Virus record (IMG/VR): IMGVR_UViG_3300008117_000025
Location: 32,001-96,000 of that record
Origin: a virus
Direction: 5' to 3' (one strand)
Length of the DNA: 64,000 nucleotides
Shown: piece by piece, positions 1-64,000 of the stretch
How the letters are laid out: each line of letters starts with the position of its first letter
Position numbering within the stretch: the stretch's first letter is position 1
Made by a program: the position numbers and the translations under genes
The notes under the pieces: model-generated
Told to the model about the DNA's origin: nothing
Seen by the model: only the letters and a program-made list of their open reading frames with translations
Databases searched by the model: none

Positions 1-1069
1 TAAACCATTTACTTTCAGTTGTAATCATATTAGCTACAGCGGCGGATGGATGAACATTTGTTAGTTCTCCAGGGAGCATAATTGACATTTCTGGATCGAG
101 AAAATCTGTATGTCCACTCCAGTTGCTGGCTATTACTGGTTTTTGGGAAAGTGATGCTTCAAGAAGTGGTCGACCGTATCCTTCACCTTTAGTGAATGTA
201 GTAAATGCTTTTACTTTGGGGTGGTTATATAATTCATTTATTTGTTCGTCTTCTAACTCACCATGAAGTAAATAAACATTAGGTAAATCACCTCCTACAC
301 TTTCTTGAATGCGTCTAATCTTATCAAGCATTTCTTCTCTATCCATAACTGAATAAGTAGCACTACTTGTTTTTAGGATTAGACCTGGTTTTTGTTTTTT
401 GTCTTTGAATGTTTCAAGGAAAGTTTTAATTAGCATTCCTGTATCTTTTCTGTCTTGTCCTAATTCTCCTTGTAACCAATGTCCAACATAAAGAAAATTA
501 AATTCTTCACTTACTAAATCATTAATTACATCATTAATTTCACCTTCAACATTATCTAGTTTTTTATATATTTCAGTATTTACACCTTCAAATAATACTT
601 CAACAGGAGAAGTTAATTCTACTCTTCTTACTACTTGATGTGATTGATTGTCTTTTTCTTCAAATTTACTATTTTCAAATGTTTGTTTAGTAAAATTAGA
701 AGATACTAGATTTAAATTCATTCTATTTAAACCATCAATCCAACTAGGATCACAGAGTGTAGTTTCAATACCCGCGGTAATACCAATATTAAATTTACCT
801 ACTGGTTGGAATTCATTTGGTACTGTAATTTGGATCCAGCAATCTGGTTGTTTTGGGAGTTGAGGAGTTTGTAAAATACAATCTTTAAGTAACTTATGAT
901 CGGGATTATTATTATCTAAAAATCCCCATGATGTATTACCCCAACGTTGAGCAAGTATTTTTACATCAAATTTACCTGATTTTATAATTGGTAGTACTAT
1001 GTCTCTAGATCGCCCACCATATCCAGAAAAGGTATCAATTGGGCAGCTTATAACTATTAGTGGTTTCAT
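1..1069 (-). CDS. GT4-family (GT-B) glycosyltransferase, truncated by the left window edge
   Basis: Not in the ORF track. Manual translation from ATG at 1069 gives MKPLIVISCPIDTFSGYGGRSRDIV... and, near the edge, GEGYGRPLLEASLSQKPVIASNWSGHTDFL, containing the GT4 E-x7-E motif. No stop before position 1. Confidence 0.8.
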   Translation of the reverse strand, partial: MKPLIVISCPIDTFSGYGGRSRDIVLPIIKSGKFDVKILAQRWGNTSWGFLDNNNPDHKLLKDCILQTPQLPKQPDCWIQITVPNEFQPVGKFNIGITAGIETTLCDPSWIDGLNRMNLNLVSSNFTKQTFENSKFEEKDNQSHQVVRRVELTSPVEVLFEGVNTEIYKKLDNVEGEINDVINDLVSEEFNFLYVGHWLQGELGQDRKDTGMLIKTFLETFKDKKQKPGLILKTSSATYSVMDREEMLDKIRRIQESVGGDLPNVYLLHGELEDEQINELYNHPKVKAFTTFTKGEGYGRPLLEASLSQKPVIASNWSGHTDFLDPEMSIMLPGELTNVHPSAAVANMITTESKWF

Positions 1070-1070
1070 A

Positions 1071-2531
1071 TTATTGTGCGATAACGTGTTTTACAAAATG
1101 TTTAGGTTCTTTTAATGCTTCTACTTTAATTAATTCAAAAGCATATCTTGGTTCCCATTTATTAAAGGTTTCATCAATTGATTCAACTACATTCTTACAC
1201 ATATTTTTTGCTGATTGCATTGATTCATCTGATGTAACCCACTCTCGAGCAGCCTCACATTGCTCTTTATATAATTCGGGATTATTTATTTTTGAATTAT
1301 ATACAGCTTCAATTTGTTTGGCAATATCGTGTGGATCCATTCTATCATCAAATATATAAGGCGTAGGAACTGAACCTATTAAGCTAATATTACTTGGAAA
1401 TACTGGGTAAGCCCATCTGCCGTGTTTTTTATATTTACCCCTATGATTGGAACCAAATTCTTCTGTAAATTTAACCCATTCTCCATTTTCATCTTCAAAA
1501 CGCATTTGATCTTGCATACCACCAGTTACACCAGCAATAATAGGTTTACCACACATCATTCCTTCAGTAAGTGATAATCCCCATCCTTCATTTGAACTTA
1601 TTAAAGCAACAACATCAGCTGAGTTGTAAAGTAAATTCATTATGTTAGTTGGGTATCTTCCATTTGAAAATGTAACATTGTATTTAGGATTATTACCATA
1701 TAACATTTGATGTACTGCAGGAAGATCAGTTCCATTTTCATCTACTGGTTGGGTATGAAGTGTAAAGATACATTCTTTAGCTTTATCTTCTGGGAGGGAA
1801 TCAATGAATATCTTCCAGGCAAGCATCAAATCAGGAACTGATTTACGGCGAATGTTTCTTGCATTATATAAAAGATTAAATTTATATTCTTTTCCTCCAA
1901 ATAATTTATCTTTAAATTCTTTAAGTGCAAGATATTCAGGATGGGAAGAATCAATAGGGAAGAAATGATTTTCATTAATTCCATGAGGAACATACTTAAT
2001 TACTTTTTCAGCTGCTAATTCAGGACCAAGAACACATCTATTAATGTTTTCCGTTTGTTTTGAAATAGCCATTAAACAATCGCATGATTCATAATATGAT
2101 TTATTATACATTGGATAAGGCAAATCATCCCAAATATTTAAATAAATCAAAGGAATTTTCTTTCTAATTTCCTGTTCCATCTGAAATAACCAAACCCAAT
2201 ATCTTGGATCTGTAAAGATCATAATTGCATCTGGGTTTTCAAGATCCATTAATTGGCGAATTAGTTCTGGGCTGCCATAGCCATCGATTGGGTAGAGATA
2301 AACACTAGCATCTTCAATACCTGCTATATTGTTAGTATCACCATTAAGATCAAATCGTTTCCCTTTTTCAGGATGGTTAATAGCACCCCCTACATTTACC
2401 CAATTATAATGATGAGCTGTACCTAAAACTATTTCGCGTGCCATAGTAGAGATACCACTTGTCATTCTAATATCATCACAAAGCAACATTATTTTTTTTC
2501 GCTGTGCTTGCGGAATATAACCTTCTTTCAT
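1071..2531 (-). CDS. GT4-family glycosyltransferase (486 aa)
   Basis: N-terminal TSGISTMARE loop, RNIRRKS, and NEGWGLSLTEGMMCGKPIIAGVTGG (GT4 E-x7-E motif). Confidence 0.85.
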   Translation of the reverse strand: MKEGYIPQAQRKKIMLLCDDIRMTSGISTMAREIVLGTAHHYNWVNVGGAINHPEKGKRFDLNGDTNNIAGIEDASVYLYPIDGYGSPELIRQLMDLENPDAIMIFTDPRYWVWLFQMEQEIRKKIPLIYLNIWDDLPYPMYNKSYYESCDCLMAISKQTENINRCVLGPELAAEKVIKYVPHGINENHFFPIDSSHPEYLALKEFKDKLFGGKEYKFNLLYNARNIRRKSVPDLMLAWKIFIDSLPEDKAKECIFTLHTQPVDENGTDLPAVHQMLYGNNPKYNVTFSNGRYPTNIMNLLYNSADVVALISSNEGWGLSLTEGMMCGKPIIAGVTGGMQDQMRFEDENGEWVKFTEEFGSNHRGKYKKHGRWAYPVFPSNISLIGSVPTPYIFDDRMDPHDIAKQIEAVYNSKINNPELYKEQCEAAREWVTSDESMQSAKNMCKNVVESIDETFNKWEPRYAFELIKVEALKEPKHFVKHVIAQ

Positions 2532-2541
2532 ATAACTAATT

Positions 2542-2736
2542 TTAAATACTACCTGTAAATTGTGTGTCTAATTGATTGTGAATATTTTTTCTGAAGTCTT
2601 CATTTGTTAGGTAAAGATACATTGCTCTTTCTGTTAATTTTTGAACGCTGAACTTATACTTAACACAAGCAATTTTGAATTGCTCAAATAAATCTTCAGG
2701 AACTTTCACGCTTGTTAATTGCATTTTGTTTCCCAT
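2542..2736 (-). CDS. small ribbon-helix-helix-like DNA-binding protein
   Basis: 64 aa. LTSVKVPEDLFEQFKIACVKYKFSVQKLTERAMYLYL fits the RHH pattern of an alternating beta strand followed by two helices. Confidence 0.5.
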   Translation of the reverse strand: MGNKMQLTSVKVPEDLFEQFKIACVKYKFSVQKLTERAMYLYLTNEDFRKNIHNQLDTQFTGSI

Positions 2737-2769
2737 AATATTATATTTTGATATAAATATATACGCTTA

Positions 2770-3714
2770 TTAGGAAGAATGCATTTTATCACAAAGTTCT
2801 TGTTTATTATTATAGGGGCACCACTTACATGATTTTTCACCTACATTTTTAAGATACGACTTTATTTTAGGTTTACCAACTTCATCAAAGCAATCGCTAA
2901 TAAAAGATTGAAATTGTTCTATTGTTTGTTTTCGCTTGGTTTTTCCACTAGCGGGTTTGAATGACTGAACCCTGGGAATAGGGTATTCAGCTTGTTCATA
3001 GATTTTGCGCTTAACGATGAAGAATTCGACTTCGATTTGTTCAACGTCCCATCCAAATTGTCTAGCGAAGTATTCTTTGTATAGTAGGACTTGAGCAACT
3101 TTTTGATCGTCTCTTTTTTCACTGTCACTCCATCCACGTGTCGACGTTTTGATATCATATATATAAACTTTTTTTAAATCTTCATCATATAGAGCAAAGT
3201 CAATGAATGCTTTGTAGTAGATGTTATTTGCTATTTTTAAAAGTAAAGGTAATTCAATACCTAATAATTTCATTTTACGAATAGTGAATAATTTATTTCT
3301 ATTCTTTTTAATCCAACTCAACATAGTAATCCCATCATTGAAGAACTCACCCATTTCCTCAGCATTAGTGAAATGTAATCCTGCTGCTTTATATTCTTCA
3401 GCATACACTTCTCTAAATCGCTCTTGAAATAGAGCTTCTAGATCCATTTTATCAGCAGATGCTCCACTCTCATTATACATTGTAGTAATATATGATTGAA
3501 GTGTTTCATGAAAAGCCGTACCAAACACGGTATGAATACTAGCTTGGTACGGCTGTTTATTCTCTACATAGGTTAAATACCATTTGTGAGGGCATGAACT
3601 CCACATTGAGAATTGAGAGTATGAGACGCTACGCTGGAAACTATGATTTATTTCTGGCGGTTGGTAGTTTTTGATTTTTAGCTCGACCTCAGATAACTTT
3701 TTCTTGGCTGCCAC
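2770..3714 (-). CDS. PD-(D/E)xK RecB/Cas4-like exonuclease
   Basis: SYSQFSMWSSCPHKW, FGTAFHE, KAFID...IYDIKTS, QVLLY and C-terminal CKWCPY: the PDDEXK_1 pattern with an Fe-S-type Cys arrangement. Confidence 0.85.
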   Translation of the reverse strand: MAAKKKLSEVELKIKNYQPPEINHSFQRSVSYSQFSMWSSCPHKWYLTYVENKQPYQASIHTVFGTAFHETLQSYITTMYNESGASADKMDLEALFQERFREVYAEEYKAAGLHFTNAEEMGEFFNDGITMLSWIKKNRNKLFTIRKMKLLGIELPLLLKIANNIYYKAFIDFALYDEDLKKVYIYDIKTSTRGWSDSEKRDDQKVAQVLLYKEYFARQFGWDVEQIEVEFFIVKRKIYEQAEYPIPRVQSFKPASGKTKRKQTIEQFQSFISDCFDEVGKPKIKSYLKNVGEKSCKWCPYNNKQELCDKMHSS

Positions 3715-3904
3715 TTATGTATTCTTGTTTTATTTTTTCTAGGTATAGGATAGCATCCATATGTTCTTGTTTAGCGTGTTCAATCCACTCTATTAAAGTT
3801 AAATCGGTACGATCTAAATCAACACCATATTTTGCTTTACCTTTAGCAGCACGAACAGCAAACTGATCTATAATTGAAGTGACAATTGAGTCTAGTTTAT
3901 CCAT
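3689..3904 (-). CDS. small all-alpha protein, possibly NTP pyrophosphohydrolase-like
   Basis: KYG...EWIEHAKQEHMDAILYL resembles the acidic helices of MazG-like all-alpha NTP-PPases. Weak resemblance. Confidence 0.35.
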   Translation of the reverse strand: MDKLDSIVTSIIDQFAVRAAKGKAKYGVDLDRTDLTLIEWIEHAKQEHMDAILYLEKIKQEYISGSQEKVI

Positions 3905-4268
3905 TGATTTGGTTTATAATATTTTCTAATTCATCTTTAGAAAGCATATCAATATATTCCTTAGCTTCACTTTTACTTATTTCATAATAAGTGGCTACTG
4001 CTTCTACTTGATCTACTTTATATTCCTTTTTGTTCTTAGCTTTAATATATTTAAGATACTTATACTGTTTTGGAATAAGATCTTTATATAGATTATAAAG
4101 ATACTCACCTTTCATCTGCCAAGTATTCTTTTGTACTATATTAACCACTTCACAATAATCAGGATCCATACTTAAATAACGATTGATCATCCAGTTATTC
4201 CAACCTTCATCTCCTAAGTATGGTCCCTTATTAGTTGTAATATTTTTAAGATGGTCAAATATATTCAT
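3897..4268 (-). CDS. clamp loader small subunit (T4 gp62-like)
   Basis: MNIFDHLKNIT...WNNWMINRYLS...YNLYKDLIPK...KYIK resembles gp62 of T4-like phages. Lies near the gp44-like gene. Confidence 0.6.
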   Translation of the reverse strand: MNIFDHLKNITTNKGPYLGDEGWNNWMINRYLSMDPDYCEVVNIVQKNTWQMKGEYLYNLYKDLIPKQYKYLKYIKAKNKKEYKVDQVEAVATYYEISKSEAKEYIDMLSKDELENIINQING

Positions 4269-4513
4269 TAGTAATATCTTGAGTCGTTTTGATTTTTATT
4301 AGCAGTATTAGTTAACATAATATAATGATCTAATTCTGACTTTAAATCTAGGTATTTTTTAAATAAACCTTGGAGTTCAGTTTCTAGAAATTTAATTTTT
4401 TCATCTGATGCTTTTAAAGTTTCGGCTAGTCCCATTATTTGGGCTTTTAAAGCACTATTTTCTTGTTGTAGCTCGTTTGCTTTCATTTTATATCTATTAA
4501 ATATTTTCAGCAT
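4268..4513 (-). CDS. coiled-coil hypothetical protein
   Basis: Heptad-like ORF, start/stop-coupled to its neighbours. Confidence 0.6.
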   Translation of the reverse strand: MLKIFNRYKMKANELQQENSALKAQIMGLAETLKASDEKIKFLETELQGLFKKYLDLKSELDHYIMLTNTANKNQNDSRYY

Positions 4514-4736
4514 TATTTCTTAATTGCAAAGGAATAAATTCTTCATTTACATGGCCACACTTACTACAAACAAATACAGGAATTGGAATCATAGCATCCT
4601 GTGCTGTACCTGTGATAAAGCGAGAGGCTTTGCGAAGCATTACCCCTTCTTGAAATATTTCATTACTGCATTCATCACACGACATTCCTGTAGTTTTATC
4701 TAATGTGATATTTAGATTCATTTGTTCTTGACTCAT
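4497..4736 (-). CDS. zinc-ribbon protein
   Basis: CDEC...CSKCGH Cys pairs in 79 aa. Confidence 0.65.
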   Translation of the reverse strand: MSQEQMNLNITLDKTTGMSCDECSNEIFQEGVMLRKASRFITGTAQDAMIPIPVFVCSKCGHVNEEFIPLQLRNNAENI

Positions 4737-4748
4737 ATTACTTGTTTT

Positions 4749-4931
4749 TTAGTATTTTTTTAATTCATCTTCTAACCATTCTTCTTTACTTTTCGGTTCG
4801 AATAGTTCTGCTGCTTTTGCAGCCTTTGGAGAAAGTAAAGCAATTAATTCAGCTTTATCAGCTTGATATTTGCTTATAAATTCTTCGTAATACTTATCAA
4901 CATTTTCTAATAACTCTTCTTTTGTTATCAT
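4749..4931 (-). CDS. hypothetical protein
   Basis: 60 aa. ATGA overlap with the clamp loader stop. Confidence 0.55.
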   Translation of the reverse strand: MITKEELLENVDKYYEEFISKYQADKAELIALLSPKAAKAAELFEPKSKEEWLEDELKKY

Positions 4932-5848
4932 ATTACTTGTTTTTTAGTTATTTCTAATATTTTTGCTATTGCAGCTGCAAAGTTAATTTCTTTATCTGGT
5001 ACTACACCTGCTCTCCAAATATGGTCATCTAATATAACTGATAATTCAGCATCGTGACCATAACTAAATTCAGATAATTGCTCAAACATATAGCGATAAG
5101 CAACTTGAAAATCGTCTACTTGCGCGTCAGCTACAAGTTGGCGAGCTTGATACCAAGCATCTTTATCGCGTTTTTTCAATATTTGAATTAGTTGTTTAGT
5201 CCAGTCTACATTAAGAGCAACCCATTCATATTTCCCATCTTTAACACCTGCTTGTAAATTCTTAATAATTGAACGAACATCAGGATAAAATTCCTTAACT
5301 AGTAATGCTACATTTTGAAGATCATATACTATACCTTCAACATCAAGGATATTAGTGCAAACATGCCTTGCAACATCACCTTTAGATGGTGGTTTTAGAA
5401 TATGAATTTCACAGCGTGATTGAAGAGGCTCAATCAAACGTTCAATGTAATTACAAGTAAGTACAAAGCGAGTTGTGATTGAATACTCTTCAATTAGATT
5501 ACGAAGCGCTGCTTGTGCGGGCTGAGTTAAGAAATCAGCCTCATCTAGAATGACAACCTTAAGCGGTTGGAATGTTGATGTGGAGGCAAATTGTTTTACT
5601 TTATCTCTAATAATATCAATACCATTTTCATCACTAGCATTAATGTAAAGATAATCACATTTAATGTTTTTAACAATTAATTTTGCTAGTGTGGTTTTAC
5701 CTGTACCTGCTGTACCGGTGAAGATGAAATGGGGTATATCGTTTTTAGATATACAATCGGAGATGCGGTTTTTAACCGCATCATTTCCGATGTATTGTTC
5801 TAATGTTTCTGATCTATATTTCTCAATCCAGAGAGAGTGTTGCTTCAT
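4928..5848 (-). CDS. clamp loader large subunit (gp44/RFC-like AAA+ ATPase)
   Basis: WIEKYRS, Walker A GTAGTGKT, INASD, Walker B ILDEAD, AQAALR, PLQSRC. Confidence 0.93.
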   Translation of the reverse strand: MKQHSLWIEKYRSETLEQYIGNDAVKNRISDCISKNDIPHFIFTGTAGTGKTTLAKLIVKNIKCDYLYINASDENGIDIIRDKVKQFASTSTFQPLKVVILDEADFLTQPAQAALRNLIEEYSITTRFVLTCNYIERLIEPLQSRCEIHILKPPSKGDVARHVCTNILDVEGIVYDLQNVALLVKEFYPDVRSIIKNLQAGVKDGKYEWVALNVDWTKQLIQILKKRDKDAWYQARQLVADAQVDDFQVAYRYMFEQLSEFSYGHDAELSVILDDHIWRAGVVPDKEINFAAAIAKILEITKKQVI

Positions 5849-5868
5849 AACTATTATTTTGTTTTAAA

Positions 5869-7479
5869 TTACATTCCAAATTGTGACAAATCAACCTCAT
5901 CTTTCTTTTTCTCAGCTGGTTTATCATGGATAACACATTCTGTCATTAGGAGTGTAACCGCAGCTGCTGCTGCGTTTTCAAGTGCACAACGTACTACTTT
6001 AGTAGGATCGATAATACCTGATTTGAAAGCATCTACTGTTCTTTCCTCGTTGATGTCAGGAACAGCGTTTTTTTCTTTTAGCGCTTGGATCCACTCATAA
6101 TAGTCTTCACCAGCATTAGTTAGAATTTTTTGGAGGGGTTGGTTACATGCTTTAAATACAATTTGACCTCCCAATCCAAAATCACTGTTATCTCTATTTT
6201 TAATTACATTTTTAGCATTAAATAGAGCCATACCTGCACCTGGTAAGATACCCTCTTCAAGTGCTGCTTTAGTTGCTTGGAGAGCATCGTCAATGCGGTC
6301 TTTTCTTTCCTTCATTTCTACTTCAGTACCTCCACCTACATTGATAATAGCTACACCACCTACAATCTTAGCAAGGCGATCTTGTAAACGCTCGATTTCG
6401 TATGGTGAATTTGCTTGATCGATTTGAGCTTTTAATTCATCAATGCGAGCATCTATTTTCTCAGTTTCACCTTTACCATCAACAATTGTAGTAGTATCTT
6501 TACCTACAGTGATTGTTCTAGCACTACCTAACCAGGACATATTAAACTTATCCAGTTTCATTCCTTTTTGTGGTGAAACCAAAGTACCACCAGTTACAAT
6601 AGCAATATCTTCAAGGATAAGTGTTCTACGATCTCCAAAGTCAGGTGCTTTGACAGCTACCACTTTTAAAATACCTCTCATTTTATTTACAATGAGTGTT
6701 GAAAGTGCTTCACCATCAATATCTTCAGCTACAATCAATAACGACTTATTATCTGAGGAAATGCGTTCGAGGATAGGGAGGAGATCTTTTACAGCGCTAA
6801 TTCTACCATCAAACAATAAAATAGAGGCATCAGTAAGTACTGCTTGCATTGTATTATTATCAGTCACCATATAAGGTGATTTATAACCTCTATCAAACTG
6901 AAGACCTTCTACTACTTCAAGTGATGTTTCACCTGAACGAGATTCTTCCACTGTTACAATACCATCTCTTCCTACTTTATCAATTGCTGTAGCAACTAAT
7001 TCTCCAATTTCCTCATCCCCATTAGCTGAGAGTGTAGCAATTTGTTTAATTTGCTTTTCATCAGTGATATCTACAGATGATGCTCTCAATTCAGATACTA
7101 CATCCTTAACTGCTTCTTCAATACCACGTTTTACTTGAGTAACATTAACTGATGGTTTTGATGTTGCCTCAAGTGCTTGGTCAGCAACAGACCATGCTAG
7201 TAGAGTTGAAGTAGTGGTTCCATCACCTGCTTGATCAACTGTTTTTTGTGCTGCTTGTTTAATTACAGTTGCAGCCATGTTTTCAATTGGATCTTCTAAA
7301 GTAATGGTTTTAGCAACAGTAACACCATCTTTAGTTGATGCTACTTGTCCATGATCTTTTTCAATCAATACATTACGCCCAAAAGGACCCATTGTTACTG
7401 TTACAGCATCGTGTACTTTTTTAATACCGGCTTGTAGTTTTTCTTTCGCTTCACGATCAAATTTAATTATTTTACTCAT
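5869..7479 (-). CDS. groEL: chaperonin GroEL (Cpn60)
   Basis: TMGPFGRNV, TKDGVTVAK, AGDGTTT, EGLQFDRGY, KAPDFGDRR, GIIDPTKV. Full length at 536 aa. Confidence 0.97.
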   Translation of the reverse strand: MSKIIKFDREAKEKLQAGIKKVHDAVTVTMGPFGRNVLIEKDHGQVASTKDGVTVAKTITLEDPIENMAATVIKQAAQKTVDQAGDGTTTSTLLAWSVADQALEATSKPSVNVTQVKRGIEEAVKDVVSELRASSVDITDEKQIKQIATLSANGDEEIGELVATAIDKVGRDGIVTVEESRSGETSLEVVEGLQFDRGYKSPYMVTDNNTMQAVLTDASILLFDGRISAVKDLLPILERISSDNKSLLIVAEDIDGEALSTLIVNKMRGILKVVAVKAPDFGDRRTLILEDIAIVTGGTLVSPQKGMKLDKFNMSWLGSARTITVGKDTTTIVDGKGETEKIDARIDELKAQIDQANSPYEIERLQDRLAKIVGGVAIINVGGGTEVEMKERKDRIDDALQATKAALEEGILPGAGMALFNAKNVIKNRDNSDFGLGGQIVFKACNQPLQKILTNAGEDYYEWIQALKEKNAVPDINEERTVDAFKSGIIDPTKVVRCALENAAAAAVTLLMTECVIHDKPAEKKKDEVDLSQFGM

Positions 7480-7482
7480 ATT

Positions 7483-7773
7483 TTATTTTTCTAAAATTGC
7501 CAATAAATCTTGTTCTTTCATTACAATGTATTCTTCCCCTTCAACGGTCATTTTGGTTCCACCAAAGGCAGGAAATACTGCTGTTTCACCTACTTGAACT
7601 CCAGTTGCAAGCCAAGTCCCCGTAACTGAATAGATTCCAGGTCCAACAGCTACTATTTCACCCATAAGTGGTTTTTCTTTTCCCATATCCGGTACTACAA
7701 TGTTTCCGTACATTGTTTCAGTTTCGTCTAATTGTTTAATCACAACGTGATTATAAAGTGGTTTTATCTTCAT
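7483..7773 (-). CDS. groES: co-chaperonin GroES (Cpn10)
   Basis: MKIKPLYNHVVIK, mobile loop YGNIVVPD, GEIVAVGPG, DLLAIL. Directly upstream of groEL. Confidence 0.95.
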   Translation of the reverse strand: MKIKPLYNHVVIKQLDETETMYGNIVVPDMGKEKPLMGEIVAVGPGIYSVTGTWLATGVQVGETAVFPAFGGTKMTVEGEEYIVMKEQDLLAILEK

Positions 7774-7960
7774 ATTTCATTTTTTGTTTGTGTGCAAATA
7801 AAGCATCTTCTAAAAGCTCAATAGGAAATTCAATTGGACCATATTCGCCATCTGAGCAGTCAAATATGACTTTATCTTCATAAAGATCTAGATGAGCTAT
7901 CCTACTATAGCGAGCTTCTGTCCTGAATACTGTTGTTAAATTTTTTATAAATCTATTCAT
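7751..7960 (-). CDS. hypothetical protein
   Basis: 69-aa ORF between hsp20 and groES, overlapping the groES start. Confidence 0.55.
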   Translation of the reverse strand: MNRFIKNLTTVFRTEARYSRIAHLDLYEDKVIFDCSDGEYGPIEFPIELLEDALFAHKQKMKYEDKTTL

Positions 7961-7965
7961 AACTT

Positions 7966-8490
7966 GAAGATAATGACAGGTCTTCGGTTTTCAAAACTTA
8001 TTTAATTGTAACCTTTTTAGGTGCTTTTTCCTCTGCATAAGGAATATCTATAATAAGCAAACCCTTATCCATATTGGCTTCTAATTTAGCTAAATTAAGT
8101 TTAGAAGCTACCTTCCATGCTAAATCAAAAGAGCGACGAGTAATACCTCTTTGTATATAGGATTTCTCTACTCCTTCTGTTACTTGTTTATCGTGGGTAA
8201 TTCTTAATATATCGGACTCTACTAGAATTTCTATATCTGATTTGTTAAGTCCTACTACTGCGAGTTCAAATCGTAAACCTGTTTCTGTTTCGTAAATATC
8301 AACTGGGTAGTTGATTTTGCTTTCAATTGTGTTAAATGTTGAGTTAGTGTCTAGGATATTTTTCCAAACGACATCAAATGGATCGAATGTCCAATTACTG
8401 TTCCAACGTGTTAGTTGTGTCATAGTTTTTGTTTTGTGCATCCCTAAGGTATGCGGTTAATTAATAGGTGAAGACCTGTCATGTATCTTC
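7966..8490. repeat. 20/21-nt inverted repeat pair (7966-7985 and 8470-8490) flanking hsp20
   Basis: 7966-7985 reads gaagataatgacaggtcttc. The reverse complement of 8470-8490 reads gaagatacatgacaggtcttc. They are identical except for one inserted base. Confidence 0.9.
7998..8423 (-). CDS. small heat-shock protein (Hsp20/alpha-crystallin)
   Basis: YPVDIYET, ELAVVG, SYIQRGITRRSF, A.MDKGLLII.IP. Probable start is MTQL at 8423 rather than 8441. Confidence 0.92.
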   Translation of the reverse strand: MTQLTRWNSNWTFDPFDVVWKNILDTNSTFNTIESKINYPVDIYETETGLRFELAVVGLNKSDIEILVESDILRITHDKQVTEGVEKSYIQRGITRRSFDLAWKVASKLNLAKLEANMDKGLLIIDIPYAEEKAPKKVTIK

Positions 8491-8509
8491 GATAATAAAT
8501 ATATACGGA

Positions 8510-9241
8510 TTAGTTTTTAGGTGGGAGATAATATGTGCTTTTGATAGAGTTTTCTGTATTGAATTCTAGTTTCAAAATACCATTCTCATCAAAATAGCCT
8601 ATTCCTTCTGCACCTTTATTTTCTGTAAATATTTCAAATAAGTAGTTTGCATTATACTGGAATTCAGATGATGGGAGTTCCATTTCAGCATTTGGTGTTT
8701 GGAAGCTAATTTTATCATCGTGTGATGTTTTGCCTCCTAATGTGAAATAAATACCTTTATCTCCTTCACCATTAAATAATGCTTGTATTTTCACTTCATC
8801 GCTACCTAATGCTTTCTTTGCTTTATTATATCGCTCAATAAATTCAGAATCAATATTAAATGAATATCCGAATGTGATTTGGGATTCATCTAACACCATT
8901 GTTTCCATAGGCATCATTCTTAGATCAGCAAGATGATAAGTCAAATCATATTCCATATCAGCAATATTCAATTTAGTGGAAGTGTTGTTTTTAGTTTCAA
9001 CGTTTAATTGAATGAATTGGTTTGTAATACCAATTAATTTAAGGAGTTTATTTGTATCATAAATTCCTAATGTACAATCGTCAAGATCAAAATTATCTGC
9101 TTCAACTGACCCTGCTAGATCTTTAGTTGCAGATGTAAATAATATCTGTACTTTCTTATCTTTAATTGTCCACTTTACCTTTTCGTGTATTCCATTCAAG
9201 TAATACTTCTCAATAACCGATACTAATAGTTGTTTTTCCAT
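8510..9241 (-). CDS. probable DNA sliding clamp (gp45/PCNA-like)
   Basis: 243 aa with a beta-rich pattern (GIYDTNKLLKLI; C-terminal STYYL). Located between PolB and the clamp-loader region. The call rests largely on size and context. Confidence 0.6.
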   Translation of the reverse strand: MEKQLLVSVIEKYYLNGIHEKVKWTIKDKKVQILFTSATKDLAGSVEADNFDLDDCTLGIYDTNKLLKLIGITNQFIQLNVETKNNTSTKLNIADMEYDLTYHLADLRMMPMETMVLDESQITFGYSFNIDSEFIERYNKAKKALGSDEVKIQALFNGEGDKGIYFTLGGKTSHDDKISFQTPNAEMELPSSEFQYNANYLFEIFTENKGAEGIGYFDENGILKLEFNTENSIKSTYYLPPKN

Positions 9242-9242
9242 A

Positions 9243-9581
9243 TTATTTCCAAAATAATTGTATTAAAATTATGCAAACTCCTAGGCCCAAACAAGTAAGT
9301 GTTTTAAGTGTTAAAGGTTCTCTAAATAAATAATGAGACATAAATGTAAATACTACTACTCCTATTCCAAAGCCTATTAAACGTGATGGCCATATTGCAC
9401 CGTCATATGCTTCTACAAAGTTTCTTACTGATGCCATAAAGACGTATGATATAGGGACTCCTAAAAATGCAGTTAAAATTGGATGATTTTTAAACCATTC
9501 TATTTTTAATTGTCCTTGTAACTGGACAAATGTAAGTATTTGGGCTAAAGTTCCAAGTAATATTCCGTATAGTATTTTCAT
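9243..9581 (-). CDS. 4-TM small membrane protein, DMT/SMR-like
   Basis: 112 aa with four hydrophobic segments and the C-terminal LFREPLTLKTLTCLGL pattern typical of DMT/SMR proteins. Confidence 0.6.
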   Translation of the reverse strand: MKILYGILLGTLAQILTFVQLQGQLKIEWFKNHPILTAFLGVPISYVFMASVRNFVEAYDGAIWPSRLIGFGIGVVVFTFMSHYLFREPLTLKTLTCLGLGVCIILIQLFWK

Positions 9582-12157
9582 TATATAAATTTAAAGAATT
9601 TATTTACTTTATCATTTAATGAGGGGAAATTCCATCCTAAATCCTCATAAATGCCTTTTAGTTTATTTAGTAGTGCTGATTCAAATCCCTCTTCCCTATC
9701 AGCAAATTCATCAATTAATTTAACAATGAAATCAGGATCATTGCCTGTAAATCCAATTACATCAATATTGTATGGATTGGTTTTTAATTGAATATATTTC
9801 ATTTTATCACCAACAGTAAACAATGGATATTGTTTTTGTACTTTTCTAAATTTAAGTAAGTCGTTATAGTAGATAGCTGCTTTAGTATTGATTGGGCATT
9901 TTAATTTTAATGTTGAAAATATTTCACCTGTTTTAGGAGCACGCTCAATATATGATTCTATATTCTTTACTCCTGTTGGTTTAGCTACCTCTTCAATAGG
10001 CATTGTTTTAACATATTTTTTAAAATCAATTATTTGCTGGTCGATTTCTGCTTTGGGTTTACCAAACATAATATCTTGAATTAGTTTCTCTCCAAATTTA
10101 GAATACATTGGAGTCATATTTGATTTCATCAAATCTAATCCTTTCATATCTAATTCATCAACAGTAACACCTTCTTTATTTACAATGTACATTGCATAAC
10201 GACGTTTACCTGCGAAATATCCCCTTTCAATAATTACCTCTTGCTTTAATTCAAAATAATGATCACGTTTACCTACATTAAAGTATTCTCTAGTTACACG
10301 ATTAATATTATCGTTTGCTGCTTTCTGTATTTCAGTAGTAATTTCTAGTGTTGCTTTAATATATTCATCCTTAGTTTTAGTTTCTGGGTAGCGTTGTAGT
10401 ACTAGATCCTTAACTTGAATGAATAGTGAATCGGTATCTGATGTTACAACGTAGTCTTTATCTTCAGTACCTAGTTGTTTATTCATCCATTCATTACAGA
10501 ATTTAATTGATTCTTGAGTTACACGTTGACCTGTTAATGTAATGGCTTTAGATATCATTTTATGACCATCAGTATAGCGCCAACCATTAATAGCATAACA
10601 ACCATAAACGTCATTTAATTTAATTTTATATGCGTGTTGTCTACGATTATAGAATTCACCTTTAACAGCATCACCTGATTTGTATGCTTTTTTCATTGCA
10701 TTTTTGTATTCAACGCGTTTGTTAAACCAATCCGTTAATACATCACATACTACTGATGAGCGATCTGTTCTAAACATAGCACCTGATGCTGCTAGTAACC
10801 AATTGTTTTCTTTAATAAGAGCAATTAGTGTTCCTACTTTTACAGTTGCTTGTTGTGTAGTTTGCTTTGGGGTTAGTTTTTCAATTGTAATTACATCTTC
10901 AGGATCCATTTGTTTTAGATCATCTAATGTCCAATTATTATCGTATTTATCTTTATTTACAATACGACCAACGAATGTCTCAATTCCAATATTTAAAGAA
11001 CGAATAATAGACGGATACAACGAGGTAAAGTCCAAATCAATAACCCACTCATATAATCCTGGTACTGGGTCTTTTAAGTAGCCTCCAGCATATTCTTCAT
11101 GTGCTTCTTTTAGTGATGGGTTTGTAGTTGTAGGTTTATTTGGTGAAACTATACCTTGGCGTTTTAGATAAGTAAGGATAGCTCCATCATTTAATACAGT
11201 TGATAGGTAGATCATTTCATAAGGCACATGACACAAATGACAAATAGCAACTGTTAATTCAATAAATTTAAATTTCTTTTCTAATTCAATAATAATTTCT
11301 ACGTCGCGAAGATTATATTCGATAAATTTATTTGGGTCTTCTCTAAATAATCTATCAAGATTACCTTCATAATCTATTTTACCTAAATTAACATATTTAG
11401 TTCCTATATCATTTAATTTATAGGATGGCTCGTTTTTAGGATTATATTTTTTATATAATAATAGATAATCAAGATGATTAATACCTCCTAATTCAATTGG
11501 TTGAGATGTATCCCATTCAGTAAATTTAATTTTGCGAATTGGAGATAAACGAGCAGCCTCATCTCTACCTAATACATTACATATTCTGTAGTAGAGATAT
11601 GGTACGTCAAAGAACCCACTATTCCATCCTGTAATAATAGTAGGGTCAACTGATTCCCATAATTCAAGAAATAGTGATAGTAATTCTTCCTCACTGCTGC
11701 AGGGTACTACTTGTCTATTATCTTCTTTTATTGCTTGTAGTTGCTTTTTCTCATCTAGAATAAGACAATAATATACTTTAGTTGTAGCATCATACAATGA
11801 AATTGAAGTAATTTTCATTGGTGCTGTCTTAATATATTCAGTAGTTAAAGCACCACCAATTTCACACTCAATATCAAAGTAAATAACATTTTGCCACTCA
11901 GGAGTGTCGTCACTATCTTTATACTTATCAATTAGTACTGCTGTTAGACGATCAATGTCTGATTCGTATAGATGGTTGTCATTCCATTCATATTTGGTAA
12001 CTACTTTTGCTAGTTTACCGTCTAATGTTGGAATAGTACCATTACTATCTATTTGATAGCGAGGGATAGTGTATTGAAATTCACTCCATCCATTTTTATC
12101 ATCACGTAAATGAAATTTGTAGTTCGGTTTCCCGTCGTAGTAGATTGCTTGATACAT
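9581..12157 (-). CDS. polB: family B DNA polymerase with 3'-5' exonuclease
   Basis: Exo motifs FDIECE, GWNSGFFDVPY and YNLRDV. Pol motifs DLDFTSLYPS, KIKLNDVYG, SDTDS and KRRY. No intein-sized insertion (858 aa). Confidence 0.96.
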   Translation of the reverse strand: MYQAIYYDGKPNYKFHLRDDKNGWSEFQYTIPRYQIDSNGTIPTLDGKLAKVVTKYEWNDNHLYESDIDRLTAVLIDKYKDSDDTPEWQNVIYFDIECEIGGALTTEYIKTAPMKITSISLYDATTKVYYCLILDEKKQLQAIKEDNRQVVPCSSEEELLSLFLELWESVDPTIITGWNSGFFDVPYLYYRICNVLGRDEAARLSPIRKIKFTEWDTSQPIELGGINHLDYLLLYKKYNPKNEPSYKLNDIGTKYVNLGKIDYEGNLDRLFREDPNKFIEYNLRDVEIIIELEKKFKFIELTVAICHLCHVPYEMIYLSTVLNDGAILTYLKRQGIVSPNKPTTTNPSLKEAHEEYAGGYLKDPVPGLYEWVIDLDFTSLYPSIIRSLNIGIETFVGRIVNKDKYDNNWTLDDLKQMDPEDVITIEKLTPKQTTQQATVKVGTLIALIKENNWLLAASGAMFRTDRSSVVCDVLTDWFNKRVEYKNAMKKAYKSGDAVKGEFYNRRQHAYKIKLNDVYGCYAINGWRYTDGHKMISKAITLTGQRVTQESIKFCNEWMNKQLGTEDKDYVVTSDTDSLFIQVKDLVLQRYPETKTKDEYIKATLEITTEIQKAANDNINRVTREYFNVGKRDHYFELKQEVIIERGYFAGKRRYAMYIVNKEGVTVDELDMKGLDLMKSNMTPMYSKFGEKLIQDIMFGKPKAEIDQQIIDFKKYVKTMPIEEVAKPTGVKNIESYIERAPKTGEIFSTLKLKCPINTKAAIYYNDLLKFRKVQKQYPLFTVGDKMKYIQLKTNPYNIDVIGFTGNDPDFIVKLIDEFADREEGFESALLNKLKGIYEDLGWNFPSLNDKVNKFFKFI

Positions 12158-12163
12158 AACCCT

Positions 12164-12195
12164 TAAATATACTAAATTACTTTGACAAAGCCAAA
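12164..12195 (-). promoter_or_regulatory. Bacteroidota-type sigma70 promoter upstream of polB
   Basis: Coding strand reads TTTG-N20-TATATTTA, ending 6 nt before the ATG. Compare the Bacteroidota consensus TTTG-N19-21-TAnnTTTG. Confidence 0.6.
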
Positions 12196-12198
12196 ATA

Positions 12199-12567
12199 TT
12201 AAACTTCATCTACTACATTAAAGGATATACCTGAGTTAGCAAATATATTTCTAGACAATTCAAAGATTGTAGTACCGGAGGAAGGACAAGCATCATTTCC
12301 AGATGCCCAATAAAATCCATATTGTGTTGATGTATTATTAGGATCTACTATTCTAACACGAATATTATTTACACTAGTACCTTGAGAAGCTTCTAAAGTA
12401 CAAGTAAAGTTATTAATTAAACTACCTATTAAATTAAATGTACTACCATTATCTACAGATACATAGAATTGTGGATCTATGCCTGGAGGATTTGTTGAGT
12501 CTAGTCGGCCATATAGGCTCACAGTATAGGTTACAGCAGCAGGTTGTATCCATATTTTAAAAGGCAT
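12199..12567 (-). CDS. hypothetical protein, probably virion-associated
   Basis: 122 aa, beta-rich and N/S/T-rich. Last gene of the fibre cluster. Confidence 0.6.
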   Translation of the reverse strand: MPFKIWIQPAAVTYTVSLYGRLDSTNPPGIDPQFYVSVDNGSTFNLIGSLINNFTCTLEASQGTSVNNIRVRIVDPNNTSTQYGFYWASGNDACPSSGTTIFELSRNIFANSGISFNVVDEV

Positions 12568-12578
12568 AAAGATATAAT

Positions 12579-13160
12579 TTAAGTATAATCAGGTAAAATT
12601 ACAAAATATAGATATTGTCCTTTATTAGAATCATAAGTATAGTTGTAATTAAAATTTAAATTTAATGGAGTTGATAAAGATTCTGTTATTGTTGTGGCAG
12701 ATCCTGAGCCACTTCCATTATTGCTCCAGGGTTTTCCATAAAAAACATACATTCTCGATACACCGTAATTATTACTCCCAGATATATTAATAGACCATGT
12801 TGTATTTGAAGTACCAGCATCTATAATCAACATTGTTGATGGAATAATAGAAGTATCATAAGTAAAATGGGATTGTAAAGTACCAGTTACTGAAGAGGAA
12901 ATATAGAGTGTACGGTCATACCCATACCAGGCGGACATTGATAGATTCTGTTTACTCATAGTAACAGGATTGCCGGAAAGAGACCATCTAGAACCAGAGG
13001 AAAGATAATTTATAGGTGTATAAACACCAGAATTAGGGTAATAGGTACTAAATTGACTTCCAGCAGCCCATTCACTAAAGGCATAATTAGATAATGAACT
13101 TTGAGACATCTCTGTCCTTACATCATTAAATGATATTTGTCCGCTATTTGGTAATGCCAT
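12579..13160 (-). CDS. fibre-associated protein
   Basis: The N-terminus MALPNSGQISFNDVRTEM is of the type commonly found directly after S74-containing fibre genes. Overlaps the fibre stop. Confidence 0.6.
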   Translation of the reverse strand: MALPNSGQISFNDVRTEMSQSSLSNYAFSEWAAGSQFSTYYPNSGVYTPINYLSSGSRWSLSGNPVTMSKQNLSMSAWYGYDRTLYISSSVTGTLQSHFTYDTSIIPSTMLIIDAGTSNTTWSINISGSNNYGVSRMYVFYGKPWSNNGSGSGSATTITESLSTPLNLNFNYNYTYDSNKGQYLYFVILPDYT

Positions 13161-16100
13161 TTACCTTCAATTTTAATTCATTAATTTGTGTTTGTTGTTC
13201 CTTAATTGCTTCAACTAACAAACCTACCATTTTAGAATAATCTAACGCTAAATATCCATCTTCTCTTTCTATTACTATCTCAGGTAATACTTCTTGTACT
13301 TCCTGAGCTATCAATCCTATGCTTGGAGTTGATTTGGTTACTTCACCTGCATTATCATTCCACTTCCATTTAACACCATTTAGTTTTAATAGTTTATCTA
13401 AGGCGTTTATAATAGGAGTGACATCATCTTTTAAGCGTTTATCTGAGGAGGAGAAGGCTGTTATGTCACCGGTTGCTGTAATAGCTCCTGTTACTGCTAG
13501 TGTAGACCCATTAAATGTTAAGTTAGTTTCAGCAACAGCAGCATTTGAACTTCCATCAGAAGTTAATACTCTATTATCACTAGCATTTGATATTGTAGTA
13601 AATCCAGTGCCGCTTGAACCGCTTGAACCGCTTGAACCAGGTGAACCAGGAGAACCCGTGTTACCACTAGTGCCGCTTGATCCACTTGAACCAGGTGAAC
13701 CAGGAGAACCCGTGTTACCGCTAGTACCGCTTGAGCCACTTGATCCACTTGAACCAGGTGAACCAGGAGAACCCGTGTTACCGCTAGTACCGCTTGAGCC
13801 ACTTGATCCTCTTGTACCGCTAGTACCACTTGAACCACTAGAACCTGTTTGTCCACTTGTTCCACTAGAACCAGCTGAACCTGCAGAGCCACTAGTACCA
13901 CTTGAACCGCTTGATCCAGCAGTACCGCTTGAGCCTGGTGAGCCAGGAGAACCTGTATTACCACTAGTACCGCTTGAGCCTGGTGAGCCAGGAGCGCCAT
14001 TAGCACCGCTAGTACCACTTGAGCCACTTAAGCCACTAGTACCGCTTGAGCCAGGAGCACCATTAGCACCGCTTGTACCACTTGATCCAGGAGCACCATT
14101 AGCACCGCTTGTACCACTTGAACCACTTGTACCACTAGTACCGCTTGATCCGCTTGAACCGCTAGTACCGCTTGAGCCACTTAAACCACTAGTACCACTT
14201 GAGCCGTTTTGACCACTTGTACCGCTTGAACCGCTTGCACCATTTTGACCACTTGTACCGCTTGAACCATTAACTCCACTAGTACCACTTGAGCCAGCTG
14301 AACCACTAGTACCACTTGAGCCACTTGATCCGCTTGTGCCACTTGAGCCGTTTTGACCTGAAGTACCGCTTGAACCGTTTTGACCTGAAGTACCACTTGA
14401 GCCATTTTGGCCGCTAGTACCGCTAGAGCCAGATGAGCCAGCTGAGCCTGAGGTTCCACTCGATCCGCTAGTACCGCTAGAGCCATTAGCTCCACTAGTA
14501 CCACTAGAACCAGAAGTTCCTGAACTTCCACTTGTTCCTGATGTTCCAGAACTTCCACTTGTTCCTGATGTTCCAGAACTACCAGAGGTGCCACTACTTC
14601 CGTTTTGGCCTGAAGTGCCACTTGAGCCATTCTGACCTGAAGTGCCGCTTGAACCTGATGTTCCAGATGAACCGGGTTGACCAGGAACACCTCCTACATT
14701 TATTTGCCAATCAGTATAAGGTCCACCAGATCCAAAAGTTGTTGTAACATTTATAATTAATTGATTAGTACCTGAAGTATAACTTGTAACAGTTCCTTCC
14801 ATTCTAGTAGCATAATCTGCTGCTCTTGCTGCAATTACAGTTTGGCCATTTGTGTATGCTAAACCAGCTGTAGTTACAGTGAATGTTTTACTTCCAGTTC
14901 CTATTGATTGAGATGTAGTAGAAGTTGTAGCGTATTTGTCTCCGTTCTGACCAGAGGTACCAGCTGAACCTGATGAACCACTAGTTCCTGATGAACCACT
15001 AGTTCCTGATGAACCTGAAGAACCTGAGGTGCCGCTTGAACCGCTTGATCCGCTTGTGCCGCTTGAGCCGTTTTGACCGCTAGTGCCGCTTGAGCCATTT
15101 TGACCTGAAGTACCGCTTGAGCCACTTAAGCCACTAGTACCGCTTGAGCCAGCTGAGCCACTAGTACCGCTTGAGCCAGCTGAGCCACTAGTACCGCTTG
15201 AGCCACTAGAACCACTAGAACCACTAGTACCACTTGAGCCATTTTGGCCTGATGTGCCGCTAGAGCCATTTTGACCTGATGTGCCGCTTGAACCATTGGC
15301 TCCACTAGTACCACTTGAGCCAGCTGAACCGCTAGTACCGCTTGAGCCATTTTGGCCTGATGTGCCGCTAGAGCCATTTTGACCTGATGTACCACTTGAG
15401 CCGTTAGCCCCTGATGTACCGCTTGAACCGCTAGAGCCATTAGCTCCACTAGTACCGCTTGAACCATTTTGACCAGAAGTACCACTAGAGCCTCTTGTGC
15501 CACTTGAACCGCTTGAGCCGCTTGATCCGCTTGTGCCGCTTGAACCGTTCTGGCCTGATGTACCACTTGATCCATTTTGACCACTAGTACCGCTAGAACC
15601 GTTTTGGCCTGATGTGCCACTTGATCCACTCGTACCGCTTGAACCACTTGAGCCGGCTGAGCCGTTGGTACCACTTGAACCACTTGAGCCACTTGTTCCG
15701 GATGAACCATTTTGACCTGAAGTACCGCTTGAGCCATTAGCTCCTGAGGTACCTGATGAGCCGTTTTGGCCGCTTGTGCCGCTTGAGCCGTTTTGGCCGC
15801 TAGTACCGCTTGAACCACTTGTTCCACTAGTACCGCTTGAACCACTTGTTCCACTAGTACCGCTTGAGCCACTTAAGCCACTAGTACCGCTTGAACCACT
15901 AGAACCACTTGAGCCAGATGATCCATTTACTCCACTAGTACCAGATGAACCACTTAAGCCACTAGTACCGCTTGAACCACTTGAGCCGGCTGAACCGCTA
16001 GTACCACTTGAGCCACTTGATCCCCTAGTTCCTGAGGAACCACTTGAGCCAGAAGTGCCACTTGATCCACTTGAGCCACTGCTACCACTTGTACCTGATG

Positions 16101-19100
16101 TACCAAATGATAAACCTGAGGTGCCTGAAGAACCTGTAGAACCAGCTGTACCTGATGAACCAGCTGTACCAGATGATCCTGGGGCTCCTTGGCCTACTAA
16201 TACATTTCCTAATACTCCGTACACGCGTAGGCTATAGACTGCCCAAGTACCAGCAGTAATAGAAGATACTGCTATTGTAACGTTACCACCTGAAGTTAAT
16301 GCTTCAGAATATTTTGCAGGTGCTCTGTATATTGCAGTATCACCATTACCAGAAGCCAAGTGTTCTAACGTAATTGTTTCTTTAACAGATCCACTATATG
16401 ATAATGTAAATACTATTGTTACGTCTTGAGCCGAGGTTGCTGTTAATCCTATCTCAGCTTCAGCTATAATATTGGAATAATTGTTAGAAGGTACAGTGTA
16501 TGTTTTGATATTAGCATTTGTGCCTGTGCCTGTATTAGTTGTTTCATCAGCATATAATAATACAGTTGAACCTGTTAAGTTAACTGTTGTTGCTCCTACA
16601 ATATATGAAGCAGACACTGCATATGATGCTGTGTTTGCAAATGATGCTGTGCCAGATAAAGATCCTGTAAATCCTTGAGTTGAAGTGGTTGAACCACTAA
16701 CAACTAAACTACCTGTTATAGTTGCAGAACCAGTATATGGGAATGAAGCACCTGCATTTAATGCATAAGATGATGTAGCAGCATATGAAGATGTACCTAA
16801 TAGGCTACCTGTAAAGCTATTAGCAATTATAGAACCTGTTATATTAAAGGTGCCACTTACAAAGCTCATACTAACAGAAGCGGTTGCTGCATTTGTGCTA
16901 CCATCTGACAATAATATTCTTCCAATAGCTGGGGTGTTGATTGTTTCAAATCCTACACCGCTTGTGCCACTTGTACCACTTGATCCTCTTGTACCACTTG
17001 AACCTGAAGATCCAGCAGATCCAGATGAGCCGGAGGTACCGCTTGAACCATTAGCACCGCTTGTTCCAGATGATCCAGATGTACCGCTTGATCCGCTAGT
17101 ACCAGTAGAACCACTTGTACCTGTAGAGCCGCTTGTTCCACTTGATCCACTTAAACCGCTTGTACCACTAGAGCCAGTTTGACCACTAGTACCGGATGAA
17201 CCGGTTTGACCACTAGTACCACTTGAACCGCTTGTACCAGATAAACCACTTGTACCTGTAGAGCCGCTTGTTCCACTTGATCCACTTAAACCGCTTGTAC
17301 CACTAGAGCCAGTTTGACCACTAGTACCACTTGAACCGCTTGTACCGCTTGAGCCACTTGAGCCACTAGTACCGCTTGAACCTCTTGTTCCACTAGTACC
17401 ACTAGAACCACTAGTACCACTTGAGCCACTTAATCCACTAGTACCACTAGAACCGCTTATGCCGCTAGAACCACTTGAACCACTTGTTCCGCTTGATCCA
17501 CTAGTACCGCTTGATCCACTTGAACCACCTGTTCCGCTTGATCCGCTTGAGCCACTAGTACCGCTTGATCCGCTAGTACCGCTTGAGCCACTTGAACCAC
17601 TCGTTCCAGATAACCCACTTGTACCTGCTGAACCACTTGATCCGCTAGTGCCGCTTGAGCCACTTGAGCCACTTGTTCCGGATGAGCCAGATGAGCCTGA
17701 AGTGCCAGATGAACCTGAACTACCATTAGCTCCTGAAGTACCAGAGCTACCTGAGCTACCGTCACCACCAGAAGCGCCTGCAAGGTTTACTTCCCAGCTA
17801 GTATATGTTCCTGATCCTATAACTAAATTAGGAGTTCCGTATGTTAATAATCCATTAGATGGATTGTAAGATTCAACAGGAACTTCTTGATAATTAGTAA
17901 GATTATATGCAAGAATTGCTGTTTGAGCAATTGAATATGCTAAATTAATTCCAACAGTTAAACTTCCACTTAGTCCTAATGTTACAGAACTTGTAGATGA
18001 TGTTAAGTATCTATCTCCTGATAAGCCAGCTGTGCCTGAGGAACCAGATGAGCCAGAGCTACCGCTAGTTCCTGAACTACCTGAAGTACCATTAGTACCA
18101 CTTGAGCCGGAGCTACCACTAGTTCCTGAGCTTCCACTTGAGCCTGAGGTGCCGCTTGAGCCATTTTGGCCTGAAGTACCGCTTGAGCCACTTGATCCAG
18201 AAGTACCTGCTGAACCAGATGTACCTGCTGAGCCCGAAGAACCAGTTGAGCCTGATGTACCACTTGAACCACTTGTACCACTTGACCCAGATGTACCGCT
18301 TGAACCGCTTGAACCTGAGGTACCGGTTGAACCAGAAGTACCGGATGAGCCCGAAGAACCAGTTGAGCCTGATGTACCACTTGTACCTGATTCTCCTGAA
18401 GTGCCTGAGGAGCCACTAGAACCTGTTGTACCACTTGAACCTGAAGAGCCTGAAGTGCCTGTTGAACCAGATGTACCTGCTGAGCCTGAAGAGCCAGTTG
18501 TACCAGATGAACCGCTTGTGCCTGATTCTCCTGAAGTACCTGTTGATCCGCTAGTACCACTAGAGCCTGAAGTGCCGCTTGAACCTGTAGTACCACTTGA
18601 GCCGCTAGAGCCACTTAAGCCTGATGTACCACTTGAACCACTTGTACCACTGGTACCGTTTGTACCGCTTGAGCCACTTGTACCTGATTCTCCACTTGTA
18701 CCTGATTCACCACTAGTGCCAGAAGAACCTGCAGTACCTGAAGTGCCTTGTACTAATAATTCCCAGTTAGGATTAGATGTAGGAACAGCACTTCCTGCTG
18801 GTATATCTATAGTTGCTATATATGAAGATTCATTGTAGTAGGTAAGATCATTTATAATATAGTTAGTATAATCATTCCATTCTCCTTTCCATGCAAGTCC
18901 AGTACCTGCTGCACCCGGTATACCTGTTAAGCGAATTGACCAGTTACAACACTCACCTGTTCCTTCAAAACTATATGGTTTAAAATTAAGATTTCCCGTT
19001 GTTGGGTTATAAGATATAACTTCACCTGTTATTACATTACAATTATCATTACAGATTAATTGAATAAAATCACCAGCACCAAATGAAAGATCTGTACTAG

Positions 19101-19179
19101 TAGTTATTGTTAAATCACAATAATTACTAGTTTCACAAGATCCAGAAGAAACACAACAATCATCTATAATTCGGGACAT
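13144..19179 (-). CDS. giant tail fibre/spike with Ser/Thr collagen-like Gly-X-Y repeats and a C-terminal S74 intramolecular chaperone (2011 aa)
   Basis: Four GSS/GTS blocks (about 18020-18750, 16955-17770, 14940-16190, 13605-14690) separated by globular domains. C-terminus ATGDITAFSSSDKRLKDDV...IGLIAQEVQEVLPE...LDYSKMVGLLVEAIKE is a peptidase_S74 domain with the S-D-x-R-L-K autocleavage site at about 13446. Confidence 0.9.
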   Translation of the reverse strand: MSRIIDDCCVSSGSCETSNYCDLTITTSTDLSFGAGDFIQLICNDNCNVITGEVISYNPTTGNLNFKPYSFEGTGECCNWSIRLTGIPGAAGTGLAWKGEWNDYTNYIINDLTYYNESSYIATIDIPAGSAVPTSNPNWELLVQGTSGTAGSSGTSGESGTSGESGTSGSSGTNGTSGTSGSSGTSGLSGSSGSSGTTGSSGTSGSSGTSGSTGTSGESGTSGSSGTTGSSGSAGTSGSTGTSGSSGSSGTTGSSGSSGTSGESGTSGTSGSTGSSGSSGTSGSTGTSGSSGSSGTSGSSGTSGSSGTSGSTGSSGSAGTSGSAGTSGSSGSSGTSGQNGSSGTSGSSGSSGTSGSSGSSGTNGTSGSSGTSGSSGSSGSSGTAGLSGDRYLTSSTSSVTLGLSGSLTVGINLAYSIAQTAILAYNLTNYQEVPVESYNPSNGLLTYGTPNLVIGSGTYTSWEVNLAGASGGDGSSGSSGTSGANGSSGSSGTSGSSGSSGTSGSSGSSGTSGSSGSAGTSGLSGTSGSSGSSGTSGSSGTSGSSGSSGTGGSSGSSGTSGSSGTSGSSGSSGISGSSGTSGLSGSSGTSGSSGTSGTRGSSGTSGSSGSSGTSGSSGTSGQTGSSGTSGLSGSSGTSGSTGTSGLSGTSGSSGTSGQTGSSGTSGQTGSSGTSGLSGSSGTSGSTGTSGSTGTSGSSGTSGSSGTSGANGSSGTSGSSGSAGSSGSSGTRGSSGTSGTSGVGFETINTPAIGRILLSDGSTNAATASVSMSFVSGTFNITGSIIANSFTGSLLGTSSYAATSSYALNAGASFPYTGSATITGSLVVSGSTTSTQGFTGSLSGTASFANTASYAVSASYIVGATTVNLTGSTVLLYADETTNTGTGTNANIKTYTVPSNNYSNIIAEAEIGLTATSAQDVTIVFTLSYSGSVKETITLEHLASGNGDTAIYRAPAKYSEALTSGGNVTIAVSSITAGTWAVYSLRVYGVLGNVLVGQGAPGSSGTAGSSGTAGSTGSSGTSGLSFGTSGTSGSSGSSGSSGTSGSSGSSGTRGSSGSSGTSGSAGSSGSSGTSGLSGSSGTSGVNGSSGSSGSSGSSGTSGLSGSSGTSGTSGSSGTSGTSGSSGTSGQNGSSGTSGQNGSSGTSGANGSSGTSGQNGSSGTSGSSGSSGTNGSAGSSGSSGTSGSSGTSGQNGSSGTSGQNGSSGTSGQNGSSGTSGSSGSSGSSGTRGSSGTSGQNGSSGTSGANGSSGSSGTSGANGSSGTSGQNGSSGTSGQNGSSGTSGSAGSSGTSGANGSSGTSGQNGSSGTSGQNGSSGTSGSSGSSGSSGTSGSAGSSGTSGSAGSSGTSGLSGSSGTSGQNGSSGTSGQNGSSGTSGSSGSSGTSGSSGSSGTSGSSGTSGSSGSAGTSGQNGDKYATTSTTSQSIGTGSKTFTVTTAGLAYTNGQTVIAARAADYATRMEGTVTSYTSGTNQLIINVTTTFGSGGPYTDWQINVGGVPGQPGSSGTSGSSGTSGQNGSSGTSGQNGSSGTSGSSGTSGTSGSSGTSGTSGSSGTSGSSGTSGANGSSGTSGSSGTSGSAGSSGSSGTSGQNGSSGTSGQNGSSGTSGQNGSSGTSGSSGSSGTSGSAGSSGTSGVNGSSGTSGQNGASGSSGTSGQNGSSGTSGLSGSSGTSGSSGSSGTSGTSGSSGTSGANGAPGSSGTSGANGAPGSSGTSGLSGSSGTSGANGAPGSPGSSGTSGNTGSPGSPGSSGTAGSSGSSGTSGSAGSAGSSGTSGQTGSSGSSGTSGTRGSSGSSGTSGNTGSPGSPGSSGSSGSSGTSGNTGSPGSPGSSGSSGTSGNTGSPGSPGSSGSSGSSGTGFTTISNASDNRVLTSDGSSNAAVAETNLTFNGSTLAVTGAITATGDITAFSSSDKRLKDDVTPIINALDKLLKLNGVKWKWNDNAGEVTKSTPSIGLIAQEVQEVLPEIVIEREDGYLALDYSKMVGLLVEAIKEQQTQINELKLKVNGITK

Positions 19180-19206
19180 CTATATTGATTTTTATTTTAC
19201 ATTACT

Positions 19207-19410
19207 TTAAAAAGGTGGAACATCACATAATGTTTTTGATATTATTTCACCACATCCTCCTGAAACTGTATAACAATAGGTACCATCTGAATAGAAATTA
19301 TCTGGTACAGGTGAATTAAAGGAAGAGTCGGTGTATATAAAACTACCAACATTAAGTATTATAGATCTACTATAAAAACATCCATAAATTGGAACAAAAA
19401 TAGGGCCCAT
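19207..19410 (-). CDS. small Cys-containing virion-associated protein
   Basis: 67 aa. LNVGSFIYTDSS...YSDGTYCYTV matches an internal module of the next ORF. Confidence 0.55.
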   Translation of the reverse strand: MGPIFVPIYGCFYSRSIILNVGSFIYTDSSFNSPVPDNFYSDGTYCYTVSGGCGEIISKTLCDVPPF

Positions 19411-19447
19411 ATTTATATTTTACAATAATTATTTAAAGTTTATATAT

Positions 19448-20650
19448 TTAACATCCACAAGGATTATTCCAAGTTCCACATTGTGAGTTGGGGTAATCAT
19501 TAAAATAATCACTATTTACTATATCTGCGGGTGGTTGAATAGGAGGAAGTATATTTTGTGTTGTTATAGAACCATATCTAACACAATCTGAAAGTGTATA
19601 TAGATATAATTGCCCCTCAGGTTCAAAAGTTGAATTTTCTGTTGTTATTAAACCATACTGTGTAGTTCCACTACAATCAACATATTTAAAAGATCCTGTT
19701 TCAGCTGCATATAATAATATATTTTGGAAACATCCATTAAATGCTTTATATACTATACAAGCTCCTGCACAATCTGGTGTAACTAAAGGACCAACTGCTG
19801 AGTCTCTTCTTGCTAAACAGTGTGCAACTGGAGTACAAGAGCCTAGATCAGTAATTACACCACTATCATTTACAACTAAACAATTAGTACCATCATAATA
19901 AGTACCAGTATCTGCTATTGTTGTTAAAGAAGAGTCTGTGTATAGGAAGCATCCAACTTCTAGATCGCAACAATCACTGTATATAGTAGGTGATAAAGCT
20001 TGAGTTGAATATGTTACTATAACAAGTCCATTTCCACCAACACCACCATTTCTTGTTGAAGAACCTAAATCAGTATTTGCTCCTCCTGATCCACCACCCC
20101 CAAAGCTAGCTCCTGGATTTCCATTATTTCCTGGGGTTACTCCATTTGCTCCTAATCCTCCATAAAAATTTGTTGCTGATCCTCCAACATTATTTACTGC
20201 ATTGCTTCCACTATTAGTAGAACCGGCACCTCCTCCTCCTCCACCAGACCCTGCATCTACTCCATTTCCTCCATTTCCACCTTTAAATATTATATCACCA
20301 ACACACCCTGCTGTACTACCAGAAGCTCCAGTAGCATATGCTGGCGTTGCTCCAGTAGCATTATTGCCATTTATCCCTCCTTTAGCATAAACTACATTAA
20401 TATTATCAAACCAAGAATCTCTATTACCCGCTCCACCTTGACCAACAGTAACTGTATATCCTTGTCCTGGGTTAACAGGATAATTCATTTTTTTAGCATA
20501 TGCACCTCCAGATCCACCACCACCACGACCTCCAAGGCGAGTAGAAAGTCCACCTGATCCCCCAGCTCCCCATGCTTCTATAGTTACATGATTAACATTG
20601 GCTGGTACTGTAAAGGTTCCATTTGTATAAAAAAATTCTTTTTGTCTCAT
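19448..20650 (-). CDS. glycine-rich domain protein with a Cys-rich C-terminus (tail-associated)
   Basis: GTFTVPANV..VTIEAWGAGGSGG...GGGGSGGAYAKK...YTVTVGQGG is the typical phage Gly-rich domain. The C-terminal half is Cys-rich. Confidence 0.75.
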   Translation of the reverse strand: MRQKEFFYTNGTFTVPANVNHVTIEAWGAGGSGGLSTRLGGRGGGGSGGAYAKKMNYPVNPGQGYTVTVGQGGAGNRDSWFDNINVVYAKGGINGNNATGATPAYATGASGSTAGCVGDIIFKGGNGGNGVDAGSGGGGGGAGSTNSGSNAVNNVGGSATNFYGGLGANGVTPGNNGNPGASFGGGGSGGANTDLGSSTRNGGVGGNGLVIVTYSTQALSPTIYSDCCDLEVGCFLYTDSSLTTIADTGTYYDGTNCLVVNDSGVITDLGSCTPVAHCLARRDSAVGPLVTPDCAGACIVYKAFNGCFQNILLYAAETGSFKYVDCSGTTQYGLITTENSTFEPEGQLYLYTLSDCVRYGSITTQNILPPIQPPADIVNSDYFNDYPNSQCGTWNNPCGC

Positions 20651-20690
20651 ATAAAAACTAATTTATTAATATTTTTAACAACTAATACAA

Positions 20691-23600
20691 TTAATTACAT
20701 CCTTCAACACATCCTCTTGCATAGTTATCTTCTGCTTCACAGCAATCACCTGGTGTTTCTGATGTTGGAGTATATCCTACACAGAATGAACAATATATTG
20801 GGCATTCTTCAAGTGGGAGAGTAATACAGGTAGTACTGGTTCCTGAGAGTTTAACTGAAGTACCACTTGTACCTGAACTACCTGATGTACCAGATGAACC
20901 GGAGGTTCCTGAACTACCACTAGATCCACTTGTACCTGAACTACCTGATGAACCTGAAGTACCTGTAGAGCCTGATGTACCTGTTGAACCAGATGTTCCT
21001 GAACTACCACTTGATCCACTTGATCCTGTTGTACCTGATGAACCTGAAGTGCCAGTTGATCCGCTAGTACCTGATGAACCGCTAGTACCTGATGAACCCG
21101 ATGATCCACCAGAACCACTTGTACCTGCTGAGCCTGCAGATCCACTTGTACCTGTTGAGCCTGAGCTTCCTCCAGTACCTGAACTTCCTGAGCTACCATT
21201 TGCCCCACTTGTTCCTGAACTTCCTGATGTTCCGCTTGAGCCACTAGTACCAGAAGTACCACTTGAGCCTGAATTGCCAGAAGTACCTGATGATCCTCTT
21301 GTGCCGGAGGTTCCACTAGAACCTGAAGTTCCACTAGAGCCTGAAGTGCCGGATGTACCAGAACTACCATCAATTCCTGATGTACCAGATGAACCAGAGG
21401 TGCCATTAGAACCCGAAATGCCGGATGTTCCTGAACTACCATCAATCCCTGATGTTCCTGATGAGCCTGAACTACCTGATGTACCTGAACTACCTGATGT
21501 ACCAGATGAGCCAGATGTTCCAGAGCTACCATTTGTGCCTGAAATACCAGATGTACCTGAACTACCAGATGTACCAGATGAGCCAGATACGCCGGAAGTA
21601 CCAGCGTCTCCTGTTATACCACTAGTACCTGAGGTACCATTTGATGTGCCTGATGTACCTGTTGTGCCTGATGTACCAAATGAATATCCTGAAGACCCAG
21701 CAGTTCCTGAAGTACCAAATGATATACCGGATGTACCTGCTGAACCTGAAGAACCTGTTGTACCTGCTGTACCATTGCCTGAGGTTCCACTTGTACCAGT
21801 TTGACCACTTGTACCGCTTGATCCACGAGTACCACTAGTACCACTTGTACCACTAGTACCATTTGTTCCTGAAATACCTGAAGTACCGCTTGAGCCTGTT
21901 GTACCTGAAGTACCAGTTGTGCCTGAAGTGCCATTAGTACCATCTGCACCTGAGGTTCCAGAAGATCCATTAGTACCATTTATTCCTGAAGTACCATTAG
22001 TACCTGAAATACCAGAAGTACCATTTGAACCACTAACACCTGAAGAGCCAGAAGTACCAAAAGTACCATCAGAGCCAGAAGTGCCAGAAGAACCACTTGA
22101 ACCGTCAACTCCGGAAGAACCAGAACTACCTGATGTACCATGGGTTCCACTTGATCCTGAACTACCTGATGAGCCTGAAGAACCAGCTGACCCAGCTGAT
22201 CCAGCTGTTCCTGATGAGCCTGCAGAACCTGCAGAGCCAGCAGTACCTGCAGAGCCGGATGAACCACTTGATCCAGAGCTTCCTGAAGAACCACTAGAGC
22301 CAGCTTCACCACTTGTTCCTGAACTTCCATCTTCTCCGTCTACTCCTGATAATCCTGAAGAACCAGAACTACCACTAGTACCTGTCTCTCCACTAGTACC
22401 GGAACTTCCTTCAGTTCCTGATGTACCTGAAGTGCCATTTATTCCTGATGAACCTGAAGTGCCATTAGATGTACCTGAGGTACCTGTTGTGCCTGAAGTA
22501 CCGTATGTGTATCCAGAAGAACCAGCTGTGCCGGAGGTACCAAATGATAGACCTGAAGTGCCTGCTGAACCTGATGATCCTGTTTCTCCGCTTGTACCTG
22601 AAGTACCTGTTTCTCCGCTTGTACCTGAAGTACCTGTTTCTCCGCTTGTACCTGAAGTACCAGATGTGCCTGAGGTACCTGTTGTACCACTTGTACCTGC
22701 TGTACCACTTGTACCTGTTTCTCCACTAGTACCAGAGGAACCAGATGTACCAAAAGTACCTGATAAACCTGAAGTACCGCTTGATCCTGTTGTACCTGAA
22801 GTACCAGTTGTACCACTTGTACCTTGTGTTCCACTAGTGCCGCTAGTACCTGTTGTGCCTGATGTACCTGTTGTACCGCTTGTTCCAGCAGTTCCATTAC
22901 CTGAAGTGCCTGATGTACCAGCAGTTCCGTTACCTGAGGTACCACTTGTACCTGCAGTTCCATTACCTGAAGTACCTGAGGTACCTGATGAGCCTGAAGT
23001 ACCTGTTGTACCGCTTGTTCCAGCAGTTCCATTACCTGAAGTGCCTGATGTACCTGTTGTGCCTGATGTGCCTGTTGTGCCTGATGTACCTGTTGTGCCG
23101 CTTGAACCTGAAGTGCCTGATGTACCTGTTGTGCCTGATGTACCTGTTGTGCCTGAAGTGCCAGCAGTTCCGTTACCTGAGGTACCACTTGTACCTGCAG
23201 TTCCATTACCTGAAGTGCCAGAAGTACCTGTTGTACCTGAAGTACCGTTTGATGTACCTGATGTACCTGTTGTACCTGATGTACCGTATGTGTATCCTGA
23301 AGATCCTGCTGTACCCGACGTACCGAATGATATACCTGATGTACCTGCTGAACCTGAAGAACCTGTTGTGCCTGATGTACCACTGCCTGAAGTACCACTT
23401 GTACCTGTTTCTCCACTAGTACCACTTGATCCTCTAGTACCACTAGTACCGCTTGTACCTGCAGTTCCATTACCTGAAGTGCCTGATGAGCCTGATGAGC
23501 CTGTAGTACCAGAAGTACCTGAAGTACCTGTTGTACCGCTTGTGCCTGATGAGCCTGTAGTACCAGAAGTACCTGAAGTGCCTGTTGTACCTGTTGTGCC

Positions 23601-24815
23601 GCTTGTTCCTTGTGTTCCACTGATACCGCTTGTACCTGTTGTGCCTGAAGTACCAGTTGTACCACTTGTGCCTGATGTACCTGTTGTACCAGAAGTACCA
23701 GTTGTTCCTGAAGTACCTGTTGTGCCGCTTGTTCCCGTAGTACCGCTTGTTCCCGTAGTACCGCTAGTACCTGTTGTACCGCTTGTTCCCGTAGTACCGC
23801 TAGTGCCTGATGTGCCTGTTGTGCCTGAAGTGCCTGTTGTACCGCTCGTGCCTGAGGTACCTGTTGTACCGCTAGTACCTGTTGTACCTGATGTGCCGCT
23901 AGTACCTGTTATACCTGATGTACCTGTTGTGCCGCTTGTACCTGAAGTGCCTGATGTGCCACTTATACCGCTTGTTCCACGAGCACCACTAGTACCTGAT
24001 GTTCCTGTTGTACCTGATGTACCTGTTGTGCCACTTGTGCCGGTTGTACCTGATGTGCCTGTTGTGCCGCTTGAACCTGAGGTGCCGGATGTACCTGTTG
24101 TACCAGAAGTGCCTCTTGATCCACTTGAACCTGAACTTCCAGCAGATCCAGATATACCTGATGTGCCAGAAGAACCATCTGAACCTGAAGTACCGCTTGA
24201 GCCTGTTGTACCTGAAGTACCTGAGGTGCCGCTTGTACCAGTAGTACCAGAAGTGCCTGTTGTGCCTGAAGTACCTGTTGTGCCTGCTGTACCACTTGTA
24301 CCTGCTGTACCTGAAGTACCAGCAGCAGAGCGGGCATATTTTGTTAAAATATCAAGAATATTATATATATCAGCATCAGTGAGCCAACCACCTAATGATC
24401 CTAGTCTTGTTATATCTCCAGTAGGATCTATAAATATTCCTTTAACTTCAGCTGGGTAGTTTTCAACTCCTGTATATTCAGTAGCATTTGCTAGTATTTG
24501 AACATTAGTATCTTCTAAAACACAACAAACTTCAGTTTCAGTTTGAAGAGATATAGAAGCAACTCTATATATTTTCCCATATGCTAGATTCCCTCCTTCA
24601 GCATATAGCATTCCAACTTTCACATCACGTCCATCTATTTGACCATCTGTACTACCAGCTGCTTGGTCAGAATATATAGTAAAACAGCATTGAAAAAGAT
24701 ATGATGCTCCATCAAATATACTCCCAGGATCCGAAAACGTTGGGGTTGTTGGGGAACCAGAACCTGGTTTAAGTAGTGCTCTAATTACTAATGAAGAGTT
24801 AGCTGCAGTGGGCAT
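20691..24815 (-). CDS. collagen-like GTS/GTT/GSS repeat fibre protein (1374 aa)
   Basis: About 160-aa globular N-terminus, a continuous Gly-X-Y block at about 20845-24325, and a Cys-rich C-terminal tip. Confidence 0.85.
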   Translation of the reverse strand: MPTAANSSLVIRALLKPGSGSPTTPTFSDPGSIFDGASYLFQCCFTIYSDQAAGSTDGQIDGRDVKVGMLYAEGGNLAYGKIYRVASISLQTETEVCCVLEDTNVQILANATEYTGVENYPAEVKGIFIDPTGDITRLGSLGGWLTDADIYNILDILTKYARSAAGTSGTAGTSGTAGTTGTSGTTGTSGTTGTSGTSGTSGTTGSSGTSGSDGSSGTSGISGSAGSSGSSGSRGTSGTTGTSGTSGSSGTTGTSGTTGTSGTTGTSGTTGTSGTSGARGTSGISGTSGTSGTSGTTGTSGITGTSGTSGTTGTSGTTGTSGTSGTTGTSGTTGTSGTSGTTGTSGTTGTSGTTGTSGTTGTSGTTGTSGTTGTSGTTGTSGTSGTTGTSGTTGTSGISGTQGTSGTTGTTGTSGTSGTTGSSGTSGTTGTSGTSGTTGSSGSSGTSGNGTAGTSGTSGTRGSSGTSGETGTSGTSGSGTSGTTGSSGSAGTSGISFGTSGTAGSSGYTYGTSGTTGTSGTSNGTSGTTGTSGTSGNGTAGTSGTSGNGTAGTSGTTGTSGTTGTSGTSGSSGTTGTSGTTGTSGTTGTSGTSGNGTAGTSGTTGTSGSSGTSGTSGNGTAGTSGTSGNGTAGTSGTSGNGTAGTSGTTGTSGTTGTSGTSGTQGTSGTTGTSGTTGSSGTSGLSGTFGTSGSSGTSGETGTSGTAGTSGTTGTSGTSGTSGTSGETGTSGTSGETGTSGTSGETGSSGSAGTSGLSFGTSGTAGSSGYTYGTSGTTGTSGTSNGTSGSSGINGTSGTSGTEGSSGTSGETGTSGSSGSSGLSGVDGEDGSSGTSGEAGSSGSSGSSGSSGSSGSAGTAGSAGSAGSSGTAGSAGSAGSSGSSGSSGSSGTHGTSGSSGSSGVDGSSGSSGTSGSDGTFGTSGSSGVSGSNGTSGISGTNGTSGINGTNGSSGTSGADGTNGTSGTTGTSGTTGSSGTSGISGTNGTSGTSGTSGTRGSSGTSGQTGTSGTSGNGTAGTTGSSGSAGTSGISFGTSGTAGSSGYSFGTSGTTGTSGTSNGTSGTSGITGDAGTSGVSGSSGTSGSSGTSGISGTNGSSGTSGSSGTSGSSGTSGSSGSSGTSGIDGSSGTSGISGSNGTSGSSGTSGIDGSSGTSGTSGSSGTSGSSGTSGTRGSSGTSGNSGSSGTSGTSGSSGTSGSSGTSGANGSSGSSGTGGSSGSTGTSGSAGSAGTSGSGGSSGSSGTSGSSGTSGSTGTSGSSGTTGSSGSSGSSGTSGSTGTSGSTGTSGSSGSSGTSGSSGSSGTSGSSGTSGSSGTSGTSVKLSGTSTTCITLPLEECPIYCSFCVGYTPTSETPGDCCEAEDNYARGCVEGCN

Positions 24816-24823
24816 ACTTTATT

Positions 24824-27800
24824 TTATATTAGGAAGATTATATAGGCTGTTGTTGTATTTGAAGTAACACTAGTTGCTGAACCAATTCCAGTGATAGTAA
24901 ACGTTGGGTAAGTTCCAGATGAATGATCTTGATTAACAGAAGCTAGTGCATTATTTGTAGTATACCCTGATGACATTGCTGTTCTTAGATTTACCTGGTT
25001 TGGAGATCCTGCTGTACCTATTGAAACAACAGAGCAATAATATATAGGAACTGAACGATTTGATATAGGTCTAGTAGCTGAAATTGATGTTGATGAAGCT
25101 ACACTAAATGACCATCCATTAGCTGTTAAGTCTTCTCCATTAGGACCAACAGCGCTAGCTATTGAATTTACAGCTCCTGCAACTATATTTAAAGTAACAA
25201 CATATTTTCCACCTGCAGATGATGTACCAGAAGTACCAGAAGAACCTGTTCCTCCAGTTTGGCCACTAGTTCCTGAAGTACCATTTGAAGTACCTGAGGT
25301 GCCTGTTGTACCGGAAGTACCATATGATAAACCTGATGAGCCTGCTGTACCTGAAGTACCGAATGATAGGCCTGAAGTACCAGATGAGCCAGTTTCTCCC
25401 GATGTTCCACTAGAGCCTGAGGTACCTGTTGATCCACTTGTTCCACTTGAACCACTTGAGCCATTAACACCACTTGTACCGCTTGAACCGGTTGTACCGC
25501 TTGATCCGCTTGTGCCTGTAGATCCACTAGTACCACTTGAACCGCTTGTTCCGTTTGAACCATTTTGACCAGATGTACCACTTGAACCAGTTGTACCGCT
25601 TGAGCCGCTTGTACCAGTAGAGCCACTTGTTCCACTTGAACCGCTAGTACCATTTGAACCACTTTGGCCAGATGTACCACTAGAGCCAGCTGTACCACTT
25701 GAGCCACTTGTGCCTGTAGAGCCTGATGTTCCGCTTGATCCACTTGATCCGCTTGTACCTGTAGAACCTGATGTGCCGCTTGAACCGCTTGATCCGCTTG
25801 TGCCACTTGATCCGTCTATACCTGAAGTACCACTTGAGCCTGAAGTACCACTAGAGCCTCTTGTGCCGCTTGAACCGCTTGAGCCACTAGTACCGCTTGA
25901 TCCACTAGTACCGCTTGATCCGCTTGTACCACTTGATCCACTTGATCCGCTTGATCCAGAAGTACCACTTGAACCACTTGATCCAGAAGTACCACTTGAA
26001 CCACTTGAACCATCTACTCCGCTAGTACCAGATGAGCCAGATGTACCAGTAGAGCCACTAGTGCCACTAGTTCCAGATGAACCTGAACTACCAGTTTCGC
26101 CACTAGTTCCTGAAGAACCCGAACTACCAGTTTCACCACTTGTACCAGATGAACCTGAAGTGCCAGTTGATCCACTAGTTCCTGAAGAACCCGAACTACC
26201 AGTTTCGCCGCTAGTTCCAGATGAACCATTTGTTCCATTTTCGCCACTTGTACCACTTGAACCACTTGATCCAGTTTCACCACTTGTACCTGATGAACCT
26301 CTTGTACCACTAGTTCCACTTGTACCTGATGAACCTCTTGTACCACTAGTTCCTGAAGAACCGGATGTACCTGAACTACCATCTACTCCACTTGTTCCTG
26401 AAGAGCCGTTTGTTCCTGAAACTCCAGAGGTGCCACTTGAACCTGAAGTACCGCTTGAGCCTGTTGTACCGCTAGTACCTGTTGTACCTGATGTACCGTT
26501 TGATGTACCTGAAGTACCTGTTGTACCTGAAGTACCGTATGAAAAGCCTGATGAACCTGCTGTACCTGATGTACCGAATGATATACCTGAGGTACCTGCG
26601 GAGCCGGATGAGCCGGTTGTTCCTGCTGTACCATCATTACCTGAAGTACCGCTTGAGCCAGTTACTCCACTTGTTCCTGATGAACCTCTTGTACCTGATG
26701 TACCTGAGGTGCCTGATGAGCCTGAAGTGCCGGATGAGCCTGAAGTACCAGATGAGCCGTTTGTTCCAGTTATACCACTTGTTCCAGATGAACCCCGTGT
26801 TCCACTTGAACCGGATGTACCAGATGAGCCTCTTGTACCGCTAGTTCCTGATGTACCAGATGAGCCTCTTGTACCGCTAGTTCCTGATGAACCGGATGTG
26901 CCACTTGAACCAGATGAACCACTAGTACCGGATGATCCTCTAGTACCGGATGAACCGCTTGTACCGGATGACCCTCTAGTACCGGATGTACCACTTGTAC
27001 CGCTTGAACCTGAAGTGCCAGCGCTACCACTAGTACCGGATGAACCTCTTGTACCACTAGTTCCTGATGAACCGGATGTGCCACTTGTTCCTGAAGTGCC
27101 AGATGTACCAACACTTCCGCTTGTTCCAGAAGAACCACTAGTTCCTGAAGAACCGGATGTGCCTGCACTTCCACTTGTACCTGAGCTGCCATTTGTACCT
27201 GATTCTCCAGAAGTACCAGATGATCCATTTGTCCCGGATATACCTGATGTGCCTGATGAGCCGTTGCTTCCAGATACACCTGATGTGCCTGAACTACCAC
27301 TTGTTCCTGAAGATCCGCTAGAACCTGATGTACCACTTGACCCTGAAGAGCCTGATGTACCTGATGAGCCACTAGAACCAGATGATCCTCTAGTGCCAGA
27401 TGAACCGGAAGAACCAGCTGAACCACTAGTACCAGAAGTACCAGCTGAGCCGGAAGTACCAGCGGTTCCAGATGAACCACTTGTGCCAGCAGACCCACTT
27501 GTTCCACTTGAACCTGATGTTCCTGAGGTGCCACCAGTGCCTGATGAACCTGAGGTGCCGCTTGAACCAGAAGAACCATTAGCACCAGAGGTGCCACTAG
27601 AGCCAGCAGTACCACTAGTACCAGAAGTATTAGTGGTAGTGGTTCTATAATATAATTGCTTAGACGTCGTATCGAATACAACGTAATTTGTTAATGCGTT
27701 TTCAGTTAGGGTTGCTTTTACACTTCCTGTAATGTCTACAGAACCTGTCATTTTAAATGACCCACTAACACTTAATAAGTTGCCAATTATAGCTGTGCTT

Positions 27801-28078
27801 CCAGATAGATAACTTGCACTAACTGCTGTTATTGCATTATTAGCCCAGCTTGAAGTACCATATAAAGAGCCAGTTAAATTATTAAGAACAGCACGACCAT
27901 CAACTGTAAAAAATCCAAGTACAGAGGTAGATCCAGTAATATTAATATTACTACCAGACATGTTAGTAAGAAGGTAGACAAAATTACCATCACCTTCAGG
28001 CCATGTTAACTCTGAGCCTTTTATGGCTATAGTGTTTCCCGCGTTGGCCGCAGAACTTATACGCAGTATTAATCCCAT
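24824..28078 (-). CDS. collagen-like GSS/GTS repeat fibre protein (1084 aa)
   Basis: N-terminus IKGSELTWPEGDGNFVYL, Gly-X-Y block at about 25215-27630, and a roughly 130-aa beta-rich C-terminal domain. Confidence 0.85.
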   Translation of the reverse strand: MGLILRISSAANAGNTIAIKGSELTWPEGDGNFVYLLTNMSGSNINITGSTSVLGFFTVDGRAVLNNLTGSLYGTSSWANNAITAVSASYLSGSTAIIGNLLSVSGSFKMTGSVDITGSVKATLTENALTNYVVFDTTSKQLYYRTTTTNTSGTSGTAGSSGTSGANGSSGSSGTSGSSGTGGTSGTSGSSGTSGSAGTSGSSGTAGTSGSAGTSGTSGSAGSSGSSGTRGSSGSSGSSGTSGSSGSSGTSGSSGSSGTSGSSGTSGVSGSNGSSGTSGISGTNGSSGTSGESGTNGSSGTSGSAGTSGSSGTSGSSGTSGSVGTSGTSGTSGTSGSSGTSGTRGSSGTSGSAGTSGSSGTSGTSGTRGSSGTSGSSGTRGSSGTSGSSGSSGTSGSSGTSGTRGSSGTSGTSGTRGSSGTSGSSGTRGSSGTSGITGTNGSSGTSGSSGTSGSSGTSGTSGTRGSSGTSGVTGSSGTSGNDGTAGTTGSSGSAGTSGISFGTSGTAGSSGFSYGTSGTTGTSGTSNGTSGTTGTSGTTGSSGTSGSSGTSGVSGTNGSSGTSGVDGSSGTSGSSGTSGTRGSSGTSGTSGTRGSSGTSGETGSSGSSGTSGENGTNGSSGTSGETGSSGSSGTSGSTGTSGSSGTSGETGSSGSSGTSGETGSSGSSGTSGTSGSTGTSGSSGTSGVDGSSGSSGTSGSSGSSGTSGSSGSSGSSGTSGSSGTSGSSGTSGSSGSSGTRGSSGTSGSSGTSGIDGSSGTSGSSGSSGTSGSTGTSGSSGSSGTSGSTGTSGSSGTAGSSGTSGQSGSNGTSGSSGTSGSTGTSGSSGTTGSSGTSGQNGSNGTSGSSGTSGSTGTSGSSGTTGSSGTSGVNGSSGSSGTSGSTGTSGSSGTSGETGSSGTSGLSFGTSGTAGSSGLSYGTSGTTGTSGTSNGTSGTSGQTGGTGSSGTSGTSSAGGKYVVTLNIVAGAVNSIASAVGPNGEDLTANGWSFSVASSTSISATRPISNRSVPIYYCSVVSIGTAGSPNQVNLRTAMSSGYTTNNALASVNQDHSSGTYPTFTITGIGSATSVTSNTTTAYIIFLI

Positions 28079-28129
28079 GAAAATATATATTTACTACATA
28101 TAAATATACATCTCTATGGGCAGCTTTAT

Positions 28130-28663
28130 TTATAGTGAACTTCTTTGTTTGTCATTTTGCCACTGACCATTATACTTTTCAGCAGTATTACATTCATGAA
28201 AATAGATTTGTGCTACTCTAGCATCTTTTTCAATGAATATTGTTTCATAAACATAAAGTAATGTACCCATATTTTGGGTTTCAAAACCAGGATCAAATAC
28301 AGGACTATTAATAATTGCTCCATTACGGTAAAGAGATGAGCGTTGTTTAATAAATGCTACTCTATTATCTGGGATTTTACATCCTTCATGGAATGTAATA
28401 TCATATACACCTTCATAAAGTAGCCATCCATTTACTCCATCTAGATTAATAGATTCGAGGGGGGTATAGGTAGTTAGTTCGGTTTTATCTTTAAGTACCT
28501 TACCAATTTTACTGTTATTAGATAAATTATAGGCACCACCTATTTTATTACCTATTTTCTGTACTGCTTTAAGACTAAGATCATAACCAACTTGTGCTGG
28601 TTTACCTTGTGTTGTTTCTAGAAGGAGTAAACCTTCATCTACTATTTGTTTTACGTTTAACAT
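28130..28663 (-). CDS. dcd: dCTP deaminase / dUTPase (trimeric dUTPase superfamily)
   Basis: QVGYDL, QRSSLYRNG, VFDPGFE and RVAQIYF motifs, plus a C-terminal YNGQWQ. Confidence 0.85.
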   Translation of the reverse strand: MLNVKQIVDEGLLLLETTQGKPAQVGYDLSLKAVQKIGNKIGGAYNLSNNSKIGKVLKDKTELTTYTPLESINLDGVNGWLLYEGVYDITFHEGCKIPDNRVAFIKQRSSLYRNGAIINSPVFDPGFETQNMGTLLYVYETIFIEKDARVAQIYFHECNTAEKYNGQWQNDKQRSSL

Positions 28664-28675
28664 ATTATAAATGTA

Positions 28676-28846
28676 TTAAAGTTCTTCTACAATTCCAAGT
28701 ATTTCGGCTCCAATTAACAAACCACCAGCAGCATTAAAATACCATTGATCAGCATACATTAATGCTAATCCAGCTAGTATTCTAACTACTGATTTAATTA
28801 TACTAATTCTAAAATGCCAATTTGTTTTACTTTCCTTTTGTTGCAT
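28676..28846 (-). CDS. small membrane protein (56 aa)
   Basis: Below the ORF-track cutoff. MQQKESKTNWHFRISIIKSVVRILAGLALMYADQWYFNAAGGLLIGAEILGIVEEL fills the gap between the PRT and dcd. Confidence 0.65.
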   Translation of the reverse strand: MQQKESKTNWHFRISIIKSVVRILAGLALMYADQWYFNAAGGLLIGAEILGIVEEL

Positions 28847-29234
28847 AATCTGCTGTTGTTTGTGAGTCTTTTTGTTCCCATGGATATACTATCCACTTAT
28901 CTCTAGGGGCTAAACTATAATAGAAATCGGGTTTAACGATTGCTGCTTGTTTATAATGGATGGTTGCTGTAGTGAAGAATTGATGGTGTTCCTTGAGTGT
29001 TTCTCCTGAATCACATATATCATCTACAACTAGGATATTTTCATAATCACCGAAGTCATTATGAGAATCAACATAAGGTAATCCCAGCTTATGAGAGAGT
29101 AGCACAGCGGGGATTAATCCTCCCCTAGGTAAACCAGTGATAGCCTCTATAGATTCATCACTTTGTTTAATTTGATGTGCTAGACTCTCAACAGCAGCCT
29201 CAATATCTTTCCAATCTAAATATATCTTATCCAT
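28827..29234 (-). CDS. type I phosphoribosyltransferase (purine/XGPRT-like)
   Basis: GLPRGGLIPA and the PRPP-binding loop ILVVDDICDSGETL, plus a C-terminal WIVYPWE. Confidence 0.9.
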   Translation of the reverse strand: MDKIYLDWKDIEAAVESLAHQIKQSDESIEAITGLPRGGLIPAVLLSHKLGLPYVDSHNDFGDYENILVVDDICDSGETLKEHHQFFTTATIHYKQAAIVKPDFYYSLAPRDKWIVYPWEQKDSQTTADYATKGK

Positions 29235-29869
29235 TATTTAAATTTAGCTCCGTTTACTTCAATTGCATGAAGGAATTCTTCACGAATCAAATTATCCTTT
29301 TCCATAAACACACCACTGAATTTATTTGTAGTCATTACAGATGGATGTTTAATTCCACGATGTGAGCAACAAGTGTGTTTACAAGCAATACTAACTGCTA
29401 CTGATGGGCAATCCATTTTAGTTGCAAGATAATCGTGAATTTGTTGAGTAAGTGATTCTTGCATTTGTGGTCTACGAGAGAACCATTCTACAATACGATT
29501 CAATTTACTTAATCCAATTACATTTTCACCTGGTACATATGCTACAGTTGCATATCCTGTAAATGCAAGATTATGATGTGCACACATACTAACGATAGGA
29601 ATACCTGATTGGATTACTAGTCCATCATATCCATCATCGTTAGGAAATACTGTAATGTTAGGTTCATCTGTGATTGATCCTACAATAAGATCTTTCAGCC
29701 ATGCTTTAGCTACACGACGAGGTGTATCTTCAGTTTGTCTATCTGCTTTATAATCAAATCCTACTGCGTTAAGGAATTCGCCGTATGCTACAGCTGCTTT
29801 TTCAATCATTTGCTCTACTTCTTCTGGTGTGCGAGCTAAACTACCATTTGATTTAGTTAGTAACTTCAT
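29234..29869 (-). CDS. folE: GTP cyclohydrolase I
   Basis: DTPRRVAKAW, SMCAHHNLAF, IGLSKLNRIV, RPQMQESLT, HTCCSHRG. Confidence 0.95.
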   Translation of the reverse strand: MKLLTKSNGSLARTPEEVEQMIEKAAVAYGEFLNAVGFDYKADRQTEDTPRRVAKAWLKDLIVGSITDEPNITVFPNDDGYDGLVIQSGIPIVSMCAHHNLAFTGYATVAYVPGENVIGLSKLNRIVEWFSRRPQMQESLTQQIHDYLATKMDCPSVAVSIACKHTCCSHRGIKHPSVMTTNKFSGVFMEKDNLIREEFLHAIEVNGAKFK

Positions 29870-30020
29870 TGTTTATTAATTGTGGATTTGTTTCTAAAAT
29901 ATTTGCTATTGAATGTACGATCTCTTCTGGTCCAAATGAAGTTTTCCAGTCACAGTCTTCTGTTACCTGGTCTACCCATTGCATGTAGAGTTTATATAGT
30001 TCGTCTCTGTTGATTTGCAT
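29853..30020 (-). CDS. hypothetical protein (55 aa)
   Basis: Manual translation MQINRDELYKLYMQWVDQVTEDCDWKTSFGPEEIVHSIANILE... overlaps the folE start. Confidence 0.55.
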   Translation of the reverse strand: MQINRDELYKLYMQWVDQVTEDCDWKTSFGPEEIVHSIANILETNPQLINNEVTN

Positions 30021-30021
30021 G

Positions 30022-30192
30022 TTATACGTTTAATGTTTTTGATTTTACTCCAGAACGAATAGTTGCATCAATGGAATATTTTTTAAGTATTTCAGCTACC
30101 AATCTACAATCTTCACTTTTAGTAAATTCATTCATGTTATCGACTGTGGTTTCAAGTTCTATCCAGAATTTTACCTCTATACTATTTTCCAT
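30022..30192 (-). CDS. hypothetical protein (56 aa)
   Basis: Manual translation MENSIEVKFWIELETTVDNMNEFTKSEDCRLVAEILKKYSIDATIRSGVKSKTLNV. Tightly packed with its neighbours. Confidence 0.5.
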   Translation of the reverse strand: MENSIEVKFWIELETTVDNMNEFTKSEDCRLVAEILKKYSIDATIRSGVKSKTLNV

Positions 30193-30295
30193 CTTTATCT
30201 ATTTTATTAGCCCATTTAATAGCTAGCCATAGCATACCTAAAGGTATACCTGCAGCTACTATTATACCTAATATTAGATTAATTATATTATACAT
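30182..30295 (-). CDS. 37-aa single-pass membrane peptide
   Basis: MYNIINLILGIIVAAGIPLGMLWLAIKWANKIDKDGK. The ATG overlaps the queE stop. Confidence 0.5.
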   Translation of the reverse strand: MYNIINLILGIIVAAGIPLGMLWLAIKWANKIDKDGK

Positions 30296-31124
30296 TAAGT
30301 GTTTTATTCCACGCAGCAATATGAAGACGAGTCAATCCACGGAAACGATATTTCTTAGCCATTTCTAAACAGAATTGAGTACGCTCTTCAAAATCTCTAA
30401 CATCATCCAACCCAGGCATACAAACTACATTCTTAAGAGGTATATTAAGCGGTTTAACGAAATCTTCAAATATTTCCTTAATATCGTCTTCAGTACTAAT
30501 AACGAATTTGAACTGGTAGTTTTTATGTTCCATAATGCGTTTAAGAGCGGCTTCGCTAAAGCGCTGAGATTTACTCATGCCTGAATTGGCTAGTTTAGGT
30601 GAGCAGTTGATTTGATCAAGCATCACAAATAGCTTATCATCAATATAGACTGTACCATTAGTTTCAATTTCATAGTATGGCTTGACGGTATTGTCAAGGT
30701 GCCTTGCAAGCCAATAATTAGTAAAATTAGTGATTGCTTGTTGATGACCTTTGATTGTTGGTTCACCACCAGTCCAGATAATATGAACATCACCATTCAA
30801 AATATCATCATATACACCTTCTTCTTTCCAACGATTAATCAAATAATCAAATTCTTTATCTTCACCTCTCCACAACCACTGGCTTGTAGAATCACAAGTC
30901 CAAGTTGCTTTACCTGTTGCATGTAAGTCACCTGTGAAGATTTCTCCGTCTTCTAGTTCTTGGTCTTTAGCGAGTTGATTTGTAAATGCTCTACTCATAC
31001 CGCAAGTTAGGTTACAAATACCTAAACGAACAAAGTAGGAGGGCACTCCCGAGGAGATACCCTCACCTTGGACAGAGTAGAAGTCACTAGATATTAATAA
31101 TTTGTTTGGATCGATTTTGCTCAT
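30288..31124 (-). CDS. queE: 7-carboxy-7-deazaguanine synthase (radical SAM)
   Basis: FYSVQGEG, FVRLGICNLTC...CDS, WTGGEP, EIETNGT, SPKL, QFKFV and RLHIAAW. Likely start is MSKIDP at 31124. Confidence 0.93.
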   Translation of the reverse strand: MSKIDPNKLLISSDFYSVQGEGISSGVPSYFVRLGICNLTCGMSRAFTNQLAKDQELEDGEIFTGDLHATGKATWTCDSTSQWLWRGEDKEFDYLINRWKEEGVYDDILNGDVHIIWTGGEPTIKGHQQAITNFTNYWLARHLDNTVKPYYEIETNGTVYIDDKLFVMLDQINCSPKLANSGMSKSQRFSEAALKRIMEHKNYQFKFVISTEDDIKEIFEDFVKPLNIPLKNVVCMPGLDDVRDFEERTQFCLEMAKKYRFRGLTRLHIAAWNKTLNV

Positions 31125-31243
31125 TTCAATAATGTTTTTATATAAGTAAAGATAAGACCAATATTTGGCCACTCAGTTATTGCTAGAAGACTAAGGTGTT
31201 TTTCACCACATAGTCCTAATGTATGTTCTATAACGTGTATCAT
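31121..31243 (-). CDS. 40-aa peptide translationally coupled to queE
   Basis: MIHVIEHTLGLCGEKHLSLLAITEWPNIGLIFTYIKTLLK. Its TGA overlaps the queE ATG (ATGA). Confidence 0.5.
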   Translation of the reverse strand: MIHVIEHTLGLCGEKHLSLLAITEWPNIGLIFTYIKTLLK

Positions 31244-31254
31244 AATCAAAAATT

Positions 31255-31284
31255 AAAAAAGGTCCCAACCGAAGTTGGGACCTT
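31255..31284 (-). terminator. intrinsic terminator with a C(UUCG)G tetraloop
   Basis: Minus strand reads AAGGTCCCAAC-TTCG-GTTGGGACCTT followed by TTTT, just after the stop of 31295..31531. Confidence 0.9.
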
Positions 31285-31294
31285 AGGGGTGAAA

Positions 31295-31531
31295 TTAGGC
31301 AGTAGCCAATTCACTAGTTTTGGTACGGCGACGGGCCAAATTGTACATCGCATTAGCAAGGGTGTCATTTACACGACGATCACCACTTTTAACGTAGTTT
31401 ACAAAACGTGTAGTGTAACCTGTTTCTTCTGCGAGACGAGTGGTGTCTCCTTGGCGTTGACGAGCTTTGTAGAAGGCCAACTTTGCTGTTCTGTTCATGT
31501 AATTTGCACGAACGTTTGTTTGATAACTCAT
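31295..31531 (-). CDS. small basic helix-turn-helix protein
   Basis: 78 aa, R/K-rich. DTTRLAEETGYTTRFVNYVKSGDRRV fits an XRE-like HTH. Confidence 0.6.
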   Translation of the reverse strand: MSYQTNVRANYMNRTAKLAFYKARQRQGDTTRLAEETGYTTRFVNYVKSGDRRVNDTLANAMYNLARRRTKTSELATA

Positions 31532-31546
31532 ATAACTGATTATTGA

Positions 31547-32446
31547 TTACGAATTGTGTTCTGCTAATACTTTTTCTACATGGGCTTTAGCTACTTCCCA
31601 ACTAACAGGTCCGGTTTCATCAGCATAATCTACAGGATCAGGACGACCTAATCTAATAAATGCTTCAATACGCTCTACTGATGCTGCTGATTTGTAATCT
31701 GAAAACCAATATCCTTCTTTTGATTCATATAAAACTATATCTCCATCTAATGTTTGAGCTTTAGGAATCCAAATTGGTTTATAAGATGTATTTGTGCGCT
31801 TATAGACTTCATCAAAGTTAAGACCAAGTTTTTGACAAGCCAACTCTCCATCTTTTAAGATATCAAATTTATTTACTTCAAGATAAGGAGTATAAATTGA
31901 TACTAAATGTGAATCCCAGTTACCAATAACAAAAGCATCAAAATCAGCATCTCTAAATTCTTGTCTACAATCAGGATAAATAGCATGATCACCAGCATGG
32001 ATTCCCATTGCAATTTCTACTGGTTGTCCTGTAGTACAATCATCTCCAATATTCTTAGTTGCAATTGAAAGTGCTACTGCTTGAATCAATGAACTAAAGA
32101 TCTTGTTGCGATTAGGAACAACTGTATCTTTCATGTTGTCTTGTTCATAATGTCCTTCAGGAACATCATCACCACCTTCAACAAGTGATGAATTAAGTAG
32201 TTTAGATAATCCATCTAATTTGATTACTTGGTGAGTTACATTACCATAAATTGCTTTTCCACCACAACCACAGTTTTTTTCATTTACATAAGCAACTAAT
32301 GATGCTGCTCGTTCTAATTCTACTTTATGTTTTTGACCATAATCAAAACCTAAAGCTGTTACATCGTAACCGTTTGCAAGGAGGTGGAGGAGTAGTGTTG
32401 ATGAATCCATTCCACCTGACAGTGATAATACTGCTTGTTTTCTCAT
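31547..32446 (-). CDS. queC: 7-cyano-7-deazaguanine synthase
   Basis: PP-loop SLSGGMDSST, FDYGQKHKVEL, VVPNRN, YPDCRQEF and TPYL. Confidence 0.93.
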   Translation of the reverse strand: MRKQAVLSLSGGMDSSTLLLHLLANGYDVTALGFDYGQKHKVELERAASLVAYVNEKNCGCGGKAIYGNVTHQVIKLDGLSKLLNSSLVEGGDDVPEGHYEQDNMKDTVVPNRNKIFSSLIQAVALSIATKNIGDDCTTGQPVEIAMGIHAGDHAIYPDCRQEFRDADFDAFVIGNWDSHLVSIYTPYLEVNKFDILKDGELACQKLGLNFDEVYKRTNTSYKPIWIPKAQTLDGDIVLYESKEGYWFSDYKSAASVERIEAFIRLGRPDPVDYADETGPVSWEVAKAHVEKVLAEHNS

Positions 32447-32475
32447 TTTGTTTAATAATTAAAATTAAGAGCGTA

Positions 32476-32709
32476 TTATTTTGTTACTCGATTAGCTCTA
32501 GAACCGAAATATTCTTTCAAAAATGTCTCAGGATATAACATTACATCTCCTGTATATTTATTATTAGATACAAACCTAGTTTCGTGTTTAATTTTTTTAG
32601 AAGAAGCTACAGTTGCTACTTCTTTTCCCAATTTGCTTCCTGCAGGGTAACCTAAATAATCAAAAAGCGATAACATTTTATCTGACATAACTTTTAAACT
32701 TTTGTACAT
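32476..32709 (-). CDS. hypothetical protein
   Basis: 77-aa ORF between the TGT-like gene and queC. Confidence 0.55.
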   Translation of the reverse strand: MYKSLKVMSDKMLSLFDYLGYPAGSKLGKEVATVASSKKIKHETRFVSNNKYTGDVMLYPETFLKEYFGSRANRVTK

Positions 32710-33463
32710 TAAATTTAATATCTTCTATTTTGTCAGCCAAATCTTTTTCAAAATAATATTCAAGCTTTTCTTTTGGCTTCCAAGCTAAACCACTATCACT
32801 ATATTTTTCTCCTTCAGCACCTACTAGAATTGGATTAGATGTATCTACTGATTTGATAAATTTCCAATCTCCATAAGCCATAAACTCCTGAGGTAATGAG
32901 CATCCAAGAAGATGATGATGGTAGCTTTCACGAATTAATTTATGTTGAACTAATCGTCTAATAAATTCCATTCTACCATACATTTGAGATTTTAATTTAT
33001 CCATTCCAGTATATTCTTTCTCATATGCAATACTAGAGTGATTAAAAGCAATATGTTTATATCCTAAATCAACTAATGTTTGATATGTAGTCATTAATTC
33101 ACCCATATCTTTACCTTGACATACTGCCATTAAATTAACACCTTCGGGTAAATTATTTTTATAGTTAATCATCCAATGTTTAGCATTTCGAATAGTTACT
33201 ATTGAATCATTCCAAGCATCAGGAACAATAAAGATATCTGGTTGGAGAAAGTTAATTTTTTCTAGTAGATCTTCTGTTGTATGGTTTACACCTTCAAACA
33301 ACCCATTATCCATAATAATAAATCGTTTGTCTTTTTTTGCTTTAGTAAAGAACAACTTATATTGTTGTGATTTATCTAATAAGTGAGGAAGACAATAATC
33401 ATAATCATTCCACTCATAAGCATGATGCATTAAGCTGAGAGGCAGCTCATGTGATACTTTCAT
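32678..33463 (-). CDS. dpdA: tRNA-guanine-transglycosylase-fold protein, probable DpdA-type DNA 7-deazaguanine transglycosylase
   Basis: Motifs in TGT order: MDNGLFE (cf. DSGGFQ), IVPD, AVCQG (cf. IVQGG), HLLGC (cf. YLMGV) and SVDTSNP (cf. FDCVxP). No Zn subdomain. Sits between queD and queC. Confidence 0.7.
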   Translation of the reverse strand: MKVSHELPLSLMHHAYEWNDYDYCLPHLLDKSQQYKLFFTKAKKDKRFIIMDNGLFEGVNHTTEDLLEKINFLQPDIFIVPDAWNDSIVTIRNAKHWMINYKNNLPEGVNLMAVCQGKDMGELMTTYQTLVDLGYKHIAFNHSSIAYEKEYTGMDKLKSQMYGRMEFIRRLVQHKLIRESYHHHLLGCSLPQEFMAYGDWKFIKSVDTSNPILVGAEGEKYSDSGLAWKPKEKLEYYFEKDLADKIEDIKFNVQKFKSYVR

Positions 33464-33651
33464 TGGAAACTCTTTAATTTATTCTTTAATTTTTCTAACT
33501 GGATTGTAATCCACCATTTTCCCATATTACTTGATGGTTGGTAGTTTTCCCAATACTCAAATTCACCTTCCCAATGCCCTTCAGTGTATGGGGGAGGAGC
33601 ATGTAATTCAATTTGTTTGCGAGCCGATTTCTTAGCCGTTTTTTTCTTCAT
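33460..33651 (-). CDS. hypothetical protein
   Basis: 63 aa, overlap-coupled with queD and the dpdA-like gene. Confidence 0.5.
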   Translation of the reverse strand: MKKKTAKKSARKQIELHAPPPYTEGHWEGEFEYWENYQPSSNMGKWWITIQLEKLKNKLKSFQ

Positions 33652-34099
33652 AAATAGCGGTATTTTTATTGTGTTCCATAAATTCTACTCTTGCTATTTT
33701 AACTCTACCGCTAGTTTCTTCTTGAACGAATACGTTCAATTTTTCAAATATATATTTAGCAAACTGTTCTGCCCCAACAGCTGGGATAATTCTGAGTTGG
33801 ATAATGCCTAGTTGGTCCATTGTTTTGAATCCACCTAATCCTGGATCGTCTTCTGCTATGATTGTAGTGTGATCAAACATATAATCCATCCAGGCTTTAG
33901 GGTTCATACCGTCAATAGTGCCTTTAGCACGTTTCATACCTCCAAAATCCCAAACCCAATTACGTTCGTCTAGTTCACCTTCGAACCATACTCTGAATGA
34001 TATTCCATAGCCATGGAGAAATCTACAGTGTGTACCTTCGGCTTTCCATTGACGGAACACACAACTAAAACCGTCAAATAACTTAGTTGATTGAAACAT
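33632..34099 (-). CDS. queD: 6-carboxy-5,6,7,8-tetrahydropterin synthase
   Basis: THCRFLHGY (Zn His motif), WVWDFGG, FDHTT and GAEQFA. Confidence 0.92.
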   Translation of the reverse strand: MFQSTKLFDGFSCVFRQWKAEGTHCRFLHGYGISFRVWFEGELDERNWVWDFGGMKRAKGTIDGMNPKAWMDYMFDHTTIIAEDDPGLGGFKTMDQLGIIQLRIIPAVGAEQFAKYIFEKLNVFVQEETSGRVKIARVEFMEHNKNTAIYEEKNG

Positions 34100-34311
34100 T
34101 ATTTTTCTTTTTTTATTGTTGTTGTTGATTTAAATAGAATTGTTGATAGTAGATTTAATCCTATTGCTTGCCACAATGTAATTTCAGGTAATTTGAATAT
34201 TACAGGCATTAACCAATTCCACAACAACATCAAAGGATAACCTAATATTACTATAACTATAGCTACCATTCCTAAAAACACAGCAATTGCTTCAAAACTA
34301 TTCTTCATCAT
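34099..34311 (-). CDS. small membrane protein
   Basis: Two hydrophobic segments and LWNWLMP..F.LPEITLWQAIGL. Confidence 0.6.
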   Translation of the reverse strand: MMKNSFEAIAVFLGMVAIVIVILGYPLMLLWNWLMPVIFKLPEITLWQAIGLNLLSTILFKSTTTIKKEK

Positions 34312-34483
34312 TTATTTGATTTTCTATTTCGCTTATATCTAATTTTACTTCAGCTAACGATTGTTCTATTTGAGATACTATTTCAAGTAACTCTCCTAAC
34401 ATTAATCCTTGTTGTTGTGGATTTGCAGTTTCAATACTTTTTTGTATTTCCAAAACGCGTTCGTGTATTTTATCTGTTTCCAT
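34298..34483 (-). CDS. acidic coiled-coil hypothetical protein
   Basis: 61 aa, overlap-coupled on both sides. Confidence 0.5.
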   Translation of the reverse strand: METDKIHERVLEIQKSIETANPQQQGLMLGELLEIVSQIEQSLAEVKLDISEIENQINDEE

Positions 34484-34676
34484 TTTCTAAATTATCTTTT
34501 AAGTTAAGAAATTCTTTTGCCAATACCACATTTCCTTTTTCGTATTTTGGATTAAAAGGACAGTGCAAACATTTATTACCACAGCATTCTCCTCGTTGGA
34601 TGTGATAGAGGGCAGTGAAAACTACCCTCGTATCATCCATATAATAATGAACATCTTTTATAAATTCAAAAGCCAT
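34470..34676 (-). CDS. small Cys-rich metal-binding protein (DUF5522-like)
   Basis: YYM....VFTALYHIQRGECCGNKCLHCPF pattern. Confidence 0.7.
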   Translation of the reverse strand: MAFEFIKDVHYYMDDTRVVFTALYHIQRGECCGNKCLHCPFNPKYEKGNVVLAKEFLNLKDNLENGNR

Positions 34677-34677
34677 A

Positions 34678-36528
34678 TTATACTATCTCACAGCTTGCCC
34701 CAGAGCAAGCAACTTGATCACTAAGATTAGTTTCATCACTAAATTCTACTACTTTAGATAAATCAATAGAGTGAAGGTGTTGAGCCATTTCATCAAATTG
34801 TTCTTTAGTAATATCTTCAAACGGTGCTTGAGTATAAGTACCTCCAAAATAAGGTAATACTGATAAACCATTGAATGTTTCTTTATTTTCCCACATCCAG
34901 TTACCTACTACTTCCCATTCACCTTCTTGAACTGATACTGTAGCTGATACGTTGTTTGTATTTGCTCCTTTACGGTGGCCTTTTTTAACCCATTGAACGT
35001 TAAATTTCTTAGTACGTTCAAGCATATCAATTACGTTTTCATTTCTTAAAATAGAACCTTCTGGTGCTTTCTGAGGTACTGAAATTACAGCTTGGATAGT
35101 TGGTTTAAAGAAGTCATCTTCTACTAATTCAGGATGATTAACTGCAAGGTAAGAATAAATTGCTTCGTTTTTACCTACACGAATACGACGAATATAATAA
35201 TCATTGTGCCAAGCATGAATGCCAGATGATGTTCCTAATACTAATGAAGATGTACCTGATGGTTTAACTGTAGTAACACGAGCTGCTTTATTAACGCCAA
35301 TCTTTTCAGCTATTTCAGCATTTACTTCTTTAGCTAGATCAGCTGCTTCTTTTAAATTGTATTTTAATACAGCTCCAGAACCGATACCGGTCATTCCAAC
35401 ACCTAACAAAGCATCTCTTTCAGTTGTTTTCTGCCAGATCTCTCTTAAGTAATGGAAATCAGTGTATGCTGCTTGTAATGTGCCAATGAAAGCACCTACT
35501 TTTACTCTTTCGTTTAGATCTTCTTGTGATTCAACATTTGAAACGTTTACTTCACATAAGTTACAGAATTGATAAGGACGTAAAGCAATTTCACAACATG
35601 GGTTAGTACCCCAGTCTTTGTCGTTTGAAAAATAGATACCGGGTTCACCACTGCCGCTTAATTCAATTTTCTTCCACAATTTGCGGAATTCTTCTTCTGT
35701 GATCTTATGACGCAACACAACGGCAGAATTATTAGCGCGACCACGTTGTGGGTTTTCTTCCCACCAATTTCCAAACTTACAAGTCAACATATCTTCATCA
35801 TCCAAATCAAACAATGAAATTAATGCTGCTCTTCTAATACCACCACTTAATACAGCATCAGCAATGTGACAAGCCATATCGTGTGCTTCGATTGAGGTGA
35901 TTTTATCGCCATTCTTTTTGCGATCAAATACCTTCTGGAGATTAAATAGACATTCTTTCAATGGTTCAGGGCCAGGTGCTTTACCACCTACAGTAATTAA
36001 CTGAGCGCCTTTAGGGCGGATGTCTCTAAAGTCAAATAGTGGGAGTGGAGCGCCTTGAAAATATGCTTTACAAAGCATTCTGACGGCATCAGCCCATCCT
36101 TCAATACTATCTCCAATTAGATATCTTTTATGTTTAGTTGGTACTTTAATTTCTGGTAGTTGCTCAATATGGTGTGTTTGCACACTATATCCTACTCCAC
36201 AACCAGACAAAAGCAGAAACATTATTTCGCTAAATGAACGCCAGTCATCAAGAGGAAGAAAAGAGCAATTAAATATACGAGCATTATTAAGTTCAATGGG
36301 CTTACCTGCAAATTGCAAGCTGCGCATTGACGGAAGTACTTTTTTATCGTACACGAGTTTGTATGCTTCTTCGATTTCATTTTTTAATTGAGGGAATTTA
36401 GTTTGATGCATTTCTTTATTACGCGTAACTAATTCATTCCATGTTTCTCTCCTGTTAAATTCAGGTCTAAACTTAGCGTATTTCATGTAAGTAGTGATCT
36501 CGCTAAGTATACTTTGCGTTACATCCAT
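34678..36528 (-). CDS. nrdJ: class II (adenosylcobalamin-dependent) ribonucleotide reductase, monomeric RTPR type
   Basis: PSMRSLQFAG, FNCSF, RRAALISL, GTNPCCEI, FCNLCEVN, VKPSGT and a C-terminal ACSGASCEIV redox Cys pair. No nrdB nearby. Confidence 0.9.
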   Translation of the reverse strand: MDVTQSILSEITTYMKYAKFRPEFNRRETWNELVTRNKEMHQTKFPQLKNEIEEAYKLVYDKKVLPSMRSLQFAGKPIELNNARIFNCSFLPLDDWRSFSEIMFLLLSGCGVGYSVQTHHIEQLPEIKVPTKHKRYLIGDSIEGWADAVRMLCKAYFQGAPLPLFDFRDIRPKGAQLITVGGKAPGPEPLKECLFNLQKVFDRKKNGDKITSIEAHDMACHIADAVLSGGIRRAALISLFDLDDEDMLTCKFGNWWEENPQRGRANNSAVVLRHKITEEEFRKLWKKIELSGSGEPGIYFSNDKDWGTNPCCEIALRPYQFCNLCEVNVSNVESQEDLNERVKVGAFIGTLQAAYTDFHYLREIWQKTTERDALLGVGMTGIGSGAVLKYNLKEAADLAKEVNAEIAEKIGVNKAARVTTVKPSGTSSLVLGTSSGIHAWHNDYYIRRIRVGKNEAIYSYLAVNHPELVEDDFFKPTIQAVISVPQKAPEGSILRNENVIDMLERTKKFNVQWVKKGHRKGANTNNVSATVSVQEGEWEVVGNWMWENKETFNGLSVLPYFGGTYTQAPFEDITKEQFDEMAQHLHSIDLSKVVEFSDETNLSDQVACSGASCEIV

Positions 36529-36543
36529 TTCTAATTCGGTTTT

Positions 36544-36804
36544 TTAAATAAGTGATTTAATAAAATTGCTATAAGTAGTTTTGGGGTTAAGACCCACATA
36601 ACGTTGTACTGCTTTGCCATCGTGTTCAACTATAACAGTTGGAACAGAAGTAATCATATATTCCTGAACAGGATCAGGAGATGTATCTACATCAATAGTT
36701 TCAAAAGAAACATTGGGAAATTCATTTGCTAATTCATTAAATGCCGGAGCAAGCTGTCTACATGGGTTACACCATACGGCGGTGAACCTTTTAACCTTTA
36801 CCAT
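36544..36804 (-). CDS. trxA: thioredoxin
   Basis: WCNPC active site and the ITSVPT cis-Pro motif. Directly upstream of nrdJ. Confidence 0.92.
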   Translation of the reverse strand: MVKVKRFTAVWCNPCRQLAPAFNELANEFPNVSFETIDVDTSPDPVQEYMITSVPTVIVEHDGKAVQRYVGLNPKTTYSNFIKSLI

Positions 36805-36846
36805 AATTTTCTGATTGTGTAGTTATAAATATAGTATATACTTCAA

Positions 36847-38226
36847 TTAACTTTCAAGTTTAAAAAATTTCTTTTGGAGTAGTTGTCTTTCTTCTACATC
36901 TACACTTGAGAAATCATTTACCGGTTTATTGTTAGATATACTTGTTTCTATGTCGTCATCATCGATTGGATTAGCATCTACTTCAATGAATCCGTTTGAT
37001 GTATTGATTTTTGTCCTAAACGTCATTCCATCAGCTCCATATCTGTTTTTCATAATATGGAAACGTCCTGTACCATCAATTTTATCTTTACGTTTACGGG
37101 CTAAGGATATAATTATATCCCCAATCATTATTTTTTCATATGATCCAGCTGCATTATCGCCTTCAATAATATCTGATTTTGCAGCACCTCTATTTGCTTG
37201 TGAAGGTGACACAAGCGGAATACCTTTTTCTTTAGCAAACGATTTAGCAGCAACATAAACATCATCAATTTCTTCTTTACGATCTTTTCTTGAGCGTGTA
37301 CGCATATAATCAAGATAATCAATAATGATTAGGTCTGGTTTAAAATCGTTTTGGTGTTCTAGTTGCTGGAGGTGGGATTCTATTGTTTCAAATGATGCTC
37401 TTTTGGGTGGGTATTCTTTAATAATAACCTTACCTTTTACTTTTTTAACAATTTCATCTACTTCTGCTCTATGTAAATGAAGTTTATCTACTTCAATACC
37501 GGAAAAAACAGCATCGTATCTTTTACCAACATATCCTTCACCTAATTCAAGTGAATAATGTACTACGTTATACCCTAAAGCAGCAGCATAAGCACCCATT
37601 GCTGTAATAGCCCAGGATTTACCACCACCAGGATTACCAAACATTAATACTAGATCACCTTTGCCATATCCACCTTGTGTTAATTCATTAAATGTAGGCC
37701 AAGGGAATGGAATACACCCACGATCATCTTCACGGTATCTAGTTTCAATATCGATATTATAATCCAAACCGATTGTTTTATCTTCACCTGCTCGTACTGC
37801 TTTACTAATCAATTGAAGAATACTATCGAAATCATTCATTTCAAGTAACTGAACTGAATTTAGGATAGCGGTTTTTACTTGTTGGTTTCTACAGAATGAA
37901 CTAAATTCAGCTTCAACCCATTCCAAATCACTTTGATCAGATAATCTATATGCTTCTTTAAGTGATTCTACAACTGATATTCTTAATACTTCATTATCAA
38001 TTTTCTTCGCCTCAATAGACATTGTTTCTATTGTAGGTGTAGTATGATATTCTGAGAAGTATTTTTGGATATATTCTACAGTCCATTTATGAGCAGATGA
38101 TTCAAAATAATCTGAATCGAGAGAATCTATAATATTAATAAGGAACTGTCTTTGTGTTAGTAGAGCTCCTAATACTTTTACTTGAAAGACAGGACCATAT
38201 TGGTTCAATTTATTTAATGTTGTCAT
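36847..38226 (-). CDS. dnaB: replicative DNA helicase (DnaB/gp41-like)
   Basis: Walker A GNPGGGKS, YSLEL, IIIDYLD, SQANR and KNRYG. Confidence 0.92.
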   Translation of the reverse strand: MTTLNKLNQYGPVFQVKVLGALLTQRQFLINIIDSLDSDYFESSAHKWTVEYIQKYFSEYHTTPTIETMSIEAKKIDNEVLRISVVESLKEAYRLSDQSDLEWVEAEFSSFCRNQQVKTAILNSVQLLEMNDFDSILQLISKAVRAGEDKTIGLDYNIDIETRYREDDRGCIPFPWPTFNELTQGGYGKGDLVLMFGNPGGGKSWAITAMGAYAAALGYNVVHYSLELGEGYVGKRYDAVFSGIEVDKLHLHRAEVDEIVKKVKGKVIIKEYPPKRASFETIESHLQQLEHQNDFKPDLIIIDYLDYMRTRSRKDRKEEIDDVYVAAKSFAKEKGIPLVSPSQANRGAAKSDIIEGDNAAGSYEKIMIGDIIISLARKRKDKIDGTGRFHIMKNRYGADGMTFRTKINTSNGFIEVDANPIDDDDIETSISNNKPVNDFSSVDVEERQLLQKKFFKLES

Positions 38227-38235
38227 AACCTAAAT

Positions 38236-39264
38236 TTATTTAAAAGAATTTAGATAACCAAACAGTTGAGTTAACCATGATTGCACATTAGGAATACTTT
38301 CTCCTAATTTATCATTTGAATATAACTGTAAGAATATCGGCATATTTAATTCATAAGAATCGGTAAATGCTTTTTTAACTAATTGTTTATTCTCTGGTGA
38401 TAGAAATTCTCCATTCAAAGACATCAGTTGTTGATTAACAAATAATTGTTGTCTTCTCTCTACAACTGAAAGATATAATTTGTTTTCATTTATTAATTCA
38501 GCTGATTTTTCTATGATACTTTCTAAAGTAACTTTATTATTGCCTGTTAATTCTGGGAATAGTTTAATTAGTTTTTTAGGACCTAATCCACTTACCCCAG
38601 GTATATTATCAGATGAATCACCCATTAGTATTTTATAATTGAGGAAATTAGTGCTTGTAACATTAAATTCTTCAAATACATCTTTTGGTTTGTATATTTT
38701 CTTTTTAGTTGGAGAATATACTTCTACCTTATCAGATACTAATTGTAGGAAGTCTTTATCAGCAGACATGATAGTTACCTTTTGAGTTTCCTCATGTGCT
38801 TCGAATTTATTAGCTAAATAACCTATAATATCATCTGCTTCTAATCCATCTACACTTATAACTGAAACAGGAATACATTTTAAGTATTGAATCAAACGTT
38901 CCATTTGATTATTTATACTTTCTTGTTCTTCAATTTTAGATTGAAATATAGAGTAATTAGTAATGCGATTAACATTACGATTAGCTTTATAACCAGGAAA
39001 TAAATTTCGTCTTGCGTTTGACCCACCAACACCATCAAATACTACAACTACTTTAGTTGGATCTACCATTCGAATTGCATAACCAATTGACTTTAAAAAC
39101 CCGGTAAGACCACCAATGTGGTGGCCATCCGGATTTATATGGTTAATCATGGTAAAATTCCTTAAGAAGGCATTTAACCCATCTATGATTAAGATTGAAC
39201 TAAGTTCTTTGCGAATATCTGGTTGGATGTTGACGAGTAAATCTGTGTATTTACTCTTCGACAT
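38236..39264 (-). CDS. 5'-3' exonuclease / flap endonuclease (T4 RNase H / PolI N-terminal type)
   Basis: IIDGLNAF, VVFDG, YKANR, LEADDII, SADKDFLQL and GDSSDNIPGVSGLGPK (H3TH). Confidence 0.93.
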   Translation of the reverse strand: MSKSKYTDLLVNIQPDIRKELSSILIIDGLNAFLRNFTMINHINPDGHHIGGLTGFLKSIGYAIRMVDPTKVVVVFDGVGGSNARRNLFPGYKANRNVNRITNYSIFQSKIEEQESINNQMERLIQYLKCIPVSVISVDGLEADDIIGYLANKFEAHEETQKVTIMSADKDFLQLVSDKVEVYSPTKKKIYKPKDVFEEFNVTSTNFLNYKILMGDSSDNIPGVSGLGPKKLIKLFPELTGNNKVTLESIIEKSAELINENKLYLSVVERRQQLFVNQQLMSLNGEFLSPENKQLVKKAFTDSYELNMPIFLQLYSNDKLGESIPNVQSWLTQLFGYLNSFK

Positions 39265-40336
39265 CTATTAAACCACTTATATCTTTTACGTTTTCAGTCA
39301 TTTCATCTTCTTCAACAACATCAAAATCAGATGATCCAAGAATCTGGAGCCATTCGCTTGAATGTTCTTTCTTGTAAATATCAATTGCTTTTTTATCGTC
39401 TTCGATAAATCCATGAACTGTCATTACAGTGGTACCTTTGGTTTGTACACCCGTAATATGATTTTTATCTACTGAAATTTTAGTACGCTTAGCGAACTCA
39501 ACGTCTTTACCGTTTTTGGTTGCTTTGATTTTACTTGTACCACTATTAGTTACATTACCAAATGTTACTACGAGTGAGGAATCAAAGAACATAGTATCAC
39601 CACCTTTATTTTTCAACTTAGGCATTTCCATTGGTACTGATGGTTTTGCAACCCATACCTTATTAACTGCCACAAATGTATTTGTGTATGGTTGATTTTC
39701 TTTACGTGACAATATAATTTTCTGATTGATAAAGTTACCAAACTGTTGAGACATTGCTCCAGCATTCCATTCGTTGTTGTTCTTTTGTGATTCAACAGAC
39801 AAACGACAAGGTACTGAACCTACTGAATCCCAAAGAAAACACAGGTCAAATGGTAATTTACCTTTTGCTTGTTCGTTAAGTAGATCAGCCATAAATGCTG
39901 CTACGTCTTCAATTGTATTTAGTGATCCTCTATCAACATAAATAAAGAAACCTTTATAATCGATAATTTCACCTGTTTCAGGATCAGCTACCGGTTGAAT
40001 TTCAAAGCCCATTTGTACGGCATGCTCCCAATTCCACTTCATCTCAGTAACAATGAAAACAGGCAATACACCCATTTTTTGTGCTGCTACTGCTGCTTCA
40101 AGCATTGCTGTTGTTTTACCTGTATCCGAGTGACCACGTAATAAAGTTATGTGGCCCATCGGAATACCAGGAATAGACAATACATCTTGAAAAGCTTTAG
40201 ACAGTGGAATCCATCTTTGCGGTTTAAATTTAACCGATTGATCTAAGAATTTAGATTTCTTGAAGGCATCTATATCGAATGACTTTTTAAGTGATTCCGA
40301 TACTACTGATGTTAAACTGTCTTTACTTTTAGCCAT
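39251..40336 (-). CDS. recA: RecA/UvsX-like recombinase
   Basis: Walker A GHSDTGKT, Walker B FLWDSVGS and GGDTMFFDSS. Confidence 0.85.
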   Translation of the reverse strand: MAKSKDSLTSVVSESLKKSFDIDAFKKSKFLDQSVKFKPQRWIPLSKAFQDVLSIPGIPMGHITLLRGHSDTGKTTAMLEAAVAAQKMGVLPVFIVTEMKWNWEHAVQMGFEIQPVADPETGEIIDYKGFFIYVDRGSLNTIEDVAAFMADLLNEQAKGKLPFDLCFLWDSVGSVPCRLSVESQKNNNEWNAGAMSQQFGNFINQKIILSRKENQPYTNTFVAVNKVWVAKPSVPMEMPKLKNKGGDTMFFDSSLVVTFGNVTNSGTSKIKATKNGKDVEFAKRTKISVDKNHITGVQTKGTTVMTVHGFIEDDKKAIDIYKKEHSSEWLQILGSSDFDVVEEDEMTENVKDISGLIDVEE

Positions 40337-40338
40337 TA

Positions 40339-41163
40339 TTAGTCGTTAAAAAGGTCATTAAATTTGTCTGCATTGCTTGTTTTACCAGTATTGTTTTCCA
40401 AAGCATAAGCCGGAGTAACTGGTTTGTTAATTTCAGCAATAAAATCATCCTCTTCATCCTTAGATGCGATTGGAGTTTCGGTTGCAGCTGCTTCTTCTTC
40501 AGGATTCAACCATTTAGCCAAAATGTCTTTAAGTGCATCATAAGTATACTTACGATTAATAGACAAAATGTCAGGTTGTTCATCAAGTACCTTTTCTACC
40601 AACGCAGCATCTTCAGAGATGGAAGTTGATTTTACTTTAGGACGAAGAGCACATTTAATACCTTTTCTACCAGCAACTATATCTTCAGTTGCTTCAACTG
40701 TAAAGTCACGACCGTCAGTGATGTCTGTAAAGTCACCATAATCATCATCAGCAGCGATACCGAGAAGTTGATCGTGTGTCAATTTACCAAATTCCCACAA
40801 ACGAGCACCCATATGCTCTTCACCACGTACAATTACAGCAGCAAAGAAACGAGATTTAGGGCTAATTTTGTTTGCCAATTGCCAATCTTCTTTATCAGAT
40901 GATTTACGAAGTTGCTTTGCAAAATCAACAATCGGATCTGCTTCTTCCCAGTTAGTCAAAGACAAAATTGGTCCTTTAGCGAATCCATAATGGAATTGTA
41001 CTTCGCGAATTGGCCATGCCTTATCAAACTTAGAAGGCAAAATGCGAATTTGGTGTTTGCCGGGCTTTGGTTTCCAGAAAATTTTTGTGTAATCGATTTT
41101 TTCACGTTGTTGCCCTTTATTTTGAGCAGCGGCTAACTTCTGCTTTACGAGGTTTAAATCCAT
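40339..41163 (-). CDS. ssDNA-binding protein (T4 gp32-like)
   Basis: FWKPKPGKHQIRILP, DPIVDF, RFFAAVIVRGEE, DITDGRDF and an acidic tail ending DKFNDLFND. Confidence 0.85.
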   Translation of the reverse strand: MDLNLVKQKLAAAQNKGQQREKIDYTKIFWKPKPGKHQIRILPSKFDKAWPIREVQFHYGFAKGPILSLTNWEEADPIVDFAKQLRKSSDKEDWQLANKISPKSRFFAAVIVRGEEHMGARLWEFGKLTHDQLLGIAADDDYGDFTDITDGRDFTVEATEDIVAGRKGIKCALRPKVKSTSISEDAALVEKVLDEQPDILSINRKYTYDALKDILAKWLNPEEEAAATETPIASKDEEDDFIAEINKPVTPAYALENNTGKTSNADKFNDLFND

Positions 41164-41181
41164 AACTGTTTTATTTAGAAT

Positions 41182-41213
41182 TAAATATAAGAACCCTTAT
41201 TTAGACCACCAAA
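41182..41213 (-). promoter_or_regulatory. Bacteroidota-type sigma70 promoter upstream of the SSB gene
   Basis: Coding strand reads TTTG-N20-TATATTTA. Confidence 0.6.
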
Positions 41214-41552
41214 CTAAGAGATAGTCAAACTAAAATTTCCTGTTCCTCTTAAATAATATGTTGTGCCTGTTACTGCTGAAGCAGGAGCAAATGTAAGTGC
41301 AGATGAGCCAGGAGGAACAACAACCGAGGCAATATACGAGGACGAAACAAAACCCATTGATGATGATACAACCCATGTTCCTACAGTATTAGTAGGAGTA
41401 GAACCAGTATAAAAGCCATTTGGTTCTCTAACTGTTTCTAAAGTAAAGTAAGCAGAACCACCTGAGTTGGTAAATGCAAATGTTTTAGTACCAGATAAGT
41501 TTTCGCCTAATACGCCCTGTCCGGTCATTTGAGCTGCTGTATATGTTGCCAT
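41214..41552 (-). CDS. hypothetical protein (small, beta-rich, S/T/G-rich)
   Basis: 112-aa ORF, start-stop overlap with the upstream gene. Confidence 0.6.
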   Translation of the reverse strand: MATYTAAQMTGQGVLGENLSGTKTFAFTNSGGSAYFTLETVREPNGFYTGSTPTNTVGTWVVSSSMGFVSSSYIASVVVPPGSSALTFAPASAVTGTTYYLRGTGNFSLTIS

Positions 41553-41968
41553 TATTTACCTAAATCTATAATTTTATGAATAGAAGTGTCTAATTTGCGT
41601 AATTCAGGACCGGTATTGAGTAATATACAATTTTTATAATCAGCCCAATTAACAATAAATCTAGTATCTAACATACCATTATTTAATGATCTAATCAATG
41701 CATTAAGGGCATTAATTGTATATAATGTATTTGATTCTTTTTTGCGATGCAACAATATAGTGTTAGGCAATGGAGTATCTGCAGTATTACCCATATCGAT
41801 ATTATATGTGCACATTAATTCTTTGCTTTGAGGTGACTCAAGTACAAATATTTTATTGTACAATATTGTATATCGACGGTTTATGTCCGACAGCACAGTG
41901 TCTAGTTCGTCAGGTGTAGTAAATGTGCAGAATAGCTTGTTCAAATCGAAAAATATATTGTCTGTCAT
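41552..41968 (-). CDS. conserved phage hypothetical protein
   Basis: 138 aa (LFCTFT...LLHRKKESNTLYTINALN), directly downstream of the PolA-like gene. Confidence 0.65.
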   Translation of the reverse strand: MTDNIFFDLNKLFCTFTTPDELDTVLSDINRRYTILYNKIFVLESPQSKELMCTYNIDMGNTADTPLPNTILLHRKKESNTLYTINALNALIRSLNNGMLDTRFIVNWADYKNCILLNTGPELRKLDTSIHKIIDLGK

Positions 41969-41974
41969 AAATAT

Positions 41975-43270
41975 TTATATTTTAGTTAAACCATGGTATG
42001 ATTTGCCTTGCTTGATGCTTATCGGATATTGCAACAGCTCTTTGATGGTAGTAAAAATTTCACCATCTTCTTTACTATAATCAAATAAAAACGCATCATA
42101 GGTATACAATACTATTTTGGTTTTTTTATCTTTTAAATAATCTAATACCAATTCGAGCAATTGAACATTAGTTAATGTTTCCGTGCTTTGGACCACATAA
42201 TTAAATAATTTTTGTGGGTTTATATCCTCTAATTGGTCACGTATAAATATTTTATTTTCAGTAGTAATGACTCCACCATATTGAAATGTATCCCACAGAT
42301 CATCAACATACATGGCTACTTCTTTAAAGAATGGCTTATCTTGATATTCGCTCCACACACCACCATATAACTGTTTAAATGTTAATTCTTTAGCTTCTTG
42401 TTGTGATACGCCGAGTAATTCACCTAAATAATCATATGTGTTTCTATCTTTAGGAAATTCAAATTTAACCATTTCACCTATCAAACGTGGATGATAACCC
42501 TGAAAATCGATTTCAACAAATTTATCATTTATTGGTCTATAACATTCACGTTCACCATTATCTTTATTTAATGCAGCAAAGTTGATACTATTACAGGTGT
42601 TAGAAGGGCGCGTAGTTGTATTGTATAAATTATATTGAGTGTATAATCTGCTCTTAGATAAGTTAAATTCGGGATATTGTATTTTATTTTGATAGTGGTT
42701 TATATAGCATTCTTTATCTACTTTAATGCCTTGTTTTTCAATTTGATAAAATATTTCAGTTGTTCTGAAGTTCTGGAATTGAAATGCTGTGTTAGTTAGG
42801 GTGTATTTTTGTATTGTGGGTAATGTAGCAGCAAATATTTTTTCACATTCCTCATAATGTTTGCTAATTGGAATTAGACAATTAATATTAGATAGATTAA
42901 TGTGGTGTCTATAATAATAATCAATACAATTATTACCTAGTGCTTCTGTTAAATTAACAAATTCAATTAAATGGGCATCAAATAATTTATTGGGGTAAGG
43001 AAACCAATGCATTGCTTCCTTTTTATCTATCACCCATATTCTATCAGTGTTGTTTACTAACCAACCAAATAATTCATCTTTATCCAGACTAAATGATTCA
43101 GTATGATCTAGGCACAGTATGTATCCTTTCTTATCATCAAGTGGTCTGATGTAGATAAGGCTTAAATCAGTAAGTGTAGGATGGAAGTTGTCGTTTTTAG
43201 GAATAAACCTAATAAAGCAATCTCCAAATTTAGATGGAAGTTGAGAGGGTTTCTCTATAACGTAAAACAT
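41975..43270 (-). CDS. compact family A DNA polymerase-like protein (431 aa)
   Basis: Motif A IDFQGYHPRLI, motif B EAKELTFKQLYG, NYVVQSTE, and motif C LYTYDAF (YD instead of HD). The N-terminal half is degenerate. Confidence 0.8.
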   Translation of the reverse strand: MFYVIEKPSQLPSKFGDCFIRFIPKNDNFHPTLTDLSLIYIRPLDDKKGYILCLDHTESFSLDKDELFGWLVNNTDRIWVIDKKEAMHWFPYPNKLFDAHLIEFVNLTEALGNNCIDYYYRHHINLSNINCLIPISKHYEECEKIFAATLPTIQKYTLTNTAFQFQNFRTTEIFYQIEKQGIKVDKECYINHYQNKIQYPEFNLSKSRLYTQYNLYNTTTRPSNTCNSINFAALNKDNGERECYRPINDKFVEIDFQGYHPRLIGEMVKFEFPKDRNTYDYLGELLGVSQQEAKELTFKQLYGGVWSEYQDKPFFKEVAMYVDDLWDTFQYGGVITTENKIFIRDQLEDINPQKLFNYVVQSTETLTNVQLLELVLDYLKDKKTKIVLYTYDAFLFDYSKEDGEIFTTIKELLQYPISIKQGKSYHGLTKI

Positions 43271-43288
43271 ATTTCATAACCTTTGAAT

Positions 43289-43319
43289 TAAATATAAGAT
43301 AAAATCTTTGACTTACAAA
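43289..43319 (-). promoter_or_regulatory. Bacteroidota-type sigma70 promoter upstream of the PolA-like gene
   Basis: Coding strand reads TTTG-N19-TATATTTA. Confidence 0.6.
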
Positions 43320-43320
43320 T

Positions 43321-43842
43321 TTAATCTGGAGGGGGTTCACTTATAATAAAAGACTTTATGCCGGGCATTTGTTTCTCAGCATCGTCTAGACTTTTTTGAT
43401 TTCCAAAATAACCTCCTTCAGGAAACTCAATACTAATTACTTGATAATAAGGATTATTTTGAAACTTATCAAAAGTATTTTTATCAATTTCTCTTATTAA
43501 TATGGGGTTAGAATTAATTTTTTTAGAAAAATATCTTATGCCTCCATTAATATTACTTTTATTAATAATAGAAGTAGGAATACTATTATTTAATTTTACT
43601 TTACTTAAAGATCCATAAATAAATGTTTTTGGATCTGTTAGTAGAGGATTTATATCTGTACTGTTTGCTTTAACTAGTTTTGGAGCATTAGTATTAAATG
43701 TTTTTCCTGCAAAGTATTTTCCATTAAATTCATAATAGTATCCTTGATAATATTTGTAATTATAATCAAATACGAATTCATTACCAGAGGTATATTTTGT
43801 TTCTATTATGTTTGATGGTATTCTCATATTAAAAAGGTGCAT
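43321..43842 (-). CDS. hypothetical protein, probably baseplate-associated
   Basis: 173 aa (YTSGNEF...YQGYYY...FAGK), overlapping the hub gene stop. Confidence 0.6.
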   Translation of the reverse strand: MHLFNMRIPSNIIETKYTSGNEFVFDYNYKYYQGYYYEFNGKYFAGKTFNTNAPKLVKANSTDINPLLTDPKTFIYGSLSKVKLNNSIPTSIINKSNINGGIRYFSKKINSNPILIREIDKNTFDKFQNNPYYQVISIEFPEGGYFGNQKSLDDAEKQMPGIKSFIISEPPPD

Positions 43843-46800
43843 CGTTTATTTGAAAGTGCATCCAATCTTTTCCTAATTCTCTACCAAAACTTTTCCATCC
43901 ATACTTATACCAAATATCAATAAATTGTTTATATTCTGGTTTAGAGAATAGGGCTTTTCCTGTTGGGGTATTTAATCCGTTTTCGGCGGCATAAAAATCT
44001 ATGGCAATTCCCCAAGAGTGAATCGAAGGATTACCAGGACAACATCTTTTATCTCTAGGATTATATAGACCGGAATATTGATCTAGTTTTAATTTTTTAA
44101 TTTTATCTAAACCATAAGTCGCTAATATATCTTTAAGTACTTTTTCTAAACTATCTTTTACTAATTTATGTACTTTAAAACTATTTACAGGAGTACTATC
44201 ATAATATAAAGTATAAGGAAGAGTAAGAGTTACTAATTGGCTAGAATCACCAGGTTGGCCATATTTTGAAACTACACCAGATAAATTACTTCCTACTTTT
44301 AATTTAGATTTGTTTGCTTCAATTTTCATTGCATCTTGGGTTGTTATTTTTCCGTTATTAGGATTTATTTGTATTAATTCTGAGAAGCTAAGGGTTCCTT
44401 CAGGTTCATCTAATATTATTGTTTGGGCATCAATATTAGTTGTCCAATCATTGTTTTGAATTGAATGTCCAATACCTGTAATTGTATGTCCTAATTTTGA
44501 TCCTAATGCATCTCCTTTATAGCCTCTAGGTAATAATTCTTCGGGAATTCTAAATAGGTGACCTATTACTAATCCTCCAATACCATCCATTGTGACTGAT
44601 AGCTTAGTAGGGATGATGGCTCTATTTTTGGCTTTTGATTTGGTTAGATTTTTAAAGAAATTAATTAAATCTTTTAATGAATTTTTATAATCACCTGCTT
44701 TATCAGCATCAAATTTACCATCAATAAACCAACCATATTCTTGGTCTCCAAAAAAATCATATAATGATTGTAGAGCATCAGCTACATTTTGTGCTTGACT
44801 TTTAATTTTTTCAATATCAGGTTGATTTGGATCTATTGTTGGATCATCTTTTTTAGGAATAATTCTATCAACTAAACCTTTATTAAAATCTAACATTGTA
44901 TTATTATCAGTTGCCATTGCTCCACCTCCAACTTGAGCACCAATTGCTACCGTAGAAGATTGGTCAGGAAATATTTGAGATTCTAATTTGTATGATCTAA
45001 CTGTAGATTTAGTGTTATGCATTTCTAACTGAAATAAGTTATCATATACCTCCTTTTTAGATTTAGCATCAACATAATTTACATCTATAATATATGTTGT
45101 ATCTCCTTTAATTGGGTCAATAAATAAATCAAAATTACTTACATTACCTGTTGCGGATGAAATTTCAGATAGAACACTTTTTAAAAAATTGTATAAATTA
45201 ATATCTTTTTTTTCTTTAGTATCTAAAGCTTCTAAATTATTATCTAAAGCTAATCTAAATAAGAAATTTAAATTAACATATATATTTCCAATAATACCTA
45301 GTTCTGTATCCCAATTGTCTTGATAAAAATAGGGTCTAGAAATATTTTTTATATATTGTATATTTTCAATAGCTGTAGATTGGGATTTTTCTATTTCTTT
45401 TTTTTGCTTATCTAATTCTGCCTGTTGTTTAGCATCCTCAGCACGTTGAGCTGCTACAGGATCTGATTTGGTAGATTCAACATTAGATCCAAAAGCTTCG
45501 TTAACTTGTTGTGTACTTAAATTAGTAAGACGACTAGTTGTTAAGAAACTAAATAATGAGGTACTACCTCCAACACCAGAAGCAGCTAATGATTTTCCTA
45601 ATTTAGTATTATCAATATTATCTCCTTCATCAATAGCAACATTAATTAAATCTGTATATTGTGGCTTAACAACTTTATAACTAACATCTTTTAACTTTTC
45701 GTAATGGCGTTTAGTTAACGCTTTAATTGTATCTGGATCTTGTTGGGTTACTCTTTCAAGATAATCTACAACTGCTTGTTTATCTTTAATTTTTTTAGTA
45801 GGAATTGATATATAGTATAATTGGTCTAATACACTATCTAATTGGACATCACTTAATTTACTTGGAAATGTTATTAAATTATTAGATCCTGTTACATTTG
45901 ATGGTATTATAGTATCTGGATTGACTTTAAATCCATTAGCCCAAACGGGATTTTTGATAATGCAAATTGTTGGATCTACAGATAATTGAAGGGGATGAGC
46001 TGAGCAGAGTAAATAGCCGTCTCCAGTTAATGGGTTGGGTTTAGTATTGCCAATTGCATATTCTCTATCTAATACAGAGCATTTTAAAAATGCTTTTTTG
46101 CTATTAGAATCTACAAAAGTAACATAATTGTTGATTAAATTACATAAACCTTCTAAAGTAATATATACTTGTTCATCACTTGCTCCAATTTTTCCATTAC
46201 TACTAGCCTCTCCTTGCCCTCCAGCAATGTTAAGAGTTTTTTTATATAAATCATAATAACTAGTAGTACCATCGGGGCGACCATCAGCAATTACAAAATT
46301 GGCTCCTTCATCTTGTGTGCCTGGTTTTTTTAGGTTCATTATAGTAAATAATTCATAGAATAATCCTGCAAGGATATTTTTAGAATATATTTTCTTTATA
46401 TCAGGAAAACTTGATATTGATATTCCTTCTACTCTAGGTGCTATCAATCCTTTTTTAGATATCTCAGATATATTATTAAACGGAGCATAATTTACCTTTA
46501 ATGATTCTAATACTTCTCCTACTGATATTATAGTGGTGGTGCAATCATATCCTCCATCTTCGCGGGCAGACCAGCTATAATTTTTAATATATCCAAACAT
46601 TGCATCATAATTACCACCATAGGTTTCAACAGCGGTTTTATATATGCTTTCAAATAACTGATCTTTAGTTGGTTTCTTATTTATGATATCATTAGTAGAA
46701 AAATCTATATTGCTTTTTAATTTTTTATCACTACCTAAATAAGGTGCCCATCCCCATTCTATTAAAGCAGTATAGCCTGGGCGCATATATAGAAGTTCTA

Positions 46801-47209
46801 GGTCTTCTAGTTGTTTAATATCCCAAGCAACAAATTTAACTTCAACTTCTCTTAAAGAACCATATGCTGATTTGGGTTTTATGTCTACTCCTGTAATACC
46901 AGGCATGGGGCGAATACCCAATCTGTGGGGATTGCCATTAGGAGTAGCAATATCATATGAGGAATTTTTAGTCAAAACACCAGCTCTTAATTGGAGTTGA
47001 TTTTCGTATAATACTCCTCCTTGTAATATATATTTTTTAGCTAGAGCCCCGTTATCTTCATTTACATCTACTGCAGAAGACATTCTTACCCATGCATTGC
47101 GAGCATTAAAATATTGAATAGCATCAGGAGTACGTTCAAATATGGCTTCTTGCCTAGCCTTTAATTGATTTTGTATTTCAGGTTTAAACGTATCTTTAAA
47201 TATAGACAT
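43829..47209 (-). CDS. baseplate hub-like protein with a C-terminal M15 Zn peptidase (peptidoglycan hydrolase)
   Basis: The N-terminal RPMPGITGVDIK..GSLREVEV...YDAMFGYIKNYSW hub-like region. C-terminal R...SIHSWGIAIDF...DWMHFQ is the M15 SxH-x6-D...H Zn motif. Follows the LysM-like baseplate gene. Confidence 0.75.
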   Translation of the reverse strand: MSIFKDTFKPEIQNQLKARQEAIFERTPDAIQYFNARNAWVRMSSAVDVNEDNGALAKKYILQGGVLYENQLQLRAGVLTKNSSYDIATPNGNPHRLGIRPMPGITGVDIKPKSAYGSLREVEVKFVAWDIKQLEDLELLYMRPGYTALIEWGWAPYLGSDKKLKSNIDFSTNDIINKKPTKDQLFESIYKTAVETYGGNYDAMFGYIKNYSWSAREDGGYDCTTTIISVGEVLESLKVNYAPFNNISEISKKGLIAPRVEGISISSFPDIKKIYSKNILAGLFYELFTIMNLKKPGTQDEGANFVIADGRPDGTTSYYDLYKKTLNIAGGQGEASSNGKIGASDEQVYITLEGLCNLINNYVTFVDSNSKKAFLKCSVLDREYAIGNTKPNPLTGDGYLLCSAHPLQLSVDPTICIIKNPVWANGFKVNPDTIIPSNVTGSNNLITFPSKLSDVQLDSVLDQLYYISIPTKKIKDKQAVVDYLERVTQQDPDTIKALTKRHYEKLKDVSYKVVKPQYTDLINVAIDEGDNIDNTKLGKSLAASGVGGSTSLFSFLTTSRLTNLSTQQVNEAFGSNVESTKSDPVAAQRAEDAKQQAELDKQKKEIEKSQSTAIENIQYIKNISRPYFYQDNWDTELGIIGNIYVNLNFLFRLALDNNLEALDTKEKKDINLYNFLKSVLSEISSATGNVSNFDLFIDPIKGDTTYIIDVNYVDAKSKKEVYDNLFQLEMHNTKSTVRSYKLESQIFPDQSSTVAIGAQVGGGAMATDNNTMLDFNKGLVDRIIPKKDDPTIDPNQPDIEKIKSQAQNVADALQSLYDFFGDQEYGWFIDGKFDADKAGDYKNSLKDLINFFKNLTKSKAKNRAIIPTKLSVTMDGIGGLVIGHLFRIPEELLPRGYKGDALGSKLGHTITGIGHSIQNNDWTTNIDAQTIILDEPEGTLSFSELIQINPNNGKITTQDAMKIEANKSKLKVGSNLSGVVSKYGQPGDSSQLVTLTLPYTLYYDSTPVNSFKVHKLVKDSLEKVLKDILATYGLDKIKKLKLDQYSGLYNPRDKRCCPGNPSIHSWGIAIDFYAAENGLNTPTGKALFSKPEYKQFIDIWYKYGWKSFGRELGKDWMHFQINDAPF

Positions 47210-47213
47210 AACA

Positions 47214-47516
47214 TTATCTTGCTTTATTGAACTGTTTAAATAAATTTAAAACACTATTTAAATCAGTAGGTATTCTTAATTGAGCACCAGGTGTAGGATA
47301 TAAGGCTCCTTTAGTAGCATTATTATTTGCTGCTGCTATTACCCACCATAAAGTAGCATCTCGATAATAGCTATATGCTAATGAGTCTAGTCTATCACCT
47401 ACAGTAGTAATAACATACACATCAGATTCTGATAAAGGAATGTTTGGGTAAAACTTTCCTTTATAGTATGGTCTGTAGTTTTTAGTTAATATAGTTGAAT
47501 TTTCGTAGCGATCCAT
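47214..47516 (-). CDS. LysM-like baseplate wedge protein (gp53/P2 gpX-like)
   Basis: TTVGDRLDSLAYSYYRDATLWWVIAAAN...GAQLRIP. Confidence 0.85.
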   Translation of the reverse strand: MDRYENSTILTKNYRPYYKGKFYPNIPLSESDVYVITTVGDRLDSLAYSYYRDATLWWVIAAANNNATKGALYPTPGAQLRIPTDLNSVLNLFKQFNKAR

Positions 47517-47527
47517 TTTAATTTATT

Positions 47528-49567
47528 TTAAAAATCCCCAGTTGCTCCACCACCACCAAAAGATCCTCCACCAAATTTTGTTACTTTTTTTAAATCATCT
47601 AATATATAAGGTTTTTTTACATATGTTTTATCAGGTCTATCTCTTAAATCAACACGACCTATAGGATCAAGGTAAGAACCTGTAGAAGGAGTAAGAGATG
47701 AAGTTACTGGTGGAGTTGGGGGTGGAGGAGGAGGAGAGGGTGGTGGTGGCGGAGGAGGAGTTATAGGGTCGGGTTCTTTAAAAATAAATCCACATTCTGT
47801 ATATTGTGGAAGATAATTATGGATTAATGTAAATCCAAAATCAACTTTTAGGTAAAATGCTAATTGCGCATCTAAATCCCAAGATGAATCTTGAATAGGG
47901 GAAAAATTTAGATTAGTTATAATACCAGGTTGATTATTAATATAATTACCTACTTTTAATTTAGTTATGATTCCACCTAATAAAAGATTGTCTTTATATT
48001 TACCTGCTAACGTAGAAGCTAATTCACTTAAATGACAATGTTTTATAAGTAATTCATTGTAATTATAACATGGTATATTAAATGAAATATTAGCGGTGCG
48101 TTTGAATTCATTAAATATATAAAAATTTTCAGCACGACCTATATATTTTGTAGAATTCCATCCACTATTATAGTCTTCAGAATAATTATTTATATATCCT
48201 AAAAACTTTAATACTGTTAAAGCATCGCCAGTAAATGGATCTAAAGGAGTAAATTGTAAAGCTAAAGTATCATCTTTAACAATAGTATCGTTTGTTCTAA
48301 CAAATACATTATATTGTTTTGCTTTTTTATTTACTTTATCAATAGGAGCTGTACTAAAGTAATTTTGATTAATGGTATTACCTTTATTTATTTTTTTTCT
48401 TAATTCAGTATATGTTTTTAAAGCAGGATTGCTATAATTTATAACATTCTGATTGAGACTTTTATTTATATCATTAATATCTTTTGGAATATCTGTAGAT
48501 CCATTTATGTTTGATAGCCCTAAATCAGCGCTCGCTGTTAATCCCCCTTCTGGTTTCCCGCCATCATAAGTGATGGGGTTATTAATTAATGAAGATGGAA
48601 TTGGTAGTTTAAATTTATTAGAAGATAAAGATGAAGAAGTATGATTAGATATTTCTATATCATTGCTTATTATTACTTTATTATCTTTTTTATTTTCTTT
48701 ATATTGTTTAAAAGTATTATCTATAAAAGATCCATTAACTTTTAAATCAGTATCTTTTACTAAATTAAAACTAGAACTAGCTAAATTAGAATTAGTAAGT
48801 AAAGATATACCAAAATCAAAACTACTGCTTATTTTAACTTCAGGAATATGTTTAGCATTATAATTTTTATTTTTGGCTTCATCTATTCTAAGACTATCAT
48901 TAGTGCGCTCAGGAGTTCTTTTAATTAGTGTTCTACCAATACCATAAACTGAATTAGGGCCGCCTATATAATCAGCAATTCTACTATTTTGAATATCATT
49001 GTAGACAGAATTTGCAAATGGGACACCTCCAGCAAAAGTAGCAGCTATTGCTCCTAGAGTTTTTTGTTCTTTTTTTCTTAATTTAATATTACCTTTATTA
49101 AGATCATAATTAGTACCTAAACCAAATCTATTTCTTAATCCAGTTAATCTGTTGTTTTCTTCGTTATTATTATTTTGAACAACAGCTAGGTATTTCGTTT
49201 GTTCATTTTGAACAGGTAATAAACCATGTCTATTAAAATGTTGACCAAAAGCATTGACAGGAATCTGTGCTAGTGTATTAATACCTAAATTGTAAATGCG
49301 GGTAGGTCCAACAGCGTTAACTATTTTATTTGCTGTATTTAAAACAAAATTACCAACATTTCTTAATAACCCACCACCTTTAGTAGGATTATTTGTTGAT
49401 AATTTTTTAGTTTCTAATTGAGGATTAGATAATTGTAAACCAATTTGTTTAACAATAAATAAAGGACCTTTTGGAAAGTCCTTAAGAAATTTCCCTATAC
49501 GGAAAGTATCAACAATTGAAGCATTAGCAGCACCTACAACACCACCTCTAACTAAACCATCCCGTAC
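47528..49567 (-). CDS. 679-codon start-less ORF: tail-tube-initiator-like baseplate protein; N-terminus apparently in another frame (49552..49608)
   Basis: Manual translation shows an uninterrupted frame from 49567 to TAA at 47528 containing no ATG, GTG or TTG. The C-terminal domain FLGYINNYSEDYNSGWNSTKYIGRAENFYIFNEFKRTANISF...GIITNL resembles tube-fold baseplate proteins, followed by a poly-Pro tract. Confidence 0.8.
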   Translation of the reverse strand, partial: VRDGLVRGGVVGAANASIVDTFRIGKFLKDFPKGPLFIVKQIGLQLSNPQLETKKLSTNNPTKGGGLLRNVGNFVLNTANKIVNAVGPTRIYNLGINTLAQIPVNAFGQHFNRHGLLPVQNEQTKYLAVVQNNNNEENNRLTGLRNRFGLGTNYDLNKGNIKLRKKEQKTLGAIAATFAGGVPFANSVYNDIQNSRIADYIGGPNSVYGIGRTLIKRTPERTNDSLRIDEAKNKNYNAKHIPEVKISSSFDFGISLLTNSNLASSSFNLVKDTDLKVNGSFIDNTFKQYKENKKDNKVIISNDIEISNHTSSSLSSNKFKLPIPSSLINNPITYDGGKPEGGLTASADLGLSNINGSTDIPKDINDINKSLNQNVINYSNPALKTYTELRKKINKGNTINQNYFSTAPIDKVNKKAKQYNVFVRTNDTIVKDDTLALQFTPLDPFTGDALTVLKFLGYINNYSEDYNSGWNSTKYIGRAENFYIFNEFKRTANISFNIPCYNYNELLIKHCHLSELASTLAGKYKDNLLLGGIITKLKVGNYINNQPGIITNLNFSPIQDSSWDLDAQLAFYLKVDFGFTLIHNYLPQYTECGFIFKEPDPITPPPPPPPSPPPPPPTPPVTSSLTPSTGSYLDPIGRVDLRDRPDKTYVKKPYILDDLKKVTKFGGGSFGGGGATGDF

Positions 49568-49608
49568 TTAAGTGATTTTAAGTCGGTTTTTAAATCAAGT
49601 AGGGGCAT
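49552..49608 (-). pseudogene. frameshifted 5' fragment (MPLLDLKTDLKSLKYG-MV-stop) of the downstream 679-codon ORF
   Basis: ATG at 49608, 10 nt after the previous stop, with an A-rich leader. It ends at TAG 49552, while the long ORF continues in the -1 frame. Confidence 0.6.
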
Positions 49609-49618
49609 TTATATTATA

Positions 49619-49921
49619 TTAGTAACGTCCTTCAGTTGGTCCTAGGTCCTTATATCTACGGCCTTGCTTAGATTTGTATACTTGTGATACAACTCCGTTT
49701 GGTTTAAGATTTGGAGCTTTAGTATCTAATTCATCCAGAGTAGATGGCTGTGGTTTGTTGGATAAATTGCCTTTAATTAGGCGCCAATCAACATTTGGAT
49801 TACCATCAACTGAATATAATTGATGAAGTGAATCAGGTGGGATTGGGTTTACACCAAATTGTTGTGGTTTGTTACCACCTAATCCTAAAATGCTACTTTT
49901 TAATTTGTCTAATAATCCCAT
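49619..49921 (-). CDS. conserved hypothetical protein in the tail module
   Basis: 100 aa (MGLLDKLKSS..GLGG), preceded by an ATATTTAT motif. Confidence 0.7.
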   Translation of the reverse strand: MGLLDKLKSSILGLGGNKPQQFGVNPIPPDSLHQLYSVDGNPNVDWRLIKGNLSNKPQPSTLDELDTKAPNLKPNGVVSQVYKSKQGRRYKDLGPTEGRY

Positions 49922-49953
49922 GGTTTATCTATTTTATACGAATAAATATTTAA

Positions 49954-52470
49954 TTATGCTACTTTATATGAGCCTTGTACTAGTGTTGAACCTACTTTTT
50001 TACCATCCATGTTGATTGATGTATCTTTACTATACAATCTATCAACAGCTGCTCTTACTTCATTGATTGCTGCTATCATTGGGGTAAGATCTATTGATGG
50101 AGAACCATCCCCACCTAATATTTTATCAGCTTTGGGGGAATTTAGGGGAATTATTGCTTCAGGACCGGCTTCACCAACAGTTGCATTATTAATTTCACCA
50201 GTTACAATACCTCCTTCAGCAAATGCTGTTCCTTTAGCTAATCTTGTTACTAAACCAACACCAGCCAATGTAGCAGCTGTTGCTAAAATAGGACCTACAG
50301 GAAATATACCTCCTAAAGCCTTCCAAGCCCCTTGAGCCACAGAAAGAACAGCATTTATTAATAATTTAGCATTCATTGCTGCTATTAAACCCCCAATGCC
50401 TAATAATATTGGAGATAATGTTTTAAATCCTTCTACTATTAAACCAACAACATAAGAAATCCCTGTAATTACAGGGCTGATAATGTTAGTAAATATAGAA
50501 GCTATATTTGATACTAGATCAAATAATTGACCAAAAGGTCCAGCTACTAGATTACCTACTACATCCTGTATTTTTAATAAAGCCGCACTAAATTTCTCTT
50601 GTATTTGTTGTCTTTCAAGAGCTTGTTTTGCTTCTTCTTCTTGTATTTGAACTAATGATTTACCACTAGCTAGTGCTTCTTCTCTTTTTCTTAATGTTTC
50701 AGCTAATTGATCTGAGGTCATACCTACAGATTCAGCTAAGGCATTTTGTTGTAACCTATTCATTTTAGTAAACTCAGCTGCTGTACCTATATTTTTAGAT
50801 AATTCTTCAGCTAAAGTAACTTGATCACCAGCTAATGCTGCTGCTCTTGCTCTTTCAAGATTTATTTGTTTACCAGTTAATAATTCAGCTTTTAATTCAT
50901 TTTCAATTGATGAACCGAAATCAAGTAATTTATCACCAGCAGCAGCAACTTGTTCTAATGTCATACCAAATGCTTTAGCAGCTACTACTGCTTTAGCAAT
51001 TTGTTCTGGGTTGTTTCCTAGATTTGCTGCTAATTGTCCCGATACTTTGGAAGCTTCAGCTAATGCTGATTTAAAGTTAATTCCGACTTTAAGTTGATTT
51101 CTTGCTGCTGTTAATCCCCTAACAAAAGAAGAATAAGTTTCTTCAGAAGTTTTACCATTCAAAACAGCAAAACGTTGAATTTGAGCAGCTTCATCTGCTT
51201 GTAGACCAACTTGTTTAGTTAATTTAACTTGTGTTTCAAGCTGATCGGCAGAATATTGGGAAACATATCCAGTTGATTGGGCTAATTCTCCAAAAGCCTC
51301 AGTTATTGATTTAGAATTAACATTAATGTTAGGAGTAACCCCTGCTATAAAAGCAAAATTTTCTCTAAGTCTATCAGATCTGTCAGCTCCATATCCTATA
51401 ATTTTACCTAAATTAACAGCCTGTTCATTGGCTTGCAGAGCTTTATCTATAATAAAAGTAAGTATTGTGACTGGGTCTGTTAGTGATTTTTTAAGGCCAA
51501 CCCCCAATCCTTTAACAAATACTCCTAATGATTTAAATTTATTACCTAGATTGTCAGTTGAAGCAACGGCTTCTTGTTTTATTTTATATGATTCTTTTTC
51601 TAATGCTATTAATCGTTCTTGAGCTTGTTCTTGTGTTATAGAATTTCCTGCTTCATCTTTACCTATTTCTGCTAATCTTTTTTTTCTTTCATTTTCTAAA
51701 AGGTCATTTTTTACTTTTTCAGTAGATAAAGCATCTTGAATAAGCTTTTTATTAAAATCTTCAACAGCTTCTGTTGCTTCACCTACATTTAAAAAACTAG
51801 CTAATGAACCTCCATATTGAGAAACAAGTTTACCTGCAGCTTGGGCTAATCCTCCTAGATCTTTTCTAGTATCAGCTATTTGCTTAGTTAAATTTAATTC
51901 TTTTTCTAAAATAGGAATACCCGAAGATATAGCTTCAGTAGCATTAATTAGAAGTTCATTTTCTTTTAGTAGTTCTTGTAGTCTAGCTTTTTGTTTTGGG
52001 GTTCTTTCATCTAATGCATTTAATGCTTCGACTTCTCTTTGACGACTTGCTTCACTAGCTTTTAATCTCTGTACAACAAAATCTAATTCTTTTTTTTCAG
52101 CAGCAAGATTATTTTTTAATTTTTTAAATTTATTATCAGTAAGGTCATTATATCCTTTTTGATAAGAATTTAAATCCTGGGCAATGTTTGTAAATTCTTT
52201 AAATGCTCCTTTGCCTATTTTTAATAAAACATTTTGATTTTTTAATTCAGCTGTTATGTCTTGAAATGTTCTATAAATATAATCAGCATTATCTACAATA
52301 TCTTCATATTGTTTGTTTAATCTATCAACATATTCATTAAGTTTTTTAGTATCATTTCCGGCATTGCGAAATGCTTCTTGAAGGTCAATACCTAAGCCAC
52401 CTGCTTCTCTTAATTTTTTGTTAAGATCTGTTAATTGTTGTTGTAATTCTTGTACTGTAGGTTCTGCCAT
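49954..52470 (-). CDS. tape measure protein
   Basis: 838 aa, helical and A/L/E/K-rich, with hydrophobic segments near the C-terminus and an AFAEGGIVTG...VGEAGPEAIIPL motif. Lies downstream of tube and chaperone genes. Confidence 0.8.
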   Translation of the reverse strand: MAEPTVQELQQQLTDLNKKLREAGGLGIDLQEAFRNAGNDTKKLNEYVDRLNKQYEDIVDNADYIYRTFQDITAELKNQNVLLKIGKGAFKEFTNIAQDLNSYQKGYNDLTDNKFKKLKNNLAAEKKELDFVVQRLKASEASRQREVEALNALDERTPKQKARLQELLKENELLINATEAISSGIPILEKELNLTKQIADTRKDLGGLAQAAGKLVSQYGGSLASFLNVGEATEAVEDFNKKLIQDALSTEKVKNDLLENERKKRLAEIGKDEAGNSITQEQAQERLIALEKESYKIKQEAVASTDNLGNKFKSLGVFVKGLGVGLKKSLTDPVTILTFIIDKALQANEQAVNLGKIIGYGADRSDRLRENFAFIAGVTPNINVNSKSITEAFGELAQSTGYVSQYSADQLETQVKLTKQVGLQADEAAQIQRFAVLNGKTSEETYSSFVRGLTAARNQLKVGINFKSALAEASKVSGQLAANLGNNPEQIAKAVVAAKAFGMTLEQVAAAGDKLLDFGSSIENELKAELLTGKQINLERARAAALAGDQVTLAEELSKNIGTAAEFTKMNRLQQNALAESVGMTSDQLAETLRKREEALASGKSLVQIQEEEAKQALERQQIQEKFSAALLKIQDVVGNLVAGPFGQLFDLVSNIASIFTNIISPVITGISYVVGLIVEGFKTLSPILLGIGGLIAAMNAKLLINAVLSVAQGAWKALGGIFPVGPILATAATLAGVGLVTRLAKGTAFAEGGIVTGEINNATVGEAGPEAIIPLNSPKADKILGGDGSPSIDLTPMIAAINEVRAAVDRLYSKDTSINMDGKKVGSTLVQGSYKVA

Positions 52471-52498
52471 GATATAATGTTACATCATATAAATATTT

Positions 52499-52523
52499 AA
52501 AGCGCCTATTTTTTAGGCGCTTT
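52499..52523 (-). terminator. hairpin at the end of the gp51-like ORF
   Basis: AAAGCGCCTA-AAAAA-TAGGCGCTTT, overlapping the TAG. The U-tract is short. Confidence 0.55.
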
Positions 52524-52788
52524 AGCTACGTATGTTGGTGATTTAGATGGGGATATATTAGGACGAGATATATCTTTTCCTGATTTATTTTTCAACATAT
52601 TTTGTTGCTTTTCTGTTTCTTCTTTTTGTTTTTCGTAATATTCTCTTAATTTTTCAAATGTAAATTTACGCAACCAAAGAGGCATATTATAAACAGTATC
52701 CCAATCATATCCACCATTACTATGAAATACTATTTCATGTATTTGGGAAAATAGTATAGGTCTATATTCCAGAATCAGGCCAAAAAAA
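52506..52788 (-). CDS. gp51-like / tail-assembly-chaperone extension with no canonical start, probably reached by +1 frameshift
   Basis: The +1 frame reads GLILEYRPILFSQIHEIVFHSNGGYDWDTVYNMPLWLRKFTFEKLREYYEKQKEE...KAPKK*. The first ATG is internal (MPLW), and an in-frame TAG lies just upstream of the T7 run. Confidence 0.75.
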
Positions 52789-53505
52789 GTTAACAGATAT
52801 TGGAATATCTATGCCCTCCCCTACATAATCTACATCTTCTGGTATATATTTTAAATTAATGTCTGGGGATACTTTTGCATAGTATTGGCGTAGTGCTCTT
52901 GAATCTTTAGCGATTAAGTAATTATCAACAAAATCACGAATATCTTTAGCATCACGCTTACCTTCAACAGATGTAACCATATATTTTAAACGAGTTGTAA
53001 CATCAGTAGTTACATTTGGGTTAATTTTTTGCAACCCCTTAATTTCAGCTTCAATTTTTTGTTCATCACCATGTGTTAATAACTTAAAAGTAATATTGTT
53101 ACCAGAATGAGGTAGAGTGAAGGGAAATTCATTTATTCCGCGCTTATATAAAGATTCATCAATTATTTTATCTTCTAGCTTGGATAGATCAATAGTAATT
53201 TCTTTACCACCATAATTAATATTATAGTCTTTACCATAACCTAAAACACGAGCAGCAACTAATATTGCGTTTTTATCACCAATTAACAATTCGTTATAAT
53301 CAATTGGTGTAACAATTAATGATTGAAGTAATTTATCAATAACAATACCACTTTTAATGTAGTTTACATTGGTAAGGATATCTTCTTCCTTAGCTGTCAT
53401 ATACTTCATTTCAATTTCGCCTTTAGCAAGCGGTGAGGTCTCGGGGTACAATAAACCTTTTGAGGGTAATGTAACTGTTTCTGTTGGGATTTTTAATTCG
53501 GCCAT
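52762..53505 (-). CDS. tail/baseplate assembly chaperone (T4 gp26-like)
   Basis: PTETVTLPSKG...KYMTAKEEDIL...GDKNAILVAARVLGYG, ending INFFWPDSGI-like. Sits between tube and tape measure. Confidence 0.7.
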   Translation of the reverse strand: MAELKIPTETVTLPSKGLLYPETSPLAKGEIEMKYMTAKEEDILTNVNYIKSGIVIDKLLQSLIVTPIDYNELLIGDKNAILVAARVLGYGKDYNINYGGKEITIDLSKLEDKIIDESLYKRGINEFPFTLPHSGNNITFKLLTHGDEQKIEAEIKGLQKINPNVTTDVTTRLKYMVTSVEGKRDAKDIRDFVDNYLIAKDSRALRQYYAKVSPDINLKYIPEDVDYVGEGIDIPISVNFFWPDSGI

Positions 53506-53541
53506 AAACTATTTTATTTGTGTATATATAAATATATGCAG

Positions 53542-53569
53542 AAAAAAGGTGTCTGCGAAAGCAGACACC
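53542..53569 (-). terminator. intrinsic terminator after the tail tube gene
   Basis: Minus strand reads GGTGTCTGC-TTTC-GCAGACACC-TTTTTT. Confidence 0.9.
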
Positions 53570-53594
53570 AAAAGAAAAAAATATGAAGGATCTT

Positions 53595-54083
53595 TTAGAA
53601 GTTGAGTACACAGTAATCCATAGCGATTGTTAAGGATAAAGTAATTGCAGCATCACCCTGGCTCCAGTCATATTCTCCGAAAGTAGCTGTTTTGCAATAA
53701 GCACCTTTGATAATCCACTCACCTACTACATCACCTACTGGGCCTAGAATGTCTAGTGTTAAATCTTTCTTATAAAAGTCGGAATATCCATCACGGCCTG
53801 TTACTGATTCGTGTGCTAAACGAGCCCACTCCATTACTGCTTGTGCGCCTGATGGGGTTACGGGATCGTATAATTCTAAAGTCATATCATTCCATTCAAC
53901 TTTACCTTTTACTTTACGGTAAACGTTGATGTGATCGAGTTTAATCATATTGGCTTCAAATCCAGGAGCTGATGCCTTTTTAATTAAATATGATGGAATA
54001 CCATCAATGTACATTATGAACCTATTGGGAACTTTTGGTTCAAAAGCGGTGAACATTATTTCGTTAGCGTCTAATACTGCCAT
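53595..54083 (-). CDS. tail tube protein (gp19-like)
   Basis: FEPKVPNRF, KVKGKVEWNDMTLELYD, VMEW, YKKDLTLDILGPVG..VGEWIIKGAY. Follows the sheath gene. Confidence 0.92.
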   Translation of the reverse strand: MAVLDANEIMFTAFEPKVPNRFIMYIDGIPSYLIKKASAPGFEANMIKLDHINVYRKVKGKVEWNDMTLELYDPVTPSGAQAVMEWARLAHESVTGRDGYSDFYKKDLTLDILGPVGDVVGEWIIKGAYCKTATFGEYDWSQGDAAITLSLTIAMDYCVLNF

Positions 54084-54123
54084 TTTATTTTAATTTTTTA
54101 TTGCTATCAATAAATATTAGCAA

Positions 54124-54150
54124 CTACATCCCCTTATGCAGGGAATGTAG
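54124..54150 (-). other. 11-bp hairpin over the sheath stop codon
   Basis: Minus strand reads CTACATTCCCT-GCATA-AGGGGATGTAG, with one G-U pair and no strong U-tract. Confidence 0.5.
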
Positions 54151-55843
54151 CGCCGGTTGGTTGTACGTTAAAGTTCAAGATAATGAATTCAGCAGTCTTA
54201 GTTGGTTGGATGTAGATCTGGCCTACTAATTGGTTGCGATCAATTACATCAGGTGTATTATTGGAATCATCCATTACTACCTTGTAAGCATATAAACCTT
54301 GACGTTGTACTACTGATTCAAGGTATGGATTAACTTGAGATAAAAAGCGATTGCGAGTAACGTTAGTGTTTTGTTCAAATACTAAATTATTACCTACTTG
54401 ACCAATATAGTCTTTTAATGCAATCAACAAACGACGAACGTTTACACGGTCAAGAGCTGTTTGTTTTTTCTGCAATGTTTTCTGACCAAATACTACAACC
54501 CCTTCTCCAGGGAATGTAGCTAATGGGTTAACATTTGCTTCATATAATGTATCGCGATCGCTTTGAGATAATTTTCTTTCAGCACGTAATACTGAAGGAA
54601 CACCACCACGATTTAAACCGGCAGGTGCAAACCATTCAGCACCAACTTGGTCGTTGAATGCAAATACACCACCCATTACTGTTGGAGCGGGAGCCCATAC
54701 TGCTTTACCTAAACCTGAGCTGAATAATTGAACCCAGGGATAGTAAGTAGCTGCGTAGTTGCTTGGTTGGCCAGCAGCAGCATTAGCAGCAGCTGAAATT
54801 GAAGTACCATAAACACCGGTTCCTACAATTGCAATTGCATCACCACGTCCTTCAGCTGTTGAGATTAATTGTGAAGCAGCGCTACAATCTAAACCAACAC
54901 CAGGAGCAAGCAATACATTAAATTGGTATTCATCCTTATTAGTTAAAATACCAAAAGCAGTAACATAATCAGCCGGAGCAAATCCTTGAATATTAGTTGT
55001 AGTAATATTTTCGTTCATAAGTTGAACAGTAGCTGTTGCTGCAACAGCACCCCCAAATGAACCACTTCCTAGAGCTGGTAGGCTACCACTGTATTGGGTT
55101 GCTTTAAAATTACCGTTATTGTCAATAGAATCTACTTGTGGTTTAGATATAGATTTAACACGAATGTATTGAGAAGCATTTGCGTAAGAACCAACGTAAT
55201 TGATGATATTGTTTGTAGCATCATATACTGGTTTTGAATCGCCTATTACACGAGAAATGTAGTTAGGTAACATTGGATCTAATGATAAGTTAGCCCAAGT
55301 TTCTAGATAATTCCTTTGAGCATTATTATCATTACCAGCACGAACTGCTAAAGTAAAGGTACCGCTTCCAGTATTTACATTTGTAACTTCCCAACGAACA
55401 TTCATTGCACTACCACTAGGTAAGGCACCACCAACTTCAGTACCACCAGCACTGTTCATTTGATTGCCCCAAGCTAATGTTTCAAGTACAAATGAATTAT
55501 CAATAGAATCATCATCAATATCAGCTACTGAAGAACTTGCATAAGTACTAAGATTAGCACTGCCACTAATAATTCTGGTAACTAATAATGTCTGACCGCC
55601 ATTTTGGAAGAAATCCTTAGCGGCTAAAGAAGTTAAATATTCATAGTAGTAACTACCACTTTTGAATGTTTCTCCGAATTTGGATACATATTCACTATAA
55701 GAAGTAACATAGGTAGGAACAAATGGTTGACCCATTACGGTTGGACCAACAACAGCGGTTGCTGCACCTACGATACCTCTTTGAACCAATGATTGATCTG
55801 ATTCATTTTGGAATACGCCAGGAGATAAGATTTTTTCTGCCAT
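54134..55843 (-). CDS. contractile tail sheath protein (gp18-like)
   Basis: MAEKILSPGVF, VGPTVMG, WFAPAGLNRG, YEANVNPLATFPGEG.VVFGQKTL, LDRVNVRRLLI, VGQIYIQPTKTAEFI. Confidence 0.95.
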   Translation of the reverse strand: MAEKILSPGVFQNESDQSLVQRGIVGAATAVVGPTVMGQPFVPTYVTSYSEYVSKFGETFKSGSYYYEYLTSLAAKDFFQNGGQTLLVTRIISGSANLSTYASSSVADIDDDSIDNSFVLETLAWGNQMNSAGGTEVGGALPSGSAMNVRWEVTNVNTGSGTFTLAVRAGNDNNAQRNYLETWANLSLDPMLPNYISRVIGDSKPVYDATNNIINYVGSYANASQYIRVKSISKPQVDSIDNNGNFKATQYSGSLPALGSGSFGGAVAATATVQLMNENITTTNIQGFAPADYVTAFGILTNKDEYQFNVLLAPGVGLDCSAASQLISTAEGRGDAIAIVGTGVYGTSISAAANAAAGQPSNYAATYYPWVQLFSSGLGKAVWAPAPTVMGGVFAFNDQVGAEWFAPAGLNRGGVPSVLRAERKLSQSDRDTLYEANVNPLATFPGEGVVVFGQKTLQKKQTALDRVNVRRLLIALKDYIGQVGNNLVFEQNTNVTRNRFLSQVNPYLESVVQRQGLYAYKVVMDDSNNTPDVIDRNQLVGQIYIQPTKTAEFIILNFNVQPTGATFPA

Positions 55844-55919
55844 TTTGTATAATTGTTTTTGAAAATTTTAATAGGATTGACCTAATAATAAATATCCAAA
55901 AATCACTATAAAACGCAGA

Positions 55920-56189
55920 TTACTGTTGAATAGGCGTGATTTCTCCCGTTTCGGGATTAATAGAACCCGTTCCGTATTTATCCTGAAGGGATTTAATTAG
56001 GTCGTTTTCTTTTTGTTCAATTGTAGCAAGATCACTTAGCAATGTTTTTTTATTGCTTTCAAGTTTTTCGGCTTGCTCTACCAATGCTAAACGCTGCGCT
56101 TCAGCTACACCAATTTCGAATAGTGTTTGGTTGTACTTAGACTGGAGGTCTTTAATTGATTGTAATTCTTCTTGTGTTAGTTGTGTCAT
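55920..56189 (-). CDS. coiled-coil protein ending KYGTGSINPETGEI
   Basis: 89 aa, paralogous to 56413..56667. Confidence 0.7.
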   Translation of the reverse strand: MTQLTQEELQSIKDLQSKYNQTLFEIGVAEAQRLALVEQAEKLESNKKTLLSDLATIEQKENDLIKSLQDKYGTGSINPETGEITPIQQ

Positions 56190-56195
56190 AACGTT

Positions 56196-56453
56196 TTATT
56201 TCTCCCATTTAGCTAATGGGCAAGCTTGAGGACCTGGTTTAGGGGAAAATACTTTTTTACTTAGTGGACAACCACATTGACCACAAATAAATGAATTAAT
56301 TGCAGTAATGTAAGTTTTTTTCTCACATGAATCACAAACAGTAGCACGATATTCGGCCACTGCTTGTTGTTCAGGTGTTGGGTTAGTAGCAGTAACCCAC
56401 GATTTAAATATTTCAGATATTTTGTTCATCGGTATTAAAAGGAATAATTTCAC
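56196..56453 (-). CDS. small Cys-rich protein
   Basis: R..VCDSC...CGQCGCPL..K...CPL.KW pattern. Confidence 0.7.
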   Translation of the reverse strand: MKLFLLIPMNKISEIFKSWVTATNPTPEQQAVAEYRATVCDSCEKKTYITAINSFICGQCGCPLSKKVFSPKPGPQACPLAKWEK

Positions 56454-56667
56454 CTGTATTTAAATCAAGACTACCATCACCATATTTAATAGAAAGTTTA
56501 TTATAATATTCCTGCTCTTGATTAGCAACATTTTTAAAAGAAGCAAGTAATGTTTCTTTTTCAATGCGATTTTTACCTAAAGCAAAAGTAATATTATCTT
56601 TTTGAGCCTTAAATGATTTAATCTGAAGTAATTCTTCTTCAGCAATAAACTTAGATTCGTCACTCAT
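56413..56667 (-). CDS. coiled-coil protein ending KYGDGSLDLNTGEI
   Basis: 84 aa, paralogous to 55920..56189. Confidence 0.65.
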   Translation of the reverse strand: MSDESKFIAEEELLQIKSFKAQKDNITFALGKNRIEKETLLASFKNVANQEQEYYNKLSIKYGDGSLDLNTGEIIPFNTDEQNI

Positions 56668-56969
56668 TATTTGGTCTTTTTAGAAGATTTTTTATTAGAT
56701 GTTTTTGCAGATTGCTTTGCAGGTTGTTGAACTGGTTGTTTTTTAGTTAAAACCTTTTTTTTAGCTTCTTTTAAAGTAGCAAGTTCTTCATCTGATGCAA
56801 TAGGTTCAACTGGTACTAATACTGGTGTTTCAGCTAGAACAACTGTTGGACGATCAGCGCCGTTGTCAGATACAACATCTTGTGGTGGGAATGAAGATTT
56901 CTTTTTGCTGTTTAAAATAACTGCAGCTACAATACCAGCTACAATAAGTACAATGATAAGTAATGTCAT
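56667..56969 (-). CDS. N-terminally membrane-anchored protein with a Lys-rich tail
   Basis: MTLLIIVLIVAGIVAAVILN followed by a low-complexity, K-rich C-terminus. Confidence 0.7.
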   Translation of the reverse strand: MTLLIIVLIVAGIVAAVILNSKKKSSFPPQDVVSDNGADRPTVVLAETPVLVPVEPIASDEELATLKEAKKKVLTKKQPVQQPAKQSAKTSNKKSSKKTK

Positions 56970-56991
56970 AAAATTGTTTTTGTTTCGTATA

Positions 56992-57023
56992 TAAATATAT
57001 AATAAGATTATGAGACAACCAAA
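56992..57023 (-). promoter_or_regulatory. TTTG-N20-TATATTTA promoter, also containing ATATTTAT
   Basis: Both motif classes coincide about 22 nt upstream of the ATG at 56969. Confidence 0.55.
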
Positions 57024-59104
57024 ATTTTCTCTAAGGTTTTTATTACTCTATCTGAAGATATTTCTTTAGAACATTCAAATTGGTGTTGTGTTCCTTTATG
57101 TACGGGGCACCAATTCCAATCACCTGCATCTAGCCTATGTGAGTTGAAACAACCCCTACATTTACCTAAAGGTGCATCAATGTGGTAACAACTAGTAGGT
57201 TCAGTATATTCTTCAGTAAAGCCAGATACTATTATTGTAGGTGTATCTGTAGCCCATGATAGCCAACTTAATCCACTGCTAATTCCTATAAATGCTTCAG
57301 ATTCATTAAGTACTTTTACAGTTGATTCCATATCAAATGAGTCAGGATACTTAATTCCAGTTGGGTTTTTATTTCCCATATATCCGTTTTCTTCTCTAGA
57401 TAACATTACTACTTCATATCCTTGATCTTTACACCAATCAACTACTTCTTGCCACCCTGTTGGATTATTCCAATATTTAGCTTGTGCTGTACTGTGAACA
57501 GCAATAGCAATTTGTTTTTTCTTTGCAACTAATGGCTTTTTTAATTTTGGTTTTACTTCTATAAAATCTAATCCTAGAATATCAGATGCTGTTTTCTGAA
57601 GGTTTTGTTGTTTAATGTCAAAAGGATTTTTATTAAAGTCAACATTATCATCACTATTGTAAAACCACCCTATAACATACATTGCGTATAAATTGTAAAC
57701 TGTATCTCCCGGTTTAACAAATTCAATTTCTGGGTATTGTGATTGGAAGAAATAATTATGAAATGTAGAGCAAATAACTTTACATTTGTGTTTTTTTCTA
57801 AATTCTTCAACATATGGAAACCAAGCTAAAGTATCACCCAATGATTTAGAATCTAAAGCAATATATACTCTTTTATCTTTAAGATCTAAATCATGTTGAT
57901 ATAATAAATTACCATTCTCATCTTCAATCTTTATTCTCCAATCTATATAATATTGTTTACTTGTTCTAACCCAACAATTACTTTCTATTTCTTGAGAATA
58001 TTCTACTGTGTTTGTTTTTTTATTAATAAAGCTTACTTTATGTTTTTTATAAGGTGAGTCTAACACTTCAGCAAAAGGACCATTAATAAAATTAATATTA
58101 AATTTAGGAATGTTTACTTTTGAAGGTATTCCTAGTTTTTTTGTTGATTTATAAATAGATATTAATTGATCTTTCATATTTATTTTATTGTCTTCATATT
58201 TTTTTAATAAATCTTTTGTTCTATTTTTCCAAGATAAATCTAATGCCTGTTGTCTTGCCCTAGATGAATATAATGTATGTGAATTAAATTTAATTTTATT
58301 AAAAGCATCAACAATTTCATCTACATCTCGATTTACAGCTATCATTCCCTTTAGTAAGTTATTATCCTCAAAAGTTCCAATAACAGGTAAGCCAGAAGCT
58401 AACGCTTCTAATAATGTTAAATTAGGATGTCCAGCCTCTAATATAGAAGCATGGATAAATACACTATGTTCTTTGTATATATTTTTTAATTGTTCTTCAT
58501 TAAGATCATATAAAATAGTTAATTTATCATAATCTGAAGGGAAGGTATCAAAATAGTTTTTATTATTACTTGGTCCGGCTATTGTAATAGGTAAATCTAG
58601 TTGTTTTGCTGCTTCAATAGCATATCCAAATCCTTTTCTGTCTTCGGCTTGATTATGAATAAATCCATTATTTGCTACACATAATAATTTGTGTTCTTTA
58701 AATTCTCCCGGAGTAAAATAGTCTGTATTTACTCCATGTGAAAAATATTCAGGTATTCCTTCAAAGTAATCAACTAAAAATTTAGCAGGCACAAAGGCTT
58801 TTTTAGCATTCTTGATTGCTTGTAAATTTTCTTTATAGGCAGTAGAATCTTTTCCATATAAAAAGGCATGATGGTCATGCATAGTAAAATAATATGGTAT
58901 TCCACGTTCATGTGCTAAATTAGCTAAATTAGCAACATGAATATGTACTACATCATAATCTTTTACATCATCTAAATATAATATTTGTGAATCATGTCCT
59001 AATTCTAATAGGGCATTGTGTGTCTCCCATATAATTTTTTCTACGGCTCCCCATCCATTTGGGGGAATAGGAATTAAACCAGGCGTAACATTAATTATTT
59101 TCAT
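57008..59104 (-). CDS. fusion of a GT4 glycosyltransferase and a TibC/AAH-like (BAHT) protein O-heptosyltransferase
   Basis: N-half: GWGAVEKII...EAGHPNLTLLEALASGLP (GT4). C-half: SKSLGDTLAWFPYVEEF (catalytic Asp motif of TibC/AAH), STAQAKYW, FIGISSGLSWLSW and CRGC...CP...FEC (four Fe-binding Cys). Confidence 0.85.
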   Translation of the reverse strand: MKIINVTPGLIPIPPNGWGAVEKIIWETHNALLELGHDSQILYLDDVKDYDVVHIHVANLANLAHERGIPYYFTMHDHHAFLYGKDSTAYKENLQAIKNAKKAFVPAKFLVDYFEGIPEYFSHGVNTDYFTPGEFKEHKLLCVANNGFIHNQAEDRKGFGYAIEAAKQLDLPITIAGPSNNKNYFDTFPSDYDKLTILYDLNEEQLKNIYKEHSVFIHASILEAGHPNLTLLEALASGLPVIGTFEDNNLLKGMIAVNRDVDEIVDAFNKIKFNSHTLYSSRARQQALDLSWKNRTKDLLKKYEDNKINMKDQLISIYKSTKKLGIPSKVNIPKFNINFINGPFAEVLDSPYKKHKVSFINKKTNTVEYSQEIESNCWVRTSKQYYIDWRIKIEDENGNLLYQHDLDLKDKRVYIALDSKSLGDTLAWFPYVEEFRKKHKCKVICSTFHNYFFQSQYPEIEFVKPGDTVYNLYAMYVIGWFYNSDDNVDFNKNPFDIKQQNLQKTASDILGLDFIEVKPKLKKPLVAKKKQIAIAVHSTAQAKYWNNPTGWQEVVDWCKDQGYEVVMLSREENGYMGNKNPTGIKYPDSFDMESTVKVLNESEAFIGISSGLSWLSWATDTPTIIVSGFTEEYTEPTSCYHIDAPLGKCRGCFNSHRLDAGDWNWCPVHKGTQHQFECSKEISSDRVIKTLEKILVVS

Positions 59105-60201
59105 TTTATTATATTAATAATTGATTGATAAGCTGCAAAATAATAACATTGATAATATTGAGGTATTCTAGATAATAATATATTAGTATATGGATTTTCG
59201 GCTTGGTTCCAAATTACAAGTTGGCATTTTTTTATGTTGTATTGCCTATCAGTATTTAAAAAATAATCTAGATCAGATTCATCTCTTAATACACAAACTA
59301 ATGCATCCTCATCTCCATCTATTTTATTTATATTTAATTCATGATCAAAAAATAATTCTTTAAGTAATGAATATTTTTTAAAATCTAATTGTCTATCTAA
59401 GTAAACTATTTTTTGTTGAGTATTTACATTATTTAAATGATGATCCATTAAACATAAAGATTCTTTATGAATAGGTTCAAAATATCTATTAAATGTATCT
59501 ATATCTTTATTAATACGCCTATTATTAACTTTTTTTATTAATTCACTACCTTCATCTACAGATTCATTTGCATAGAAGGTATGAGATATAGAATTTTCTC
59601 TATAGTTATAATAATATAAGTTTCTAGGGAGATGAAGTATTTTACCTTGTTCCTCTAAAGTACACAATATAGCTAAATCATTATAATAATATTTCATCCA
59701 ACCATTTGGATTAAAATCATAATCTATATTTGGGTTATTTCTCCATGCTCTTAAATAAGTTAAATAACCACAAGTCATATTTTTTTGGTCTGTAAAATCG
59801 GGATTGTGAAAATTCATCCAGTTTCCATCTTCTCTAAATGCGTTTCCAGCACCAGCAATTGCTATTGTATCTGGAAATTTGGTGAAGAAGTGATGGTATA
59901 CTTCTAATGCTTTAGGTAGAGGATAATCATCTTGATCTGCTTGTATTATTATTTCTGCTTCTTTGCAAAAATTTTGTGGGTTATAAAACATTTCTTTTTT
60001 GAAAGATTGTTCTACATACTTTACCTTTCTATCCCTACTAGAAATATATGATAAAATTTCTTTAGCATCTTCCGCATCAGATGAAAAATCGTCAGTAACT
60101 ATCCATTCCCAATTTGTATATGTTTGGGATTTTATTTTCTCATATAGTCTAGAAATAAAATGAGAACCATTATAAAAACTAGTAATTATAGTAAATTTCA
60201 T
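59101..60201 (-). CDS. GT2-family (GT-A) glycosyltransferase
   Basis: FTIITSFYN, WEWIVTDDFSSD, QADQDD (DxD) and NDLAIL...YYYNYRENSIS. Confidence 0.85.
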   Translation of the reverse strand: MKFTIITSFYNGSHFISRLYEKIKSQTYTNWEWIVTDDFSSDAEDAKEILSYISSRDRKVKYVEQSFKKEMFYNPQNFCKEAEIIIQADQDDYPLPKALEVYHHFFTKFPDTIAIAGAGNAFREDGNWMNFHNPDFTDQKNMTCGYLTYLRAWRNNPNIDYDFNPNGWMKYYYNDLAILCTLEEQGKILHLPRNLYYYNYRENSISHTFYANESVDEGSELIKKVNNRRINKDIDTFNRYFEPIHKESLCLMDHHLNNVNTQQKIVYLDRQLDFKKYSLLKELFFDHELNINKIDGDEDALVCVLRDESDLDYFLNTDRQYNIKKCQLVIWNQAENPYTNILLSRIPQYYQCYYFAAYQSIINIIK

Positions 60202-60202
60202 A

Positions 60203-61186
60203 TTATTTAAATTCTACAAAGCTATTGCTATTAATTATTTGATCTTTTGTATATGTTATAACAGTATTTCCTAATCTTATAGTAAGATGGTTATTTGATT
60301 GTAAATGAGAAGGGAGTGGATTGGATTCATATTGACTTAGTAAATTTATAGTATCAATAAATTCATCATTTATATATAAATCTGCATATTGATTTTCATG
60401 AACAATATCAATACTATTCATATAAAAATAAGCAAAATCTGATGTGTTTTTTATTTTTAATAATTTAATATCAAGCTGATTGTTATCATCTTTAAGTCTG
60501 TTAATGTTTATTTTACTATTGGTAAAATAGTCATAGACTTGAGTTCCTTGTATTAATAGAGCATTATCTAAATAATTGTTTTGTTTTAAATTACAATAAA
60601 AGAAATTCTCTAATACTCCAAAACTTCCGATTTGACCACATAAATTTTGATAATCACCTACTGTTTTACATATAGGAAAAACCTTATTGAAAAAATCTAC
60701 TTTAGTGTAGAAAAATATTGTTTGTATACAATTATCAATTAAAAAGAAAAATGCTTCTTTATTGTTTTTTATTGTTTCTAATTTGGTATTTTTTAGTTGT
60801 TCTATGTCTTCTTTAGAAAATATAGAATCCCCTTCTACATAATAAAATCCATCATAATAATCTTTAATAAACGAAACTGCGCTCATCATAGATTTATATA
60901 TAGCGTATGAGTGATGATTATGGCCATTTTCACCATAATGATATTCTAAATAAAATTTAGGAGTATGAACGTAAAAATAAACATTTTCATTTATAAAAAA
61001 CTCATTTCTAATATCGTAAATATAATAATTTACTAATGATTGTATTTCTATATCTGCAGGATAATGAGTTACAAGTAATATATCAAAATGTTGATTTAAA
61101 CTTAATATTGTATCTTTTAATATTTGTTTTCTACTATCAGTAGAAGGATATCCACCTATAACAACAAGATCTCTATTATTTGACAT
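60203..61186 (-). CDS. uncharacterised protein, possibly GT-A-like; paralog of 61190..62269
   Basis: 327 aa. LVVIG...ILLVTH, YIYDIRN, YVEGDSIF and LENFFY resemble GT-A elements. Confidence 0.5.
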   Translation of the reverse strand: MSNNRDLVVIGGYPSTDSRKQILKDTILSLNQHFDILLVTHYPADIEIQSLVNYYIYDIRNEFFINENVYFYVHTPKFYLEYHYGENGHNHHSYAIYKSMMSAVSFIKDYYDGFYYVEGDSIFSKEDIEQLKNTKLETIKNNKEAFFFLIDNCIQTIFFYTKVDFFNKVFPICKTVGDYQNLCGQIGSFGVLENFFYCNLKQNNYLDNALLIQGTQVYDYFTNSKININRLKDDNNQLDIKLLKIKNTSDFAYFYMNSIDIVHENQYADLYINDEFIDTINLLSQYESNPLPSHLQSNNHLTIRLGNTVITYTKDQIINSNSFVEFK

Positions 61187-61189
61187 AAT

Positions 61190-62269
61190 TTAATTTAAAA
61201 CAAGTATGTTATTTATTAAATGTATATTATCTTTATTAATAATTACAGATCTAGTTTGATGATCATTCATAGTAATTTGTACTTCTACATTTTCTTCTGT
61301 TAAATCAAACGTTTCTACATAATTATCATTACTACTATATAAGTTATGTTCTATAATTTGTGGTTCTTGATTATTTCTTAGTATTTTAACAATAGATTTA
61401 TTATTATTTTCTGAACTACAATTCCATGTTATTATAGCAAATTTAGTATTGTCTGTAGGGGTATATTGTGGATCAACTCCTTCAACCGTATATCCTACTC
61501 TATGAATAGATGATATAAATCCATCTATTATCAGATCAGATTCTGAGGGGGATATAAGGGTATTCCAGGAAGAATCAGGGAAATCATCAAATATTATATT
61601 TGCTTGTTTATTTACTACATTATCAAACCCTCCTTCTGAGGATCTAACTATATTAAGAACAAACTCTTCAGCAATCATGAAATTTTCATCACTATTGAAA
61701 TTTCGTTTTGCTATAATATAATCATCTTCATTGTTTATTTTGGGGAAAATTTCAGTAAAATAATCTAAAGCAAAATACCAGAATTGGAAACAAATATATT
61801 TGTTTTGGTTTATATAGATGTATCCCTTTTTATTTTGTTCTTGGGTTTCAGCTATAATATTTTTAACATTTTCTATACTAGGAACTGTACAGTCATATTC
61901 TATTCTAAAAAAATGGGTATAACCTAAAGATAAGGCTAAATTAGTAGAATGATATAAATTAGACAAAACAGACAAACCATGTTTTTGAAATGCTTTAATT
62001 GCTATTGAAAAATATTTGTGGTTATCTCTATACCACATAGCAATAGTTTCTACATCTGAATAGTCTTTTTTAAATAGTCTGTTATTGTGATCGTATAGAA
62101 GATAATCTACTTCATCAATTAATGCTTGTTCAAATTTACTGTTTGTCACCAACATTATGGGGAGACCAGTTTTTTTAATAGAAGATAAATAATTTTTAAA
62201 AGTTCTTACACAATTGTCATTGTGAAAAAAAGCATCTACTATTATAATAGGTTTTATTTCTGGAGGCAT
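61190..62269 (-). CDS. uncharacterised protein, possibly GT-A-like; paralog of 60203..61186
   Basis: 359 aa. IIIVDA...IMLVTN, YLLYDHNN, RIEYDCT and AEEFV. Confidence 0.5.
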   Translation of the reverse strand: MPPEIKPIIIVDAFFHNDNCVRTFKNYLSSIKKTGLPIMLVTNSKFEQALIDEVDYLLYDHNNRLFKKDYSDVETIAMWYRDNHKYFSIAIKAFQKHGLSVLSNLYHSTNLALSLGYTHFFRIEYDCTVPSIENVKNIIAETQEQNKKGYIYINQNKYICFQFWYFALDYFTEIFPKINNEDDYIIAKRNFNSDENFMIAEEFVLNIVRSSEGGFDNVVNKQANIIFDDFPDSSWNTLISPSESDLIIDGFISSIHRVGYTVEGVDPQYTPTDNTKFAIITWNCSSENNNKSIVKILRNNQEPQIIEHNLYSSNDNYVETFDLTEENVEVQITMNDHQTRSVIINKDNIHLINNILVLN

Positions 62270-62273
62270 AGTG

Positions 62274-64000
62274 TTAGTTTATTCTTTTTAGGTATCCGTC
62301 TGGGTTGAAAGTAGAATTGGTTCCAAAATAATCACACCAATGTCTGTCTATAACAAAATCAGAATTTGTTTGCAAAAATTCATTAATAGCTTTACGAGGC
62401 CCTCCATTGTAAGTATCAGAAAGACCAGTAAAATCAATCACTCCATCTTCAACAATAAAGTAAGAATCTTTAGATACAATTTTACTAAATTTATTTAGGG
62501 ATTTTAATACATCTTCATAAGTGTGAGATCCATCATCTATAACTAGTATTTTTTCAAACCCTTTAGTATTTTTTTCTATATCATATTCTTCAAAACCACC
62601 ATAGAAAAACTTAATTTGACTATGATTAAATACTTTTTGATCGTGTATTTCATTATAGAGATTAATTGTATGAACTTCTCCTTTTCCTAATAAATACAAC
62701 AAATCAGCATAATATAAAGCTCCCCCACCCATATAGGTTCCGATTTCTATGATTAGGTCTGGTTTAATAGACATAATTAGCATTTGGTAGAGAGCATAAT
62801 CCATAGGGCATTTTAAATAGGGAACCTCCTTATATTGTACTGCAAAATGTCCACTATATATGTCTTGTAAATTTATATTAGATTCATGTACTAGGAAATT
62901 TTTATTCACATCTGGGTAAGCAGAGGTTATTACTTGGCTTTGCTTTGTAGTTACTTCTACTTTCCAGTCATGGCTTCTTTCTCCATAGGCACCATTGGGG
63001 GTAATTCTATAAACTCCTCCTACCCATTTATCATTTCTTCCTTTTCCTTTTTCTAAAAGTATAGTATTTAATGCCCAGTAAGCATCAAAAACATCTTCAT
63101 GGAAAAACCAATCAGGGAATTCCATGTCTTTAATAAGATTATTTCTAAACATAAAACCAAAAGAAATATAATTGGCTTTCATGTTATCTCTTAAGATTAC
63201 CTCTCCTTTTATACCCCAATAATAACTACTCATGAAATTATCATCACCAGGATTTTTTATATAATATCCAACACTGTAAACAGAATATTCTTTATTATTC
63301 TTTAAAAAGTTTATCTGTTTTTGTAATTTACTTTTATCGACATAGTAATCATCACCATCTAGAATAGTAACATATTCAGAACTAATTTTCTTTAAAAGAT
63401 CATAGGTCCTACGAATGACAGCTCCTTGATTTTTTTCATTTCTGTGTAGGATTACATTTGGAATATCTTTATATTTTTGTATGATATTCCAAGTATTATC
63501 TGTAGAGCAATCATCAGATATTAAGATATTGAAGTTAAATAATGTTTGTTGCATTAAAACACTATCAATACATTGTTCAATATATTCTTCATGATTGTAT
63601 GTAGGAATAAGTACAGTTAGTAACTTTTCCTCAGGAGATTTTTTAGCAAAAATAGTTCCAATAGGAGAAGATTTATATGCTTCTTCTATAATACTGTTGT
63701 TGTTTTCAGTATTTTGATCCCTAATTTGATCAACATCAAATCCCTTTTTAACTAAGGTTTGAATTAATTTTTCTACTCTTTCACCTTCATTATCATGAAA
63801 TTCTATAAGAAGATTATCTATTTTTTCAAAAATTTCATCTTCAAGATTTTCTATAATATCATATTCAGCCCCTTCAATATCCATCTTTAATAATGATAAT
63901 CTTTCAATATTATTTTGATCAAAGAATGTTTTTAAAGACACAGCAGGTACAGTTATTTGTTTTACCTCACTACCATTATTTTTAATATGATCTTCAGATA
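62274..64000 (-). CDS. multidomain FkbM-type methyltransferase + GT2 + CmcI-like O-methyltransferase, 5' end beyond the window
   Basis: The frame is open to the window edge (SEDHIKNNGSEVKQITVPAV-SLK), so the GTG at 63941 is internal. LLKMDIEGAEY...IEFH (FkbM), VLIPTYNH...DDCSTD...LDGDDY (GT2), LKCPMD...IIEIGT..GG...IDDGSH...YFIVED (CmcI). Confidence 0.85.
   Translation of the reverse strand, partial: SEDHIKNNGSEVKQITVPAVSLKTFFDQNNIERLSLLKMDIEGAEYDIIENLEDEIFEKIDNLLIEFHDNEGERVEKLIQTLVKKGFDVDQIRDQNTENNNSIIEEAYKSSPIGTIFAKKSPEEKLLTVLIPTYNHEEYIEQCIDSVLMQQTLFNFNILISDDCSTDNTWNIIQKYKDIPNVILHRNEKNQGAVIRRTYDLLKKISSEYVTILDGDDYYVDKSKLQKQINFLKNNKEYSVYSVGYYIKNPGDDNFMSSYYWGIKGEVILRDNMKANYISFGFMFRNNLIKDMEFPDWFFHEDVFDAYWALNTILLEKGKGRNDKWVGGVYRITPNGAYGERSHDWKVEVTTKQSQVITSAYPDVNKNFLVHESNINLQDIYSGHFAVQYKEVPYLKCPMDYALYQMLIMSIKPDLIIEIGTYMGGGALYYADLLYLLGKGEVHTINLYNEIHDQKVFNHSQIKFFYGGFEEYDIEKNTKGFEKILVIDDGSHTYEDVLKSLNKFSKIVSKDSYFIVEDGVIDFTGLSDTYNGGPRKAINEFLQTNSDFVIDRHWCDYFGTNSTFNPDGYLKRIN

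Follow-up and report, generated by a model that had tools for sequence, protein, structure and literature searches.

The start of the hsp20 message in the phage studied here very probably base-pairs with a stretch of RNA situated just past the gene. The two segments form an inverted repeat which brackets hsp20 and which about 150 related, uncultured phages from freshwater have retained (153 of 159 loci), a change in one arm being matched by a change in the other. Judged by these comparisons, the element is a cis-acting RNA structure, and pairing on the mRNA strand is shown to be under selection. It belongs to a known kind of structure, the long-range cis pairing of bacterial and phage mRNAs, of which it is a new and well-supported variant. 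Such pairings are hard to find and few have the backing of covariation. With about 90 distinct arm pairs, independent compensatory classes and strand-specific wobble pairing, the hsp20 element is among the better-supported candidates for an mRNA helix that encloses a cistron, and it provides a testable case of gene-specific control within a phage operon of three chaperones (Hsp20, GroES, and GroEL).

The element was analyzed in a window of 64,000 nucleotides, i.e., positions 32,001 to 96,000 of the IMG/VR record IMGVR_UViG_3300008117_000025, and all positions given below are those of this window. The source virus record is complete and comprises 182,846 bp with terminal repeats. All genes of the region lie on the minus strand. 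A gene for a family-B DNA polymerase (polB, 9581-12157) is followed by two ORFs without a family match (9243-9581 and 8510-9241), hsp20, a small gene of 69 aa termed ORF69 (7751-7960), groES (7483-7773), groEL (5869-7479), and an AAA+ clamp-loader-like gene (4928-5848). The longest hsp20 ORF, as called, spans 7998-8441. Since all Hsp20 homologs start with MTQ, matching the ATG at 8423 and not the one at 8441, the second ATG is probably the true start and the first six codons of the longest ORF are probably noncoding leader. The gene delimited in this way by homology (7998-8423, with the stop codon at 7998-8000) encodes 141 aa and matches the Pfam family HSP20 (2e-11) and PHROG 432 (7e-17). A search of Pfam and PHROG returned no match for ORF69, homologs of which are present in some loci only. 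Within 5500-9500, no intrinsic terminator was predicted; a single transcript therefore probably carries hsp20 together with the small ORF and groES-groEL.

The original prediction had placed one arm of the repeat at 8490-8470 in the leader and the other at 7985-7966 past the gene, and had described a 20-bp duplex with a single bulge. All of this was reproduced exactly. On the mRNA strand (minus), the 5' arm (8470-8490) and the 3' arm (7966-7985) match over 13 exact pairs, a 1-nt bulge consisting of one additional C in the 5' arm, and 7 further pairs, which add up to 20 bp. The arms are 484 nt apart. The 3' arm begins 12 nt past the hsp20 stop codon, after a spacer (7986-7997, minus strand) that holds a -35-like TTGAAA (7994-7989), and it stops 5 nt short of the start codon of ORF69. 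The 5' arm is located approximately 46-56 nt upstream of the hsp20 start, which is not covered. When 556 nt were folded, the long-range helix appeared in both the MFE and the centroid structure (z = -4.3), with a predicted energy of about -32 kcal/mol and a predicted pair probability of about 1, which is still about 0.99 at 60°C.

By our own estimate, a 13-nt inverted match at a distance of less than 600 nt is moderately unlikely to occur by chance in one AT-rich window. It is the conservation at the same positions in 153 of 159 distinct loci that sets the repeat beyond chance. The 13-mer of the arm has no further copy in the window at up to two mismatches, and an 11-mer of the arm was found nowhere in the whole 182,846-bp genome beyond the two arms themselves. 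Neither a direct repeat nor a target-site duplication flanks the arms, and no other comparable inverted repeat bracketing a gene was found in the window. A 16-nt inverted repeat (34214-34229 and 34410-34425, 94% complementary, 180 nt apart) is located amid small ORFs at 34.1-34.7 kb. Rfam covariance models run over 7400-9000 gave only two sub-threshold chance matches; the element is absent from Rfam and was not found in the literature searched.

Four scans, three of IMG/VR and one of JGI metagenome contigs, were run for proteins related to Hsp20 or to the product of the ORF preceding it and yielded 159 non-identical loci with both flanks, nearly all of them from freshwater samples. In each locus, the 100 nt upstream of hsp20 were aligned to the reverse-complemented 70 nt that follow the gene; every mismatch was treated alike, and the threshold was a score of at least 10. 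This score was reached by 129 of the 133 loci of the first set, compared with 10 of 133 after shuffling, and by 153 of the 159 loci of the full set, in the same two places. In 149 loci, the complementarity includes an exact core of 9-15 nt (median 12); its 5' copy ends 53-60 nt before the hsp20 ATG (median 56) and its 3' copy starts 7-16 nt after the stop codon (median 12). The near-continuous helix measures 16 bp in the median (IQR 12-18); helices of 20 bp or more occur in 38 of the 159 loci.

Gene order was read in about 50 loci, from about 40 different contigs, that had been fetched with long flanks. The shared order is polB, a small ORF, an ORF of 243 aa, hsp20, in some cases a small ORF, groES, groEL, and the clamp loader gene. 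Of this order, a few loci that are more distant show just hsp20-groES-groEL or just groES-groEL, and one locus (L035) showed none of these neighbors. In every locus with recognizable neighbors, hsp20 lies on the same strand as these, and neither inversion nor absence of hsp20 was encountered in the approximately 50 loci with long flanks. Three loci that seemingly lacked the gene proved to contain a version of 189 aa. In some close relatives (L042, 3162-3731; L043, 3320-3886; L045, 3320-3901), Hsp20 carries an N-terminal extension of about 50 aa that is rich in Ser, Thr, Gly, and Asn, and the arms are unchanged. The distant hsp20 of L035 (46% identity) shows a different arrangement: the 3' partner of its leader lies inside a G+C-rich terminator hairpin with a U run behind it (approximately 3450-3490). 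Either competition with the forming terminator or pairing with the 3' end of the mRNA is conceivable for this leader. The closest isolates, Methylophilales phage Melnitz and cyanomyoviruses, share at most 30% protein identity and exhibit no flanking repeat, and a pattern scan of GTDB genomes for cellular homologs yielded none that was confirmed.

The original prediction had also named compensatory covariation of the arms in the hsp20 loci of related phages as a way to verify a long-range panhandle, and compensatory changes are indeed found in the repeats of these 153 loci. The first 133 loci alone contain 91 distinct arm pairs. One large group carries the core GACAGG/CCUGUC and another GGUAGG/CCUACC; rarer core classes, including the G+C-rich pair in L035, are complementary as well, and Hsp20 relatives at 46-57% identity exhibit further core variants that are still complementary. 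In an alignment of 86 sequences generated with MAFFT (A2, in which columns 47-68 correspond to the 5' arm), the helix formed by columns 56-68 and 690-699 is 95.7% paired and shows changes on both sides at 7 of its 10 pairs. For example, the pair 57-698 is AU in 47 sequences, GC in 38, and GU in one, the pair 58-697 is CG in 46 and UA in 40, and the pair 64-693 is UA in 54, CG in 19, and UG in 11. Sliding the partner by 1-3 columns lowers the pairing to 30-46%. None of 500 column shuffles reached the covariation score observed for this helix, though shuffle controls overstate significance because the sequences are related; more weight rests on the control with a slid partner and on the existence of several independent core classes.

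The nature of the remaining mismatches shows on which molecule the pairing is maintained. Register shifts at bulges inflate column-based mismatch counts in A2, and mismatches were therefore tallied from unbiased pairwise alignments instead, counting isolated ones with at least two matches on each side. Among isolated transition mismatches on the hsp20 sense strand, 37 cells are G.U and 2 are A.C, which corresponds to 13 against 2 when distinct sequence contexts are counted (binomial p = 0.007). Were the repeat maintained as duplex DNA, G.T-type and A.C-type mismatches would be expected to arise from transitions with equal frequency. Since the mismatches are nearly all G.U on the mRNA strand, they argue for RNA pairing and not for a DNA site. 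A strand-specific fold of single-stranded DNA would be expected to show the same bias, but is unlikely for a helix that spans about 500 nt. Conserved complementarity, compensatory covariation and the G.U bias on the mRNA strand thus bear out the panhandle.

Besides pairing with each other, the arms can fold on their own, and the local hairpin proposed for each arm, with the alternative folds that it implies, was likewise recovered. In the window, these hairpins have predicted energies of -4.9 kcal/mol (5' arm; 5-bp stem and 11-nt loop) and -2.9 kcal/mol (3' arm) at 37°C and are closed by the 5-nt arm ends. The loop of the 5' hairpin (9-11 nt) is fully complementary to that of the 3' hairpin. 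Across the loci, the outer 3-5 nt of each arm are mutually complementary within that arm and co-vary: the local stem of the 5' arm (columns 47-50/64-68) is 87% paired and includes double changes, and that of the 3' arm is 86% paired. Columns 47-68, for instance, hold GC in 37 sequences, AU in 24, and GU in 15, and columns 50-64 hold AU in 61 and GC in 16. When local and long-range pairs are examined together as quartets, most sequences satisfy both, with whole sets changing jointly (e.g., AU/AU to GC/GC). Sequences that tell the local hairpins apart from the outer portion of the duplex are few, which weakens this line of evidence: the local pairs alone are satisfied in 8 sequences and the long-range pairs alone in 6. 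The simplest reading of this pattern is that both the local and the long-range form exist at some stage. RNAalifold, applied to the leader alone, recovered a second hairpin, HP2, and not the 5' hairpin, probably as a consequence of MAFFT shifting the register of the arm.

HP2 (8438-8454, minus strand) consists of a 4-bp lower stem, a bulged A, a 2-bp upper stem, and a tetraloop. It is 91% paired with changes on both sides at five of its six pairs, while the loop varies between UUAG, UUCG, and GNRA types. The hairpin is unique in the window, and a C/A-rich tract runs from it to the start codon. A similar hairpin and a CA-rich tract precede hsp20 in the cyanomyoviruses S-PRM1, P-RSM1, and S-SM2 (L283, L284, and L285), which exhibit no flanking repeat. 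HP2 may therefore represent an older, separate element of hsp20 leaders. In several clades (e.g., L006, L010, L025, L053, and L103), a canonical Shine-Dalgarno sequence, AGGAGG, located 7 nt before the ATG, replaces the C/A-rich tract, which argues that these phages at least infect hosts using Shine-Dalgarno-led initiation. An inner helix between the C/A-rich leader and a GUUUUG after the stop codon was considered and rejected, as the leader tract is conserved in clades without the 3' partner.

Additional conserved sequences adjoin the arms. After the 5' arm, 104 of 149 loci carry the motif GTTAYG, and 79 of 149 carry GTTATG after the 3' arm; in the window, the latter is located at 7958-7963 (minus strand) and its ATG is the next start codon, that of ORF69. 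The motif constitutes a direct repeat beside the inverted arms, for which the pairing model does not account. Where the version with ATG follows the 5' arm, it would open a mini-ORF of 2-6 codons ending in the conserved TTAATTAA, but many loci have ACG instead.

The promoter-like motif that had been noted ahead of the leader is present as the AT-rich TATATATTTAT (8495-8505, minus strand), separated from the 5' arm by 4 nt. At least eight other ORFs of the window are closely preceded, on their coding strand, by the motif with at most one mismatch, leaving leaders of about 20 nt, and because of this recurrence it is probably a phage promoter class. Similar copies on the minus strand (2753-2763, 12566-12576, 28100-28110, 49942-49952, 52489-52499, 53528-53538, and 56991-57001) are found about 20 nt before the starts of minus-strand ORFs, several of which are large and structural-looking, and two copies have terminator-like hairpins before them. 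All 149 loci scored have an AT-rich motif of this kind within the 45 nt that precede the 5' core, and across loci the 5' arm begins 4-14 nt after the promoter-like motif. A second, sigma70-like site (TTGAAA-N16-TATCTT, 9/12 matches; 7967-7994, minus strand) overlaps the 3' arm of the window, and its -10 box ends 6 nt before the ATG of ORF69. Such a site could give rise to a leaderless downstream transcript without either arm. The same arrangement is present in only about 60 of 159 loci and overall barely exceeds shuffled sequences, and an embedded promoter was therefore rejected as a universal explanation of the 3' arm.

From these observations, a model is proposed which combines leader-intercistronic pairing, a metastable hairpin and RNase processing, and which we rate, as a whole, at somewhat less than an even chance of being correct. 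Its first step is shown by the comparative data: in transcripts covering hsp20, a segment of about 20 nt at or near the 5' end of the leader pairs with its complement just past the hsp20 stop codon and thereby closes the entire hsp20 cistron (about 480-500 nt) into a loop. During transcription, the 5' segment would first fold into a small metastable hairpin. Once the 3' arm is made, a loop-loop contact would nucleate the much more stable extended duplex, which would serve as the substrate of a host double-strand-specific RNase of the RNase III type. Cleavage would cut hsp20 from the hsp20-(ORF69)-groES-groEL transcript and uncouple its stability and yield from those of the downstream genes.

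A processing or insulation site for a double-strand RNase within the operon is considered the most likely function of the duplex, a tentative assignment that we regard as possible and hardly as probable; the next likeliest effects would be that the start of the following cistron is masked and that the 5' end is protected. Compared with the stem of roughly two helical turns (about 20 bp or more) expected for RNase III, the duplex in the window has 20 bp with one bulge, and the family median is 16 bp and 38 of 159 loci reach 20 bp. Two observations count against the RNase step: no RNase III gene was found in the phage genome, and the median helix is short for a classical RNase III site. More generally, the element might, again tentatively, define a new class of phage cis-regulatory RNA, a "cistron clamp," in which a promoter-proximal metastable hairpin captures a complementary hairpin 500 nt downstream and loops out the chaperone cistron. 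The clamp would switch the fate of the late hsp20-groES-groEL transcript via processing, translation of the next cistron, or both. If true, a folding pathway comparable to that of hok mRNA would be used for sub-operonic control in a large family of uncultured freshwater T4-like phages.

Among the alternatives, translational masking or coupling survives best, although it is unlikely. On transcripts that include hsp20, the duplex would here hide the start of the downstream gene (ORF69 or, in loci lacking it, groES), and this gene would be translated only once the duplex opens or only from another transcript. The 3' core is indeed close to the next ATG (median distance 11 nt; at most 12 nt in 86 of 146 loci and at most 30 nt in 134 of 146), yet short intergenic spacers make such proximity nearly unavoidable, and the arms are unchanged in loci without ORF69, where 13 to more than 30 nt separate them from the next start. 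In several clades, the sequence ahead of the 5' arm could base-pair with the GTTAT at the start of the downstream gene. A scheme resembling this division between a masked and a second transcript is that of the T4 genes e and soc. The sigma70-like site over the 3' arm of the window would supply a second transcript free of both arms, but it is weak and confined to the roughly 60 loci mentioned above.

Next in rank, and unlikely as well, is a stabilizing closed loop, in which pairing at the very 5' end would guard the hsp20 message from 5'-end-dependent decay, bring the stop codon near the leader, and raise the yield. The short distance from the promoter-like motif (4-14 nt) would place the 5' arm at or near the 5' end of the RNA, and in L035, where the 3' partner lies in the terminator hairpin, a true pairing of the 5' and 3' ends of a monocistronic mRNA would result. 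In hok, the tac/fbi stem strongly stabilizes the full-length mRNA (PMC9841398). However, a simple local 5' hairpin would protect the message equally well, and the conservation of a partner 500 nt away is left unaccounted for. Processing by a double-strand RNase is preferred over both masking and stabilization as the function of the hsp20 duplex.

Two further explanations are highly improbable, to the same degree. In a split terminator or attenuator, the long-range helix, followed by a U-rich run in some loci, would receive its upstream half from the leader. T runs do follow the 3' arm in some loci (e.g., L020, L028, and L121) and the 3' arm of L035 overlaps a true terminator, but most loci, including that of the window, have no U run after the arm, and with a partner 500 nt away the helix is kinetically unlikely to form within the time window of termination. 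The other explanation places the element at the DNA level, as the ends of a mobile or invertible cassette, as paired operators, or as a strand-specific single-stranded DNA fold. The original prediction had offered an inserted or invertible cassette as an alternative, and the repeat does bracket exactly one gene. Furthermore, a purine-rich core (AGG in the 5' arm) is kept across all classes and could reflect recognition by a protein, and hairpins of single-stranded DNA also tolerate G.T. On the other hand, hsp20 has a constant orientation within a syntenic neighborhood wherever the flanks are readable and is never absent, no target-site duplication and no further genomic copies of the motif exist, and the arms diverge freely, with compensatory drift that keeps them complementary. 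Double-stranded DNA sites would not be expected to yield G.U over A.C in a ratio of 37:2. Owing to the G.U bias, the constant orientation, the lack of direct repeats and the free drift of the arms, the cassette, transposon-end and operator readings are rejected.

The least credible explanation is an RNA thermometer, the temperature switch of the original prediction, in which the duplex or the hairpins would melt upon heat shock and turn hsp20 on: small heat-shock genes are classic targets of such elements and the local hairpins are weak (-4.9 and -2.9 kcal/mol), but the long-range duplex, predicted to remain paired at 60°C, does not behave as a melting thermometer, neither arm covers the ribosome-binding region or start of hsp20 (the 5' core lies a median of 56 nt upstream), and the arms form perfect or near-perfect helices in contrast to the typically mismatch-rich helices of thermometers.

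The comparison with known systems leads to the same distinctions. Thermometers of small heat-shock genes (ROSE, fourU, and the cyanobacterial hsp17 leader) sequester the Shine-Dalgarno sequence or AUG in weak helices that melt at 30-45°C. They share with the present element a structured leader upstream of a small heat-shock gene, whereas the hsp20 duplex is strong and distant from the start; neither a Shine-Dalgarno sequence or start codon inside the structure nor marginal stability was found, the stability being a prediction. The CIRCE/HrcA operator, an inverted repeat of 9 bp with a 9-bp spacer upstream of groESL or dnaK, was discarded as a candidate, since the arms of the hsp20 element are 484 nt apart and unrelated to the CIRCE consensus in sequence. 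RNase III stems bracket the 16S and 23S rRNAs, and RNase III sites are located between the early genes of phage T7. As in these cases, complementary segments flank an RNA unit that a double-strand RNase could excise; however, the rRNA stems are longer, the T7 sites are local hairpins, and cleavage of the hsp20 element is only proposed.

Closer parallels exist among mRNAs with long-range cis pairing. In hok mRNA, the 5' element pairs first just downstream, in a metastable 5' hairpin, and later with the 3' end (tac/fbi pairing; PMC9841398). Long-distance 5'/3' pairing, the prior local pairing of the same 5' nucleotides and coupled covariation are common to both systems, and in the hsp20 element the long-range as well as the local pairs co-vary, as expected for alternative partners of the hok type. 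The fold-back of hok exerts an indirect lock on the ribosome-binding site, and a toxin and an antisense RNA are part of the system. In contrast, the hsp20 arms are far from the start (median 56 nt), the ORF encodes an Hsp20 chaperone, the 3' partner is intercistronic except in L035, and an antisense partner is not evident. The element may be the second case in nature in which a metastable hairpin gives way, in a programmed manner, to a long-range duplex. The icaR mRNA, whose 5' and 3' UTRs pair with each other, likewise forms an RNase III substrate (PMC3868564). The icaR pairing covers the Shine-Dalgarno region and blocks the initiation of its own gene, whereas the pairing of the hsp20 element avoids the initiation region of hsp20. 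The closest known case is yabJ-spoVG of Staphylococcus aureus, in which the yabJ 5'UTR pairs with the yabJ-spoVG intercistronic region to form an RNase III substrate (bioRxiv 10.64898/2026.09.18.752551). Experiments on that system have demonstrated both cleavage by RNase III and a repressed downstream gene, whereas for hsp20 it is the pairing that is established, from comparative data. With yabJ-spoVG and icaR, the hsp20 element shares a selected complementarity between leader and 3' region (seen in 153 of 159 loci and marked by compensatory changes and G.U bias), and with yabJ-spoVG also the prospect of gene-specific control inside an operon; it differs from yabJ-spoVG in being located in a phage, in enclosing a chaperone gene, and in the additional covariation of its local hairpins.

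Follow-up and report, generated by a model that had tools for sequence, protein, structure and literature searches.

What does a phage modify with an enzyme resembling the bacterial autotransporter heptosyltransferases TibC and AAH? To our knowledge, phage-encoded enzymes have been shown to glycosylate virions only in mycobacteriophages, at the ends of capsid and tail-tube proteins, and the BAHT enzyme family is known only as a modifier of virulence adhesins in enterobacteria. The locus in question lies beside tail genes in an uncultured phage of 183 kb, of which we examined a window of 64,000 nt (positions 32,001-96,000 of the IMG/VR record IMGVR_UViG_3300008117_000025). An earlier note had assigned a TibC/AAH-type enzyme to 57008-59104. 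Translation confirmed a single open reading frame (ORF) of 698 aa over this interval and moved it to the minus strand, since stops occur throughout the plus strand. The encoded 698-aa protein joins a GT4 domain to a second domain that truly belongs to the TibC/AAH (BAHT) family. The enzyme, its domains and the adjacent tail genes are as follows.

57008-59104, minus strand: two-domain glycosyltransferase, GT4 plus BAHT/TibC-like, 698 aa (translation; Pfam Glycos_transf_1 and GT9; TIGR04414; AlphaFold model)
58190-59104, minus strand: N-terminal GT4 domain, aa 1-305, GT-B, retaining-type (PF00534, 7.7e-8; PF13692; phrog_33732 glycosyltransferase)
57008-58105, minus strand: BAHT (TibC/AAH) domain, aa 334-698, with beta-barrel, GT-B core, thumb and Cys4 iron finger (TibC 4rap; Foldseek; pLDDT)
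53595-55843, minus strand: tail tube (53595-54083) and tail sheath (54134-55843), which place the island in the structural module (Pfam, PHROG)

The GT4 domain scored above the gathering thresholds of PF00534 (32.5 bits, cut-off 26.4) and PF13692 (32.8 bits, cut-off 27), and its Foldseek matches were methylmannose-polysaccharide mannosyltransferase, PimA, MshA and WaaG. The mean pLDDT of the AlphaFold model was 76.5; the initial ~130 residues, in the GT4 N-lobe, were of low confidence, while aa 334-698, which begin with a strand-rich stretch at aa 334-417, reached about 90. The assignment of the C-terminal half to the BAHT family held by profile, by fold and by residue. First, aa 351-694 aligned with positions 25-374 of the 374 positions of TIGR04414 at 292.9 bits against a cut-off of 200 (294.8 bits when the phage's own genome was scanned). 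Second, TibC (4rap) was matched in sequence over aa 351-693 at 1.8e-59 and was also the best Foldseek match of the predicted structure (E 8e-30, TM 0.83-0.85 on TibC length). Third, the motif and the four cysteines that had been noticed in this half were located: LGDTLAWFPY occupies aa 422-431, and the cysteines of CRGC (C649, C652), WCP (C666) and FEC (C678) align with the iron-finger residues Cys 339, 342, 358 and 370 of TibC. These four are invariant in 84/84 phage homologues, and the intact finger of the phage enzyme is predicted to bind iron. Finally, D424 in the LGD of the motif corresponds to the catalytic base Asp110 of TibC and is kept in all 84 homologues, and T539, K543 and W614, kept in 83-84 of the 84, correspond to Thr226 and Lys230, which are beta-phosphate ligands, and to Trp305, a heptose-O4 ligand (PMC4358343). 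The thumb is retained as GYMGN and is 3 residues shorter than in TibC.

The candidate acceptors are long fibres encoded in the same window.

13144-19179, minus strand: fibre 1, 2011 aa, in which four collagen-like Gly-Ser/Thr blocks total 1302 aa and a Peptidase_S74 chaperone forms the C-terminus (translation; composition; Pfam Collagen, 1.3e-174; PF13884, 1.5e-17)
19448-20650, minus strand: 400-aa glycine-rich-domain protein between the fibres (phrog_863, 5.5e-13, a family annotated 'tail fiber assembly'; Pfam Gly_rich_2, 1e-14)
20691-24815, minus strand: fibre 2, 1374 aa, with Gly-Thr/Ser repeats over 1116 aa and a C-terminus rich in Cys (translation; composition; Pfam)
24824-28078, minus strand: fibre 3, 1084 aa, with 795 aa of Gly-Ser/Thr repeats (translation; composition; Pfam)

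The Gly-X-Y runs of these three fibres add up to 3213 residues (1302 + 1116 + 795), and Ser and Thr take up 83-90% of the X and 81-85% of the Y positions, in agreement with the earlier estimate of about 3,200 residues that are almost all Ser/Thr at X and Y. The longest runs extend to 390 residues, and Pfam Collagen (PF01391) matched the three proteins with E values of 1e-103 to 1e-174. Two further Gly-Ser/Thr fibres lie outside the window and bring the genome-wide total to 3939 residues. The distance between the BAHT gene and the nearest fibre gene in the window is 29 kb.

When other phage genomes were compared, BAHT genes and Gly-Ser/Thr repeats were found to be associated in both directions, as the earlier note had expected. 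The DNA pattern (G[ST][ST])6 occurred in 25/44 BAHT-positive IMG/VR records and in 10/13 of those of at least 80 kb, while a reversed-pattern control gave 0 matches. Conversely, BAHT was present in 18/43 records selected solely by (G[ST][ST])8, compared with only 4/50,697 deposited phage genomes; all of these are raw record counts, with shared ancestry left uncorrected. Near-complete records with at least two (G[ST][ST])8 matches carried BAHT in 6/7 cases, and complete records with a single match in 0/5. At the level of individual loci, a Gly-X-Y ORF was located no more than 10 kb from the BAHT gene at 26/80, some directly adjacent, and 20 of those 26 ORFs exceeded 70% Ser/Thr. The BAHT and fibre genes are at most 4 kb apart in 5/6 near-complete genomes (66, 69, 249, 299 and 548 kb), which are of unrelated types, and also in the cultured Microcystis phage Mel-JY01 (PP395634); both kinds of gene are also present in LR756501 (735 kb). 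The strict (G[ST][ST])6 pattern was abandoned as a fibre detector, as it missed the Mel-JY01 fibre, in which GTR, GTD and GTG interrupt the repeat and which was found by a general Gly-X-Y pattern and translation. Since interrupted repeats escape the strict pattern, the pattern counts understate the co-occurrence.

A similar picture was obtained among close relatives, defined by a sheath at least 70% identical (n=42). Three of the 42 carry BAHT, and 3/3 of those have Gly-Ser/Thr repeats; the repeats were seen in 0/21 of the largest BAHT-negative close relatives (21-119 kb), although most records are fragments and absences are therefore weak evidence. A single gain may account for all four BAHT-positive members of this close clade. 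In the relative G088, homologues of the fibres (46% identical to fibre 5) are devoid of any Gly-X-Y run, and both G088 and G093 lack the glycosyltransferase island upstream of the sheath. Three exceptions to the association were observed: LR756504 (636 kb) carries BAHT but is entirely free of collagen-like DNA, G060 (148 kb, 84% complete) has the repeats without BAHT, and in G046 the BAHT gene adjoins a collagen-like gene that is not Ser/Thr-rich. Among bacteria, ORFs with Gly-Ser/Thr repeats sit next to the BAHT gene at 7/7 gammaproteobacterial loci; at the two that were inspected, they encode lipoproteins with a terminal (GSS/GTS)n tail. In the E. coli and Salmonella reference loci an autotransporter gene is immediately downstream, and next to the phage BAHT gene there is no autotransporter acceptor of the AIDA-I/TibA type.

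Here, we need to consider that the BAHT enzyme might act on another protein, such as the sheath, the tube, the capsid, the 1732-aa beta-propeller protein or a host surface protein, and might travel with the fibres through shared mobile structural or accessory modules. The position of the BAHT gene beside the sheath gene, both here and in G046, would fit such a target, as would the lack of collagen-like repeats in LR756504; the acceptors known for BAHT enzymes are beta-helices, and beta-rich domains occur in the fibres and spikes of phages. Mycobacteriophages, in the work cited in PMC12619734, glycosylate capsid and tail-tube subunits. However, the link with Ser/Thr repeats recurs across differing gene orders in genomes of 66-735 kb and again with unrelated bacterial lipoproteins that share only the (GSS/GTS)n tail, and BAHT-negative relatives retain the sheath, tube and fibre scaffolds but not the repeats. 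We regard modification of another protein as unlikely, and the fibres as the better candidates for the acceptor.

The genes next to the BAHT gene are all on the minus strand and tightly packed, and two more glycosyltransferase genes lie at the opposite end of the window.

59101-60201, minus strand: GT2 glycosyltransferase, 366 aa, with a 4-nt ATGA start/stop overlap with the BAHT gene (PF00535, 3.2e-12)
60203-61186, minus strand: 327-aa protein of a virus-only family (Atlas structure search)
61190-62269, minus strand: 359-aa distant paralogue of the 327-aa protein (24% identity, E 6e-8)
62274-64000, past the window edge to 65603, minus strand: C-terminal 575 aa of a 1109-aa GT4-FkbM methyltransferase-GT2-CmcI/rhamnosyl-O-methyltransferase (Pfam, run both on the part inside the window and on the complete gene, L223:274-3603)
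2-2531, minus strand: two glycosyltransferases of the GT4 type that close a deoxysugar gene cluster, at 1071-2531 and, truncated by the window edge, at 2-1069 (phrog_2170, PF00534)

The earlier description of a block of GT4, GT2 and methyltransferase genes near the tail genes was correct in content and location. The BAHT gene does not head this block, but is its final gene by direction of transcription, 1.2 kb upstream of the tail sheath. The 327-aa and 359-aa ORFs gave no match in Pfam, PHROG or PDB sequences, and in the Atlas structure search their fold was found fused to viral Aah/TibC-type, GT2, GT4 and FkbM proteins; as a lead only, the 327-aa protein is likely a glycosylation accessory or a GT-like module. 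The separate deoxysugar cluster of the phage encodes Gmd, an Fcl-like enzyme, RfbH, a 4,6-dehydratase, GT11 and GT10-like fucosyltransferases and the two GT4 enzymes. Since FkbM and CmcI/rhamnosyl-O-methyltransferases are sugar-methylating types, methylation would target the glycan and not the fibre protein. Thus, of the proposal that the phage glycosylates and methylates its own fibres, we keep the glycosylation, which we infer from comparative genomics, and drop the methylation of the fibre protein itself.

A gene set containing GT2, GT4, GT11, Gmd, Fcl and RfbH is typical of O-antigen and capsule loci, and the island could be an auxiliary metabolic or surface-remodelling module for a host polysaccharide (LPS, capsule or O-antigen), in which the BAHT-like domain was recruited to a non-protein acceptor. 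PHROG places the GT2 under 'GtrB-like O-antigen conversion', and BAHT enzymes have a fold related to that of the GT9 LPS heptosyltransferases. On the contrary, the same C-terminal half that scored 293 bits on the protein-heptosyltransferase model reached 30 bits on the LPS heptosyltransferase I model, and it has retained the beta-barrel, thumb and iron finger with which TibC oligomerises and binds its protein substrate. The annotated parts of the genome showed no flippase, polymerase or lipid-carrier transferase, and the link with the fibres would be left unexplained, all of which makes a polysaccharide acceptor improbable. Hypermodification of the phage DNA is still far less probable, in our view a very small chance: activity on DNA is not known for any enzyme of the BAHT family, the deoxysugar, fucosyl- and sugar-O-methyltransferase genes misfit known DNA glycans, and the fibre association would stay unexplained here as well, although the phage carries 7-deazaguanine genes and phage glycosyltransferases often glucosylate DNA (PMC12619734).

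The nature of the donor sugar was considered separately. In TibC, Arg286 contacts adenine N1 and is the basis of ADP-sugar specificity, and the R286A mutant is inactive (PMC4358343). This residue is Thr595 in the window enzyme, and it is replaced in 80/84 phage homologues (Val 64, Thr 10, Ala 3, Leu 2 and Ile 1, with Arg in 4), while an Arg286 equivalent is present in 3/3 reference bacterial enzymes and in nearly all loci from Lentisphaeria, Negativicutes and Gammaproteobacteria. The earlier note had cautioned that the window lacks genes for ADP-heptose synthesis and that the donor may differ, and this caution now extends to the whole phage genome, in which searches for GmhA/SIS_2, PfkB kinase and NTP_transferase found none. 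GmhA is likewise absent from 19/20 large BAHT-positive phage genomes. On the searches of this phage's own genome we rejected a phage-supplied ADP-heptose; the sole CTP_transf_like match there sits in an unrelated 1358-aa polyprotein. The 'cytidylyltransferase-like' gene of Mel-JY01 was also rejected as an ADP-heptose synthase, since its PF01467 match is marginal and comes without a kinase domain. Taken together, the replacement of Arg286, the absence of the heptose-pathway genes searched for and the presence of GDP-fucose-type genes (Gmd, Fcl-like enzyme, GT11) suggest that the donor is probably not ADP-heptose and possibly a GDP-sugar, where the argument from Arg286 concerns a single residue in a ligand complex at 3.9 Å. 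ADP-heptose could also come from the host. Since Arg286 is a ligand-specificity residue, its loss weakens the claim of an ADP-heptose-using heptosyltransferase and not the membership in the fold family.

We suggest, with a probability of roughly two in three, that the ORF encodes a bifunctional cytoplasmic protein glycosyltransferase acting on the phage's own Gly-Ser/Thr fibres. In such a pathway, the BAHT domain would add the first sugar to Ser/Thr hydroxyls of the (Gly-Ser/Thr-Ser/Thr)n repeats before or during fibre trimerisation. The fused GT4 domain and the enzymes of the upstream block (GT2, the 327-aa and 359-aa modules and the GT4-FkbM-GT2-CmcI protein) would then lengthen the glycan and add capping O-methyl groups, and the deoxysugar cluster would make and attach deoxysugars. 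The acceptor and this order of steps are read from comparative genomics, and the expected outcome would be proline-poor, mucin-like, heavily O-glycosylated collagen-like fibres. A broader and more tentative proposal, to which we give somewhat less than even weight, is that (Gly-Ser/Thr-Ser/Thr)n collagen-like repeats, in fibres of 66-735 kb phages and in bacterial lipoprotein tails, form a second, widespread and hitherto undescribed class of BAHT acceptor, with a change of donor in most phage enzymes, and that dense O-glycans replace hydroxyproline and charge pairs in a near-proline-free helix and form a mucin-like coat.

A literature search combining phages, TibC/BAHT and collagen-like fibres found nothing on this subject, and TibC-like modification of Ser/Thr fibres would, if true, be a so far undescribed kind of virion glycosylation. 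Hundreds of environmental phages, including megaphages, would make heavily O-glycosylated collagen-like fibres with BAHT enzymes, and the substrate range of the family would be widened, probably together with its donor range. It would also offer a possible explanation for the stability of a collagen-like helix that has hardly any proline, bear on phage adsorption, on masking from recognition by hosts or grazers and on adherence to mucus and particles, and provide a compact enzyme and repeat pair for glycosylated collagen-like materials. The idea is directly testable in Mel-JY01, a cultured phage with the same gene pair.

We finally compared the proposed system with known ones. The phage enzyme shares with TibC/AAH (TIGR04414; PDB 4RAP, 4RB4; PMC4358343) the curated HMM family, the fold, the layout of beta-barrel, GT-B, thumb and Cys4 iron finger, and the catalytic Asp, beta-phosphate Thr/Lys and sugar-O4 Trp, and it is presumably also a cytoplasmic O-glycosyltransferase for numerous Ser/Thr residues in a fibrous surface protein that is long and repetitive. 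It differs in being phage-encoded and fused to GT4, in the replaced Arg286 and shorter thumb, and in having no autotransporter partner. Known BAHT acceptors are folded beta-helical autotransporter passengers and not collagen-like repeats (PMC4358343), whereas the acceptor proposed here is a collagen-like Gly-Ser/Thr repeat. TibC/AAH is a ring-shaped dodecamer, and the fused GT4 might alter this assembly. Mycobacteriophages likewise decorate their own structural proteins with phage-encoded glycosyltransferases (Freeman et al. 2023, PMC10527164, cited in PMC12619734), but in that account it is capsid and tail-tube subunits that are modified, at their C-termini, by non-BAHT enzymes, while here a BAHT enzyme would serve kilobase-long collagen-like fibres on another scale. 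Mimivirus, as cited in PMC8968730 and with its glycans reviewed in PMC9614988, also encodes collagen-like proteins together with modifying enzymes (hydroxylase/glycosyltransferase) and its heavily glycosylated fibrils carry sugars made by the virus itself; it is a giant virus of eukaryotes, and in these accounts the sugar is on hydroxylysine rather than Ser/Thr and the enzyme is not a BAHT. Phage tail fibres that combine collagen-like segments with a C-terminal S74 chaperone (PF01391 + PF13884) have the exact layout of fibre 1, although these segments are usually short and of mixed composition, in contrast to the 3,200-3,900 residues of near-pure Gly/Ser/Thr with little Pro or charge found here. 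The BclA-type spore glycoproteins of Bacillus and Clostridioides have repeats that are Pro-rich (GPT), are modified by enzymes unrelated to BAHT and belong to a bacterial spore rather than a virion, but they are similarly Thr-rich collagen-like Gly-X-Y filaments whose O-glycans include deoxy sugars and O-methyl sugars (rhamnose, 2-O-methyl anthrose), and they form a hairy surface nap whose glycosylation is thought to aid hydration and stability (PMC8968730; PMC6222408).

The gene under study and the features that bear on it are listed below.
57008-59104, minus strand: one ORF of 698 aa, the fusion of a GT4 domain with a BAHT domain (the TibC/AAH family of bacterial autotransporter heptosyltransferases)
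13144-19179, minus strand: fibre 1
20691-24815, minus strand: fibre 2
24824-28078, minus strand: fibre 3
Island, first in transcription order: GT4-FkbM methyltransferase-GT2-CmcI/rhamnosyl-O-methyltransferase protein of 1109 aa, extending past the window
Island, second: proteins of 359 and 327 aa, distant paralogues of each other
Island, third: GT2
Island, fourth: the GT4-BAHT gene, overlapping the GT2 by 4 nt
Island, fifth: four small ORFs, then sheath and tube
Outside the window, farther upstream: a tandem array of five 2OG-Fe(II) oxygenases, a beta-propeller protein of 1732 aa and another two Ser/Thr collagen-like fibres
Immediately before window base 1 (L228:6127-17069; genome 22-33 kb): deoxysugar cluster with Gmd (397 bits), an Fcl-like enzyme, RfbH of the 3,6-dideoxyhexose pathway (449 bits, over its cut-off), a dTDP-glucose-4,6-dehydratase-like enzyme, a TPP-enzyme fragment, a GT11 fucosyltransferase (98 bits) and a GT10-like fucosyltransferase

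The window spans bases 32001-96000 of an IMG/VR virus genome that is complete (182,846 bp, direct terminal repeats, 33.6% G+C), and its sheath, T4 gp19-type tube and baseplate hub identify the virus as a myovirus. ORF calling and translation showed that the plus strand is closed by stops at 57008-59104, and every large gene of the window is carried by the minus strand. GTP cyclohydrolase, QueE-like and QueC-like genes at 29234-32446 suggest 7-deazaguanine modification of the phage DNA, and a phage GroEL chaperonin at 5869-7479 (phrog_5725, E 7e-151) might help to fold very large fibre or enzyme proteins.

A GT4 / Glycos_transf_1 domain (phrog_33732) makes up the N-terminal half of the fusion (aa 1-305). 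The C-terminal half scored 292.9 bits against TIGR04414, for which the curated cut-off is 200, and just 30 bits against the LPS heptosyltransferase I model, and phmmer aligned the ORF with TibC (4RAP) across aa 351-693 (1.8e-59). When we modelled the protein with AlphaFold from 18 phage homologues, the pLDDT was about 90 across aa 334-698, and the best PDB fold matches were TibC chains only (E 8e-30, TM 0.83-0.85 on the TibC length), while the N-terminal half resembled retaining GT4 enzymes (a mannosyltransferase, PimA, MshA and WaaG). Based on HMM, fold and catalytic residues, the C-terminal half is a true TibC/AAH-family domain, and the TibC/AAH-type call of the earlier note was thus borne out by both the profile search and the structure comparison that it had proposed.

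In TibC, Asp110 serves as catalytic base, the beta-phosphate is bound by Thr226 and Lys230 and heptose O4 by Trp305, Cys339, 342, 358 and 370 are the iron ligands, and Phe265 and Val266 form the thumb tip (PMC4358343). Arg286 forms a hydrogen bond with adenine N1 that is 'incompatible with a guanine', and the R286A mutant is inactive (PMC4358343). The equivalent residues here are D424, T539, K543, W614, C649/652/666/678 and Y575/M576, and T595 takes the place of Arg286. Our alignment combined 84 homologues from phages with three reference enzymes from bacteria; two of these come from loci of E. coli and Salmonella that adjoin AIDA-I or another autotransporter, and the third is from Paraburkholderia. 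The Asp, Lys, Trp and four Cys were present in all 84 phage homologues and the Thr in 83, while Arg286 was retained in 4 of 84 and otherwise replaced by Val (64), Thr (10), Ala (3), Leu (2) or Ile (1). This region is firmly aligned ('LQERV' in bacteria; 'MESTV', 'IEAAI' and 'LELVM' in phages). These results indicate that the catalytic machinery is intact and that the base-reading residue has changed in most phage enzymes.

A genome-wide search of the phage found no GmhA/SIS_2, NTP_transferase or PfkB, and 19 of the 20 large phage genomes with BAHT that were searched lacked GmhA. Since Arg286 is lost and the searched heptose-pathway genes are absent, ADP-heptose is probably not the donor for the first step, in agreement with the caveat of the earlier note that the donor sugar may differ. 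Because the phage makes GDP-sugars, the donor might reasonably be GDP-linked, a guess made with low confidence. The sole BAHT-positive phage genome tested with a GmhA-like gene (102 bits) is LR756504.1 (636 kb), whose BAHT may have retained a heptose-type function towards a different acceptor.

The Gly-X-Y runs of the three window fibres total 3213 residues, as the earlier count of about 3,200 had it, and Ser/Thr occupies 83-90% of X and 81-85% of Y positions. Pfam Collagen matched these fibres (E 1e-103 to 1e-174). At its end, fibre 1 carries a Peptidase_S74 chaperone, as trimeric phage fibres typically do. Fibre 2 has no S74 chaperone and ends in a short tail with about 12 Cys in the final 60 residues, which may act as a disulfide knot in trimerisation or attachment. 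The oxygenases (L223:4765-7875, window coordinates 66765-69875; PF13759 three times, and PF13640, prolyl-4-hydroxylase-like, twice) lie between the island and the second fibre cluster; they might hydroxylate fibres or sugars, and fibre 1 contains GAPGSS and GSPGSP stretches. The 359- and 327-aa proteins appear, as leads, to form a family restricted to viruses, and their predicted fold is found again in fusions with viral 'Aah/TibC', GT2, GT4 and FkbM proteins. Two GT4 genes at the far end of the window finish the deoxysugar cluster.

Relatives of the BAHT domain were found in at least 395 IMG/VR contigs and in just 4 of 50,697 deposited phage genomes, as stand-alone proteins (about 385 aa), GT4 fusions (693-780 aa) and other fusions (910 and 1097 aa). 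The neighbour genes of the window recur at only 4-11 of the 80 best BAHT loci, indicating that BAHT contexts are diverse. The association with fibres, which the earlier note proposed to check across phages, was found in both directions. A (G[ST][ST])6 DNA pattern was present in 25 of 44 BAHT-positive records (10 of 13 at 80 kb or longer), and the reversed-pattern control gave no match in the same 44; in several records without the pattern, BAHT sits at the edge of the contig, a place where assembly would be broken by repeats. When 43 viral contigs from an arbitrary sample picked by a (G[ST][ST])8 scan were searched, BAHT was found in 18, 17 of them over the cut-off. It was present in 6 of 7 near-complete records that matched the pattern twice or more and in 0 of 5 complete records with one short match, three of which are proviruses.

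A sheath with 70% identity or more is present in 42 records. Among them BAHT is confined to the three nearest relatives, all three with repeats, and the 21 largest relatives without BAHT (21-119 kb, together about 1.07 Mb) have no repeats. At face value, the close clade gives 4/4 versus 0/21, although this may reflect a single shared gain by the four. Two BAHT-negative relatives keep the small sheath-side genes and lack the glycosyltransferase island, and one of the two (G088) has homologues of fibres 1 and 5 (40-46% identity; fibre 5 lies outside the window) without any Gly-X-Y run, indicating that the Ser/Thr collagen-like segments and the island come and go together.

In near-complete genomes of 66, 69, 249, 299 and 548 kb, BAHT and a gene for a Ser/Thr Gly-X-Y fibre are no more than 4 kb apart, with varying gene orders and orientations; the 66-kb genome has inverted terminal repeats. 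Both genes are also present in the deposited LR756501 (735 kb). In the cultured Microcystis phage Mel-JY01 (PP395634.1), a plus-strand ORF (L002:2-3052) codes for a Gly-X-Y fibre that is rich in Ser/Thr, exceeds 1000 aa and has a C-terminal domain free of repeats, and a 1226-aa GT4...BAHT gene follows 1.7 kb downstream. GenBank shows antisense 'hypothetical' ORFs there (1-651 and 739-2298, minus strand, PEVP repeats), probably a mis-annotation. There are exceptions: LR756504 is the only BAHT-positive genome among those tested without any collagen-like DNA, G060 (84% complete) has repeats and no BAHT was found in it, and in G046 the collagen-like gene adjoining BAHT is not Ser/Thr-rich. In this 170-kb relative, BAHT adjoins the sheath gene as in the window (L313:16348-19707), the nearby collagen-like gene (1120 aa) has Ser/Thr at only 3% of X and Y, and Ser/Thr repeats occur elsewhere in the genome.

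In bacteria, all seven gammaproteobacterial BAHT loci, one of them on a complete Arenicellales chromosome (OZ244198.1), adjoin ORFs with Gly-Ser/Thr repeats. At the two loci inspected, these ORFs are small lipoproteins that end in (GSS)n/(GTS)n and then poly-Asp, and the enzymes retain Arg286. These loci, on the Arenicellales chromosome and a gammaproteobacterial MAG (L348:11178-12589 and L344:11267-11890), have a stand-alone BAHT. The lipoproteins are a possible bacterial non-autotransporter substrate class. BAHTs of Lentisphaeria and Negativicutes retain the Arg, with no Gly-Ser/Thr repeat neighbours at the loci examined.

AAH and TibC act on their substrates ahead of export, and helices without hydroxyproline are stabilised by glycosylated Thr in worm cuticle collagen and model peptides. 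In the phage, the BAHT domain would act in the cytoplasm and O-glycosylate Ser/Thr on fibre chains that are nascent or not yet trimerised; lengthening of the glycan would fall to the fused GT4, the GT2s, the 359- and 327-aa modules and the fucosyltransferases, and the FkbM and CmcI domains would add O-methyl caps. Animal collagen chains cannot be modified once the triple helix has formed, and glycan stabilisation of the collagen helix has been proposed for BclA (PMC8968730).

The earlier observation of a TibC/AAH-type enzyme together with Ser/Thr fibres is confirmed by sequence, HMM and fold, and its reading as fibre glycosylation is supported by every available computational test. Based on these genomic comparisons, we suggest, at odds of roughly two in three, that the BAHT enzyme glycosylates the fibres. 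Our full-text literature searches found no paper tying BAHT enzymes, phages and collagen-like fibres together, and the only case of phage virion glycosylation found was that of mycobacteriophages, cited in PMC12619734. Collagen-like glycoproteins are known from spores and giant viruses (PMC8968730). Compared with characterised BAHT members, the window domain lacks both the adenine-reading Arg and an autotransporter partner; thus the enzyme would work like TibC, probably with a different acceptor and a different donor.
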